The notes beneath the pieces were generated by a model that had not been told where the DNA came from, did not search any database, and saw only the letters and a list, made by a program, of their open reading frames with translations. From positions 3,348,001 to 3,412,000 of the forward strand of contig JBLDXI010000003.1 of assembly GCA_047495785.1 (NCBI GenBank): a stretch of DNA of 64,000 nt, read 5' to 3'. Position numbers and translations under genes: made by a program. Positions 1 to 64,000 of this stretch are shown here, piece after piece. Origin of the DNA: Lepidodermella squamata (taxonomy: Eukaryota; Animalia; Gastrotricha). Every line of letters begins with the position of its first letter. The first letter of the stretch is position 1.

Positions 1-38
1 GGAGCCGGAGATTGTGGGTTCGAGTCCCATCTGGGTCG
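1..38 (+). tRNA. tRNA-Arg, 3' half only (truncated by the window start)
   Basis: GGAGCCGGAGATTGTGGGTTCGAGTCCCATCTGGGTCG gives the anticodon-stem 3' side, variable loop, T-arm (GTGGG-TTCGAGT-CCCAT, B-box) and acceptor 3' strand. It closely resembles the 3' half of metazoan tRNA-Arg(CCG/TCG) as I recall it. The anticodon is mostly outside the window. Confidence 0.85.
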
Positions 39-43
39 CCTGA

Positions 44-48
44 TTTTT
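44..48 (+). terminator. RNA polymerase III terminator (T5) of the tRNA gene
   Basis: TTTTT run 5 nt after the tRNA 3' end. Confidence 0.6.
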
Positions 49-703
49 CTACAATTTAAAATTTAAAAATTCATTCTATGGTTTTTGAGCTTGAGAATAA
101 AATAGGAAATCTACAAGAATAATACATAATGCTTTTTTCGGCTCTCGGTTTTTTCGGGTTTTCTCTTCTTGATTTTAACCGACCCTCTAATGGCCGAAGA
201 CTAGAAAAGCTGAATCTATCAATGCTTTGCATCTAGCGCAATTACTGTGACCCCAAGTGGAAAATAAACGCCACCGCTGCTTTGCTCTTAGCAGTGAGTT
301 TTCATGTTTTGCTGGGATTTCCGGGTCCAAGTCCTTAGTTTCGACATTATTTTACCGTCAGTTCCGGTCGGCTTGTTACTTGTTACACGTCGGTCCTTGT
401 TACATTTTTTGTCCTCTATGAGCTAATTTTACTTTATATAATAATCGGAGGTAAGGTTTCACGCCTGCAATTATTGGTTATTGTGATAAGGCACAATCAA
501 GATAGTCATGGAAAAGAGCCGAAAACGTAATTCAGGCTTGTTTCCCGCCTCCTATTGCAGTCAACAGATGTTATATTGAGACTCGTGCCTCGCTTATGGC
601 CACAAATTCCCGCTCAGAAGCTTCACTCACGCTATAAAACTCAAACTTTAAAAACAGTCAATTAAATTTCTGTATTTCGACTCGATTTAGTTTCTAATTA
701 ATT

Positions 704-3700
704 ATGGCAAAACTATCAGTTTTGCTTATTCTTGCGCCGTTTTTCGCCGCCGCATTCGCCACTGAGGACATAATAGAATGGTGTGGCATGGTTATTCACG
801 ACAAACCACAGGCGAAACCAGTTCCTCTGACTTCGGTTTCGGTTCACGCCGATGTTCGCGGCTGGGCTGTTGGCGTGACTGCAGAGCTCGAGTACAAAAA
901 TAACCTCGAAGAAGCCATTGAGTGCGAGTTCGTCTTCCCACTCACCGAAACGGCTGCAATTTATCAACTCGAAGCTGAAGTCGATGGTAAAAAACTCGTC
1001 GCTCAGGTCAAGGAGCGAAATGTTGCAGACAAGGAATACACGTAATATTAATTTTGAATTTTTAAATTATTTAATTTTTTTAGATTCGATTGAAATTATT
1101 TAAAATTTTGAAATTTTGAATTTTGAATTAAAATTGAAGTTTAAATGTAATTAAAAAGTTTAAAATTTAATTTAAAATTTAATTTTAATTAATTAACAGA
1201 AAACATGTAAAGTTTCAAATTTTTTTGCTTTCAGTGAGGCTGTGAAAAAGGGCAAGACTGCGTTTCACTTGGAGAGCCAGACTGGTACCACCGATGTCTA
1301 TCGCCTCCGCATTGGTAACCTGGCTGCCGGTCAATCAGCCACGGTTAAAATCGGCTTCGCCCAGCCGATCGATCGCGTTCTCAGCGATGGCCTGCTTTCT
1401 CTCAGCCTACCAGTCGTCCTCAACCCACGCTACGTCCCGAAGCACCAGATCGAAAATCGCGAAATCATCGACAAATTGTTCCTGGTGAAGACGCCGTTCG
1501 TCGCTGTTTCACAGGTTCAGTACAAGATGAAGTTTTCAGCCGACATCGACCTTGGCCAACTGCGTCAAATCGTCGATGTGAAGGCTCTGAATTCTAGCGA
1601 TATTCTCAAGGTGACGTATGGCGAGGGCAAAAACACGGCCAAGGTCGAGTTGACCAGCGATATCGTCCAAGATCACGACTTCACCCTGCTGATCACCCCT
1701 GACAAGGCGTTAAACTCGAAATCAGTTGTCTACGTCGAGCCAGGTGTTGCGGTTTCGAGCGAGTCGAAGCAACCGTGGTTGAACTACGACATTGCCGCGG
1801 CTTGGTTCGAACAATTCGACTCGGGTGATAAAACGTCTCAGAAGTCGATCGATGAATACTGGATCGTTGTCGATCGATCTGGGTCCATGTGGGGTGATAA
1901 GATCGTTGACGCCAAGTCGGCACTTGCTGTTATTGTCAAGAGCCTGCCATATGGCTGCAAGTTCAACATTATTGGCTTCGGCTCTACTTACAAGGTTCTG
2001 TTCGAGAAGGGGTGAGTGAAAAATGTTTTCATAAAAAAGGTTGATATAATAAGGATCCAGCTCTAAATTTGAATCTCTAGCACTAAATTCTTCGAATTCA
2101 CATATAATTCTTTAATTTTTCGATATTAACAGTCAGTTTGCAAGTTGTAAAATGCCGATATCGATTCCTACTGTCGATTTTTAAAACCAGTGACTTTATC
2201 AATATCAGCAGTCTGGAAAGCAAGAAATTGAACCTTTTGAACCTGTTTAAGCTATTGAAGCTATTGAAATCGAACCTTTCGAACCTATCGAACCTACTGA
2301 AATTGAACCTTTCGAACTAGTTAGACAATTGAAGTTATTGAACCCATTGATGTTGAACCTTTTGAACCTAAGTGGTGGTTGAGATGAAAAATCGCCTAAC
2401 TCGCAAAATTAAGAGATTTATGTTCTGGAACCTCGGCTTTAGTGGGGCAATTATTTAGAACTCATTCATACCCATTGTAATTTTTTCTCAGAGTTGTCGA
2501 TTACAATGAAGAAAATGTCAAGATCGCCATGGAACATGCCGATGGTCTCGAGGCCGATCTTGGTGGAACTGAAGTTCTGCAACCTCTTGAATTCATCTAC
2601 AAACAGGCGATTCGTGACGATGCTGGCAAAACCTCGCGCCGCTACATTGTCCTGCTAACTGATGGCGAAGTCAGCAACACGAATGAAGTCATCGAGCTGT
2701 GCCGCAAAAATGCTGATAAAACCCGCGTTTTCTCGGTCGGCATCGGCGAGGGAGCTAGCACTTCGCTGGTCAACGGCGTCGCTCGTGCCTCGCATGGCTT
2801 GTCTGAATTTGTCCGATCGGCCAAGGACCGTCTCCAGGCTAAGGTTATCTCTCTGCTCAAGGCGACGACCCTCAGCGCTGCTGAGGAGTTCACGATCGAT
2901 TGGAAGGTCAAGTCAGGATCAATGATTCATACTATTCCCGAAAAGCTTGAAGAAAGCGTTATTTTCTCAGGTAACACTGAACACGATAGATTTTAGCTTC
3001 CATGATTGGAAAATCAGACGTTTAATAATAAGAGATTTAAAAAATTCACAATGCTTCGTTGTTTCAATTTAAATCGTATTTTGAACAATGTATTACTCCA
3101 ATAATCTGCAACTCGATTATATTCTCAATTCGATTCCAAGTATTCTAAATTTTTATTTAATTTTTTTTAGTTTTTCAAAACTTCAATAAATGAGGGAAAT
3201 TTTGTGCGTCGACCAGATTGACCACTTTGTAGACCAACCGCGCGCGCACTTGTAGACCAATATGCGCGCGCGTCGACCAAAATGAGTGCGCGTGTAGACC
3301 AAAATTAGGGCGCGCGTAGACCAAGTAAATACAAGCCGTAAATAGGAGCCAACTATTTATTTTCGCAATTTTTGCAACGACAATCGGTAAATTTTTGATT
3401 AACAACGATGCAAGGGCATTTTCGACCCTTGCCAACTCGATTAACACAATTTTTGAAGGCTACGACGAGTTGAAAAACAACTGGCTACCTGTTTTCTCGG
3501 GGTCATGCGAGGAAGCCCAGGCTTTCCTTGGTAATAGGGACCCATTTTTTTGGCAACGAGGCGGCGAGTAGAGAAGAGGTTGTTACGTTGAACCTATATG
3601 GTTGTGCTACGGGAGGGCGTCGGCGTAAAAATGTTTTCTCGGCTTGGATGCTAGATCATTTTTTCTAAATTATGCGAATAGTTTAATAGAAGATAGCGGC

Positions 3701-6010
3701 CCGGCGGTCGACGCATCTTTCAATTCCGATCACTTGAAATTAGTCCTATAATAATATCGCAAATTGCTGACATCGTGTGATCATTTGAGCGTTTCAGAAA
3801 AAAATTACATGCAATTTGATCGGAGAAAAAAAATTAGAACGCTCAAATGATCACACGATGGATTTCTTAAAAAATCCTAGGATAAGTTGTAGCTGTTGAT
3901 TTGTTGTTGCAGATGTAGGTAGCGCGTTCATGGCGACCCAGTTCAATGACCGGACACGGTCCGTAGCTCTTATTCACGCAGCTAGTAGCTAAACCGGCGT
4001 GTAAACACTCCAATACAGATAATCCCTTGATCCGTCGGCTGTAAAACACGGCAAACTGTCTCAGACGTCGCGCGGGGGTTCGTGTCGAGGTGCGCAGCGG
4101 GTGCGTGCGTGTGCGCGTGTTGTTTGAAGATTGGATAAAATGGGTGGATTGCGCGTGATTGGTGCAATAAATGCGTTGCGAATCAGCTGCTTAACTTGAT
4201 CATTAAGTGCGGACACTGCTGTTGATTTCGCTGGGTGTCGGCGAGCAATCGAGTTAGTGAAAGCGACAACGGCTGACGGTGTTTCGACTGTTTTCAACTG
4301 GTTGCGGCACACGCTTCTGCCCGCACAATCGCAACAGTAGTAGGCTTCTGTCATGCCATTTCTGTCATGCCATTCTCGGTGCTGAGATTTTGCTGGTGTG
4401 ATTATTTGCCTTCAGGAAATCAGTGGCCTCGACGGAATTTCCCCGGAAAACTTCAACCCAATGGTGTGGGGTTTGTTTATAGGCCAACTCGTCCGCCTCG
4501 ACTATCTGCTTGATGATTGCCACTAAACAATCAGCCACCTCATCAACTTGATTTTCTATAGCCTCGGCGGTAAAAGGCTCCTCGGTCGATTTTTCACCTG
4601 AAAGCTCTTCGCCTGATAGCTCAAAGGATAATTGAAGGTTTAAAATCGTCAAAGGCATCGAAATTAGCCAAAATTAGCCGAAATACACGTTGGTCTACAA
4701 TTAAATTTTTGAATGGTCTACAATTTAACAGTTTGGTCGACAAGTGTGCGTGCTGGTCTACAGCTGTCGCGCTTGGTCTGCGCGCGCAGCCTTTTGGTCT
4801 ACGCACCACCTTGAGTGGTCTACAATTGTGCGTAATCTGGTCTACAAATTTTTCAACCCCTCAATAAATTAATGAATAAATATTTAAATTATTGACATTC
4901 AATTTTTTATAAAATTTATAAGCGCAAATTTTTAATTTTTAATTTTTTCATTATTTTTAAGGTGGCTCTGTCAGCCAATATGGAGCTTTCGCCCGTCAAT
5001 CTGGCTCTGACCTCACCGGATCGGCCACAATTAGCGGTAAAATCGATAACGAACCAATCACCGCCCGCGCTGAATTCTCCGTCCCGGCTACTCTCTTCTC
5101 AAGTTAGTCAAACATTTCTTAATCAAATTTTAATAAAATTCGATTTTTTTCATTAGAGCTCGATGACGCGCTGCCAATCCACCGTTTGAGCGCGAAGAAA
5201 TTCCTGACCAAGTTGGTCGATGAGTACAACGAGAAGAAGACGGAGAGCTTGCGAAAGGAAGCCGTCGACATTTCAATCGCTACTGGGGTTCTCTGCGAGT
5301 TCACCGCCTTCGTTGCTGTCGATGAAAGCCAACCGGCGGTCGAAAACGCGAAACAGCCGCTCTACGTCAAGATCGAGCGTCCATCGAAGTACGTCGAGGA
5401 AGACGAGGACAGGTTGGGTTTACGGTCCTACAGTGGACGGCTTGCTAGAATGAAAGTTTCCACTTCTGCTTACAGCCGTGGTGGTGTTTACACTGCTTCC
5501 TACGCCATGGGTGGCATGGGTGCTGCGGCTCCAAGTCTTCTTCAAGAGGCTGAATTCGATGCTGAAGCGGACGACCATGAAATTTCAGCATCAGCAGACT
5601 CTGAAACTTCGACCTCGGCCCGTTCGAAGGCTACAACTTCAACGCCATCGCCCTACTCGAACAGCAAGGCCGATCTCGATGCTTTGCTGAAGCTGCAAAC
5701 CTTCAAGGGCGCTTGGGAGATCACCGATAAGCTGCTTGAACTTATCAACGGTAACATCAAGTCGGCGGATAAGTTCACATCGGCCTCTCTGAAGGCGGCT
5801 ATCAAGGTTGCGACGAATGGCGCGGATGTTGACGAAGATTTCGCCGCGACTACGTCCGCCCTGGCTCTTCTTCGCAGCCGCTTCGCCGCGTTCAAGGACG
5901 AGTTCCAGATGATTGAGCAGAAGGCGGTCAATTACCTCAAGTCGAGCAAGTTTCTGGTTGGCGACGTCGAGGCTACGCTCAAGGCTGTCGAGGCGAAACT
6001 TGGATTTTAA
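704..6010 (+). CDS. VIT + VWA domain protein (VWA5A/LOH11CR2A-like) with N-terminal signal peptide, copy 1; ~862 aa
   Basis: Exons 704-1041, 1235-2011, 2492-2970, 4962-5102, 5157-6010; GT-AG introns, frame-consistent. VIT motifs (EAIECEFVFPL, AAIYQLEA, IGNL). VWA MIDAS residues DRSGS, GGTE, LTDG. VWA5A-type C-terminus (IHRLSAKK, FTAFVAVD, LQTFKGAW). Hydrophobic N-terminus MAKLSVLLILAPFFAAAFA. Confidence 0.9.
2228..2370. repeat. Degenerate ~9-bp minisatellite (GAACCTWTC / GAAGCTATT) in intron 2 of VWA gene 1
   Basis: Repeated attgaacct, tcgaacct and gaagctatt units. Confidence 0.6.
3192..4860. mobile_element. Mutator/Foldback-like DNA transposon in intron 3 of VWA gene 1, with degraded internal coding remnant
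   Basis: Flanked by the 9-bp direct repeat TCAATAAAT (3183-3191 and 4861-4869). Imperfect TIRs built from arrays of GTMGACCA on the left and TGGTCKAC on the right. Minus-strand frameshifted ORF fragments inside (e.g. YYCCDC...C...RRH). Confidence 0.8.
3771..3860. repeat. 90-bp hairpin/MITE-like element with 23-bp perfect inverted arms, nested in the transposon
   Basis: CATCGTGTGATCATTTGAGCGTT (3771-3793) is the reverse complement of AACGCTCAAATGATCACACGATG (3838-3860). Confidence 0.75.
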
Positions 6011-7105
6011 ATAAAGAACAAAACAATTTTTTGACTTTTTTGACATTTAAAATTTTTAAAATCAAAGTGAAATCATGTTCGTGATACTCGGCTAAAATAA
6101 AACAGTTAACAGTTCGGATAATTTCTTGTTGCTGACGGCCGATTTATTTCAGGGCTGAAAAAGACCCGAAACATTTATTTTTCAAATCCATGGCATCTAT
6201 TTTTTTAGGCTGACAATTTTACGGGTAATAATGATCGATTAGGATGAATCACATGTAGCGTGAGACATTTGCTGAATTGGTCGATAAAATCCCCTGGGTC
6301 ATTTGAATTTTATTGTCACATTGCCGCGAGACTTTGTTCCCTAATCTGAGTACCTAACCATTTAATTTTCAAAAATTTCGGGTTTTTCTTTATAAACAGA
6401 TGCGTCACTTTCGACGCGATTCTATTGATTTTTTAGTTGATTCAATTAATTAGTGCCTCGATTGAACAACGTCCTCGATGAAGCGACAACTTGCCACTCT
6501 AAATGAGAAAATTTAGCTGATTATCTATAGCCGATTAGGACTCCACCTTGTTCTGCTGAAAAACCCAAACAACAGGGCAGCTGTGGGGTATTATTCTTAC
6601 AATATATATGTTAATATCTAATCGAAGCCTAATTCCTCTTTATTGGGTTTCCGCACTCAACGCCGCTTTAAGGATACTTCAGTTTCTGTCCACTTGTGAG
6701 TAAATAGAGAAACAAAACTCTTCAATGGCTTTAAATAGACTCAAACTATGCCGGAGTCGTAGCCGAGAGGATTTGACAAGATAAATTGTTGCTATTTTTG
6801 GCAGCTATGACCGAAATAACTATATTCCATACCCGAAACTACCCATGTCACACTTTTCAATGAACGATGAAAATAAATAAAATAGGTTATTTTCAAATGA
6901 TGAATTGCTAACTTTGACTGAAAAGAATAAATAGGGCATCTCTCCGTTTTCCTGAGCATACTTCTTCGGATGATGCCAGCTGGAACTTCACTGTAACACC
7001 TGTAAATCAAACTTGTGACATCGTTATGCTGCCACGGTGTTTAATTGAATCCCAGCATTTTGAGTCGCATTAAATTGAGTAAGAGGAGACACATTTTTCA
7101 AAAAC

Positions 7106-9975
7106 ATGTTAATAAACTTACTAGTTTTAATTTGTTTCACAAGCCGGTCGATAACCGCCGACCCGTCTGAAAAAACCTCGCATCTAACCGGCGCAGTTTA
7201 TTACCCGGATGGCGAAGATTCTAAACCAGTCCCACTGCCTTTAACTTCTGTTTCAATTGACGCTGATATCCGTGGATGGGCTGTGGGCGTGACAGCCGAA
7301 TTGCGGTATCGAAACACCCTGGGCGAGGCCATCGAGTGCGAATTCATTTTCCCACTCGCTGAATCGGCGGCTATTTACAAATTAGAGGCGGCGGTTGACG
7401 ACAAAATTCTAGTGGCTGAAATTAAAGAACGCGAGATTGCCGAACGAGAATTCACGTAAATTTAAAAATAATTAATTTAAAAAATTCAAAATTTAATTTT
7501 AAATTTAGAAAATTTCCAAATTATTGTACAATTATTCCTTAAATTTTTCCAGCACGGCGCTTGGTGAAAGAAAACTTGCGATCCATTTTCAAAAACACAC
7601 CGAACAAGCCGATGTGTACCGCCTCCGATTGGGAAATCTCGATCATCTGAAGACTGCCGTGATCAAAATCGGCTACGCCCAGCCGCTCGATCGTGTTTTA
7701 GACGACGGTCTGCTATCCTTGACGCTGCCAATGGTGCTCAACCCTCGCTATGTGCCGAAAGATCAAGTCAAAAGCCAAGACGAGGATGACAAGCCGTTCC
7801 TTGCCATCTCATCCTACAAGTACAGAATGTCATTCAGCGCAACGGTGAATCTAGGCAATCGTAAAATCTCTGAAATCACAGCCCGCCATCCTAGTGATAA
7901 GTTGGAAATCTCGTATAACGAAGGTCGAACTGCTGCAGAGGTGGAGTTGTCCGAAAATTTCGCCTACGACCACGATTTCACGCTGCTGATAAAGCCGAAG
8001 GTCGAGCTGTTCGAACACGCTTATTCCAACATTTTCATCGAACCGGGCCGGGAATCGGATTCAGAACCAGGATGGTTGAACTACAACATCGCCTCGGTTT
8101 GGCTGGGCAGGTTTGAGAGTGATGAAGAGGTGAAATCGGTCGATGAGTACTGGCTTGTTATCGACCAGTCTGGGTCTATGGCTGAAGACGGCGGCAAGCG
8201 ATTAACCGATGCTAAATCAGCACTGGCCATTGCAATCAAGAGTCTCCCCTTCGGCTGCAAATTCAACATCATTGGCTTTGGCTCGTTTTTCAGACCACTT
8301 TTCAAAACCGGGTACAGTGCTGTTTCGCTGAGTTTTTAATTAATCAATGATATAATATTTCTCACTAATTAATTAATTAAATCACCATTTTTTTAATTTT
8401 TACCTGTTACTCCATATATTTTATAAAAAATTATTGATAACGTCTTGGTGTGATCTTTTTGCACAAATTATGAATCATCACTTTGCAAAAAATGCAGCGA
8501 TGATTCATAATTATTAGCTCTTGTTCACACAAAGGTATTAATTAATTAATTTAATTATTTAAAAAATTTATTTAATTTATTTAATAATTTATTTTATTTT
8601 ACAGCGCTGTCGATTATAAGGAAGAAAACGTGAAAATTGCATTGGACCACGCTGCGGCTTTGAAAGCTGACCTTGGCGGGACAGAAATTTTGAAGCCACT
8701 CAACTTCATTTACCAGAAGCCGATTCGTCGCGACAAAGGCGCCCGCCGTTTCATCATTTTATTAACCGACGGCGATGTCAGCAATACGAAACAGGTCATC
8801 GACATGGTGCATGTGAATTCGAAATACAACCGCGTCTTCGCGATTAGGATCGGGGAAGGCGCTGGAACAGCTCTGGTGAATGGCGTAGCTGCGGCCTCGA
8901 ATGGCCTGGCAGATTTCGTCCGAAGTGCCGATGATCGTCTTCAGGCGAAAGTTATTTCGATGGTTAAAGCTACTTTTCAGACTGATTTGAATGAGGAAAT
9001 CAGTATCAATTGGAATCCGCAAGAAGGCGCGACGTTTCTCCATGTTTTTCCGGAAAAAATCGGCGAGCGAAGTTTGCTAGAATCCGGTAAGTCGGATTTC
9101 GCCTTGAACTAATTTTGCCTTTTTTCGACATTTTTAATTTTTTTTTAAATTCAATTAAAGGCGGGTCAGTCACGCAGTTCGCTGTATTCAGGCGCGATTC
9201 GAAATCAGCCGACATCGAAGTTTCAATCGATAAAAATCTGCAAGATCTATCCCTGCCTGAATCACTTATTTCAGGTTACTTATTTTTTTATAATTTTTTT
9301 CGCCTTGATTTTTACCTGTAAATACCAGGCTCGAATGATCCTATGCCCGTTCATCGCCTAGCGGCTAAAAAGTGGCTTTCGCAACTGGCGGCTGAATATT
9401 TGAAAACGAAGTCTGAAGCCACCCGTCAAAAGGCAATCGAAATTTCTATCGCAACTAAGGTTCTTTGCGATTTCACAGCATTTGTTGCTGTCGAGGAAGC
9501 CGAGGGTGATTATGGCGGCGACGAAACTGAGAATGGCGAGTCGAAAATTTCCAAGAATTTGATGCGCATCGAACAGCCAGAAGTTTTTGAATCTCGGCTT
9601 TGCTTATCAAATTGTAAACCAGCTGATCGAAATGAATTCGAAGCCCTGCTAAATATGCAGCTGTTCAGCGGATCATGGCAGTTGAGTGATAAATTACTCG
9701 AAATGTTGAACTCAAATATCGGGAAAAACACGCCTCGTTTCACTGCTGAATCTCTGAGAAAAGCTGCGAAGAAATCGGGTTATGGCGCTAATTTCGACGA
9801 TAATTTCGTTGGAACCGCCACGGCGGTTTGTTTACTGCGCGGCCGATTCGGGGATTTCAAGGCCGAATACAACCTTATGGAACAGAAAGCGGTCAAATTC
9901 CTGAAATCAACAAAAATGCTGAACAGCGATTTTGAGGCGTTTTTCAATTCTTTCGAAGCTGGTCTTGGATTCTGA
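7106..9975 (+). CDS. VIT + VWA domain protein (VWA5A-like) with signal peptide, tandem copy 2; ~783 aa
   Basis: Exons 7106-7455, 7553-8311, 8605-9086, 9161-9274, 9329-9975, with the same intron positions as copy 1. MIDAS residues DQSGS, GGTE, LTDG. N-terminus MLINLLVLICFTSRSITA. Confidence 0.9.
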
Positions 9976-10325
9976 TGATAATTGCTTGAATAAAAAATTG
10001 TTGTTTTTTTCATTCATTATTCCAGGGTTTTTCTAGAATGAAGGAATTGACCTGGGGCGGATTGATAAGCGTGATATAAAAAAAGCGGCCTATCGCACGC
10101 TTCATTGATAGCGGAATTTCGTATCTGATATAAAACCGCCGGTCATGCAGTTGAAACTATTATAACATGTTGAAAATCGGCAGCAGTGATAACGACGAAT
10201 GAGATTTACAAATTTCCATCGCAATAGTTTAAAAAATCATCAGCTTAGAATTCAGTTTCCATTTTTTGAATTTCTATTAATTTCGAAAAATTAAAATTAG
10301 GCTTTTCCTTGATAATTTTGAGAGC

Positions 10326-11335
10326 ATGGCTGAAAGTCCGAGAATTCTTGTCACGGGTAATTTCCATTTTTCTGCCTTTTATTTGCCGAATTTCTGGGTT
10401 ATTTTATTACAGGTGGGGCTGGTATGATTGGCAGCATGATAGTTCACAAATTGCGCGCTAAATACGGCAATGACAACGTGATTGCGGCCGACGTGCGTCG
10501 CGACACTGCGACACCGGTCGGCGAGCCGTTCGAACAGTGCGACATCACCGAGTTCGAGAGCCTCGAAAGCATCGTTGTCAAACACAAAATCACATGGCTC
10601 ATCAACGAATCCGCAATTCTTAGCCTCGCCTGTGAAATGAACCCGCAACTCGCGATGAAAGTCAATTTGATCGGCTTTCAAAACATCATGGAAGTTTCGA
10701 GGCTTCATAACCTACGCGTCTTCTCCGCATCGACCATCGCGTCATTCGGACCGTCGACCCCGAGGGTCATGGTCCCGGATATCACCATCCAACGCCCGCC
10801 TGGCCTATACGGCTCGACTAAGGTCCACAACGAATTAATCGGCGAATTTTACCACCGCAGATACGGCGTTGATTTCCGGTGTCTACGCTACCCGACCGTC
10901 ATCGCGCCTTCGGGTGAAGCCCGCGGCCGAGTTGTCGACTTTGCCGTTCAAATTTTCGACGAAGCCGTCAGCTCTGGTCACTACGTCTGCGACGTTGCCG
11001 AGTCGAGCAGCCTGCCCTTCCAGCTGGTCGACGATACCGTCGATGCGACAATTCAATTCATGGAGGCTCCGAATGAAAAATTAACCCTGCGAACGTACAA
11101 CATCACGGCATTCAGTTGCACAATCGGCGAGATTGCGGCTGCGATTAAGAAATTGATCCCGGAATATAAGGTGGAATTCAAGCCTAACCCAGCCAAGCAG
11201 CTGATTATCGACGGCATCCCTCAATCGCTGGACGACAGCCGGGCTCAGCGCGATTGGGGCTGGAAAGCTAGCTATGATATGGAAAAGACGGTCAAGGAGG
11301 TGATTCATCGTCTGAAATCAGCGCGAGCTAAATAA
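10326..11335 (+). CDS. TDH: L-threonine 3-dehydrogenase (extended SDR / NAD-dependent epimerase family); ~317 aa
   Basis: Exons 10326-10356 and 10413-11335 join to give the Rossmann motif ILVTGGAGMIG. Also VFSASTIASFGP, catalytic YGSTK, YGVDFRCLRYP and SLDDSRAQRDWGW, all typical of SDR-type TDH. An additional upstream exon is possible (acceptor near 10300, open frame). Confidence 0.85.
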
Positions 11336-12855
11336 TGAGAAAAAACACGCCAATAATGGCTCGAGGCCAGAATAATAATAATTTGACCTAATAATTTGCG
11401 TATAAAGATAAATAAAAAGCGCCGATCGTTGCTAGGCTATAGATTAATCCTCTGTTATTATGGCGATCGGCTATTTTTTTTGCGACGTAATAAAAAAGTG
11501 ATTCACTGCGCTGCGTAATTTTTACTACGCTATAATATCCAGGTCTTTAAAATGAACGCACTTCTTAATCCTGATAAGACTTGACTAGAAATTTGAAAAT
11601 CGGACAATTTTTGTCAAAAGTTTGGCAACCCATCAGATAATCGAAGTTGTTTTTTTATCAATTTAAAATCAGTTTAAAATTGTAAAATCGGATCATTATC
11701 TCACCATTGAGGTCGGGAAGGTCAATGCGAATGAGAATTATTGCTAAATTTTTCAAGGGAAATAATGTGACAATTGGCGAGAAAGTTCGATAATCTGCGC
11801 TTTGGGCATTTAATAAGTCGTATTTATTACCAGCTCACAATCAACGTAAAAAAAAGAAGCGATCGACCCGGCCTTTTTACTGCCGTAAATTGCGCACAAT
11901 TGTAAACACTTAAAATGCAATAATATGGCTTGTAGAATATATCATCTTATACTATTGATGATGATTGTTTGTAAGGCTCGCAATTTTTACGCACAGCAGC
12001 AATAATTGATCGGTTATTTTTCTTCCTCACGAATTGTTTGCCGATACAAAATTTCTAAGCATTCTCGTTATTGGCTTAAGACTCATTGAATCATTCATAG
12101 GAAAATATGCTATATGTACATTTAATTCGCGCAAAACTTGTCCGGAAAAACTTGCTATATAGTAAATTTCATTATTTCTTCTCTGCGCGCATAAACAATT
12201 TGTTTAAGTGGGAAAATTTAAATTTAATAGCTGTCAGAATTCAATAACTCGACCCGATTTTTCATCGTTTTGCCAGACATTTTGTCTTGCTTGCCATGTC
12301 AATGTCGATAAATATTTCATTATGTTTTTTCCAATCGAAAACTTTTTTCAATCATATCAATGTGCAAGCCACGAGAGACATTACCGTTTCGTGTTTTCGC
12401 CGTATGAGTGACTTGTTTTAATTGAAATTAAAAAATCATATGTTTCATATCGATATGTATTACACGCGTTCGCGAGCAATTATTTTAACGATTAGTTTTT
12501 ATTGTTTTGGAGGCCGGCGCCTCAAGCGACACGGCAAAAGCGAGCCCTAAATACGCCCACGAAAATCGATCAGCTCGCCCGGCTATTGCTGCCAAAAGTG
12601 TTCGGCAGTCTGCTATAATTCGAGCCCGGAACATATAATAATAATAATAAATCCATTTAATATGAATTTCGCCACAAGAGTTCGAAATGATTTTTGTTTC
12701 ATAATTCTATAACATCGCAACTGCCCCCTTTCCGGGTGAAACAATAATGGTTTATAATTTATTTTACCTTCTAAATTACTTCCCCCTTTTATTATCTAGA
12801 CCTTGAAAACCGGACTGTTTAACTCATGCGAAAAATGATAAATTGACCGCGCAAT

Positions 12856-14951
12856 ATGTCATCGTATTACTCGGCGATTACTTTCGCGGAGAGTAACCCA
12901 AAAGGACCGTTTGTTGTCGTCGACTACGTCATCCTTACCTTCGCCCTAATCGGCAATTTATTCGCGCTAAATGCCATTATCAAGACTAAATTCGGCCTAA
13001 CAAGCTACCGGTCTTTCCTAATCAGCCTTGCCGCCAGTGATTTATTCCTATGCTGGGTGTGGCTAGCCTATAACGTGTGCCAAGTTCTAGCCGACCGTAT
13101 GTTTCATACGGAAAATCAAGTTGTTTGCTTTATCGACGTTTTTCGCGGCCTTCTGCTGTTCGGCGTCTTCGCCAATTTGTACAACCTCATCGGCATGAGT
13201 TTCGATCACTTTCTCGGCATTGTCTATCCATTGCGCTATCGATATGTGAGTTAAAAAATTCATTAAGCTGGATTTTTTAAATAATCTCAATTTTTTCAGA
13301 TGTTCAATAAAGCGATTGCTCGAGCTGCGATAGCTGCTATTTGGCTGCTGGCATTTATTTCCGGTAATTTCGCGCTCTATTACTATTTTTTTACTCGAAT
13401 GAACTCGATTTTATTATATACAGGGTTTGCGGACATTCCAATATTAGCTGCTGTTTTTACATATCGCAAACCGTCGACGAATTTCAAGCAAAGCATGAAT
13501 TGTTCTGTAATCACGAAGAAAGTTGTGCCTTTAAAACCCGTTGCCGCCTTCAGAGAGTCGTCGAGAAACGTCGATGCTTTTGCGTTTATGCGCACCGATT
13601 TCGACGCATTTAGTACTAATAACATGCCTTACGCGAGTTACGTCGACTGGAACGCGTTCGACTACAACGCGCTGTCATCGATAATTAGAGCGAAATTACC
13701 GGCGAACAGCACGTTATTCTCAGGGTGCGATGAAGATGCCTCGGATAAGCAGCAGGAGTTGTACCGCGAAAGAAATGCGCTCGATTCGCCCGAGCAGGCC
13801 GATCCGACTGACTGGTGCGCGTTTGTCAACTCGAAGAAAATGTGGCTCGAACTACTCGCCGTTATTTGGACGATAGTGTCATTTTTTATTCTAGCGCTAT
13901 GCTACGGCCGCATATTTAAAATGGTTGTTATACAGCGGAAAAATCGCAGCATTCGAAAGCTCATCGCCACGACTTGCCTACTGTTAGGTTTATTTGCAAT
14001 TTGCTGGCTTCCACTTATGTAAGTATACAGAGTCGCGTTCCATTAGGTCGATTAAATTTTTATACTATCGTTATCATCCAGGATTTTTGAAATTACAATG
14101 TGGGCAATAGCTTCGCTGTCGTCGAGGGACAGCCAACTCGCGAAGGATGAAGGGTAAGTGCCTCGAGAGTGAACGGATGAACCAAAGTCAAAATGTATGT
14201 CCTGTATATAGGCTAAAAGCTGTTCATCACGTTTTTCATACGCTTTTTCTACTTCATCCACTGCTGAATCCTATTATTTATGTCGCAAGATTACCGAACG
14301 TTCAGAGGTGAGTATTACCTTAATTTTCCACACATTTGAAAAGCAAGAAAAAATTAATTATTAATTATTTTTATTTTATTTTTTATTTTTTTCTAATTAA
14401 TAATTTATTCATAATTTATTCAAAATTCCTATAATTTTTCTGAATTTTTTTCGATTTTTCTCACCGATTTTAGGGCAATTTTGAGACGATACGGATTTTT
14501 ACTGCCCTGCTGCCGAAAATATGCGGAGCGACTTGGCTCTGGTCAACAATTTGTCATGGCCATGGGATCTTTATCTCGAAAAGTTTCCCGGCCCAACACT
14601 GAAACAATGCATTACTCACTTCGAGCGAGCAGTATTGGCACAATTGATGCCTTTGATCAAGCAACTATCAACTACGGCAATTCTCACCACCTAGGCTCGA
14701 ATGGCAGTTCATTTCAAAATAACAACGGCCGTAATTTTCACACGGCGACGCCGTCGATGAGCGCGTCGAGGCGCGCGAGTTCAGGAGCGGCGAATAATTT
14801 GCAGGAAGAAATGGAAGAGGCCGCTATCGATTTGATGACGACGGAAAATCTCAATGCTGACAATGACGCGAAATCTAATTATGAAGACGCGGCGGAATAT
14901 CAGCCGGCCAAGTTGGATGTTGTTGAAGAAAACGAAACCACTTTGAAATAA
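12856..14951 (+). CDS. Class A (rhodopsin-like) GPCR, orphan; ~564 aa
   Basis: Exons 12856-13245, 13300-13363, 13424-14018, 14082-14153, 14212-14307, 14474-14951. TM1 GN, TM2 SLAASD, TM3 end MSFDHF..IVYPLRY, TM4 W, TM6 FAICWLP, TM7 LNPIIY, palmitoylation-like CC in the tail. Confidence 0.9.
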
Positions 14952-15078
14952 ATCCGCAATTAACGTAATATTAATTTATTCGAAAGAAATAAGTGTATCA
15001 GCAGCGGTAAATATTATAGATGAAGATAAAATTGCTTATAAAAATCAGGTAAAATTGATTCAAGTGACCTCTTGGAGT

Positions 15079-15830
15079 TTATGCTCTCATTTTCAAATGA
15101 ATTTTTTCGGCCCGGTGAATGAGTTGTTGCCAAAGTTTTTCGTCAATCTTGATTTCGACTGAAGCCAAACTGTCCTCTTGACTTTCGGAGGAGTCGGGTC
15201 TGTCATTGCTGTTGGTTTGGGTATGATAAATCGCTGGCGAATTGATCACGTTCTCGCCCTGCCTTGACGATTTAAGCAGGAAGGAGTCAGCTTTTACGTG
15301 GGGATTAGCGTCCTCAATATCCGCGTCTGAATCGAAAAAAATGAATAATACATAAATTAATAAAAAAATATTTTTTTTCATGATTTCAACAAATTTCTAG
15401 TTCTCGGATTTTTTTTCATTCGCAAAAATTAAAGCGTGAAATTAACAGAAGTTGAAGGGGAAAATGAATTAAAAATGCTACTATAATTTAAAATCGAAAA
15501 TTACAAACGTTGATCTGGAGCCTTTTCATCGATAGTCATCTCCAGAAAGGTTTGGGGCAATGTCGTCAGATCGAATCCACGCGTCGGCTCGTTCGTTGTC
15601 GTTGATACTTCAGTGGTTGCTTCAGTGGTTGCTTCCGCTGTCGTCACTGTTGTATCGATTTTCTGTGTCGTAGTGACGAACCACCAGCGATTCCACTTCG
15701 GAGCACCATCAACAACAGAAATGGAAGCTAACATGGTCGTAAAAATATCAGCTGAGGGGCATCATTTTTCTTATAATTTACCGAGGCAAAATAGCATCGT
15801 GATGATTGTAAACTTCAAACAGGGTTTCAT
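15079..15830 (-). CDS. Secreted cluster gene A: signal peptide, KWNRWW peptide, Thr-rich acidic region; ~171 aa
   Basis: Exons 15830-15782, 15727-15509, 15326-15079. Spliced N-terminus MKPCLKFTIITMLFCLASISVVDG-APKWNRWW; length divisible by 3. Confidence 0.75.
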
Positions 15831-16235
15831 TCGTTTAGCGTATTATGGTTGTTAAGATGAAAATGGCGAAGTTGAGGTCGATGTTCGATGAAATAATCAG
15901 TGAGATTTGTCGATCATTTGAAGTTCAACTCAGCGCAAAATTAGGTGACCTAGAGCCACACAAAGTATTTCATATTTTGAACAAGCACGTGCCACTCCAC
16001 GCGACTTCAGTAATCGCATGCAACCTACTTTCTCTGAAAAAAGTTAAAAAATTGTGAAAAAGTTCCAAATTAATAAGAAAAAATATTGGAGTAATAGTTC
16101 ATTTTATTGTTCGGCTTTTGAAAAAAATGTAAAATTGAAAGTAAAACCAATCGCGTGTAATAAATATTTGGTCATCAATAATTATATGAAAAGTTCAATT
16201 GTAAAATAGAAAATGATAAAACTGAGAGCAGAAGT

Positions 16236-18035
16236 CTACGAGCAATCGGATGAGGCTGATTTGACAATGGGAATCTTCGGCTCATCCGACGCGCAGCTGA
16301 TTGAAGCTGTTTTCGCTTTGTTCTTAGCAGCAGGCTTGCGTTGTTTCGTGACTTTGTGACGCGGTTTTTCCGAGACAGCGCTGCTGCTGATGCTGTCGAA
16401 GTTAATTTCGGGATACGAATTGCTAACATCCTCAAGCGACTTGATGGAAGGAATTGTTTTGACGCGTTTTCTGATGCGCTGTTTAGTCGGACGGATTGAT
16501 TTAGCCTTAAAGGTCTTCCGTCGCCGGGCTCTTTTGTCTTCGATCGAAGATGTGGCTGATTTTGGCTGATGGACCCGATCCTTACGAGCCTTGCGAACTG
16601 TTTTTCGTGGAAACTTGGTCCGATTCACAGATGAAGCTCTCTTCCTTGGTTTCTTCCCCTCACGATCAGGCCGTTTAACTGAAACCGAATCAGATTTTTT
16701 GACTATCTTGCTCGGTTTCTTCCTGATGTGATCTTCGTTTGAGCTGAACCGCTGTTTGACCTTCAAATCTTTGCTGCCGTATTTTCGACGAATTTTCGGC
16801 GAGCTCGATTCAGACTTTTCAGATTTTGCCGCCGCTGAAGCCGAATCGGATATTTTGTCTTTCTTGCTTGGTATCTTCTTAATTTCATCTTCGATTGAGC
16901 TGAACCGCTGCTTGACCTTCAATTTTTTGCTGCCGGATTTTCGACGCATTTTAGGCAAGCTCGATTCAGATTTTTCCGATTTGTTGACAGCCAAAATTCG
17001 ACCTCTTCTCGAGCCCTTGATGTTACTATGAATTCTTCTACGAATAATTGGAGATCGGCGCTTCTTGATTTCAGGCGAAGCTGATGAGACAGAAGCCACT
17101 TTCACCGGCCTCTTCGTCTTAATCCGGCGGTTTTTCTTCTTCGGTCCAGATTTTTGCAAACGGATAGTTTTCCCCTTGAAGGGATCGACTTGAGCGATGT
17201 CAATTTCGGAAGTAACGGGAGCAACATCTTCGTTTTGCTTTGCGCTAGATTGAGCTAATGAGTTAAAAATTCCTCCTTAATAATTCGCATAAAAGGTCAC
17301 ATCAAATTTTATTACTTTCATCGTGTTGGTTCAGCCCGCTGACCTGAATTTGATTGCTTTGACCTATATTGACGTCTGTTTCGATCTGTTTGTTAAATTC
17401 ACCAGCTTCGGCCTTGTTTTCCACAAGATGATTGAATGAGTGAGGTGAGATGACTTCGATGTTCGTATCAAACACTGGATAAACTGGATCTGTTTGGTCC
17501 TTTTGTTTGGTGTTAGGTTGAGCTGGAGATGTGACACAGGGAAAAATGAAGTTCGAACTTTGAAAATTCTTTAAAAATTACCATCCTCAGCGTGGTCAGT
17601 TTTTTGAACCTCGCCATTATCCGTAACGAAGGCTTCAGCTCTCTGCTGCCCTTGCTCATCATTTGTATAAACATGCGTGATGGCAGCTTCGATGCCACCC
17701 GGCTGAGGTGGCGGTTCATTTGGACCATTTATTGGAATGTTGGAAATCGGTTGGTTTGTTGTAGGAGCGTTTTCGCCTTTATCGCCGTTTTTAGTATCTA
17801 GATTGTCGCCAGCAGTACCGGGAGATCGGCTGACTGGGCGAACATTCCACCAGCGATTCCATTTTGAAGCGACCCCGGCCTCAATCAAAGTCACTGAAAT
17901 ATTAAAAATTGAACATAATTATCTTTTTTTCCTACTGCACTTAAAAAAATGAAATTCGGATAATTTATGTTCAAATAACGAACCTGAGCATAAAATGGTA
18001 AAAATAACAAAAATTGTTTTAAAAAATGGTCGCAT
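16236..18035 (-). CDS. Secreted cluster gene B: signal peptide, KWNRWW peptide, acidic N-half, very Lys/Arg/Ser-rich C-half; ~529 aa
   Basis: Exons 18035-17984, 17893-17582, 17522-17316, 17254-16236, all introns phase 1. MRPFFKTIFVIFTILCSVTLIEA-GVASKWNRWW. Internal duplication KSEKSESS.PK.RRK.GSK.LKVKQRFSS.ED.I.K.PSK. Confidence 0.8.
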
Positions 18036-18699
18036 TGAGTGATTCGAACTGTGATTGATGATAAAATATATAGAAAAACAAAACTCGTTAAATTGAAAAT
18101 GCTAATAAGCCCGATTTGAAACTTTCACTCGGATTCAACCCCACGACACGCGATGTGTGTAAAACGACGCACGCGAACAGGTGAAAAAATATGGAGATTC
18201 ATGATAAACAATCCACTTTGAATTTGCTTTTTGCTTTTAGAATTTTTTTCTTCTTTTGGGCTTCTGATTTGTGCGTCCTATCGAGTAAGTTTGTCAATAT
18301 AACCAACGCCGGATCAACGCAAAATGAGCTTCTCGCAAATCAGCTTCTAGAAGAATCGAAATCGATTAGTGTCTGACCTAAATCTCAAATGAGGATCAAA
18401 ATAATTCTCACTCGACATGCGCGTAAAAGTTGGAAAGCAAAAAAATTAATTTAGATTTTTTCAAGCATTTTTATTGAATGAGCAATGATTAAAAGGTAAA
18501 TATTAATTACTGAAACTTCATTCACATCGGGAAATATATGTTTTGTCTGGAAAGAAGTTCATAAAAGCAATAAAATTTGAATGTATGCATCAACATAATG
18601 AAGATAAATCATCAATTTTTCAATATAATAAATCACGGGGATTCGTCTTTCGATAAAATAGTGTCTTCAGGGTACGATGCCGCGTTGATGTTGAGCGAG

Positions 18700-21600
18700 T
18701 CATTTGCCATGGGACAGCGGTTTGCAGACACCTGCAGCTGGCTTCTGCTTGACAAGAAGTTGAAGCAACAATTTCTTGCTGACTTTAGTTTTGACGTTGA
18801 CTTCCATTGAAACGAGTTGAGACTTATTACCAGGGCATGCGCGTTTGCTATCAGAGCTGCGGCTCGATTTTGGTTTCAACATGTGGCTGCGACTCCTGCA
18901 AAATAACAGGCTTTGAAGCAATAGTGAGCAAATAATCAAAAACATTACTTGTGTGGATGCTCCGAGCGACTACGTTTCGGCTTCGGTTTGGAGAGAGCAG
19001 AGCGACTCGGCTTCCTAGATAGCTTCCTCGTTGGCTTCGGGTGGCTGCCGCTCGAACCGTTGGGTTTGCCAGTAGGCTTCGGATGGCTGGCAGTCGAGCT
19101 GTTCGGTTTGCCAGTGGGCTTCGGCTTACGAGTAGGCTTCGGGTGGCTGGCAGTCGAGCTGTTCGGTTTGCCAGTGGGCTTCGGCTTACGAGTAGGCTTC
19201 GGGTGGCTGGCAGTCGAGCTATTCGGATTGCCAGTGGGCTTCGGCTTACGAGTCGGCTTCGGGTGGCTGGCAGTCGAGCTATTCGGATTGCCAGTGGGCT
19301 TCGGCTTACGAGTAGGCTTCGGGTGGCTGGCGGTCGAGCTATTCGGCTTACGAGTAGGCTTCGGTTGGCTGGCAGTCGAGCTGTTCGGTTTGCCAGTGGG
19401 CTTCGGCTTACGAGTAGGCTTCGGGTGGCTGCCGCTCGAACCGTTGGGTTTGCCAGTAGGCTTCGGATGGCTGGCAGACGAGCTATTCGGTTTGCCAGTG
19501 GGCTTCGGCTTACGAGTAGGCTTCGGGTGGCTGGCAGTCGAGCTATTCGGATTGCCAGTGGGCTTCGGCTTACGAGTCGGCTTCGGGTGGCTGGCAGTCG
19601 AGCTATTCGGATTGCCAGTGGGCTTCGGCTTACGAGTAGGCTTCGGGTGGCTGGCGGTCGAGCTATTCGGCTTACGAGTAGGCTTCGGTTGGCTGGCAGT
19701 CGAGCTGTTCGGTTTGCCAGTGGGCTTCGGCTTCCTCGTAGGCTTCGGGTGGCTGGCAGTCGAGCTATTCGGATTGCCAGTGGGCTTCGGCTTACGAGTA
19801 GGCTTCGGGTGGCTGGCAGTCGAGCTATTCGGATTGCCAGTGGGCTTCGGCTTACGAGTAGGCTTCGGGTGGCTGGCAGTCGAGCTGTTCGGTTTGCCAG
19901 TGGGCTTCGGCTTACGAGTAGGCTTCGGGTGGCTGGCAGTCGAGCTGTTCGGTTTGCCAGTGGGCTTCGGCTTACGAGTAGGCTTCGGGTGGCTGGCAGT
20001 CGAGCTGTTCGGTTTGCCAGTGGGCTTCGGCTTACGAGTAGGCTCCGGGTGGCTGGCAGTCGAGCTATTCGGATTGCCAGTGGGCTTCGGCTTACGAGTA
20101 GGCTTCGGGTGGCTGGCAGTCGAGCTATTCGGTTTGCCAGTGGGCTTCGGCTTACGAGTAGGCTTCGGGTGGCTGGCAGTCGAGCTGTTCGGTTTGCCAG
20201 TGGGCTTCGGCTTACGAGTAGGCTTCGGGTGGCTGGCAGTCGAGCTGTTCGGTTTGCCAGTGGGCTTCGGCTTACGAGTAGGCTTCGGGTGGCTGGCAGT
20301 CGAGCTATTCGGATTGCCAGTGGGCTTCGGCTTACGAGTCGGCTTCGGGTGGCTGGCAGTCGAGCTATTCGGATTGCCAGTGGGCTTCGGCTTACGAGTA
20401 GGCTTCGGGTGGCTGGCGGTCGAGCTATTCGGCTTACGAGTAGGCTTCGGTTGGCTGGCAGTCGAGCTGTTCGGTTTGCCAGTGGGCTTCGGCTTCCTCG
20501 TAGGCTTCGGGTGGCTGGCAGTCGAGCTATTCGGATTGCCAGTGGGCTTCGGCTTACGAGTAGGCTTCGGGTGGCTGGCAGTCGAGCTATTCGGATTGCC
20601 AGTGGGCTTCGGCTTACGAGTAGGCTTCGGGTGGCTGGCAGTCGAGCTGTTCGGTTTGCCAGTGGGCTTCGGCTTACGAGTAGGCTTCGGGTGGCTGGCA
20701 GTCGAGCTGTTCGGTTTGCCAGTGGGCTTCGGCTTACGAGTAGGCTTCGGGTGGCTGGCAGTCGAGCTGTTCGGTTTGCCAGTGGGCTTCGGCTTACGAG
20801 TAGGCTCCGGGTGGCTGGCAGTCGAGCTATTCGGATTGCCAGTGGGCTTCGGCTTACGAGTAGGCTTCGGGTGGCTGGCAGTCGAGCTATTCGGTTTGCC
20901 AGTGGGCTTCGGCTTACGAGTAGGCTTCGGGTGGCTGGCAGTCGAGCTGTTCGGTTTGCCAGTGGGCTTCGGCTTACGAGTAGGCTTCGGGTGGCTGGCA
21001 GTCGAGCTGTTCGGTTTGCCAGTGGGCTTCGGCTTACGAGTAGGCTTCGGGTGGCTGGCAGTCGAGCTGTTCGGTTTGCCAGTGGGCTTCGGCTTACGAG
21101 TAGGCTTCGGGTGGCTGGCAGTCGAGCTGTTCGGTTTGCCAGTGGGCTTCGGCTTACGAGTAGGCTTCGGGTGGCTGGCGGTCGAGCTATTCGGCTTACG
21201 AGTAGGCTTCGGTTGGCTGGCAGTCGAGCTGTTCGGTTTGCCAGTGGGCTTCGGCTTACGAGTAGGCTTCGGGTGGCTGGCAGTCGAGCTGTTCGGTTTG
21301 CCAGTGGGCTTCGGCTTACGAGTAGGCTTCGGGTGGCTGGCAGTCGAGCTGTTCGGTTTGCCAGTGGGCTTCGGCTTCCGAGTCGGCTTTGGATGGCTAA
21401 CAGCCGAGCTATTCGGATTGCCAGTGGGCTTCGGCTTACGAGTAGGCTTCGGGTGGCTGGCAGTCGAGCTGTTCGGTTTGCCAGTGGGCTTCGGCTTACG
21501 AGTCGGCTTTGGATGGCTGCCGCTCGAACCGTTGGGTTTGCCAGTAGGCTTCGGATGGCTGGCAGACGAGCTATTCGGTTTGCCAGTGGGCTTCGGCTTC

Positions 21601-24600
21601 CTCGTAGGCTTCGGATGGCTGGCAGTCGAGCTGTTCGGTTTGCCAGTGGGCTTCGGCTTACGAGTAGGCTTCGGGTGGCTGGCAGTCGAGCTGTTCGGTT
21701 TGCCAGTGGGCTTCGGCTTACGAGTAGGCTTCGGGTGGCTGGCAGTCGAGCTATTCGGATTGCCAGTGGGCTTCGGCTTACGAGTAGGCTTCGGGTGGCT
21801 GGCAGTCGAGCTATTCGGATTGCCAGTGGGCTTCGGCTTACGAGTAGGCTTCGGGTGGCTGGCAGTCGAGCTGTTCGGTTTGCCAGTGGGCTTCGGCTTA
21901 CGAGTAGGCTCCGGGTGGCTGGCAGTCGAGCTATTCGGATTGCCAGTGGGCTTCGGCTTACGAGTAGGCTTCGGGTGGCTGGCAGTCGAGCTATTCGGAT
22001 TGCCAGTGGGCTTCGGCTTACGAGTAGGCTTCGGGTGGCTGGCAGTCGAGCTGTTCGGTTTGCCAGTGGGCTTCGGCTTACGAGTAGGCTTCGGGTGGCT
22101 GGCAGTCGAGCTGTTCGGTTTGCCAGTGGGCTTCGGCTTACGAGTAGGCTTCGGGTGGCTGGCAGTCGAGCTGTTCGGTTTGCCAGTGGGCTTCGGCTTA
22201 CGAGTAGGCTTCGGGTGGCTGGCAGTCGAGCTGTTCGGTTTGCCAGTGGGCTTCGGCTTACGAGTATGCTTCGGGTGGCTGGCGGTCGAGCTATTCGGCT
22301 TACGAGTAGGCTTCGGTTGGCTGGCAGTCGAGCTGTTCGGTTTGCCAGTGGGCTTCGGCTTACGAGTAGGCTTCGGGTGGCTGGCAGTCGAGCTGTTCGG
22401 TTTGCCAGTGGGCTTCGGCTTACGAGTAGGCTTCGGGTGGCTGGCAGTCGAGCTGTTCGGTTTGCCAGTGGGCTTCGGCTTCCGAGTCGGCTTTGGATGG
22501 CTAACAGCCGAGCTATTCGGATTGCCAGTGGGCTTCGGCTTACGAGTAGGCTTCGGGTGGCTGGCAGTCGAGCTGTTCGGTTTGCCAGTGGGCTTCGGCT
22601 TACGAGTCGGCTTTGGATGGCTGCCGCTCGAACCGTTGGGTTTGCCAGTAGGCTTCGGATGGCTGGCAGACGAGCTATTCGGTTTGCCAGTGGGCTTCGG
22701 CTTCCTCGTAGGCTTCGGATGGCTGGCAGTCGAGCTGTTCGGTTTGCCAGTGGGCTTCGGCTTACGAGTAGGCTTCGGGTGGCTGGCAGTCGAGCTGTTC
22801 GGTTTGCCAGTGGGCTTCGGCTTACGAGTAGGCTTCGGGTGGCTGGCAGTCGAGCTATTCGGATTGCCAGTGGGCTTCGGCTTACGAGTAGGCTTCGGAT
22901 GGCTGGCAGACGAGCTGTTGGGTTTGCCAGTAGGCTTCGGATGGCTGGCAGACGAGCGATTCGGTTTGCCAGTGGGCTTCGGCTTACGAGTAGGCTTCGG
23001 GTGGCTGGCAGTCGAGCTGTTCGGATTGCCGATGGGCTTATGCTTCGAATCCCCATCAGAATGATAAGGTGGCGATTTCCGAGTCGGCTTCGGAGGTCTA
23101 GCTGTCCAGCTATCCGTCGTCGAGTGACTTTCAGGCGAGTCAATTTGCGGCTTTCGAATATGCTTCTGATGGCTAGCAGTTGCGCTCTTTGGTCTCTTCC
23201 TTGCCTTCGGTTTACTAACAGCCGAGCTACCCGGCTTGTCAGTGGGCTTTGGCGTCTTCGTCGGCTTCAGTAGGCTAGCCGTCGAGCTATTCGGTTTGCC
23301 AGTGGGCTTCGGCTTCCTGGTCGGGTTCCGATGGCTAACAGCCGAGCTATTCGGCTTGCTAGTAGGCTTCGGCCGACTCGTGGGCTTCGGATTGCTAGCA
23401 GTCGAAGTATTCGGCTTCTTGGATGGCTTAGGTTTGCTAGTTGTCGACCGAATAGGCTTGTGTGTTGATTTCCGTTTTCCGGCAGTCGAACGAGTCGGCT
23501 TGTAAGTTGGCATCGGATTGCTAGCACTGGAACGAGTGATCTCGCGAATGAGATGCGGATGGCTCCATGCCAAATCCCTACATCGCCATACATCGCATAA
23601 TGTTAATGTTCATCAAAATGTTCTTCTATATTTCTAAAATTCTTATAAACGACTTCATGGTTAACGAATTCATGTCGAAACAATTTTCTTGCAGTAGTTC
23701 TTGATTACATTATCAGTCTAATGATGCTAATAATCTTACGCCATATTTTGGGAATCACTCCCACTAATCATCTCCCCGATATTCCCATTAGACTGCTTAG
23801 GTTCTGACGACACGCCTGGAACTCGCGTCGGTTTATCACCGCCATCCTCTTGTCGTTTGTGCGGCTTTGTGATTGCTGGTATCGTCGTAGCAACCTCTTC
23901 GTTTTGTGGCTTGTGAGTCGTTGCAGTCGGATTTTCTTGTTGAGATACAGTGCACGTTGTTGCTTCGACTTCGTTTTGTTGCGTCACCGGTTTGGTAACC
24001 TCTTCGTTCTCATTCATGTTCTTCGCGCGCTTTGTCGATTCACCAACATCGCGCGGCTTTCCAGACTTGCCACCTTGAAAATCAATAAATGCCAAAAATT
24101 CAGATTAAATCAAAACATTTAGAAAAAGTTAAGCAATATACTGATAAATTTTGACATCAACGCACAAATAATAAGGAATTGAATTTTAAATAATCAGAAA
24201 ACTCACTTTCAGATAAAATTGTCTTCGCTTTGGCTTCATCTTTTTCTGTTGGGTTATCGCGTTGCGTCTTCAGACTGGTGACGGCATTTTTCTTCGACTT
24301 TTCCGCTCGCATAGCCCCGGGCGACTCTGGTGGCGGGACAGGTTCATCCCCTTCGGCGGCAGCAAAATCGCACCAAGCTATATTGAAAAAGATGTTTCAT
24401 TTACATTTCTCTCATGAAAACATTTTATGGGACTTGAAAATGTGCGTGAAAAAAATGTACGCTAAATTTGGTTATAAATTGGGACGTAGTAAATTTGGAC
24501 AACTCGCAAGTGTGAAAATAATCATCTCATTTTGAAAAAATTCTGCGCGTTTCAATAAAATTGTGCATATCATAATGCGTGCCCAAAATTACACCCCGAT

Positions 24601-25130
24601 GTCCCAATTTACCGATACTCACTTGTATTATTTAAAAGTAAAATTTAAAAATTCCGAAATTTTCTGTAGCTATAGGAAATCGGCACCTCGGCATGCCGCG
24701 CAAATTCCAAATTTTTTCCTGATTTTCTAGACCTAGAAAACATGTGAAAAATAAGAGCTTTTATATTCTTAAAAATTCAAATATAGCATTCGCTCAAAAA
24801 ATATAGTGTTAGTACCCATGCTCATGCGATATTTATAGATATAGTACTCGTAATTCATTCATATCTGGATTCTCCGCACTCGATTTGGTCATGCCGACTC
24901 GGCTCCGCCTCGTCAGCATGCCCACATCTCGGGCTACGAATCTCAGATATGAATAAAAAACTCGTACAATATCATACAAATATGATTCCTATTTTTAATT
25001 TCTCTTGAAAGAATTCGAAACAAATAGTCTCGAGCATCTCCATAGGCGGATCCTGTAAATAATCTAATCTAAACCATGTCTTACCGGTGCAGATTATAGC
25101 TGCTGCCAAAACAGCTAGCTGAAACTTCAT
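18700..25130 (-). CDS. Secreted cluster gene C: giant Lys/Pro/Ser/Thr tandem-repeat protein (unit [20 protein letters not shown]); ~1,791 aa
   Basis: Exons 25130-25085, 24377-24207, 24073-23740, 23577-18949, 18895-18700; total 5,376 nt, frame-consistent. Signal peptide [23 protein letters not shown]. The splice sites select the KPKPTG frame among four open frames. Confidence 0.8.
19031..23030. repeat. Coding tandem array of 60-bp units with 42-bp variants (~70 units) and higher-order periods of 762 and 1,104 bp
   Basis: Consensus ggcttcgggtggctggcagtcgagctgttcggtttgccagtgggcttcggcttacgagta. Diagnostic variants recur at 19654/20416/21178/22282 and 20041/20803/21907. Confidence 0.95.
24857..24954. 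repeat. Imperfect palindromic element (MITE-like) in intron 1 of gene C
   Basis: Outer arms ATTCATATCTG / CAGATATGAAT; inner stem CATGCCGAC..GTCAGCATG. Confidence 0.55.
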
Positions 25131-25874
25131 GCCGCGATTTTGTTCGATAAAATAATAAAAATTGTTTTCGGTGAGGTAAAATGTATAAAATTATCGAAAT
25201 AAAATAGAAAATTTGTAACGCTAAGATGAAGAAAACGGTGTGCTACCTCGTGTTTTTAAGTCGATGGACGTGAAGAACCAGCTCGGTTCCAGCCATTTGG
25301 TATGGCGCAATTCACGTAGCCTGGTTTGAAAGCGTGCCGCCGCGCGTGCCGGGCCTCAAAATGACCTTACGATTTGTCTGAATATTTTTCAAAACAAGTT
25401 GGGATAAACAAGGCTGGGTTGCGTAATCAGTCAAAACCTTACTGGTTCACGCTACAAGCCTGAGCTAACAAGGGCAAAAAATCCGCGCCAAATTTTTTAT
25501 GAGTTGAGAATTGTTTAACCCATTTTTTCCGTACAAATATTTTACAAGATCCAATAGAGATGGAGATTTGAATAAGGTGAGATTCAAAATTACCGTAATC
25601 GAAAAAAAGATTCTTTGAAAGTAAAATCCCATGGAGTACTTGATGTTGGCACAGTAGATAAAGAGTATGAGCACGATCTCGGGATAATTTGTCCGAATCG
25701 AACTATTCCGAATCGCTTTTATACTTCGCATGACGCAGCGGATTATGATAGGATTTTCGATGGGAATTCCAATCGGCTGCGCAGGCTCCCAAATCCATCC
25801 AAAGCTCTTCCGAATGTCCAAAATTCAGCCATAACTATTTAATCCGAAACTCAGCGGCTCTTCTTATATTGCTA

Positions 25875-26528
25875 CCGTGGTGTGGGGTAACTTGGCCGGA
25901 AATATGGTATTTTGAACCTATTACGTCTCCGGTATCTTGCTTCGCTTTATAAATTTGATACCAAAAAATCTCCGTTCAATTTTCAATCGATTGTTCAAAA
26001 CCCGGTCGACGACCGATAAAATCAATCGATTCTGTGGAGGTTGAAGTGATCTTGACCAAGTGGGATAACTTGGCCGTATGGCTATCTCATGCATTTCAGG
26101 CAGAAACTAGGCATCTGGCAGAAACTAGGGCGATGATTCATCACGCCCTCTCATGTCTAGGTCAAATTGTATTGCGCATTTCGCAGGTTAAAAATCGGCC
26201 AAGTTACCCCACAAAATTCAGGTAATTACCGCTCGCGATTGCGACATCAGTTTTCAGGGGGTCATTTGAAAGATATCACCGAGGGGAATCTTTCTGTGAA
26301 ATCCCAGAATTCCTTATAATTAATGCTCAAAATCTCAGCGCCTAAAATGAACGAGTTGGTACTGACCTTCCTTGTCATTTAAAAAACGATTTTCGAATTC
26401 GGTAAACAGGGAGTTGTAGCTCAGATGGCAAGCAATGTTCCTGTGAAAGAAATTTCGTGAAAATGGTTTTTCTCGATGTGATATCGACCAGAAGGCGACT
26501 TTTACGGCCAAGTTACCCCACGCCACGG
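25875..26528. mobile_element. Non-autonomous Tc1/mariner/pogo-type DNA transposon (654 bp)
   Basis: TA target duplication on both sides. 24-bp TIRs CCGTGGYGTGGGGTAACTTGGCCG with one mismatch. Internal copies of the TIR core near 26060 and 26196. Confidence 0.85.
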
Positions 26529-26825
26529 TATTACATAGTTTTGGATTTCCGTCGCCGTGTTTGAAAAAAATCAAAGCCTGAAAAACGTGAAGTTTTATTG
26601 TTATGACAAAAGGTAAATATTTTGTTCAAGTTTCATGCAAATAAAATGATCAATCATTTGTTGTTTTTTGAATGTCACACAGTTTGTTATTGTCTTTGAA
26701 ATAAAGAAAATTCCGCAGTTTCAGGTTAAATAAAATTATAATAAAATCATCTGTATAGTATCAACATGTCGATTTTCATCGGTAAAACGAGTAAAATACA
26801 AGTTCATGTGTCATTTATCTCCGGG

Positions 26826-29800
26826 TTATTTATACGAATTTCCGGCAGGTCGCAGGCCGTTTCGCCTCTTCAGTGAGCAAGTGGCGCTGTTGCTTTTAGA
26901 GCCATGCCTGTGGTTACGGTTGTTCAGTTCCTCCTCGCGCATCGTGTTGAGCTTCGTGAAAATTTTCAGTACATTCAGACCAGCCCGCTTGCGAATGGGC
27001 GACGAGCTCGACTTCGATGAGCAGCGACGACGGCGCGACGACGATGACCTAGATTTAATCCTCAGTCGCGACAGTGACCTACTTTTCTTAACACGAGGGC
27101 ACTTCCACGGCTTGCGTGATGACGAGCTGCTTTTTCTACCCGAGCGGCCGCGACCTCGACTGCGCGAGCTTCGGCTGACTTTCACCGGAGGACACCCGCC
27201 GCCGCCACCCTGGTTGTTGCTCTTGCTGCCCTTCGGTTTGCTGCGGCTCCTGCTCTTCCGGCTGCGGCTTCGGCGACACGGCCGGCTACGGCTTGGTTTC
27301 TTCGCACACAGGCGCTTCAAACGGTCCTTGTTCACCTTGGTTTTGATTGTTTTGATTTCGAGGGTGAACGACTTGCCGCCGAAGCGAGTTCGCCGGTATT
27401 TAGGTGGCAACTTCCCGCCGCTGCTATTGCGAGCCTTCGAACAAGGAGATTTCGGCCCGGATCGGGATCTTGATCGCCTAGAAAAATCAAATAATTAAAT
27501 TTTAATTTTAATCAATTTCAAAATTTAATTAAAATGAAAGAAAAATTAAATCATTAAACAATTTAATTTTAATTTTTAATGATTAAAAAATTCCAAAGTA
27601 TTGGAACAAAGATTGGAATGAAAAAAAATACCTAGGTTTATGACCCGAATCTGGCTTGGAACCGAAAATCGGATTCGAGCTGGACTTTCCAGGCTTGCTG
27701 TTGGACTTGGACTTGCAGTTGCCGCGCGGCCGGTTGTTTTCGTGGCTCTTGCACGTCTTGTGGGGATTCTCCTTGCTCCGACTACGGCACCTCCAGGGTT
27801 TGCTGTTCGATTTCGATCGCGATTTGCTCTTGGATGGCCTATTATTTTCGTGGCTCTTGCAGGTCTTGTGCGGATTCCAAGGCTTTCGAGGCCTGCTGTT
27901 GGACTTGGATTTCGACTTGGAAGGCCGGTTGTTCTCATGACTCTTGCAAGTCTTATGAGGATTCCAGGGCTTCCAAGGTTTGCTGTTAGACCTTGACTTG
28001 GATTTGCTCTTAGGCGGCCGGTTGTTCTCGTGACTCTTGCAAGATTTGTGAGGATTCCAAGGCTTTCGAGGCCTACTGTTAGACTTCGATTTCGACTTGC
28101 TCTTGGGCGGACGGTTATTCTCGTGGCTCTTGCAAGACTTGTGAGGATTCCAGGGCTTCCAGGGCTTGCTGTTCGACCTCGATTTCGAATTGGACTTGCT
28201 CTTGGGCGGCCGATTATTTTCATGACTCTTGCAAGATTTGTGAGGGTTCCAAGGCTTCCAGGGCTTGCTGTTAGACCTCGACTTGGATTTGCTCTTCGGC
28301 GGCCGGTTGTTCTCGTGGCTCTTGCAAGTTTTATGAGGATTCCAGGGCTTCCAAGGCTTGCTGTTCGAGTTCGATTTGCTTTTGCGGGGTCGATTTCTTT
28401 CGTGGCTCTTGCACGTCTTGTGACGATCTTCCCTGCTCTTCGACTTGGAATTGCTTCTGCTGTTGCTAGGCAGATTCGGCCACGGGAAACCGTGTTTGCG
28501 ACGAAGGCCTTCGTGACTGCCACATCCCCTGTGCCTATCCTCTTTGCTACCACTCCGCTTCGGGAACTTCGGGAATGGCCAGCCAAACTTCCAACGGTCC
28601 AGCTCATGGCTCCGGCACGACTTGTGGCCTCCTCCCGGAGGGTTACCTGCAAAACATTAAGATCTCAATTAACTAGATTGAATACCGAATAGCCTAGAAT
28701 GGAGATAAAAATTGGGCTATTTAAAGGTGAGAAAACAGTTTGCAATTGTTATTTTTTCCTTAAAAATGAGTTAAATGAGTCTGAAAAACGAACTCGGAGG
28801 TGGCGGTGGAGGTGGCGGGGCAGGAGTTGGTGGCTTGTTCCGATCATGCTCGTGGCTCTTGCAAGACTCATGGGGATTCACTACGAAAAAAGTTCAATTT
28901 TAATAACTGCGATAAAAAATAAATAAAAAGGCCGCCGCCTTAAAGCGAGCGAAAAATTCGGCGAAATACATTTTCATTTTCGAACTCTAATATTGGAAGC
29001 AAGGATATAGAAACCATAATGACGTTGCTTGAACTTGCCGTTTAGGCAAAATTCCTCAAAATTCATAATTGAGTTTATAATGCTAAAAACCAGAGAAATT
29101 TTACCTGGCGGCGGAGGCGGAGGTGGCGGCTTCGGAGCAGGCGCAGGCGGCTTGTTTCGCTCCCACTCGTGGCTCTTGCACGAATCGTGGCGATTCACTA
29201 AACAAAGAAAACCAGTTATTAATTACACCAATCATCTATCTTCAAATTAAGAAATACCAATTTATGAATGATAAATATTTTACCTGGTGGAGGCGGAGGT
29301 GGCGGTGGGCTTGGCGGCTTCCGTTGCCACTCGTGGCTCCTACAGGTGTCGTGATTAACTTCAACAAAACAATTTCAATTCAATTTGTCAGAGAACGATA
29401 AAAAAATCGAGGAATTACCTGGTGGCGGAGGTGGTGGGCTAGGAGGACTGGGAGCGGGCGCGGGTGGCTTTCGCTGCCACTCGTGGCTCCTACACGTGTC
29501 GTGATTTACTTGATAAAAAATGATCAAATCGTCAGAATATGTTAAAAAAAATAAAAAATAAAAAGGAATTACCTGGTGGCGGAGGTGGTGGGCTCGGAGG
29601 GCTTGGAGCAGGTGCGGGTGGCTTTCGCTGCCATTCGTGGCTCCTGCAAGTGTCGTGATTTACTAGATAAAAAAGGTTTAAATTACATATTTCAATCAGA
29701 CTCTAAGTGAAAAGTAAAAGAAATTGAGATTTTACCTGGTGGCGGAGGTGGTGGACTCGGAGGACTGGGAGCAGGTGCAGGTGGCTTTCGCTGCCATTCG

Positions 29801-30875
29801 TGGCTCCTACACGTGTCGTGATTTACTTAACAAAAATAATTTCAATTATCAATCAACAATTTTCAAGAAATTAGAATGAGCATTTACCTGGGGGTGGAGC
29901 CGGCCGAGGAGCAGGCGCTGGCTGAGGTGCGGGCGCTGGCGGCTTTCGCTGCCACTCGTGGCTCCTACACGTGTCATGATTCACTGAAATAATTAAAATA
30001 AAAAATAAATTATCCTAAAAATAATATCAATAATAAATGCCAATCTCAATAATATCCCGTGTTTTCGCCATTAATTTGAAATATCCCAAAAATCCCTGAA
30101 AAATAACAAAAACCCCCGACAATACCCTGAACTTTGACCTCGGAAGGGTCTGACATTTTTTGAGCTTGTTGGACATTTTTCAGGGCTTTTTACCATCATT
30201 TTTCAAGGTTGTTTTAGGATATTTCAAATGAATAGCAGCAACACCCGGATTTGTGTTCGGGATTTTTACCAGGTGGTGGTGGCGGCGGGGGTGGAGGCGC
30301 GGGTGCCGGGGGCTTGTTTCGCTGCGATTCGTGGCTCCTACATGTGTCGTGGCGATTCCCTGAAATGAGCCAGTAAATTACGATAAAATAATATTCAGGT
30401 AAATTGTTTACCTTCTCTGCTCCTGGAGCCGCGACCAGCTACAACAATTTCAACAAATCAATCAATTTCTCCACTAATTTAGCGATCTTACATGTTGGCG
30501 ATTGAGGACGACCGCCTAGAAAGCCGAATCGCGATTCAACCAAAGTAGGCGGCTGATCTTCTCCCAAATCGACAGCAGCATCTTCTTCAGGCGGGTTATC
30601 TCCTGGTTGAGCCGGTTGTTGAGTCGTAGGCGGCACTGGTGGTTGGGTTGTTTGTTGAATTGGTGCCGGATTTTCGACAACGTCACGCCGATTTCGCATA
30701 GCAACAGCTCTGTTGCGCCATTTATTCCATCTAGGCTTATTGTTTGGACCAGCGCCATCGCTCATCGCTATATCGAAAAAATCGAGTTAAGACCCATTTT
30801 ATCTCAAAGGTAAAAAAAATACACACCGACAAGGCTGATGATGGTCACCAGGGTGACCACAAGACTGCTCCGCAT
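26826..30875 (-). CDS. Secreted cluster gene D: 13-exon protein with 18 H-x-x-C-x-x-H-E repeats, poly-Pro linkers and an Arg/Lys/Ser-rich tail; ~909 aa
   Basis: Exons 30875-30827, 30767-30492, 30438-30412, 30359-30270, 29983-29888, 29825-29736, 29662-29573, 29508-29419, 29358-29284, 29197-29105, 28880-28794, 28646-27632, 27477-26826; total 2,730 nt. Signal peptide MRSSLVVTLVTIISLVAMSDG, then PRWNKWRNR and a furin-like RNRR site. The true frame of the 1-kb exon (NPHKTCKSHENNRPPKSKSKSRSNSKPWKPW repeats) is absent from the ORF track. Confidence 0.85.
28794..30359 (-). repeat. Array of eight duplicated phase-1/phase-1 mini-exons (75-96 bp), each encoding NHDTCRSHEWQRK-like + poly-Pro
   Basis: Each block is bounded by AG and GT, has a length that is a multiple of 3, and the exons are near-identical while the intervening introns are divergent and AT-rich. 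Confidence 0.9.
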
Positions 30876-30976
30876 GGTAAAACTTGTCGGACAATGATTA
30901 AAATGTAGATGAGTATAAAAAGGATAAAATAAAGTAAAATGAATAAAAAAAATTACAATTCAATATTGCTGGCGAC

Positions 30977-31031
30977 TTTTATAAACATGCGTGACCGGCA
31001 CGCGATGTTACAACTACGGTGCGCACACGCG
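30977..31031 (-). promoter_or_regulatory. Putative promoter of gene D: TATA box plus two CACGCG sites
   Basis: TTTTATAAA at 30977-30985 (TATAAAA on the minus strand) about 100 bp upstream of the ATG; GGCACGCGA at 30997-31005; CACGCG at 31026-31031. Similar motif pairs lie upstream of the other six cluster genes. Confidence 0.5.
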
Positions 31032-33335
31032 CCCGTTACGCAATATTAACAGAAGTAATAAACACCAGGCTGGAACAGTAGGCTCATCTTAAAAAAAACT
31101 CGTGTTCGTCTGCGCAAATATGTCACCTTCCAACAAATTTGTCTCGAAAGAGGTCACTTGTAATCTCAAAGTTATGTCTCATAAATCATCAATCTGATCT
31201 AAATAAATTTTCAGGCAACATGTAGTTTTTATCGGCCCTGAAGAATTTATGACCAAATCTCGGCATTTTATTTCTTGAAAAGTCTGAAATTCCCAGGTTC
31301 GATTCGTGATGGCCGATCATCGTTTTTTGTAGATTTTTTCCAATTTCCATGATATGCCAAGACGTTGGAAGATTTACCTAAAATCGCGTGCTTCAACCCA
31401 GGTAACAATAGCGATATTGTGGATACGTTAGTTCTACGGAGATAGCTTCGATAATTTTCGAATCTTGTAACAGGCAAGGCTACTAAAAATTGACAGAAAT
31501 TTCCCGGCATTCAAACAAATATACCGAGGCCAATTTGCTACAAGAAATATTATTAAGGATAGTTGGAAAACGGCTTCAATCGCTTGGATTCTATAGAAGC
31601 CTACACAGGGAATCGATTCCGCAAATATGCAATAGTTTCTAGGGCCTGTATTGGGCTAAAATCTATAGTTGTTAAAAGGTGGGTTCCGATCAACTATATA
31701 TTATCAGAAATGGGCCGACCTTGGGCCCATTGACTTCCTGCCTTGAGACGAAGGCCTGCCTAACATAGGCCCAAGGGTTTTTGACTATGGGATTTATTCG
31801 AAACTGGAAGCTAGGCATGATTTTAAAACTGAACTTTGAAATTGTTCTTCGAAATAAAAAGCGATCGGCGGAATTTTCTCATACTCCAGAGGTCGACACT
31901 ATACCGTCTGATCGACAAAGTATTGCATAAATCTGAGTAACGTATTTTTTCGAATAAGGGACGCATCCGATTGATCACCGCAAATATTTAGCTTTTTGCC
32001 GGAGAAAATTAGCGACAAAAAGGTCGGACCTGAATAAATAGCGGGCAACAGAAGAAAGATTTTAACAAATTTGAAATTCGAAGCAATAATGAAAATCCAA
32101 GGTTGAACAAAAATACTGAAAAAAACTTAGATAATTTAGTGTCAATGGACGTGCGATAGTGAGCTGAAAGTAGGACGACGCAGCAAAAGCTTGTTAGTGG
32201 CTTCGAAGTGTGATCATTATTTCGTAGGGGTGCGCAACAGGCTGTCCCATGAAGAGAATATTTTTTGGGAAAATTATTTAAAGCGTTTTTACTGAATCCG
32301 GAGCATGCTTTTCTGCGCGCCCGTTACGTTCAAGTCCGTGAACAATAAGTGTAACGAGTAGAAAAATGGCGGCAAAATCTGATGAAATTATTGATTACAA
32401 GATTGACTGCAAATTATGAACGGGATTCCATAAAATGTGACGTGATTTCGGAAATCAACGTGTAACGGGGTTTAAGGCTGCTCGGATGAATCTTAACACA
32501 CCTTGCACCACATGCGTTAGTATTCCGGTTAGTCTTATAGCAGCCTTATTATATTCTGGTAACTGAGACTATCACGTAAATCACGGTAAATTAACTTTTA
32601 CCAGGCGCAGTTGATCGCGATAAACTGATGTTTTTAATGCCGGACAAAACTGGATTAATTAAGGTGCGTGAATATTTAAATGAGGGTCATGGGTCATAGC
32701 TCATTTTTGAGTGCAAAATGAAAGAAATAAAGAAAAACCAAAAAGGTTGTGCAATTCGAACTCTCGATACTGAATCTAGCTCTTAATGCATTACTACAAA
32801 GGCAACGATTTTCAATAATCTGAAAGTTTATCGGCATCTCTGTATGTCTGACCGAAGTTACCGAGGACAATTGTTATTCATGCGGAAATTTGCCGGTTGA
32901 AATTTTTCCAACTACCCCACTGCAGTTGTCCAATTATGATCAACTGGTTATTCTCGAGGAAAACAGCTTATTATGATTCAAAGCGATGAGATTCTGGAGA
33001 AAAGTGAACTTCGAATCGTTTCCAGCTACCTATAAACTTTTCACTCAAGATCGAAAACGACATCGAAACAACATATTGATATATCGATAAAATGTATTTT
33101 TATTATTGCATTTGTATTTATCAAGTCGTTTGCAAATAACGGCAATATATACCACGGTGATACGAAGGATAAAATTTTAAAATATTATAATATCAAGAAA
33201 AAAAGATAATTTTTTTATTGCTGGCAAAATAATTTTAGCGCAATAATGATTTGACATGTTTTGCATGAGTTTTAGCAGTTATAATGTGTCGCCAGAGATA
33301 AATATTCTGTATGATTCAACGTGCTTAGGAATAGG

Positions 33336-34864
<1,529 letters not shown>

Positions 34865-35681
34865 CTGCTTGTTTATTAATGTCAGTCTAAATAAAAAATT
34901 AGTGAAGCAGATGATTATTATTCTGAAATATTTTCAAGAATAAATACAGATTTTTTGGCCATCCCGTAAAATTGCTAACATCGCTTGAAACGGCTCAGTA
35001 GCGGAATAAGCCTTAAGCCTCCTAATTCAAACAACTAAAGAACAATCTAGGAAGAAAAACAGAACAAGAAAGTGAGGATAATTCCCGGGCAATAAACCTG
35101 AGCGATATTGTTTGTGTTTGAGCAATTTGGTATGTTTGTATCGTTTCGGAGCACGTGCGACCGAGATCGCGTGTTTTTTCAATCGCACGCTTTTTTTCGT
35201 CACCGGTCTCATTTGCTGTCACCCTGTCGCATACCTCCTCTAATGAGGGATGAAACCTGTGCGTAGAAAACAGGAAACTCCTTGCTCTTTAATTTTTAAG
35301 AAATTTTTATTTATTTATATATTTCAAGATTTTCAAATTAAGAGGGGCGCCACGTGCTTTATCTTAATATATGTACCTTCAATTCACCAACAAGGTTTTA
35401 AGGTTCATCATTCAGGAGAAAAACATGTTTACGAAAAGACTGTCCGTTTTTAACCTTTCATGAGCGCGTGATTTAAAACTTGAGTCACACCAAAAATCGA
35501 AAATATCCACGGCCCTCGTTTCTCCAAGAAGTTGGGAAAACAATATCTCACTGAAAATCCATCCCATTCATTTGAAAATAGGAAGAGAAACAGGATTTTC
35601 CACTTTTTCAGCTTTTTGAAGGCTTTATTTTTCAAATAAACGTTTCAGAGCCTTAACAAATAATTTCCAAGTTCAAGTGAA

Positions 35682-37909
35682 TCAGGTCCAGCGATAAAGT
35701 GTTGGCCGACGTCTCAACAATTTATTAATGAGGCCATAATCTCCCACAATCCGCCATAAATTATTCTTGGCCTTATGCCTGATAGCATTATTTGGCCAGG
35801 GCTTAGAAGACTTGCTGCTGCTGTCACTCGAACTCTTGCCTTGAAGCGAATTAGACTTGCTTTGCCGACTGCTAGCATTTGACGCCGAGGAATGATCGTC
35901 GGGCTTCGAGTTCGAATTTGAATTCGAATTTTCACTCCATAGATTTTTCATTCTCTGACTTTTGGGACTTATCAAGTTGGGAAAATTCATATTATGACGA
36001 TGATGACCATGTCGCTGGAACTTCGGCTGACGATATTTCATAAAGCCACGTCGAACATGCAGTCTAGCATGCGATGACCGGTGGCCCCTTGGACAAGTCG
36101 ACGGCCATCGTCCAAGCCGTCTGAGCCGTAATCGAGGCCCTAGTGATCGTCGCAAACGAAGCGGTCCATTTATCCTTTGCTGTCTCGATCCAGAATAACC
36201 TAAGAAACGTGAAAAACATTTTTTGTAAATCGAAATGAGATAAAAAAATGGATGTGCCAAGTGCGCCCCTAGATTATCAGCCGTCGTGGAGCCCAAAATC
36301 GATAATATTTCTATGTAAATTAGGGCGCCAGGTACCTAAAAAATTCCTAGGTTCAGGGAGGGTATCATTTCGTATCGATCAAAAAACGATGAAAAATAAG
36401 AAATAAGATAAAATCAGTACCGGAACGCTTATTTTGGTGCTGGAACCTCATTTTTGGTGGTGCAAATATTTGGATCCTAAATAAATTTCAATTTTTGGCT
36501 GCAATAAATCTGAACTGATAAATTATTTTGGACGAGGCTATTCGGACACAGCGAAATGTGTGTCACGCAATGGCTATTCGAACACATTGTGTGCGCGCTT
36601 TTCGCTATTTGAACACACTGTGTATGCGTGATTGGCTACTTGAACACAGCGGTGTGTGCGCGGAAGTGGCTATTCGAACACACCCCTCGAAGTCAAGGAA
36701 TAACGGTAATAGGCTAGCGATAAGACGGTAATTGAGCGGATTTAAGTCGGATTTAGCGTTTTTAGCATGCTTTCAAAGACTACCCCTGCTAGTGTCATGT
36801 ATTCTTGATTCCACACCTATCCTCACCGCCCGCGCCTCCAGTGGTATCAAGGGGTCTCACCTCGCCGCGCGCTTTTAAGACCGCTGGCAAGCCAAATTGA
36901 AATAAAACCGAAAGCTGACGTCCCGGAGTCAAGTTCGAGCTATCAAATCGCTAATTATCACTTGCAATCACGCCGCGCAGCAGCATTTTATCGGAATTTC
37001 GGCCAGTCTCGATGGCCGTGACCCAAAATCAAAGAGAGCGGCCTTTATTGCTTTATTGCTTTATCGCCTTTATTGCTGATGCTAATGCGCGCTCAAATTT
37101 TGGACCGGGTATTTTCCCGTTATGCTGGTATTTCGAGTTTTCGCATTATTGGCATTTTCCGGACTAACAAGAAGTTGTTAAAGTCCGGATTTCGGTGATT
37201 AGCAAGTGACTTGAGATGCTGTGTTCAAATAGCCGAATGCGCGCACACACCACTTCACGCCCACTTGTGTTCGAGTAGCCAGTCACGCACACACACTGTG
37301 TTCGAATAGCCATTGCGTGACACACAATTTTGTGTCCGAATAGCCACATCCAATTATTTTTCAAGACTTGAAAAGCATGAGTTTTTTTAAATAGGCAAAA
37401 TACCTGACTTCGATTTCCGAGACAGCCGTTTTCTTGGCTTAGGAATGCTGTTACTGCTCTTGCTATCCGACTTGGATGAACCTGATTCTCCACTTTTGGA
37501 GTTTCCAAGATTCGGATCAATCGCTGGATTATCTGGAGGTGAGGCAATCGAATTCGATTCAGATTTCGGTTTCAGCTTTGCTTTTTCGAATTTCGTGACG
37601 AAAATGGCCTTCTTCGCTTGATCCGGTTTGAAATCTTCCGTACGCTGATCCGCTCTCAAAAATGGTTCGGTTTCCTTCTCAGTTTGGCTTTCCTGTTTTG
37701 AATCAGTTTTAATCAACAATAAATGATTGCCCATATCTCTTACAGATGTGTCAATATTGAACATATTGGCTGGCGTAGTTGGTTCAATATCATCGCCATG
37801 ACCTAAAAAAATCAGGAAAATCTAGTAAAATTTGAAACAAATCAAGAAAAAAATTACCTGCTGAAATAACAGCTAAAATTAGAAAGCAAGTAGCGGCGAC
37901 TCGTTTCAT
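35682..37909 (-). CDS. Secreted cluster gene F: signal peptide, acidic then Arg/Lys/Ser/His-rich region; ~322 aa
   Basis: Exons 37909-37858, 37802-37404, 36199-35682, phase-1 introns. MKRVAATCFLILAVISAGHG. C-terminal HKAKNNLWRIVGDYG. Confidence 0.75.
36530..37351. mobile_element. Non-autonomous Mutator/Foldback-like transposon in intron 2 of gene F (822 bp)
   Basis: 9-bp TSD AATTATTTT (36521-36529 and 37352-37360). TIRs GGAYGWGGCTATTCGGACACA with ~150 bp of subterminal GGCTAYTYGAACAC repeats in inverted orientation. Confidence 0.9.
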
Positions 37910-38281
37910 GTGTCACCACTTTCAACTGAAAAAAGTTGAACTGACCATCTAATGAAAATGGAATTGACACAGATTTATTGTGTTTCTTCATTTCCGCGGT
38001 ATGAAAATCGAAAATCGAAATAATTTGAAAAAGAGGCACGTGTATGTCGCGTGTGAGTGTGCTCTCCTATCATTCACCAATTTTCGATAAAAAAAATAGA
38101 GCGGAAACGTTTCAACTGGTTTTCAAATTTTATTGCATAATAACAGAATAACATGGATCGAAAAAATAAATAATTCAATTTTCCAGCCGGATGCTAATCA
38201 TAACAGAAAACACGATGTTGCAATAACGATAATTTGTGTATATAACGAGATAACGATGAATATATTTAATTCGCATTCCGA

Positions 38282-39061
38282 CTAATTGTCCTGAACGCCG
38301 ATGATTGGGCGTTTTTTATCAGCGCCAGTGAGCTTGCCAACTTTTTGGAAAATTTTCAGCAAATTACGCCTCGCCTTCTTTTTCACCTGCTTCGACGCAC
38401 TTCCCGACACGCTATCAGTGATTCTCGGGACTGCAGTTGTAGTCGCCTTCTTCGAACTATGCGAGTGACGCTTCTTTCCAAGTCGACGTGATGGCTTTTG
38501 ACTTTGAGCTTTGATGTGGCGCTTATGCCGGTCGCGCCGTGATTTCGAACAGCTTGAATAAGATCGCCTGAGCCGCTCGACCTTTGCGCGTTTCAGCTTC
38601 GGATAACGCCGTCTCGGCCTCATAACTACAACATAGCTCCAATCCATGCTAGATTCGTACTCTGAAAAAATCATAATTAATTGAGGAAAATATTTAAATA
38701 ATTATAAATTTATTAATTAATTAAATTTTAAAAATTTCAATGAAATTTATTAAAAAATTGAATTTTAAAATTAAAAAAAATTGTCTAACTTGAGCTGCAA
38801 CTTGGCTTCTTGACAACGCGGTCTTTTTTGCACGACCTTGACTTCGACTTGGATTTGCCGCAATTTTTATTATTGGCGCCGCACGGCGGAGGAACGTAGG
38901 CCGAGGCAGACGCTGAATTGGACTCTGAAGGCAATTTAACGTTGAACATCGGCTTGACGCGCGGATCCTTTGGCTTTTGTTGCTGCTGCTGTTGAGGTGG
39001 TCTCGGTGGAGCGACTTGAGGTGGTTGTTGTTGCTGCTGTTGTTGCTGTTGCTGTTGCTGC

Positions 39062-39093
<32 letters not shown>

Positions 39094-39529
39094 TTGTTGA
39101 GGAGGTTTCGGTGGCGCGACTGGATTTTGCGGTGGCACCTGTTGTTGAGCAGGTTGCACTGGCGCAGGTTTATTAGTATCAGCCGCTCCGTTTTGAGGCT
39201 TCAACTCAACTATTGGGACTACCATCTCAGTGATCTCAGTCGGCTCATCACTTTCACTTTCAGACAGCTCGTTGGGATCTATAATTGTCGGTATCTCAAG
39301 ATTCAGAGGCTTCAGGTTAATACTGAGATCGTCGCCAGTTTGAATAACCGGCCGAGCTGCTGATGGAATTACTACGGGCGGCGCGGTGACATTGGTTGGA
39401 TTTTGACTCGATACTGAACATTTAAAAAAAAAAATCGTAAAATTTCAAGCTGCCTACAAGCTATTTATCATGAAATTTACCTGAACAGAATGCAGTTAAG
39501 AGACCGGCTAAAATAACATGACGTATCAT
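38282..39529 (-). CDS. Secreted cluster gene G: paralog of gene E (poly-Gln, Lys/Arg/Ser tail); ~350 aa
   Basis: Exons 39529-39481, 39413-38790, 38661-38282. MIRHVILAGLLTAFCSVSS. Shares QQQPPQVAPPRPPQQQ and KKARRNLLKIFQKVG...RPIIGVQD with gene E. Confidence 0.8.
38978..39098 (-). repeat. Poly-glutamine (CAG/CAA) tract in gene G
   Basis: (TGC/TGT)n on the plus strand. Confidence 0.9.
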
Positions 39530-40036
39530 TCTAGACGTTCATAGGCAATGAAAAATCTATGGAATCCGAAGTTTCATTACCGGCTCGTTTGTTGAAAAAA
39601 TAATTTCCGCGAATTTGTAGGTGTTGTTATGAATGATATTTTAGGCACGTGGACGGTTAAATCGCGCGATTGAAAAAAGTCCGATTGTCACTAGATTAAT
39701 AAGAGCATGAAAAATTTAAATGACACCATTCCTGGCAGAAAATAAGTTTGAAATTTTGCGTAAACAACGTGTCGGCGGTTAAATTGCAACTGTCCGCTGT
39801 TCACCTTTCTTGATTTCAGCTTGAAAGGCTTAAAAATGTGTTTTAATATAACCTAGTAGCCTTGGAGATAAGCTTTCCAGCGGTACCAAACATGAAGCAC
39901 TTTGAAATATGCCTGATTTTTTTTAAATTTAAAATTGCGTGTCTCTGAAATCTTTCAATTCCAAGCCAATCCGAATTCCACTTGATTTCCAAAACTAAAC
40001 TTTTCGGTGAAGCTGCAAGTTCATTTATTGAAAAAT

Positions 40037-43000
40037 TTATTCCATCATGTAGCCTTTACTCTGCAAAACAATCATAACATTTCGTTTCTGAGCAGCTTTC
40101 GCCCTTGCAAACGGCGTCCTGCCGTGTTTGTTCTTCGCTGTCGCCAAATCAGGGTGCTTATCAATCAAATAAGCCACAACGGCGGCTTGCCCGAAATAGG
40201 CAGCCAAGTGAATAGCCGTCGAGCCGGTCTCTGTATCCCGCACATAGACATCGGCCCCTCGCTCACGTAAAAATTCGACAATAGGCAGATGACCCCAAGC
40301 GGCGGCCATCATTAAAGGCGTTCGACCTAGTTCACCGCGATTTTCTATGTTTGCGTACTTGCGATCGACCAAAAACTGGGTCAAGAAGAAACGACCACGT
40401 GTAGCAGCTCGGTTCAACGCGGTGTCATTATTTTTGTTCTTTGCTTCTATCAAATCAGGTCGATGTTCGAGTAGCGCGGCTACGACATCATAATGCCCAT
40501 AGGCTGCGGCTAAATGAATAGGCATCGACTCCAGTTCGTGGCTATCCTTAGCGTAGACATTAGCATTGCACTCTTTGATGAGAAATTGAACGATTTGAAG
40601 GAAGCCGCGCATAGCGGCGTGTAGTAGAGGGGTGTTTCGGAAGTTGGAAATCTGACGGCTTTCGACGAGGAGAGGTCGACAGCCGGGCGGTATCGATTTG
40701 TTGAATAAGATCGTTTTAACTGTGCTCAAATCACCGATTCGAACTGCGTGATGCAGCCGCTCAGCTTCGATTGGTAGCTGAAAATTTTGAAAATGGAATA
40801 ATCGATTATTAAAATTGGTTCGATCTGTCCAACAATATTTTTGAGTGATATAATTCCCAGATCTAAGACTTTCCAAGCTTGTATCGGACTCCGCCTCATC
40901 GAATTTCATAACTCTGGGAAAACGGATTCGAAAAATAAGGCAATTGAATTCCTAGATTACCATAAATACCAAATTATTAGGCATTTTTTCCGTGGGATTT
41001 CAAGGGAAAATCGAAATCATCAAGAAAAACAGGTTCAGGTTTCACAATCATTCAAATTCATTCGAAAAAATTCGCAAAACCCCCTTTTCTCTTGCTAAAC
41101 GTCTATAGGTAAATTAAAAATAAAATGTGCAAAATGTAGGCAGAAAAAAATTAAAATTGAATTATTTACGAGGAAAATATTATTAAGGAGGAATTTTCAA
41201 TTACAAGAAACGTTACATAGCTTTTTTATATAGAATAAAAAAAATAAAAAAATACCCTTTCCCGTCGCCATAAATCGACTTGTATACTCCTTTTCCACGT
41301 AAATATCGACTCCTGGACTTCGCGACGTGGAAACAGCAGCCGAATATCGGACTCCGTTTTCAAAGCCAGTTCATCCGAAGTGAGACCATACTCTAAGGAA
41401 AATTTCATGTCAAACTCAGATCTCTCAGTTTACTAAAAAAAAATTACTTTGAATGACTTCACAAATCTCATCCTTTAAACTCTCCGGGATTATTTTCGAA
41501 TTTTTTATCGAATCCAGGCCGTGGTCCTTAATTACAAGAATTTGAAAAAATCTGAGACAAAATTCGATTATTACCTTTCCAGCTTTATTCGCGCGAAGAA
41601 GTGAAAGACTTCGAGGTGAATTCATCATGGCAGCTGCCGATAATTCCGAATCAAGACTTCTACTCGCAACATTCTCTCTAATACATTCCATTGCACTTGC
41701 CGTCGACAATGTCGGAGTCTTCCGCATCGGCTCAGTGGAGGGCGGTCTAGAATCCGCCGCTTCCGTCCAACTGTCCTTTTTCATCGGCGCCATTTCAGAA
41801 ATAACAGATTTCACCGAAACCGCCAGTTCGTTACCACTGAAATCAGCGCCTTTTTGAATGCCGACCACTGTGAAAGTCAACGGGTCTAGAATCGGCAAAC
41901 CGGCTAGAGACGATATTTTATGCTTGAAATACCCGTCATTCGACAACTGATTCACCTCCCCGACAACGCAAATCGGCTGTTTCGACCCGATTTTCGTTTG
42001 AAGAGCCATGATTTTCTGCCGTTCATTCAACTTGCCCTGGTGAAGTTCGAGGAATTCCAGTTTTTTGTAATTTATATACTCGGCAGCTTCGCGCGGCAGT
42101 TCGAAAAACGACACGCCTAATTTTTTGCAATAAATCCATCGAATGAACGGAATTTCCAGCGGCTTCTCGGCGCGGAAACTCGCCTCGAAATGAACGAGTA
42201 AATTCAGCGATTTCTTCGTCCGCTGTCCCATTGTGAATGACGAGAGGGTCATGAGGCCGAATCGCAGCTGGCTATGAGTCACCGGTAGTGCGAATAAAAA
42301 GCCGTAGCAGTCGAACCCGCCCGGGTCTTTCACCTTGCAAATCGATTGCGAGATATGCGGGCCTTTACTCAGGGTGGGTAGAACAAGGCCGGATAGAGCT
42401 TGTTGCTTCACGGGTTGGTTGCTGTTCCGCTTGTCGTAGACGAGCAGTTGTTGCATCATTTTGTTGTGCTTTGCCTCAGTGCCGGCGGTTTCACCACGAG
42501 AATTCCAGCCAGTTCCTGGTAGCTCGATGTAGTTTGAGCGGCGAAGTAGCGATTGGCTAGGGGTCTTCCTTTCATCAGTCTTTGGTGTAGTAGTACGGTG
42601 GGAAGGGTCGGCGGGGGCGGCAGTGGGCCCAGAGCTGGAGGCTGATTTGACCTTGGCTGTTGGGCTGACGGTGTTGGTTGAACTGGCGGAAAACGAGTTG
42701 TGAACAAAGAGTCCGGAAGTTTTGCGGCTATTAGCGCTGGTTTTGTCCGAAGAGGCTGGTGAAGGTACGAAGAATGAGGCTTGGCGGTAATAGTGGCCTG
42801 TTGTGGCGGTCGAGGCGACGTTATTTTCGTCAATGAAGCCACTGAAAAATTAATTGAAAAATTATTTTAAATGTCTCAAAAACTCGGTCAATTACCTGCT
42901 AGATTTAGAGCGAAAATATATTATGTTATTCATCTTAAAAAGCTGTACTCAATCTATATGGCTAAAAGCGTCCGATGCCTGTCCTATCGCTATGAAAATT

Positions 43001-44767
43001 TTCTGCTAATTAAGAGCTATTCAAAGCTTCGTTATTCGCGGCTCAGTACTCGCTATTTAACCTCATTGAGTCCGTCTTAAATTGAATTGAAAGTGAAGTG
43101 GAAAAGTGCGTCAAAGATTCTTTCACGGCGAATCATCAAGTAACGTAAAAACATAACTTATGACCGATGGTATAAGCCACATAGTGTGCTTATTTTAAGG
43201 CAAACCATTAGTTTTTATTATTGAAACTGATTTTCTCCGGCCACTAATAACTAATAAATTAATCATTACTAAAATTAATTGGGCCAGTTGGCGAGTTCTT
43301 ACAAAAACTCTCGTTTTGCATAAAGACTTAACGAGGAGAAATAGGATTGCGATAAAATAAGTTCGCCTGTTTCCTGGAAAGTCCTGGCAAGTTCCAAGTT
43401 CCAGCCAAGTTCCGAAAAGGTCCCATAGCCTCACTAAGGTCATAAGCACTAATTGAATGTCTTCATTGGGGGTATGGGGGAAGGTTTTTCTTGAACGTAT
43501 TTTGGGTATTTTGTGCTAACTTTGCTATTTTCGACCAATAAAGATAAGTTCAGACATCTTATCGATCACATTTATTGATTTTGCAAATCAGTTAATTCTC
43601 AGATTATCGGAAACAATTCACGAAAAATCTAAAATTCCTTGGTATTTGAACTGGAAAAGGAAATGTTAGACTTCCAATTCCCGAATGATTGGGTATTTCT
43701 CGAACTGCTGTGAAATTTCCCCAAAGCTCAAAGAAGGGCAGGTGGCTGAATTTTGACAAAGTAAATTGTTTATTCAAATTTTTGAAATTAATCGGGAAAT
43801 TTTCAAAAATTTGGCAAAAATTGATTTTTCGAAATTATAATCCGCTATAAGGCATCAAGAACCTTTTATCCAATAAGACGTCACTGCAATCCATCCTAAA
43901 AAAAACCCGAATTACTTTTTTTATAGGGTTATCCTGCAAGAATCATCCCTCATACAGGGCGTTCGCGTAATAATACTCTGCTAAAAATAGCTTTGCTACT
44001 TTTTGCATTCATTTTAGATTTTTTGTAGCTATTTTTAGCTCACCCAGAGTATTATTACGCGAACGCCCTGTACATAAATCCTATAATATCCTTATTTAAA
44101 TTCGAAGTTTAAATTAGAAAATTTTCGGCTTTTAGTTATTATTATTTGAGAGGTCGTCTACTATTTCGAGCACCAAGTTTATTCAGTGGACGCGAATTTT
44201 TCAATTTTCAATTTCAAAATACTCATCAGAATGAAATCATGAAAAAGTGAAAACTAACCTGGAGCTGTTAGTTGGCGATCGGTCGATTCCTGTTGCTTGT
44301 AAAATGTCTGTATTCTGGCGGCGGATGGCACTGATCGGCGGTTGCAGCCGCTGTTGGCCGTAGCCGGCGTCGGCGGCGCCGCCCAGTGCCCGCGCAGGTA
44401 CCGGTGGTGCGCCGCCTGCAGCGCCGCTATCCGACTGCGCTGGCCTGAACTGCCCGACGGTAAATGCGGCTGGTTGTTGATACTGATATACCCGGCTGTT
44501 GGCCTTCTTAGCGTCACCTGCCGGATCACGAGTATCTGCGAGAGAAGGACCTGCTCCTGTTGATAGGCGCCGGCTTCCATTTCGGCTTTTCGGCGTCGAT
44601 GCCTTACCGCTGCTCGTCGACTTATTACCGCCGCCCTCGGATGGCACAGAATTTCTGTAAACAACAGCAGCTATAGGCGCGACTTTGTGATAGCCGGCGA
44701 TAGCCAAATGGTGCTGTTGTTGTTGTTGATGTTTTGGCGGTTTTGTTGTTTGCAGTAAATCATCCAT
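40037..44767 (-). CDS. Inactive trypsin-like domain + SAM-like helical segment + ~6 ankyrin repeats, paralog 1; ~910 aa
   Basis: Exons 44767-44259 (or alternative 42933-42896), 42841-41575, 41526-41448, 41392-41256, 40777-40037, frame-consistent. Clear ankyrin consensus (TPLLHAAMRG, PIHLAAAYGH, GRTPLMMAAAWGH). Trypsin-like segment SICKV...GFL...GLMT...GLPILD...VVGIQ. Confidence 0.7.
43955..44070. mobile_element. Tc1/mariner-type MITE (116 bp)
   Basis: TA on both sides. Perfect 26-bp TIR CAGGGCGTTCGCGTAATAATACTCTG, extended by GCTAAAAATAGCT. Confidence 0.9.
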
Positions 44768-45384
44768 GTTTTTAGCGGGGTCGCGCCTCAAAAACCGCGC
44801 AATAATTTTTAATTAACACACCGCGTACATGTATCTGTGCGCGCGATTTTCACGCGCTTAATTTTAAAAATATAAAGCAAATTTCGCAACGTACACAGCT
44901 TTGACGATTACGTTGTTCTTATATAATATGCTGCTGCTTTTTTAATGGGCGATGAAGATGGTCGAGCGGCGGGCCATAAAAGTGCTGCAGAGTCTTTCAT
45001 GAAGTGGCGATGATGACGCATTCACCTTGACGATTTCACGTGAGTCTAAACGCGCGTAAACATTTATGAACTTGTGCGCGAGTCAATGGGCGCGGCCGAA
45101 AAGTCGCCGCACTTGATATAAACGATGCAATTTATTATAGCTTGTTTTCGCCATGTGTATGATTTAATTACCTTGCGGCCTTGGCTACTTCAAAAACATT
45201 TGCTTTTTTTAATGAGTGTAATAAAGGAAAAATCGTTCGAATATGAAGAGATAAAATGAAGAGGCCTTTTTTACGCTATTAATTGCTAAAAAAGACGCTT
45301 TTTGGGGTAACGTCTGAAATAGGAATATTTCTGGGAATTTTTTTTGAGTGACTTGGATGCAAGTAAGAATTGGACGTGGCAGAC

Positions 45385-45545
45385 CGTCATAACAGCAAAG
45401 ACCCTAAACAGCAAACGCGACATAACAGAAAATATTTCTACTTGCGACATAACAGCAGAAACACAATGCTCATTGGTAAGTTTTCGCTGTTTTGTCGCGA
45501 AATAAATAATTTGCTGTTTTGTCGCATTCGCTGTTTTGTCGCCGT
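45385..45545. mobile_element. MITE-like inverted-repeat element with subterminal repeats
   Basis: GCGACATAACAG copies on the left face GCTGTTTTGTCGC copies on the right. Ends and TSD not resolved. Confidence 0.55.
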
Positions 45546-46392
45546 ACCGTAAGAATTCCATGTTTTATCACTCCATTTGCACTTTTCAAGTTACAGCAAT
45601 AGAAATATGGTTTTTCGATCATCAATTCGCGAAAATCCGCATGAGGCGAAGTTCATTGAATGGAGTGTGCATCAATTTAATGAGGAATCGAAGTATTTCA
45701 AGGAACAAATTTGCCCCCGGCGGCTTTTTGTAACCACCCTGTATCAATCTCAATTAAAAAAAATCAACCGTATTTTGTGTATCATTTGCGCTAATTTCCG
45801 AGTTGTACTTCAGCCTACAGAGCCGATATCGATTTCAATTATCGATTTCACAAATCAGTGATTGCTCCGATATCAGCTGTCATGATAGCCAAAATTGAAA
45901 AATTGTCTACATACCTGAGGGCATCAGGTTACTGAGTAAATTCGAAATCCGAGGGTCAGTTCCAAGACGCCATGATGGCGATAAAAAATAGATCGTACAA
46001 AGTGCTATTCGAATTATGAAATTGAATGTAAGACAACGAGACTCTTACTGTCAATTGAAAGAATCTGAGTCATTCGACATCGAAATGGAAGATTTGCCCC
46101 TTGAAATTCAATTGGTTTATTTTTAACCCCCTTAATTTGTTTTCCATAGATCTTTGCCATCACCTCCTTCGCACTCAATCAGCACAACAGGCATGTCTTG
46201 AATGGAACTCAAAAGGACGATGATGAAGGAGAATCTGAACCTTTGTTGAAAAGTCGTCCAAGTTTGAAAAATTGTCACTTACTTATTATCGATCTCAAAA
46301 TGCATTGAAACCACGATTGTTCACTTCTCTTGAAATGAAAACAAATATACAAGCTCGGACAACATATTTCCCATTTCGACGGACTTAAAGCT

Positions 46393-48893
46393 CTAGACGT
46401 TGGTAAGGTTATACATATGTATCAAGTCAGAACAAGGTCTACTAAGAAATCCATGATCGTTATCGAGATCTCCGTGGTCTACCGCAAATTCGACACGATG
46501 GCTGTAGTACGGAGCCACACAATCTTCGATCATGTAAGTTTGCCCCAAGAATGACTCCATGTCATTCGGGACATTGACTTCAACGCCTTCGAAAATCGCC
46601 TTTTTAGTTGGAAAAATCCACTTAGCCATATACTGGTAGATAAAAAAGAAGAATCAGCTCCAAAGGCAATTTGAGAGCAAAAAACTAACCTTGAAATTAT
46701 CAAAACCTGTCTCGCTGACTTTGTAAAGTTTACCGGTCCGATTCGAGAAACGCGTTTCCATAATGTTGATATCGACAAACGGCCATCGCCATGGAACGCG
46801 GTAGGAACGAAGGGCAGGAACAGCTAATGAATTCTCGTCATTCAAATAACACTTCATCTTCGAATAAGTTTCATCGAAATACATCGAGTATTTCCCGTCA
46901 TAAATTTTCACAGCATCCATCATTTTTCGGGCGTAGTAATCGTCGGATTTCGCTGGGTTCGATCGCGGGATAACCGCTATGTCGTGATCGTCGTCCCACC
47001 TGTTGAGAAAAAGATGGCTGTGTCTGACCAAAATTAACCGGAGATTATTACGGAATCATGTGGCCACCATGTCGCCAGTAGCCGATCAAAGATCCAGAAT
47101 ATAACAGATGATCTGCTTCCTCTTCAATGCTTCTAACGGCTTCGTAGCAAGCTCGAAAAAGGCTGACAATTTCGCTCCTCTGCCTCTCCGTTACCTGAGG
47201 CACATTATTAGGCCAGCCTACGTTACGGCTCTGCGTGCGCTCCTATTGGCCGGCCATTTCGCGCACACTGTTACGCCGTAAGTGCGCGCTTGCACAACTA
47301 AATCAATTTTAACCCAAAAAATGTGCGCATTTCGCATCTATTTTATCAGATTTATGAAACATCATTTCAACCGGAAAAATCTCTATCTATGGATATGAAA
47401 TTTGCATGGTAGGTACGAAAAATAAGCAAATATGGCTAAGTTTAGGACATATTTGTAAGGCACGCTCACTCGCCCAAGTCGTGCGCACTGTTTTCAAAAA
47501 GTAACGTGAAATTTTTGTGTCGGTTTTTATGCCAGAATGAAGAGAATTTAATCCTCTAATCCTAAACGATTAAATATAGGGAAAAGGTTTTACGCGCACT
47601 GAAAAATTACCTCTAGCGAGCGCACCACCAACCAAAAATTATGCATGTAAAATGTTTCATTCTCAAATTTCAATCGTAACAAATCTAGGTATATTCGATC
47701 GATAGAGAATTCAATTTACTTCATTTTGATGTAAAAGCCGACGAGAAATTCATAGATTGCCCTTTGACTTAAGTTCAAAATGAGATGGCCAATAGGAGCG
47801 CGCGCGTAAATGTGCTTACCTGAGGCTCGAAGTAACACAAAGCTGGATCGTGCGGGTGCTTATCGCATGAGCGATTAACGCGTGACTTATAGTACCGGTC
47901 CACATCCTTGAAATCAAGGCTGAAGTGTACGAAGCTTTCGATCTCCTCGCATTTCACCAGTGCGTAATCGTATTTTTTGATACGAGTATTGTTTTTTGAC
48001 ACGAAAATCGCAGTTTCACACCATTTAGGATTAAAATCTAGCACGACTACGTCCATTAGCTGCTTCGGCACTTTTGCTGGAGATCCTTCGAAAACGACCT
48101 CTTCGAGTGGAAATATCAGATCTGACGGGTACTAACCCTAAACAGTTAGTTGCAGTGGATATCAAGGCAAGATTCATCTTACCCAGTAGTCAGCGGACGT
48201 CGGGTTCGCAATCTCTCGCAAACGGCCAGATTCTGTGTATCGATCTCGGAAAACTTGAATTTCCACATACGGCCAGCGCCACTTAACGCCTTCGATTGGC
48301 TCAGAATTATCTGGCAACGTGCCAAAGATTCGTATCCTGTAGGTTTCAGAGTCATAGTGGCAACCGTATCCCTCCAAACCCTTGGCCACTAGTTTGAAAT
48401 AAGCTGCGACACTCAACACTTGCTCCAATGTAGTTATATTATGGTTGAACACAGCTACTTTGATGGTATCGTGCCATCTAGGGCGGAAATCTCTACAAGT
48501 CAAGTAAATACAACTGATTTCTTCTTACGGCATAATTCGCTTGTTGTGGCGTAAATAGCCGAGTAAGGATTCTTTGTATAGACAATGAGATATTTTGAAC
48601 TGCTGTTCGATTTCAAATAAAACCTCTGAGGAGATTTTCCATACTTCCCTCAGCTTTGACATTGTGTTAGAACTCGATGCGATAACCCGCTCGAAAGTTT
48701 CAATATCTTCATTGCCTCGACGCTTGTCAGAAGTCTTCGCCGCTGGGGTGGAGTACATTTCCGAACGAATTCTCTGTGCTGATTGATGCTGGGTGACCAA
48801 GCAGTCGCGAATGGCGATGTAGATAATCAGAACGAAGCATATAAACCATGGTAACGGTTTGAAAGATAGTAAGCGACGGCGGGTAAAATTCAT
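46393..48893 (-). CDS. Type II membrane protein with two tandem LicD/fukutin-related nucleotidyltransferase-fold domains; ~554 aa
   Basis: Exons 48893-48529, 48477-48183, 48131-47820, 47194-47052, 46999-46690, 46632-46393; total 1,665 nt. N-terminal TM segment (LPWFICFVLIIYIAI). Domain 2 has SGSLIGYWRHGGHMIPWDDDHDI, WPFVDI and IFPTKKAIFEG..VP. Domain 1 has ESLLGYLRHNKRIMPWHDTIK, WPYVEI and IFPLEEVVFEG..VP. Confidence 0.85.
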
Positions 48894-49540
48894 TATTGCT
48901 ATGAACGGTTTGCAGAACGGTGATTATATACTATGATTTTTGCTTGATTGCAAACCGCATTGGGCTAATAAACAGCATTAGATACTTGTATACGGTCACA
49001 TCGCATTTCATACAGGGCTAATTAGTATCTCCGGCACTGGTTTCGTGGACAGCTGTGCTCATATATGCAGCATGCAAGTGCAAATATAACGACTAAGGTG
49101 CGAAAAATACTGCCTTACAATGTCTTATATAGGTAATAGCGATTTCAAGCTAAAAAAAAACCCACTATATTTCCTGCATCAAATTTATTCAATTTTTTAC
49201 TGAATTTTAACTTTCTCGATTTTTTCTCGTGAGTAGATTGGCGCATTTTCTGTATTTTCAAGCAAATAGCAAAAAGTGGGTTGACTCACAAAGGGACGAT
49301 TCTTGGATTCTTAGATGTCTTTTTCTGCTTTTTTTCGAACCTACTTTTCTTATAAACACCACTAAGCTTAAAAAATAACATACTGGCACTAAGCCAACTA
49401 TCTCCTTATACTAATTTACATTAATTTATTCATTTTTCTTAGTTTTTCGGCGCTTGTAAACCCGACAACCAGTTGGGATAAGCGCCTCTTAAACCCCATC
49501 CCCCCTTTCTCCTTCCCCCACCCCTCCTTTTTGGTGTGTT

Positions 49541-51133
49541 ATGTCTGAAGCACACCCTTCAAACCCCTCCATCTCCATCAAGGGTTCCCAGCTGCCTGGG
49601 GCAATCGGCGGGAGCGGTTCCACGCCAGCGAGCAGACAACAGTCACCGTCGAGGGCCTCGCAGCCATCACCAACCGGAGAACCAGCGACAAAGGTAATTA
49701 ACGGCGCAGGTACTACGGCAAAAAAGCCAGTAACCAACGAAGATCTTCGCCGTAAAACTCCAGGAACCATCACCAGGGGGAGGGCATCCTCGATGAGCCA
49801 AACTCCGAACTACGAACAGGAATCACGGGAAAGCGAAGATGCCAAGAAGGCGGCGCAAGCTGCCGCTCGCGCACGCGAAAAGTGCGTGGTAGTCATCGAC
49901 GACATTTCGCCCGATTTTAAAAATGACGGCGACATGATCACGGAACTCGACAGAGCAACTGACGGTAAGGTCAGAATTTCTAGACTGGTCGTCCTTGGCA
50001 TGGGAGGAGCCCGAATCACCTTTGAAACCCCCGAAATGGCATCTGATGCTATGATTCTTAAAGGCTGGGCGGAAGACGCCTTCGGGGGAGACATTCGAGT
50101 CCATCGCACGGAGAAATATTATGAATATTTCCCAGATGAAGCCAAGATGAACCAACGTAAACCAACGTCCAACGATGCTCGTAAAACAGCGCAGGCTGAA
50201 GGGCGAGCTGTCGAATGCACAGGGTTCCCCAGCACGATCTCAGCAGAAGCGATAAAGACGAAATGGGCCGAGAAGGTCGAAGACGTCGCAGTTACCCATG
50301 GTAAAGTATTTTGCTACATGAAAACAGTGGAGCTGGCGAAGCAATTAACCAAGGGAGATGGGTTACTTTTCAGCATATGCAGGATCAAAGGCAAGGAGTT
50401 GAAAGCTGTTCACCACCCCATCAGGTGCAACGCTTGTCAAAGCCACGATCATCTGACCAAGCACTGCCGATCAACCGTCAAAAAATGCGGATGGTGTGCC
50501 GGCGAGCATTACACCAGAGATTGCGAACTGAAGGACAAGCCGAGTGCTCGTAAATGCGCTAATTGCAACGGTCCACACTCGGCGAACTGGGGTGGTTGCA
50601 AGGCAGTCGTTAATGCAGTCAAACGTGACGAAGAGCGTGTTCTTTCCAAAATTGCCAAAATTCAAGGTAGAAAAGACACAGGAGCTCCTACTGACGAGGC
50701 GACGCCGCCGCTACAACCGACATTCATACCAGCTCCTCCACCAATAACTCCGGCCTGGCAAATCCAGCCCAAACAGATATTTCACAGCGACCGGCTAATG
50801 GAAGATATCGCCACGAAAATTGCCCCGCTTGTCGTCGAGAAGCTAAGGAGCCAGCTGCTAGGCGATCTTCACTCCAAGCTCCAGACACTTGCCGACGCAA
50901 TATCCCGCCTTGAGGTGAACTTTCGCACAATGTCAAATTTCCTAGCCACCATGCAGACGCCAGCACCCACACACGACGAGGCCGCAAGAGAGTGGGGCCA
51001 GATCACTTCAGGGGACTATGTTCGAAGCACGGATGTCCCAGCAGGTAAACCCAGTAAACCCGCGACGGCCAAGCACTTGAACAATCAAGGTAACAAATCG
51101 ACCCCTCCCGATAAGCCATCATGTGTTGGGTAG
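49541..51133 (+). CDS. LINE ORF1 (gag-like nucleic-acid chaperone, three CCHC zinc knuckles)
   Basis: CNACQSHDHLTKHC, CGWCAGEHYTRDC and CANCNGPHSANWGGC, preceded by RRM-like segments. Confidence 0.9.
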   Translation: MSEAHPSNPSISIKGSQLPGAIGGSGSTPASRQQSPSRASQPSPTGEPATKVINGAGTTAKKPVTNEDLRRKTPGTITRGRASSMSQTPNYEQESRESEDAKKAAQAAARAREKCVVVIDDISPDFKNDGDMITELDRATDGKVRISRLVVLGMGGARITFETPEMASDAMILKGWAEDAFGGDIRVHRTEKYYEYFPDEAKMNQRKPTSNDARKTAQAEGRAVECTGFPSTISAEAIKTKWAEKVEDVAVTHGKVFCYMKTVELAKQLTKGDGLLFSICRIKGKELKAVHHPIRCNACQSHDHLTKHCRSTVKKCGWCAGEHYTRDCELKDKPSARKCANCNGPHSANWGGCKAVVNAVKRDEERVLSKIAKIQGRKDTGAPTDEATPPLQPTFIPAPPPITPAWQIQPKQIFHSDRLMEDIATKIAPLVVEKLRSQLLGDLHSKLQTLADAISRLEVNFRTMSNFLATMQTPAPTHDEAAREWGQITSGDYVRSTDVPAGKPSKPATAKHLNNQGNKSTPPDKPSCVG

Positions 51134-54018
51134 GGCAATGGAATTCGGGTCATTGCAAAGTAACGTTGAGATTAGCTGAGATTATTTTTTTGATACAAAC
51201 ATTGATGTTAGATATTTTGCTCATCAACGAAACATGGCTAGAAGATAACGATGATTTTCACATCCCAAATTTTACTGTTTTCAGGTTAGATAGGAAAGAA
51301 AAGGCAGCAAATAATGTTATGTACGGCGGCGTGGCAATAGCAGTGAAGAACTCAATTCGAGTGGTCGAAGCATTCCAATACGCAACTGACCACAGCGAGT
51401 GGCTCGCGCTCAAAGTGGCAGATTCAAACGGTCGAAAGCTCACAGTTGCAACTGGATACAGCTCTCCAAATTACCCTCTTGATCTTACTTTTTTGAACAT
51501 AGCTTTAGGTGGCACGACCGACCCAAACCAACCATGCTTATTTGCCGGCGACCTAAACTGCTGGCACCCCACGTTATCCGACCCCATCAGCAAAAACCCA
51601 GCAGGAACCGCCCTGGCTGCATGGCTAAACTCGGAAGGTCACACTCTGATGAGCGACGGCACCCCAACCCACTTCTCGCACAGTGGTTATGGTCGACAAA
51701 TCGACATATGGTTGGCGAATCAGGCGGTGCTCCCACTCCTTACGGGTCCGGCCGTGGTCGAGGACAAGTACGGCAGCGACCACTGTGCCACAAGAATTAA
51801 AGTGAACTTTCGAGCCAGTCCAGACCCCCCGGAAGCGGCAAACAACTACGAACCTAGACTCGACTTTTTCAAAGCCAATTGGACCCGCTTCGAGGAGCGG
51901 CTGAAGCATTGGCTCGCGGAGATCGCCGACCCTGTTAAACCCAAGCCAGGAGACCCGGTCGAAAGCATCGAGACTTACTCAGACGCGATTGTCGAAGCAA
52001 TCCAGCGGGCGGCAGCCGAAACTATACCCAAAAGTAAGGAATACAAGCTTTCAAGCTGGCGTCTCACAAAAGAGATTGCTACGCTACTAGAGCAAAGAAA
52101 TAAATTACAGCGACTTTTTGACAAAACAAATTCCTCCGAAGCCAAATCCAGTGTGAATAGGCTGAACAAAGAAATCAAAATTCTGATTGCTCAAGAAAAA
52201 CTTCGTGCTTGTGAAAAATTTCTTCAAAGGCTAGCTAGACTATTCAAGCAGCATCAGACAAGGCAAGCGTGGCAAGCCGTAAACGGCCGTCTCATAGGAC
52301 GACGCCGAAACCGTAAAATTGCTATCTTAACCAACTCGAAAGGCTTAGGAGTCACCGACGATGCTGCCAAATGCGAGCTACTTGCCGAAACATTTGGTAA
52401 TGTTCTGAAAGGTCCGCCGATAACCTCAAATATGACAGAAGACCAGCGATTTTGGGACCAAACTACCGACGACATGTCAAAAAGCGAAGCAATGAAGCCC
52501 CTAGGTGTCATACCCAAGCGGGTCCAGGTAAGGGTCCCGAAATGGGCGGTAAGGCAGATGATGAAATCGCTCAAATGGAAGGCTCCGGGCCGCGACAACG
52601 TGTCTAACGTCCTACTGAAACATGGAGGTAAGAATTTGGCAAAACATCTGAGGTATCTGTACCAGCTCAGCTTAAACTGCGGCTATGTACCGAAAAAGTG
52701 GAAAGTCGCCATCATCATCCCAATTCTCAAAGAGGGTAAGGACTCGAGGTTGCCGGACTCCTACAGGCCGGTTTCTCTTCTGCCAGCGATTGCAAAAGGT
52801 CTCGAAATTGTTGTTGCCAAGTTTTTATATCGATTTCTAATCCTGAACAATTTACTACCACGACACCAATTCGGTTTTCAGCCACTACATTCTACCAACG
52901 ACCCCTTATTTTTATTTATCAGCGATGTAGGCCTTTCGATAGCGAAACGTAAGAAACTTGTTGCACTTTTACTGGATTTTAAAGCAGCTTTCGATTGTAT
53001 TTGGCACGACGGGCTGCGTCTCAAGCTAGAGCAGTCGGGGGTACCGGTGCCAATAGTAAGGTGGGTCTCTGACTTCCTGCGGGGCCGATCATTTCAAGTC
53101 CGAGTGGGAAGCGAGCTATCTGCAACGAGGAACATCTATTGCGGCGTGCCGCAAGGCTCGCCCTTGTCACCGCTTCTTTTCATTTTTTATGCCAACGACA
53201 TGCAGCCCAAAAGCTGTAACCCCGATGACGGAGCACGTCGTGTCGCCAAAGGCACTTACGCCGACGACGCCATCAACTGGGCATATGGCGACAACTACAA
53301 TGTCTGTGTCAAGCGCCTGCAAAAAAGGCTCAGTGCCACCGAAAGGTGGTGTAAACGATGGCGGCTAATGCTGAACCCGCAAAAATGCGAGGCTATCATC
53401 TTCGGCCACTACGGAAATACACCTCCCTCAATCCATCTCGAGCTGTATGGCCAAGCCATCCCTCAAGTCAACCAGGTGCGGTACCTGGGCCTGCATCTGA
53501 CCCCACAATTGTCCTGTCACATCGACGTAATCGCGTCAAAGATCCGACAACGCGTCGGGTCTCTGTATGGGATTTTAAAAACTAAGTTGTTACCCAAAAG
53601 GGTTTGTGTTTTGTTTTACCAGACTCTTTTGGAGCCGATCCTACTTTACGGTGCGCCTGCCTGGTCCTGCCTGAGCCCTTCATCCTTGAGCCGCCTGGTG
53701 GACCTGCAAGCCTACTGCCTGAGAGCCCTTTTGAGCCTTCCTCCCGAAACTCACCCTATCGACGTCATAGCATTTGCCGGAGTCCCCGGCATCGACCTCA
53801 AGTTTGATGAAGCCCTAAAGAGATACGGCGAACGCTGTCTCGCTAGCTCACTCGTAACTGCCAAGTATCTAGACCACATATCGACCCTGACACCGTCTAC
53901 CGATACAGCACATGAAATTGAAAAACGCTGCCCAGCGTGGCATATTCGAAATCAACCGAAGCCCGCTTACAACCTCCAAATCGACCCCAGGAACTGGATA
54001 ACATTTGACACCAATTAA
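51121..54018 (+). CDS. LINE ORF2: apurinic-like endonuclease + reverse transcriptase
   Basis: APE motifs QWN, INETWL, GDLN, IDI, GSDH. RT motifs KAPGRD, SYRPVSLL, QFGF, DFKAAFD, GVPQGSPLSPLLF, YADD, YLG. Confidence 0.95.
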   Translation: MCWVGQWNSGHCKVTLRLAEIIFLIQTLMLDILLINETWLEDNDDFHIPNFTVFRLDRKEKAANNVMYGGVAIAVKNSIRVVEAFQYATDHSEWLALKVADSNGRKLTVATGYSSPNYPLDLTFLNIALGGTTDPNQPCLFAGDLNCWHPTLSDPISKNPAGTALAAWLNSEGHTLMSDGTPTHFSHSGYGRQIDIWLANQAVLPLLTGPAVVEDKYGSDHCATRIKVNFRASPDPPEAANNYEPRLDFFKANWTRFEERLKHWLAEIADPVKPKPGDPVESIETYSDAIVEAIQRAAAETIPKSKEYKLSSWRLTKEIATLLEQRNKLQRLFDKTNSSEAKSSVNRLNKEIKILIAQEKLRACEKFLQRLARLFKQHQTRQAWQAVNGRLIGRRRNRKIAILTNSKGLGVTDDAAKCELLAETFGNVLKGPPITSNMTEDQRFWDQTTDDMSKSEAMKPLGVIPKRVQVRVPKWAVRQMMKSLKWKAPGRDNVSNVLLKHGGKNLAKHLRYLYQLSLNCGYVPKKWKVAIIIPILKEGKDSRLPDSYRPVSLLPAIAKGLEIVVAKFLYRFLILNNLLPRHQFGFQPLHSTNDPLFLFISDVGLSIAKRKKLVALLLDFKAAFDCIWHDGLRLKLEQSGVPVPIVRWVSDFLRGRSFQVRVGSELSATRNIYCGVPQGSPLSPLLFIFYANDMQPKSCNPDDGARRVAKGTYADDAINWAYGDNYNVCVKRLQKRLSATERWCKRWRLMLNPQKCEAIIFGHYGNTPPSIHLELYGQAIPQVNQVRYLGLHLTPQLSCHIDVIASKIRQRVGSLYGILKTKLLPKRVCVLFYQTLLEPILLYGAPAWSCLSPSSLSRLVDLQAYCLRALLSLPPETHPIDVIAFAGVPGIDLKFDEALKRYGERCLASSLVTAKYLDHISTLTPSTDTAHEIEKRCPAWHIRNQPKPAYNLQIDPRNWITFDTN

Positions 54019-55043
54019 CTACACACGCTCGTTTTTAATATGTTTTATAAACTCCGTTTTGTAAATTCTTCAGATTTTTCTAAAAACTTCCACATGAATA
54101 TTTTATCGACTACTTTAACCTAATCTACGTGGCATAAGTTATCGCGCCTAGAGCGCCGAGAGGCGGATGGTTGTACAAATAAAATCTCGATATGCCAGAT
54201 GTCCTTTATTTACTCAGTTTTGCTTGACGACTTCGAATTTTCAAAATTCAAACCTCTTAGAGGCTCCCATCCACCTCAATTGACGAGAAACCCCAAAGTG
54301 TCGTTGAAAAGGCTTATCGAAGTGGGTTTAGTTTGAAGTGGAAGCGCTAACTTGATACCATCAACATTTTTGAACATCTAGCAAGATTCCTCACCTCAGA
54401 AAAATTGCGATTATTAATTGATGCCATAAAAAAGAGAGAAACCCAAAACGTCGCGCAAATTAATTCGAAATGTCGCGCAATAGTGTCGCCAAGTGTCGCG
54501 CTTTGTTTACTTTGCGCACAATAAAAAACTAGATTTTTTAAGCGCGCATTTTTGGAAATTATCAATTTTCACTCGTGAACTTTGAAGCCCATTTTCTCAG
54601 CAAATCTGATGAATATCAACTTATTTTTTATACCAATAGACTTCTCATTCATTGATCTTGAAAGCGGTATCAAAATCTGATGTCAAAAATTTCGCCAAAC
54701 TCCACTTGTTTCCGGTCATTTTTATTTTTACTGCGTCGATGGTGAGGTGAATTTTGTGGGTTTTGCAGATTGGTTTCATTCATCTCCATCTAATAAACCA
54801 GCTGGAACTACTTGGGATTTCAATTTCAATTCCCATTTTTCGACGCTAGACGTCAATTGAATTACATATATGGAATCAGGATTCCGGATATCCTGGAATG
54901 AAGACATTTACGTATGTTCAAAAAGGCAACAAATAGGACAAAGTTGTTTAATTAAGTTCAATTTCGACAAAGAACAATATGAATACATCTCACAACTGAA
55001 ACATTATACTTTCGTTAAAGTTTATAATCAGAAAATAAACCAG

Positions 55044-57545
55044 CTATTCCCGTGCACCTCGCGCTTCCAGTAGGCGGATAACATTCAATTTTTGCTGCGC
55101 CCTGGCTCGGCCCAACGGCGTCTTGCCATTTTTATTGCGTAACGAAAACAGATCAGGATAATGATCCAGTAGGAAATGCGTGATTTCAAAATGGCCAAAA
55201 TACGCGGAGAGATGCGGCGCCATCGACTCAGTTTCGGCGTCCTTCGCAAAAAAATTCGCGCCTCTTCGAATCAGAAATTCAACAATTTGATAATGGCCCC
55301 AAGCTGCGGCCATGAGTAGTGGAGTTCGGCCGTATTCGCCTCGGTTTTCCATATTAGCCCGCCTGACGTCTACCAAATATTCAACGACTCGTAACTGGCC
55401 TCGAGCCGCTGCTCTATTCAACGGCGTATCGTTGTTATTATTCGAAATTTCGATTAAATCTCTATTGCAGTCGCAGAGGTAAGCGACGATTTTAACGTGG
55501 CCATAAGCCGCGGCTAGGTGAATAGCTGTCGATCCTAATTCGTGGCCGTCCGTCGCCTTGAGATCGGCCTCGCACTCCGAGGCGAGAAATTGAGCGATGT
55601 CAAAGTGGCCGTATAGCGCGGCTTGTAATATGAGGGTGTTGTCGTTGTTCTTAGGGTCGCGATGTTCAACTAGCCATTGACGGGCGGATCGAGGTAGGGA
55701 TTTGTCGCGTAATATATTAACGACTTGCGTGAAATCGCCGATTTTCGCGGCTGTGTGAAGTATAACTGCATCCTGGTCAAGCTATATTATCAAATGGAAA
55801 GAAATTATAAAGTACTTAAGCATTAGTACTTAAAAATCACTCGAGTAATAATTATATACAGGAAATCGCAGAAGATTGAGAGCGAGAAAACATTAAAAAT
55901 GAGTCTACATATTTGCACCGCTGAATTTTGGTTCCTGCACTAAATTCAATCTTCCTAGCCCTGAATTTATGTTTATGTAATTAATTATGGATTTTGTGAA
56001 TTTTTCACGATTTCGACTTTTTCTTTCAAAGTAGATTATGATCTTAAACTAGACCCTCGGATTTTAAATTTTGATGCCGATTTTCAATTTTCGCTGCTAA
56101 GGACGCTAATCGCCGATTTATAAAATCGATATTAGGAATCGATATCGATTCCGCGGGCTGAAGTATAACTCGTCCACGGACCGATAGTGAAAATTTTTTG
56201 AAATAGGGAGATCAAAAAATCTAAAATTTCAGCCTACAATTTAGAGCTGGAATCCAAAATCCAATCAAAACTCCAACTTAAATTGAGCTCTGAATTCGAA
56301 AATAAGATTGATTGAATTAATAAATCGAAAATAATTTTTAAAGAATGAAGGAAAGTTAAGCTTTTTTAATCGATTTTAAGGTTACCTTAATTCTTTTCAG
56401 AGATTCGAGCTGATGTTTCCAAGCAGCCAGAGCCAAAACGTGTTCGCGACAGGTGAAGATCTTTTTAATTTCTTCCTCCGACTTCGCAGACAGCTGATTA
56501 GCCGATATTAAATTCTCTGAAAAATAATTAAAAAAATTAATTTAATATTAATTAATTGGTGAAATTTACTTTGAAGCACGGCGCATATTCCTTCTTTGAG
56601 GCTTTCAGCTATAACAACAGATTCTCGAATCGAAGCTAGTTGAAGTTCCTTTTCTCGCGAGGACACATTCGCCGATTTAAATTGAGCGACACTTTTAATT
56701 ACAGCGCCAATATGATGATTATGCGCACCATTCGCCGATTTCCCTAAGCAAATTATCTGCTTAGGCAGAGGAGGGGCTTCTTCAAGAAAACTCCGTTCCT
56801 CCATCTCGTTAATAAACGCCTTCATCGAAATTGCAGAATCGTAGCTGTTCGAACCAGTCGATAAGCTTGAATTGCCGAAATCGTCGTCGAAGTTCTGATG
56901 CATGCCGACGACTTTGAAAGTTTCAGCCGAAACTATAGGCGCGCCTTGCGGTAAATTCGACACGGAATGGTCCCATTTAAAGTAACCATCTTCGCCCGTT
57001 TTCACAACCTTACCAAACGCAGATCGGGACGAAACTTTCGCATCCTTGGCCGAGAAGCGGAATATCATCAATCGTTGTCCTTGATTCACGCCATCGCCAC
57101 TCAACGGCAGGAAATTGTACGATTTTCGCCGCAGAAATTCCATCTCCGGTCGGATTTCGAGAAAAACAATGTTGCAACGTTTTGAGACGAACCATTTTGA
57201 AATGTCCCGTTTAACGATGAAGGTAACAGTTAACGGGTGGGTATGGGCCTCGAAACACGCGTCGATCATTACGGTCGGCTGGGCCCCAGCATCGTTATAA
57301 GAACGGCCGTTACTATCGACAAAAACCGAACTAGTCGTTAAAAATCCGTATTTCGTTGTCCGATTCGGCACGCGGAGTAGGGACAAAAAACCGTAACTTT
57401 CCCGCTCATTGCCGTCCTTGTCGTAGCTGGTCAGCCGGCACACAGATTGAGCGACAAAAAACGTTTTCGGGTCAAATGAGGTTGAAAGGTCAAGCGATGC
57501 TTTTCGCGCGCTTTTCGGGCCAACAGCACTTTTTGTTTGGGACAT
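55044..57545 (-). CDS. Inactive trypsin-like domain + SAM-like segment + ankyrin repeats, paralog 2; ~614 aa
   Basis: Exons 57545-56570, 56516-56386, 55781-55044; total 1,845 nt. Ankyrin exon closely matches paralog 1 (NRAAARG, ENRGEYGRTPLLMAAAWGH). Trypsin-like QSVCRL...YGFL...GFLTTSSV...QGAPIV...KVVGMH. Confidence 0.75.
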
Positions 57546-58869
57546 TTTTGTTAATCCTAAACAAAAAATTTCAAGGGTCAAATAAAACTAGAATTATAAG
57601 GATATATCGACAAAATTTCTCGCACACCTGAAAAAAGAGACGCGATATATCGGTGCTTTAGGTGTGAGGGCTATGCCTTTATACAGTAAATTGTAATGAA
57701 GGAAAAACAGGTTATTAATTGTTAATAGAATTTTCGTGGTGTGTTGTCACCCGGATCGAAATCGCGATATAGCAAACCAGCGGACGGCTTAACACGCGCG
57801 GAGAAAAAAAAATCAATCACGATTTCTCTCCATTATTTATCAATATTATATTGCTTGTGGCGGTGCGAAGGGGGGAGGCTATACTGCGTTGAAAATTTGT
57901 TGATTTATAACTAAAATAATTGCATGAAAAGCGCACAGGTGGACGCATTAAATAAAAACAAACAAAAATAGCAATAAATAATAAGTAGGTGTCCTATTAT
58001 TATCGACTACTTTTCGCGCCTATTATAATAGCCCGGAAATATTTTAATTAAAGGCGCATGCCGAAAACGACCACCTTATTCGCAATATGAAGTCAAGTTA
58101 AAAAATAACACACCGGTATAAAATTAACTAAGCCTTAATTTCGCCATTCAAGAAAGACACGAAAAAATTATGTCTTTTGAGAATAAGAGTGCACACTTCT
58201 TCATTATATTTTTTGTAGGTTAACGCACTTCGTCACGCTCTGGTGCGGCTTTCATTCAGCCGCAACCAGGTGCGCGTTGGAATTGAAACTGAAGGTAATG
58301 ACGCGCGAAATACCCTCGCCTTTTTCTGACGCGCACCTCATATAATTTGGCTCGATGAATGGTGGGGCGGGTGACTGATGTATAATTTACATTCAGATGA
58401 TAATAATTGCTATTTTCAACGATGCCAAAATTGGTTGACTTTCAAAATGATTCGGTCGCATCAATTTTCGCACTATATCAACTCGTGGGAAAATTTCGGC
58501 GAGAGCGATGTCGGTGCAAAAATGTGCACTGCGACTGTACCTTGGCGGCAATTTGAAACATTAAATGTATAAATAATAAATAATTTTTAAAACATGGACA
58601 AAAGCCTCATCATGACGTAACGCTCAGATTTAAATTTATTACGAAAAATGCGAAGATTGCGAAGAAAAAAATTACGAAATGTCGATCACACTGGAGTAAT
58701 AAACAAAATAGGTCGACCAGCTTAATATACAGAAAATTAATGATGCGTTTCAGTTTGGCTTCTTGTAAACAAAAGGTTATTGGCTCTTAAATGCAATAAC
58801 CACTTGATTCTCTAGAAGGATATAATTTCGATTCAATTTTTGTGGATGAGTAAAAGCCGTAAAAAGCTG

Positions 58870-61800
58870 ATGAGACTGCCAGTTAGGCATAACGAGGCGA
58901 TATCTATTATTTTCATCTGGAACATTTTTCTGCAACAAGTCCGATTTTGCTTCAGTCGACAAATCGACGTCCCATGCCCAGGCGAAGAAATTTCCCGAGA
59001 AAATGAGCGATTTTGCTACCAGGTCATAAATTCGCCTCATCCTCTCAGCTACGACGAGGCGAATGACTACTGCATCAACCACCTTGACCCTGAGAAATTA
59101 CCTGCGACCCTAGCGATTATTACTTCAAAAGCTGAGGAGCGTTATGTGATATCAGCGCTGGAATCGGCGGGTCTTCCCAGGGCGCTGATCGGGCTGCGCA
59201 ATTTTAGGTCACCCTGGCGGTGGGTGAATGATGGCGACCTGATTAGGTCGCAAGGAATAGTAGCCGTCCGGCCATCCTCTTGTCATTTTCAACACATCAT
59301 GTTTGCAAGTTCTGGCCGTAAATTGAGGCCAGAAAACTGTTTGAACGCTTGTATGGCCAGAAGAAAAAATTACGCATATTTCACTCTGGTGAGTTTTATA
59401 TTTAAAATTTTAAAATTTTCAATAATTTTTATCTTAATAGGACACGAGGCAGCAATGTTATTGTAGCGATTTATGGGCCGAAGAGAACAATTACGGAAAT
59501 TTCGAATGCACCCAGGCGTATCAGTCGCCGAATGTTCTTAGCCGAGCTTTAGCTTTTGTGACAAAACCCGGAATTTACGACAACTGGGCGTCTGATCGGC
59601 CTGTTTTAGACACTGGCTGTTTAGCGATCGACCGACGAGACCAGCAACATCGTTGGGTCGACAAAATCTGCTCAACTTTCCAACCCTTTTTATGCCAATT
59701 CGATTCATCGGACCAATTGTCGGCCAAACGTCGCCTTACCTCAGCTTTACCAAGCCGGAAAATTCAGAAAAATTTCGGCTGTTCGAATAGGTTTTGCTAC
59801 GCTGTAATTTCCGAGCCGAAATCAAGCTTTGATGATGCTCTTGATTTTTGTGATAATTTCGGTGGAATTTTGGCGAAAATCTCAAATTTGAGCCAGCAAA
59901 GCTTCATTTCTCGCCTAATTTCGGGCGCAATTTTCTCCGGAGATCGAAATTCTAATTTTATTTGGATCGGAGCTCGAAGTTCGATATCTCAAATCTGGCC
60001 GGATGGCGAAAATGTTGATACGAATGGCTACCAAAACTGGAGTGGCTATTTCAAAGTAGGATGTACAAAAATTGAAATTGATGGCGCCGGAAAATACAGG
60101 TAATTAACACTTATTAGGCATTTTTTTGGAATTTTGTGGAATTTTTTTAAGGTGGAGCTCTCGAACATGTGGGCGAGACCAGTTAGAAACAGCCTTTGTT
60201 TGCTCTTGTACACCTGAGCCTGAACCTTGCGATATTGGCTCGACGCCAACTTTGTCCCAAAATGACTCGTCTACCACTCCAATTGGGACCAGGCCTTCGA
60301 AAATCATTGTAACGTCGAATGGAACTTTAACAAAATCGATTGTTCGAACTAGCACGTTGCAGTTACCGTCGAGAATAATTAGGATCGATGCTACGTTAAC
60401 TCCCATAACTAAATTGACATCTGAGTCTCCGCCAGCTGAGATTTTCACAAAACCTTCGACAAGATTCGATGGTAGATTTTCCTCGGTTGAAGAAGCCAAA
60501 AGGCGAACTACAACCACCCCGAGAAGTGATGACGCTGATACTTCGAAACGAGGATTGGTTTCCAGCACTGACTCCAGTGTACAGCATTTTAGTTCAACGA
60601 GAGGTGGCTTAGGATCGACTGAAGCTAGTTACATGCCGAGTTCGAGCTTGAAACCTGGCAGCCTGGTATCGCAAATTATGAAGTCCGAAAGCACTATTCA
60701 AGGTCAATATGGTTCAATTTCATCGTCTACTGGTGGATTTTCGAGTCTATCGACCAGAGCTGCAGCGTCCTCCTCGAAATTGCCCGTCGATTCTACAACT
60801 GATAATGTCAATTTACGGACCAGCTCCACCATTTCAAGCCGTGACAGCTCGCACTCAAAGCCATATGATTCTCGACCAACGTCCGAATCAGGTCATTCAG
60901 GCAGTCCGGGCTTGCAATCAACTAGAAGAAGCTCAGCGATTTCTCCTGAAAACTCTGGTGAATCTACAACGCGATCCAAAGTAGATGTCAGCAAATCGTA
61001 CTCCGCATCGCCAACCTCTTCAGGTTCTTCGGTTCCTTTACAACCTACTGACTATTCGCCTACACCTAAGCATCATTCGGTACAAGCTGTTTCCAGTTAT
61101 ACCACAGGATTTGATCAGATAACTGGGTCTAAGGAGCACCAGACTGAATTTGTAGGCCTCTCCACCTTAACAGTTTTTGGAGGGCCTTCTTCGGCAAGGG
61201 ATTCGACCCCCTCCTCAAAAGTACCCAAATCAATATCTCCCTTACCTAGCGAGAGAATCTCAACAAAAACAGCTACGACTAATGGAGCTTTTCCGTATTC
61301 AAGCTCAGCTGGTAAAGATGGCAGCTCGAGCTATTTAACGAGAGATGCTTCATATTGGGCGCTTTACTGGTCCACAGCTGGTCCGGTGGAGGATGGGTTT
61401 CGAACAAAACCGCCGTCTAGGACCACGCCGGGGAAGGAAGCGTTACCTAGTTCAGAAAGTTCCGGAAAATCCTGGGTTGGATTCTCGACTACGAGATCTG
61501 TTGGGTCGGATGGCATAACGACAGATTTTGAGCCAAACCGAGTACAATCAAGTACTCCGTCCGAGGTCACGGGTACAACCAAGGAATCTGTGAGCAAATC
61601 TTCGAAATCTTCCAGCCCGTCGAGTTCAATTTCTTATGAAATTATCGAAACAACAAAAGCTGGATCTCCTAATTTGCAATCCCACTCAACAAAATCGTCG
61701 ACTGTTGTTGGAACCTATTCGAAAACGCCAGGAAAGTCAGGAACTTCCAGCGATCATACCTCCTATCAGGAATCCACATTACCTGCTTCAAAGTTGGAGA

Positions 61801-64000
61801 CAGAAGTTTCCTTTGCCCTCGAGATCAGTCAGCATACACCATCCGCGATGGAAGGCCCAACAACTCGACAAGATGATTACAAAAAGTCGACACAAAAACG
61901 TTACGATATCACGACATCTGACCCTGCTGGTTCGCAAGCCACTGCTGATTTCAAGTCGATAAAGTCTGAAAATTTGGCTAAGACGACCGCTTTCAGTATC
62001 TATCCTGCAAGCTCTTCTACTGAAAAATCAAACAAAGATGTCACGTTATCTGGGGAATGGAAATGGACATCTCCCGATTTGATATCTCAATCTACAAAAT
62101 CGTCGACTGGAAAAACGCCAGCCTTTGTTTCTGAATCAGGAAGGTCAGGAACTCCGAGCGATCATACTTCCTATCACGAATCAACTTTACCTGCTTCAAA
62201 ATTGAAGACAGAAGTTTCCTTTGCTCACGTGACAAGTCAGCAAACACCATCCGCGAATGTTGGCCCAACAACTCGACAAGATAATTACAAAAAGTCGACA
62301 CCAAAACGCTACGATATTACGACTTCTGACCAACCTTCTCGTACGCAAGTCTCTACTGGGCATGATTTAAAGTCGACGAGGTCCGAAAGCTTAGCTAAAA
62401 CAACCGCTTTTAGTGCATATCCATCGAGTTATTTCGCTGAAAAGTCGAGCATTGATTTCACGTTATCTAGGGAATTGAAATGGACATCTTCAAGGTCTGA
62501 TTACCCTTGGCCTTCAAGCGCCAGCCCGAGTGGTGGCACGAGAAAAGATAACGAGAGTTCTTTGACGTCTGTGAAGCAAGGAAATGAGCTTGGATTCAAC
62601 ACGACCCAATCTACACTGGATTCATCTCTTACTCAGAATGGCAAAGTCACATCGGCGACTGAATCGGGAAAGTACACTGAACCTTCTAAACTTTCGTCAG
62701 TTGACAAAGGTTGGATTGGTTCAACTACTGATTCAAAATCCGATCTTTCAAGTACTGCCAAGCTTCCAAATAGGACAGAAAGTCGCCCTGAGACTTTGTA
62801 CTCTGCGACGCAAATAATTCCCAACCTAAAAGGAAGCTCCACTTTAGGTCCAGCCCATACTGGAAAACCGGAGGGAAGCGATTCATCGCCGCGAAAGATC
62901 ACTGAAACCAGCACTGTTCAGTCCATCTTGTACTCGTCTTTGCCTAGTGTCGTTAAAGTCAGCTTTGCGACTAGTTCAAGAGGCAGCACCAAATCTTCGA
63001 GACCTCAGTCAGCTGAAAATCGATGGACTACAGCAATTGCTGTGGATACAAAAGTGCCGTTTGGGTCTAGTACTGTCGACCTTCCTGGTCGTTCAGAAAG
63101 TTCTGATCGATCCCAAAAACTTTCGACCGCGCCTCTGCCATTTTCCTACGGAAGAAGAAGCTCCACTCCAGGTGCTTCCAGCCATATCTGGACGGATAAA
63201 ATAGCCGAGGTCACTTCGTCGTCGATCAAAAGGGGTAATAATGAATTTAGCAGCACTCAATCTGTACCACTCTCATCTTTACTTCAAACAGGCGATGTCA
63301 CTCCTGTGGTTGATAGCAGCCAACCTTCGAGATTTCATTCAGTTGATGATAGATTGGTCACTTCAACCACCAAATCAAAATCGGAATTGTTTCTTTCGAG
63401 TACTGTCCATCCTGGTAGTCTGTTGAGCAGTTCGCACAGTGAAACTTTTTCCTCTTCCACTCCGAAACTCATCAAGGAAATAGAAAGCTCTACTGATACT
63501 GGCTTCAGTCGGATCCAGATTTCAACCACAACCAATGAGGCGAACCATTCCCTTGTGAAAACCGAGTTGATCGGGTCGACCCGAGCTTCGAAAGATTCAT
63601 CAGTTTCATCTAGTGGCTCCTCAATCTCACCCTTGGGATCTTCAAGAAAGGACCTTGCAGCAACGACTGAAAAATCACGGCAAGATCTAGGTCTGAGCAC
63701 TCCAGGCAGAAGTCAAACCCCTAGTCTTGCTACGAGTGGATCCTCTCAGGAGCCATTGGGGGGAACCACCGTTCAGATTGATGTGAAATTTTCCTCGACC
63801 GGGAACCGATATACAGCCATTACTCCAGAATCTGGTCAATCGACTTCGCCTATCGATTCAACTCATTCAAGTCATCTTTCTAAGATCCAACCAAGTCAAA
63901 TACTTTCCACAGCGATGACTGGTAGAAAAGGTTCGAGCATCTCACCTGGCTCGAATGATGGCTTATCCACCGCCTCCGTCGCTACAGGTGGAGAAGGTTC
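58870..64000 (+). CDS. Large extracellular protein: two C-type lectin domains (first interrupted by a WSC-like domain) + >1,200-aa Ser/Thr mucin-like stalk; runs past the window end
   Basis: Exons 58870-59388, 59441-60099, 60152->64000. CTLD motifs FCY, SYDEANDYC, LAII, LIGL, WRW, NW, C..W.DKIC..FLC, and in the second domain FCY, FDDALDFC, WIG. The last exon is S/T-rich; I spot-checked rather than fully translated it. Confidence 0.8.
61686..62490 (+). repeat. Internal 408-bp (136-codon) tandem duplication in the mucin-like exon
   Basis: GATCATAC at 61752 and 62160. The block GGCCCAACAACTCGACAAGAT.ATTACAAAAAGTCGACAC occurs twice. Confidence 0.85.

Follow-up and report, generated by a model that had tools for sequence, protein, structure and literature searches.

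Gene D of the gastrotrich Lepidodermella squamata encodes a putatively exported repeat protein with 18 copies of an invariant His-Cys bead

Gene D of Lepidodermella squamata, located on the minus strand at positions 26826-30875 of a 64-kb window (the whole stretch of DNA analyzed), comprises 13 exons and specifies a product of 909 aa, in which a short and strictly conserved His/Cys/Ser/His/Glu/Arg 'bead' is mounted on two very different types of linker. We put it at a little below an even chance that this product is a secreted disordered polycation, likely the scaffold of an extracellular material in which the beads would serve as curing points.

Organization and transcription of gene D

Gene D, all features of which are encoded by the minus strand, is laid out as a signal peptide, eight phase-1 mini-exons, a 1,015-nt exon and a Ser/Arg/Lys-rich tail. 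Transcription and splicing as modelled are borne out by RNA-derived contigs from two other data sets (runs X2 and X3). GT-AG borders are present at all twelve introns, eight of which are visible as GT-AG joints in spliced contigs of these two runs. The 5' end of the mRNA lies at or beyond position 30937, and the covered part of the 5' UTR contains no upstream ATG. A 40-nt loose end in run X2, considered as a candidate spliced leader at the 5' end, proved to be a diverged allele of the genomic 5' UTR.

Exon 1 (30827..30875) contains the ATG at 30875 and the signal peptide MRSSLVVTLVTIISLV, and ends in a phase 1 donor whose joint (30767/30827) is found in a spliced contig of run X3. The signal peptide was called by eye, based on a run of 13 hydrophobic or small residues after a single basic one. 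The N-terminus MRSSLVVTLVTIISLVA is thus encoded by a separate phase-1 exon, a design which is repeated in two neighboring paralogues, and this exon, being spliced in phase, supports the export of the product that had been proposed from the DNA. Exon 2 (30492..30767; joints 30438/30492 and 30767/30827) encodes a non-repetitive N-terminal region with a PRWNKW motif, an RNRR site, the acidic stretch EEDAAVDLGED and GGRPQSP, and is weakly similar to the N-termini of neighboring genes, while exon 3 (30412..30438; 27 nt, phase 1-1) encodes SGRGSRSRE and is bordered by joints 30358/30411 (+1) and 30438/30492, in runs X2 and X3.

The eight mini-exons follow. Mini-exon 4 (30270..30359; 90 nt, phase 1-1, GT-AG borders) encodes GNRHDTCRSHESQRNK and poly-Pro, mini-exon 5 (29888..29983; 96 nt; joint 29825/29888) encodes VNHDTCRSHEWQRK and PAPAPQPAPAPRPAPPP, and mini-exon 6 (29736..29825; 90 nt), which is placed by the same joint, its GT-AG borders and its phase, carries the motif of mini-exon 5 plus poly-Pro. 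Mini-exons 7 (29573..29662) and 8 (29419..29508), of 90 nt each, are defined by GT-AG borders, phase 1-1 and RNA-contig depth; neither has a joint of its own among those listed because the contigs break within the repeat. Mini-exon 9 (29284..29358; 75 nt; joint 29197/29284) is followed by mini-exon 10 (29105..29197; 93 nt; joints 28880/29105 and 29197/29284), with VNRHDSCKSHEWERNK and poly-Pro, and by mini-exon 11 (28794..28880; 87 nt), with VNPHESCKSHEHDRNK and poly-Pro. The donor of the latter, A|GTTCGT, is unusual and weak, but its use is confirmed by joint 28644/28792 (+2) in run X2.

The big exon (27632..28646; 1,015 nt, phase 1 in, phase 2 out) is composed of units of ~31 aa, NPHK[TS]CKSHENNRPP-[SK]n-KPWKPW, with ten motifs, tandem periods of 93 nt and 192 nt, and a net charge of +78. 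The last coding exon (26826..27477; stop codon at 26826-26828), joined at 27476/27631 (+1) in runs X2 and X3, encodes the Ser/Arg/Lys-rich tail of 217 aa, which has a net charge of +67 and seven isolated Cys residues, as well as a conserved helix, IRKRAGLNVLKIFTKLNTM, for which the prediction (exon residues 161-188) reaches a pLDDT of ~79. The 3' UTR (26580..26825) contains AATAAA at 26594-26599, and RNA-derived contigs end at 26580-26617.

The reading frame of gene D

The frame that contains the motif had been reported as missing from the list of open reading frames of the window, and this is indeed so, with a different stop-free minus-strand frame at 27576-28652 being listed instead. The motif frame is nevertheless the real coding frame, as indicated by the splice phases and by the pattern of variation: in the big exon, synonymous to nonsynonymous differences number 18:3 in the motif frame versus 4:17 in the rival stop-free frame, so that the 358-aa ORF of the latter is ruled out by this ratio in combination with splice phase. 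Furthermore, the motif frame is the only one that is open across all exons (909 aa, the other two reaching 414 and 59). Of the 33 coding differences listed between haplotypes or strains, 30 are synonymous and three nonsynonymous; only 23% of the possible single-base changes would be synonymous, and P is ~4e-13 even assuming 30%. The reading frame of gene D is therefore secure. The spacers appear to be constrained as well, since nearly all of their haplotype changes are synonymous.

The bead motif and its conservation

The sequence-only reading of this DNA had described 18 copies of an H..C..HE motif within 27632-30359, and scanning all 64 kb in six frames returned exactly this number, all of them minus-strand copies that lie between 27739 and 30351, the rest of the window being devoid of the motif. 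The interval given runs precisely from the 3' edge of the big exon to the 5' edge of the first motif-bearing mini-exon. As described, eight copies reside in the mini-exons (HDTCRSHE six times, HDSCKSHE and HESCKSHE once each), each being followed by a linker of 15-22 residues, mostly Pro, while ten are found in the exon at 27632-28646 (HKSCRSHE, HRGCGSHE, five copies of HKTCKSHE and three of HKSCKSHE), usually spaced by [SK]n-KPWKPWNP. The bead spacing of 26-37 residues (about 31) is kept across three unrelated linker chemistries, and 36 of the 39 His and 18 of the 20 Cys residues of the repeat region are located inside motifs. A DNA pattern covering three motifs matched the window five times, versus zero matches in 100 shuffles. 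Bead peptide sequences are exemplified by NPHKTCKSHENNRPP and VNHDTCRSHEWQRKPP.

The motif is longer than first noted, and spans 11 residues, H-x-x-C-x-S-H-E-x-x-R. The fixed residues previously named, H0, C3, S5, H6 and E7, are each present in 18/18 copies, as is an Arg at +10 which had been overlooked. Each of these six residues uses at least two synonymous codons (CAC/CAT, TGT/TGC, AGC/AGT, CAC/CAT, GAA/GAG and CGA/CGG/CGT/AGG, respectively), amounting to at least eight independent synonymous codon states across the six positions with zero replacements. Among the mini-exon units, DNA identity is 85-98% in the motif, 57-92% in the linker and 50-76% in the introns. The proposal that the motif residues are under selection is thus upheld, and the selection is purifying, as only synonymous codon variants occur and the motif DNA is more alike than its surroundings. 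Concerted evolution through gene conversion between repeats could inflate the apparent conservation, but would not yield a synonymous-only pattern.

Of note, the number of copies is polymorphic. An in-frame length polymorphism of 102 nt (34 aa) at 28055..28156 on the minus strand, within which the motif at 28120-28143 falls, reduces the number from 18 to 17. The joint of this indel is not that of an intron (TT..GC); it is present at approximately half depth in the DNA run X1 and also in runs X2 and X3, and the segregation of such a unit demonstrates ongoing unequal exchange.

Properties of the predicted protein

The gene D protein has a mass of about 100 kDa, a pI of about 11.5 and a Lys plus Arg content of 23%, with a net charge of ~ +155 for body and tail together and with SR/SK-rich runs containing isolated Cys residues. 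It is predicted to be intrinsically disordered: an AF2 model of the ten-motif exon has a mean pLDDT of 42.7 and no secondary structure. The earlier picture of beads on a rigid linker stands for the eight poly-Pro mini-exons, but not for the other ten linkers, which are Ser/Lys/Trp-rich, flexible and polycationic. The pattern R-x-[KR]-R is confined to residues 41, 745 and 841. The S-x-E sites number 22, of which 18 are formed by the bead serines, and the S-H-E found in 18/18 beads fits a Fam20C-type substrate site in a protein bearing a signal peptide.

Paralogues and the search for relatives

Judging from shared sequence features, at least two neighboring genes are paralogues of gene D. Paralogue 'E' (33339..34863, minus strand; splicing inferred) starts with a 52-nt phase-1 signal-peptide exon (MRFALARIAVAAAIFSF), followed by an acidic DLGND..GRPQNP segment, poly-Gln, an Arg/Ser/Cys-rich region and a KKAGRNLVRILKKVG module, while paralogue 'F' (38302..39529, minus strand; splicing likewise inferred) has a 49-nt phase-1 signal-peptide exon (MIRHVILAGLLTAFCS), poly-Gln, a Lys/Ser/Cys-rich region and a KKKARRNLLKIFQKVG module. 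Genes D, E and F have in common the 49-52-nt phase-1 signal-peptide exon, a basic Ser/Arg/Lys/Cys-rich region and a C-terminal helix, [KR]K[RK]A[GR].N[LV][LV][KR]I[FL].K[LV]. Exact look-up of eight ORFs of the window and of an ankyrin ORF returned no record, and an Rfam scan of the window no match. The best relative of a neighboring TDH-like gene proved, on a check of synteny, to lie on an unrelated, densely packed metagenome contig.

The motif had been said to belong to no recognized family, and the database searches agree. With hmmscan, neither the head nor the ten-motif exon nor the tail matched a Pfam-A family at E <= 0.01, and no metal-binding or zinc-finger Pfam profile (C2H2, CCHC knuckle, metallothionein and similar) matched gene D. 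The top score of an ESM-Atlas feature search, 0.80, is at noise level. A search for homologous proteins with the big exon found none, its 8,000 candidates probably having been swamped by low-complexity words. An exhaustive HMMER phmmer search of 1.84 billion protein representatives returned no genuine relative, from a library that lacks even a self-match, so that this blank says little about other gastrotrichs; the lone match, P0001 (1,591 aa), displays fish NACHT-LRR (NLR)-like features and an unrelated Ser/Pro/Met repeat, and was judged spurious. The three-motif degenerate DNA pattern, when applied to JGI metagenome contigs, revealed no basic H..C.SHE repeat protein among 92 loci, all of which are stop-ridden, non-coding repeats of TG.ATGAGTCAYGAR-like words. 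A full-text search for HDTCRSHE and HKTCKSHE gave zero hits, with 5-mers matching only words such as 'backsheet' and 'rockshelter'. As no orthologue beyond the species complex was found in the protein libraries searched, themselves without a self-match, gene D is, on the evidence of sequence comparison, a lineage-restricted orphan.

Comparison with known secreted materials

Gene D is similar in kind, although not homologous, to the known periodic proteins that cross-link secreted materials. The Balbiani-ring spI family of Chironomus salivary glands consists of large, secreted, basic tandem-unit proteins that are cross-linked into an underwater thread, and whose units alternate a short Cys-bearing constant part, with four Cys and no His pair, with Pro/Lys/Ser-rich sub-repeats. 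Gene D likewise appears to be secreted and basic, with tandem units that combine a Cys part with Pro/Lys/Ser-rich stretches; however, its unit contains one Cys, two His, Ser, Glu and Arg, it possesses poly-Pro mini-exons, and Pfam and phmmer detect no sequence similarity. In the minicollagens of cnidarians, poly-Pro lies beside short Cys units that shift to intermolecular disulfides at hardening, the six-Cys CRD (CxxxCxxxCxxxCxxxCC) flanking a Gly-X-Y collagen core. The putative secretion of gene D and its poly-Pro stretches adjoining short Cys-containing units are comparable, whereas each bead has a single Cys and the 909-aa translation contains no Gly-X-Y run.

Repeated His motifs that bind Zn or Cu harden or toughen the mussel byssus (preCol flanks, mfp-4) and the Nereis jaw (Nvjp-1). 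The domains of these extracellular structural proteins are rich in His/Gly/Ala, contain many His per motif and lack an invariant Cys-x-Ser-His-Glu; short, repeated, His-containing motifs are shared with gene D, for which metal binding is putative, but there is no homology. Protamine P2, a polycation rich in Arg/Ser which binds zinc through its Cys and His and forms intermolecular disulfides, is nuclear, small and without a signal peptide; the likeness lies in an Arg/Ser polycation with Cys and His, while gene D has a signal peptide and 909 aa. Among flatworms, a phylum related to gastrotrichs, the secreted Mlig-ap1 of Macrostomum lignano, which functions in temporary adhesion, consists for two-thirds of positively charged Lys/Arg low-complexity 'GRK' regions ('SRK' in M. 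pusillum) (PMC8621496). It is defined by a core of C-type lectin, vWD, C8, TIL and EGF domains, and a His-Cys bead is not reported for it. The SKSKSRS and RSRSRK runs of the putatively secreted, Lys/Arg-rich gene D product are of like composition, and the likeness is one of composition only. The flatworm ap1/ap2 domains (vWD-C8-TIL, C-type lectin, EGF and TSP-1; list in PMC8621496) are absent from gene D according to Pfam.

Proposed role and alternative explanations

We infer an extracellular structural role for gene D, with cross-linking and metal binding. The material concerned might be the adhesive-gland secretion, the matrix of cuticle or scales, or the eggshell. Stiff poly-Pro rods would part the first eight beads, with each symmetric mini-exon contributing one bead and one rod, and flexible, cationic Ser/Lys/Trp-rich linkers would part the last ten and may bind polyanions or surfaces, while the tail would contribute isolated cysteines and one amphipathic helix. 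Each bead would offer one thiol flanked by His and Lys/Arg, as well as a His/His/Glu set; these flanking residues are expected to lower the pKa of the thiol and render it reactive, and the thiol and His/His/Glu set together could permit intermolecular disulfides, shared Zn/Cu/Ni sites, or both.

Both metal binding and disulfide cross-linking by the beads are plausible in view of these residue types. The bead presents one Cys, two His and a Glu at i, i+3, i+6 and i+7, and is thus short of four Cys/His ligands, so that a complete zinc site would need the Glu as ligand or two beads; to our knowledge, one Cys, two His and one Glu within eight residues match no recognized zinc-site signature, and the AF2 model of the ten-motif exon displays neither a fold nor a ligand geometry. 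A simple metal/disulfide model assigns no obvious role to the invariant Ser of S-H-E or to the Arg at +10. It is rather unlikely, in our estimation, that the bead is a previously undescribed, autonomous metal (Zn/Cu/Ni) or metal-plus-thiol switch module which, at its regular spacing on proline rods and cationic linkers, would act as the metal- or redox-triggered curing system of a gastrotrich secretion.

A comparably modest probability is assigned to the bead being a short linear motif, i.e., a site recognized by a binding partner or by an enzyme that modifies or processes the protein, rather than the cross-link itself. S-x-E is the consensus of Fam20C-type Golgi kinases of the secretory pathway, which the gene D protein would enter by virtue of its signal peptide, and such a kinase would generate 18 phosphoserine-His-Glu sites; a docking site for an oxidase or protease by which the material matures is a variant of the same idea. 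It would account for the invariant Ser (18/18, encoded by AGC or AGT), which a pure His/Cys ligand model leaves unexplained, and accords with the share of bead serines among the S-x-E sites (18/22) and with the predicted disorder, the usual setting of such motifs, but S-x-E requires two fixed residues, whereas the bead has six. That gene D instead encodes a polyprotein, cut into cationic His/Pro-rich peptides of ~30 residues with antimicrobial or metal-sequestering activity (multi-copy apidaecin or histatin-like products, the bead being the active core), seems improbable. Regular ~31-residue units in which the core is conserved and the spacer varies, a signal peptide, a strongly cationic body behind an acidic head, and a repeat number that varies (17 or 18) as in multi-peptide precursors are all compatible with it; however, the units lack a conserved dibasic or furin-type flanking site, poly-Pro rods of 15-20 residues and a 217-aa tail are atypical as spacers, and the spacers vary almost only synonymously between haplotypes.

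It is equally hard to favor a polycation that condenses polyanions, packing nucleic acid, acidic glycans or mineral in a granule or gamete in the manner of protamine P2 or silaffins. The charge of body and tail (~ +155), the SR/SK-rich composition with isolated Cys and the Arg/Ser/Cys-rich regions common to the paralogues would suit this function, and silaffin precursors show the same order of signal peptide, acidic head and basic repeats. Nevertheless, the signal peptide speaks against a role in nuclear chromatin, Pfam and phmmer detect no sequence similarity to protamines or silaffins, and the proline rods have no obvious part in condensation. Least probable, and already disfavored, is a functionless motif, present in 18 young duplicates homogenized by unequal crossing-over or gene conversion. 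The tandem periods of 93, 154 and 192 nt, the segregating 102-nt indel and the 91-93% identity among mini-exons 6-8 are what such a process would leave; yet motif DNA remains at 85-98% identity where the introns between mini-exons have fallen to 50-76%, the motif is kept between repeat classes with dissimilar linkers, the six fixed positions vary synonymously with no replacement, and the listed haplotype differences are 30:3 in favor of synonymous changes.

Significance for gastrotrich biology

Gastrotrichs possess duo-gland adhesive tubes, a scaled cuticle and eggshells that harden, and no molecular component of a gastrotrich adhesive, cuticle or eggshell was found described in the literature. 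If the bead is not a cross-link, gene D would represent a clean case of a disordered orphan protein that is, spacers included, under strong purifying selection. If, on the other hand, the bead is a cross-link node, it would constitute a new minimal motif beside the His-metal bonds of mussels, the disulfides of minicollagens and the Balbiani-ring proteins, and could be borrowed for designed materials. Should the metal/thiol-switch reading be true, gene D would provide the first known molecular component for any extracellular material of Gastrotricha.

Conservation and spacing of the His-Cys motif

A six-frame scan of the whole 64-kb window returned eighteen occurrences of H..C..HE, all on the minus strand at 27739-30351 and none outside this interval. 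Eight of these occupy short open segments with poly-Pro after each motif, and ten a single stretch of ~1 kb, in agreement with the eighteen H-x-x-C-x-x-H-E copies and the arrangement proposed in the sequence-only reading. A DNA pattern representing three consecutive motifs matched five times in the window versus zero times in 100 shuffles, and this control together with the six-frame count shows that the motif observation is real and its coordinates are exact.

Codon-by-codon alignment of the eighteen copies indicated that the fixed H, C, S, H and E residues noted earlier form part of a longer unit of eleven residues, H-x-x-C-x-S-H-E-x-x-R (here termed the bead), in which H0, C3, S5, H6, E7 and R10 are each present in 18/18 copies. 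These six positions employ two to four synonymous codons each, with zero replacements; position 1 carries a charged residue (D/E/K/R) in every copy, T or S occupies position 2 except for one G, and K or R occupies position 4, again except for one G. Among the units encoded by the eight mini-exons, identity is 85-98% for motif DNA, 57-92% for linker DNA and 50-76% for the intervening introns, the last value implying that the duplications are not recent enough to make the conservation trivial. From these comparisons, constraint within the mini-exon repeat units is strongest on the motif, and the selection previously proposed to act on it is upheld by its synonymous-only codon variation. Start-to-start distances between motifs are 26-37 residues, mostly 29-33, across poly-Pro rods and Ser/Lys linkers alike, and 36 of the 39 His and 18 of the 20 Cys residues of the repeat region lie inside motifs. 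In a helical bead, H0, C3, H6, E7 and R10 would share a 120-degree arc with S5 opposite, although no helix is predicted here.

Gene structure, reading frame and haplotypes

The motifs are carried by gene D, a minus-strand gene of thirteen exons: exon 1 (30827-30875, start codon ATG at 30875), exon 2 (30492-30767), exon 3 (30412-30438), mini-exons 4 to 11 (30270-30359, 29888-29983, 29736-29825, 29573-29662, 29419-29508, 29284-29358, 29105-29197 and 28794-28880), the so-called big exon (27632-28646; 1,015 nt) and the last exon (26826-27477). The twelve introns all have GT-AG borders and range in length from 52 to 286 nt, and all eight mini-exons are multiples of three with phase 1-1. Splicing was assessed using Logan contigs from four public runs, aligned to 26300-31200. 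Eight of the twelve predicted introns are joined in spliced contigs of runs X2 and X3, whose CT..AC boundaries correspond to minus-strand GT..AG; the four joints not listed fall in those mini-exons that are most repetitive and in which contigs are interrupted, and no exon skipping was observed among the joints listed. Joint 30767/30827 links the signal-peptide exon, joint 28794/28646 demonstrates use of the unusual donor A|GTTCGT of mini-exon 11, and joint 27632/27477, missing from the first reading, lengthens gene D by 217 codons. Transcript 3' ends lie near 26580-26617, just beyond an AATAAA at 26594-26599. The region 26300-26630, just 3' of the gene, and 30072-30235, within the unusually long intron 4 (286 nt), both resemble high-copy interspersed repeats, with summed contig depths in the DNA run X1 of ~1,800-2,200 and ~530, respectively, versus ~50-60 in the flanks.

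On three independent lines, the motif frame is the coding frame. In the spliced mRNA it alone is open from the first ATG, for 909 codons, the longest open stretches of the other two frames being 414 and 59 codons, and the splice phases carry it across all exons. Furthermore, among the best 40 of 69 differences by support between the window and other haplotypes or strains, the 33 coding single-base differences comprise 30 synonymous and 3 nonsynonymous changes, against a synonymous share of possible changes of 23% in this coding sequence (P ~4e-13, even assuming 30% synonymous). As had been stated, the mechanical ORF list omits the motif frame and gives another stop-free minus-strand frame over the same kilobase; this rival is ruled out by the splice phases and by its 4:17 ratio of synonymous to nonsynonymous differences in the big exon, versus 18:3 in the motif frame. 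Thus cDNA showing another reading frame, which would have contradicted the original proposal, was not what the spliced contigs returned.

A 102-nt in-frame unit containing one motif (28055-28156) is absent from one X1 haplotype and from the X2 and X3 transcripts, so that motif copy number segregates at 17 or 18. Since this indel is present at about half depth in X1, as are many linked SNPs, the sequenced animal looks heterozygous for two diverged gene D haplotypes.

Predicted protein

Gene D encodes 909 residues (~100 kDa, pI ~11.5) rich in Pro (18%), Ser (16%), Lys (12%) and Arg (11%). A putative signal peptide (residues 1-17, MRSSLVVTLVTIISLVA), judged by eye on the spliced exon 1, agrees with the export that had been predicted. 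It is followed by a non-repetitive head (residues 18-117) with PRWNKW, an RNRR site and an acidic EEDAAVDLGED patch; by the mini-exon region (residues 118-354), in which each unit consists of [VN]-motif-[QRK] and then 15-22 mostly Pro residues; by the big-exon region (residues 355-692; net charge +78), with ten motifs in NPHK[TS]CKSHENNRPP-[SK]n-KPWKPW units; and by a Ser/Arg/Lys-rich tail (residues 693-909; net charge +67) with seven isolated Cys. AF2 modelling with no alignment assigned the big exon a pLDDT of 42.7 without secondary structure, and the tail one moderately confident helix (exon residues 161-188, pLDDT up to ~79). W-x-x-W, the C-mannosylation consensus for Trp in secreted proteins, is found four times in the repeats, in KPWKPW linkers (residues 453-582), and five times in the protein, representing a possible further modification by C-mannosylation.

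Genomic neighborhood

Gene D forms part of a minus-strand run of genes for low-complexity proteins predicted to be secreted. Its paralogues E (~33.3-34.9 kb) and F (~38.3-39.5 kb), also on the minus strand, open, like gene D, with a 49-52-nt phase-1 signal-peptide exon, contain similar basic Ser/Arg/Lys/Cys-rich regions, and share with gene D a C-terminal [KR]K[RK]A[GR].N[LV][LV][KR]I[FL].K[LV] module, the site of the predicted tail helix in gene D; gene E also contains one degenerate bead-like element, GHAPRCSKNRPP. Gene D is thereby shown to belong to a local family of putatively secreted low-complexity proteins. Two more genes of the cluster (~15.7 and ~17.9 kb; 15570-15737 and 17697-17864, minus strand) encode a hydrophobic N-terminus with KWNRW(W) directly after the presumed signal-peptide cleavage site. 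This KWNRWW resembles PRWNKW of gene D and may mark a mature N-terminus, or a sorting signal, common to a broader family of secreted proteins. A mucin-like Pro/Thr/Lys ORF of 1,542 codons in ~20-aa units (18945-23573, minus strand) has tandem periods of 60 and 180 nt, a GC content of up to 61% (window average ~43%) and no Pfam match; its frame is putative, several other frames on both strands also being open over these 4 kb.

Elsewhere in the window, two paralogous single-exon minus-strand ORFs (41425-42459, 344 aa; 56508-57581, 357 aa) without a Pfam match may encode divergent trypsin-fold proteins, the former scoring 0.95 against Trypsin_2-type peptidase clusters in the Atlas feature search. 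An apparently intron-less L-threonine-dehydrogenase (TDH)-like gene (10424-11335, plus strand; loci L093 and L094) has its best relative, at 66% identity, on densely packed ENA metagenome contigs, where the neighbours of this relative are another epimerase-family gene and a gene with a cyclase domain; identity to named animal TDHs is <=47%, no close relative was found among annotated animal proteomes, and its origin may perhaps be noteworthy. An apparently intact non-LTR retrotransposon (49541-54018, plus strand) comprises ORF1 (530 aa) and, overlapping it, ORF2 (965 aa), which has endonuclease and reverse-transcriptase domains.

Relatives and possible function

Gene D returned no Pfam match, nothing in a word-indexed protein search, no true relative in an exhaustive HMMER scan of 1.84 billion representative proteins, and noise-level scores in the Atlas feature search. 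The single HMMER match, apparently a fish NLR protein, was spurious and repeat-driven. A metagenome scan with the three-motif DNA pattern found 92 loci, none coding for a similar protein and all rejected as stop-filled non-coding repeats, and a full-text literature search found no occurrence of the motif 8-mers. The absence of a self-hit indicates that the protein libraries lack Lepidodermella squamata, and the blank is therefore to be read as 'no described family' and not as absence from other members of the phylum. The motif thus stands, as first suggested, outside any recognised family: gene D is in kind like secreted repeat proteins with periodic cross-link or ligand motifs, yet is a member of no known family. 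It has functional analogues, not relatives, in Balbiani-ring proteins, minicollagens, the His-metal proteins of mussel and Nereis, and protamine P2. Within a related phylum, the closest precedent is found in Mlig-ap1, a temporary adhesive of flatworms, in its Lys/Arg-rich low-complexity part (PMC8621496), although gene D has none of the domains that define that protein.

Taken from its sequence, the gene D product is shown to be a predicted secreted, disordered and polycationic orphan with eighteen selected, regularly spaced beads. We tentatively propose, at slightly less than even probability, that it is the scaffold of an extracellular material with the beads as cross-link points. In such a scaffold, polyanions or surfaces would be bound by the linkers, and curing would take place at the beads. 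Each bead has one thiol beside His and Lys/Arg in addition to a set of His/His/Glu, from which intermolecular disulfides, shared metal sites, or both could arise. That the bead is instead a recognition site for an enzyme or partner is rather unlikely, although S-x-E, the consensus of Golgi casein-kinase-type enzymes, is present in every bead and would explain the invariant Ser.

A multi-peptide precursor is improbable, as no dibasic sites flank the units and the spacers are themselves constrained, and a role as a polyanion-condensing polycation is considered equally doubtful. Repeats that lack function and are merely homogenised would be the least credible explanation, being opposed by the codon evidence. 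Gene D would gain in significance should the bead act as a metal or redox switch, or should the gene be a marker of the adhesive glands.
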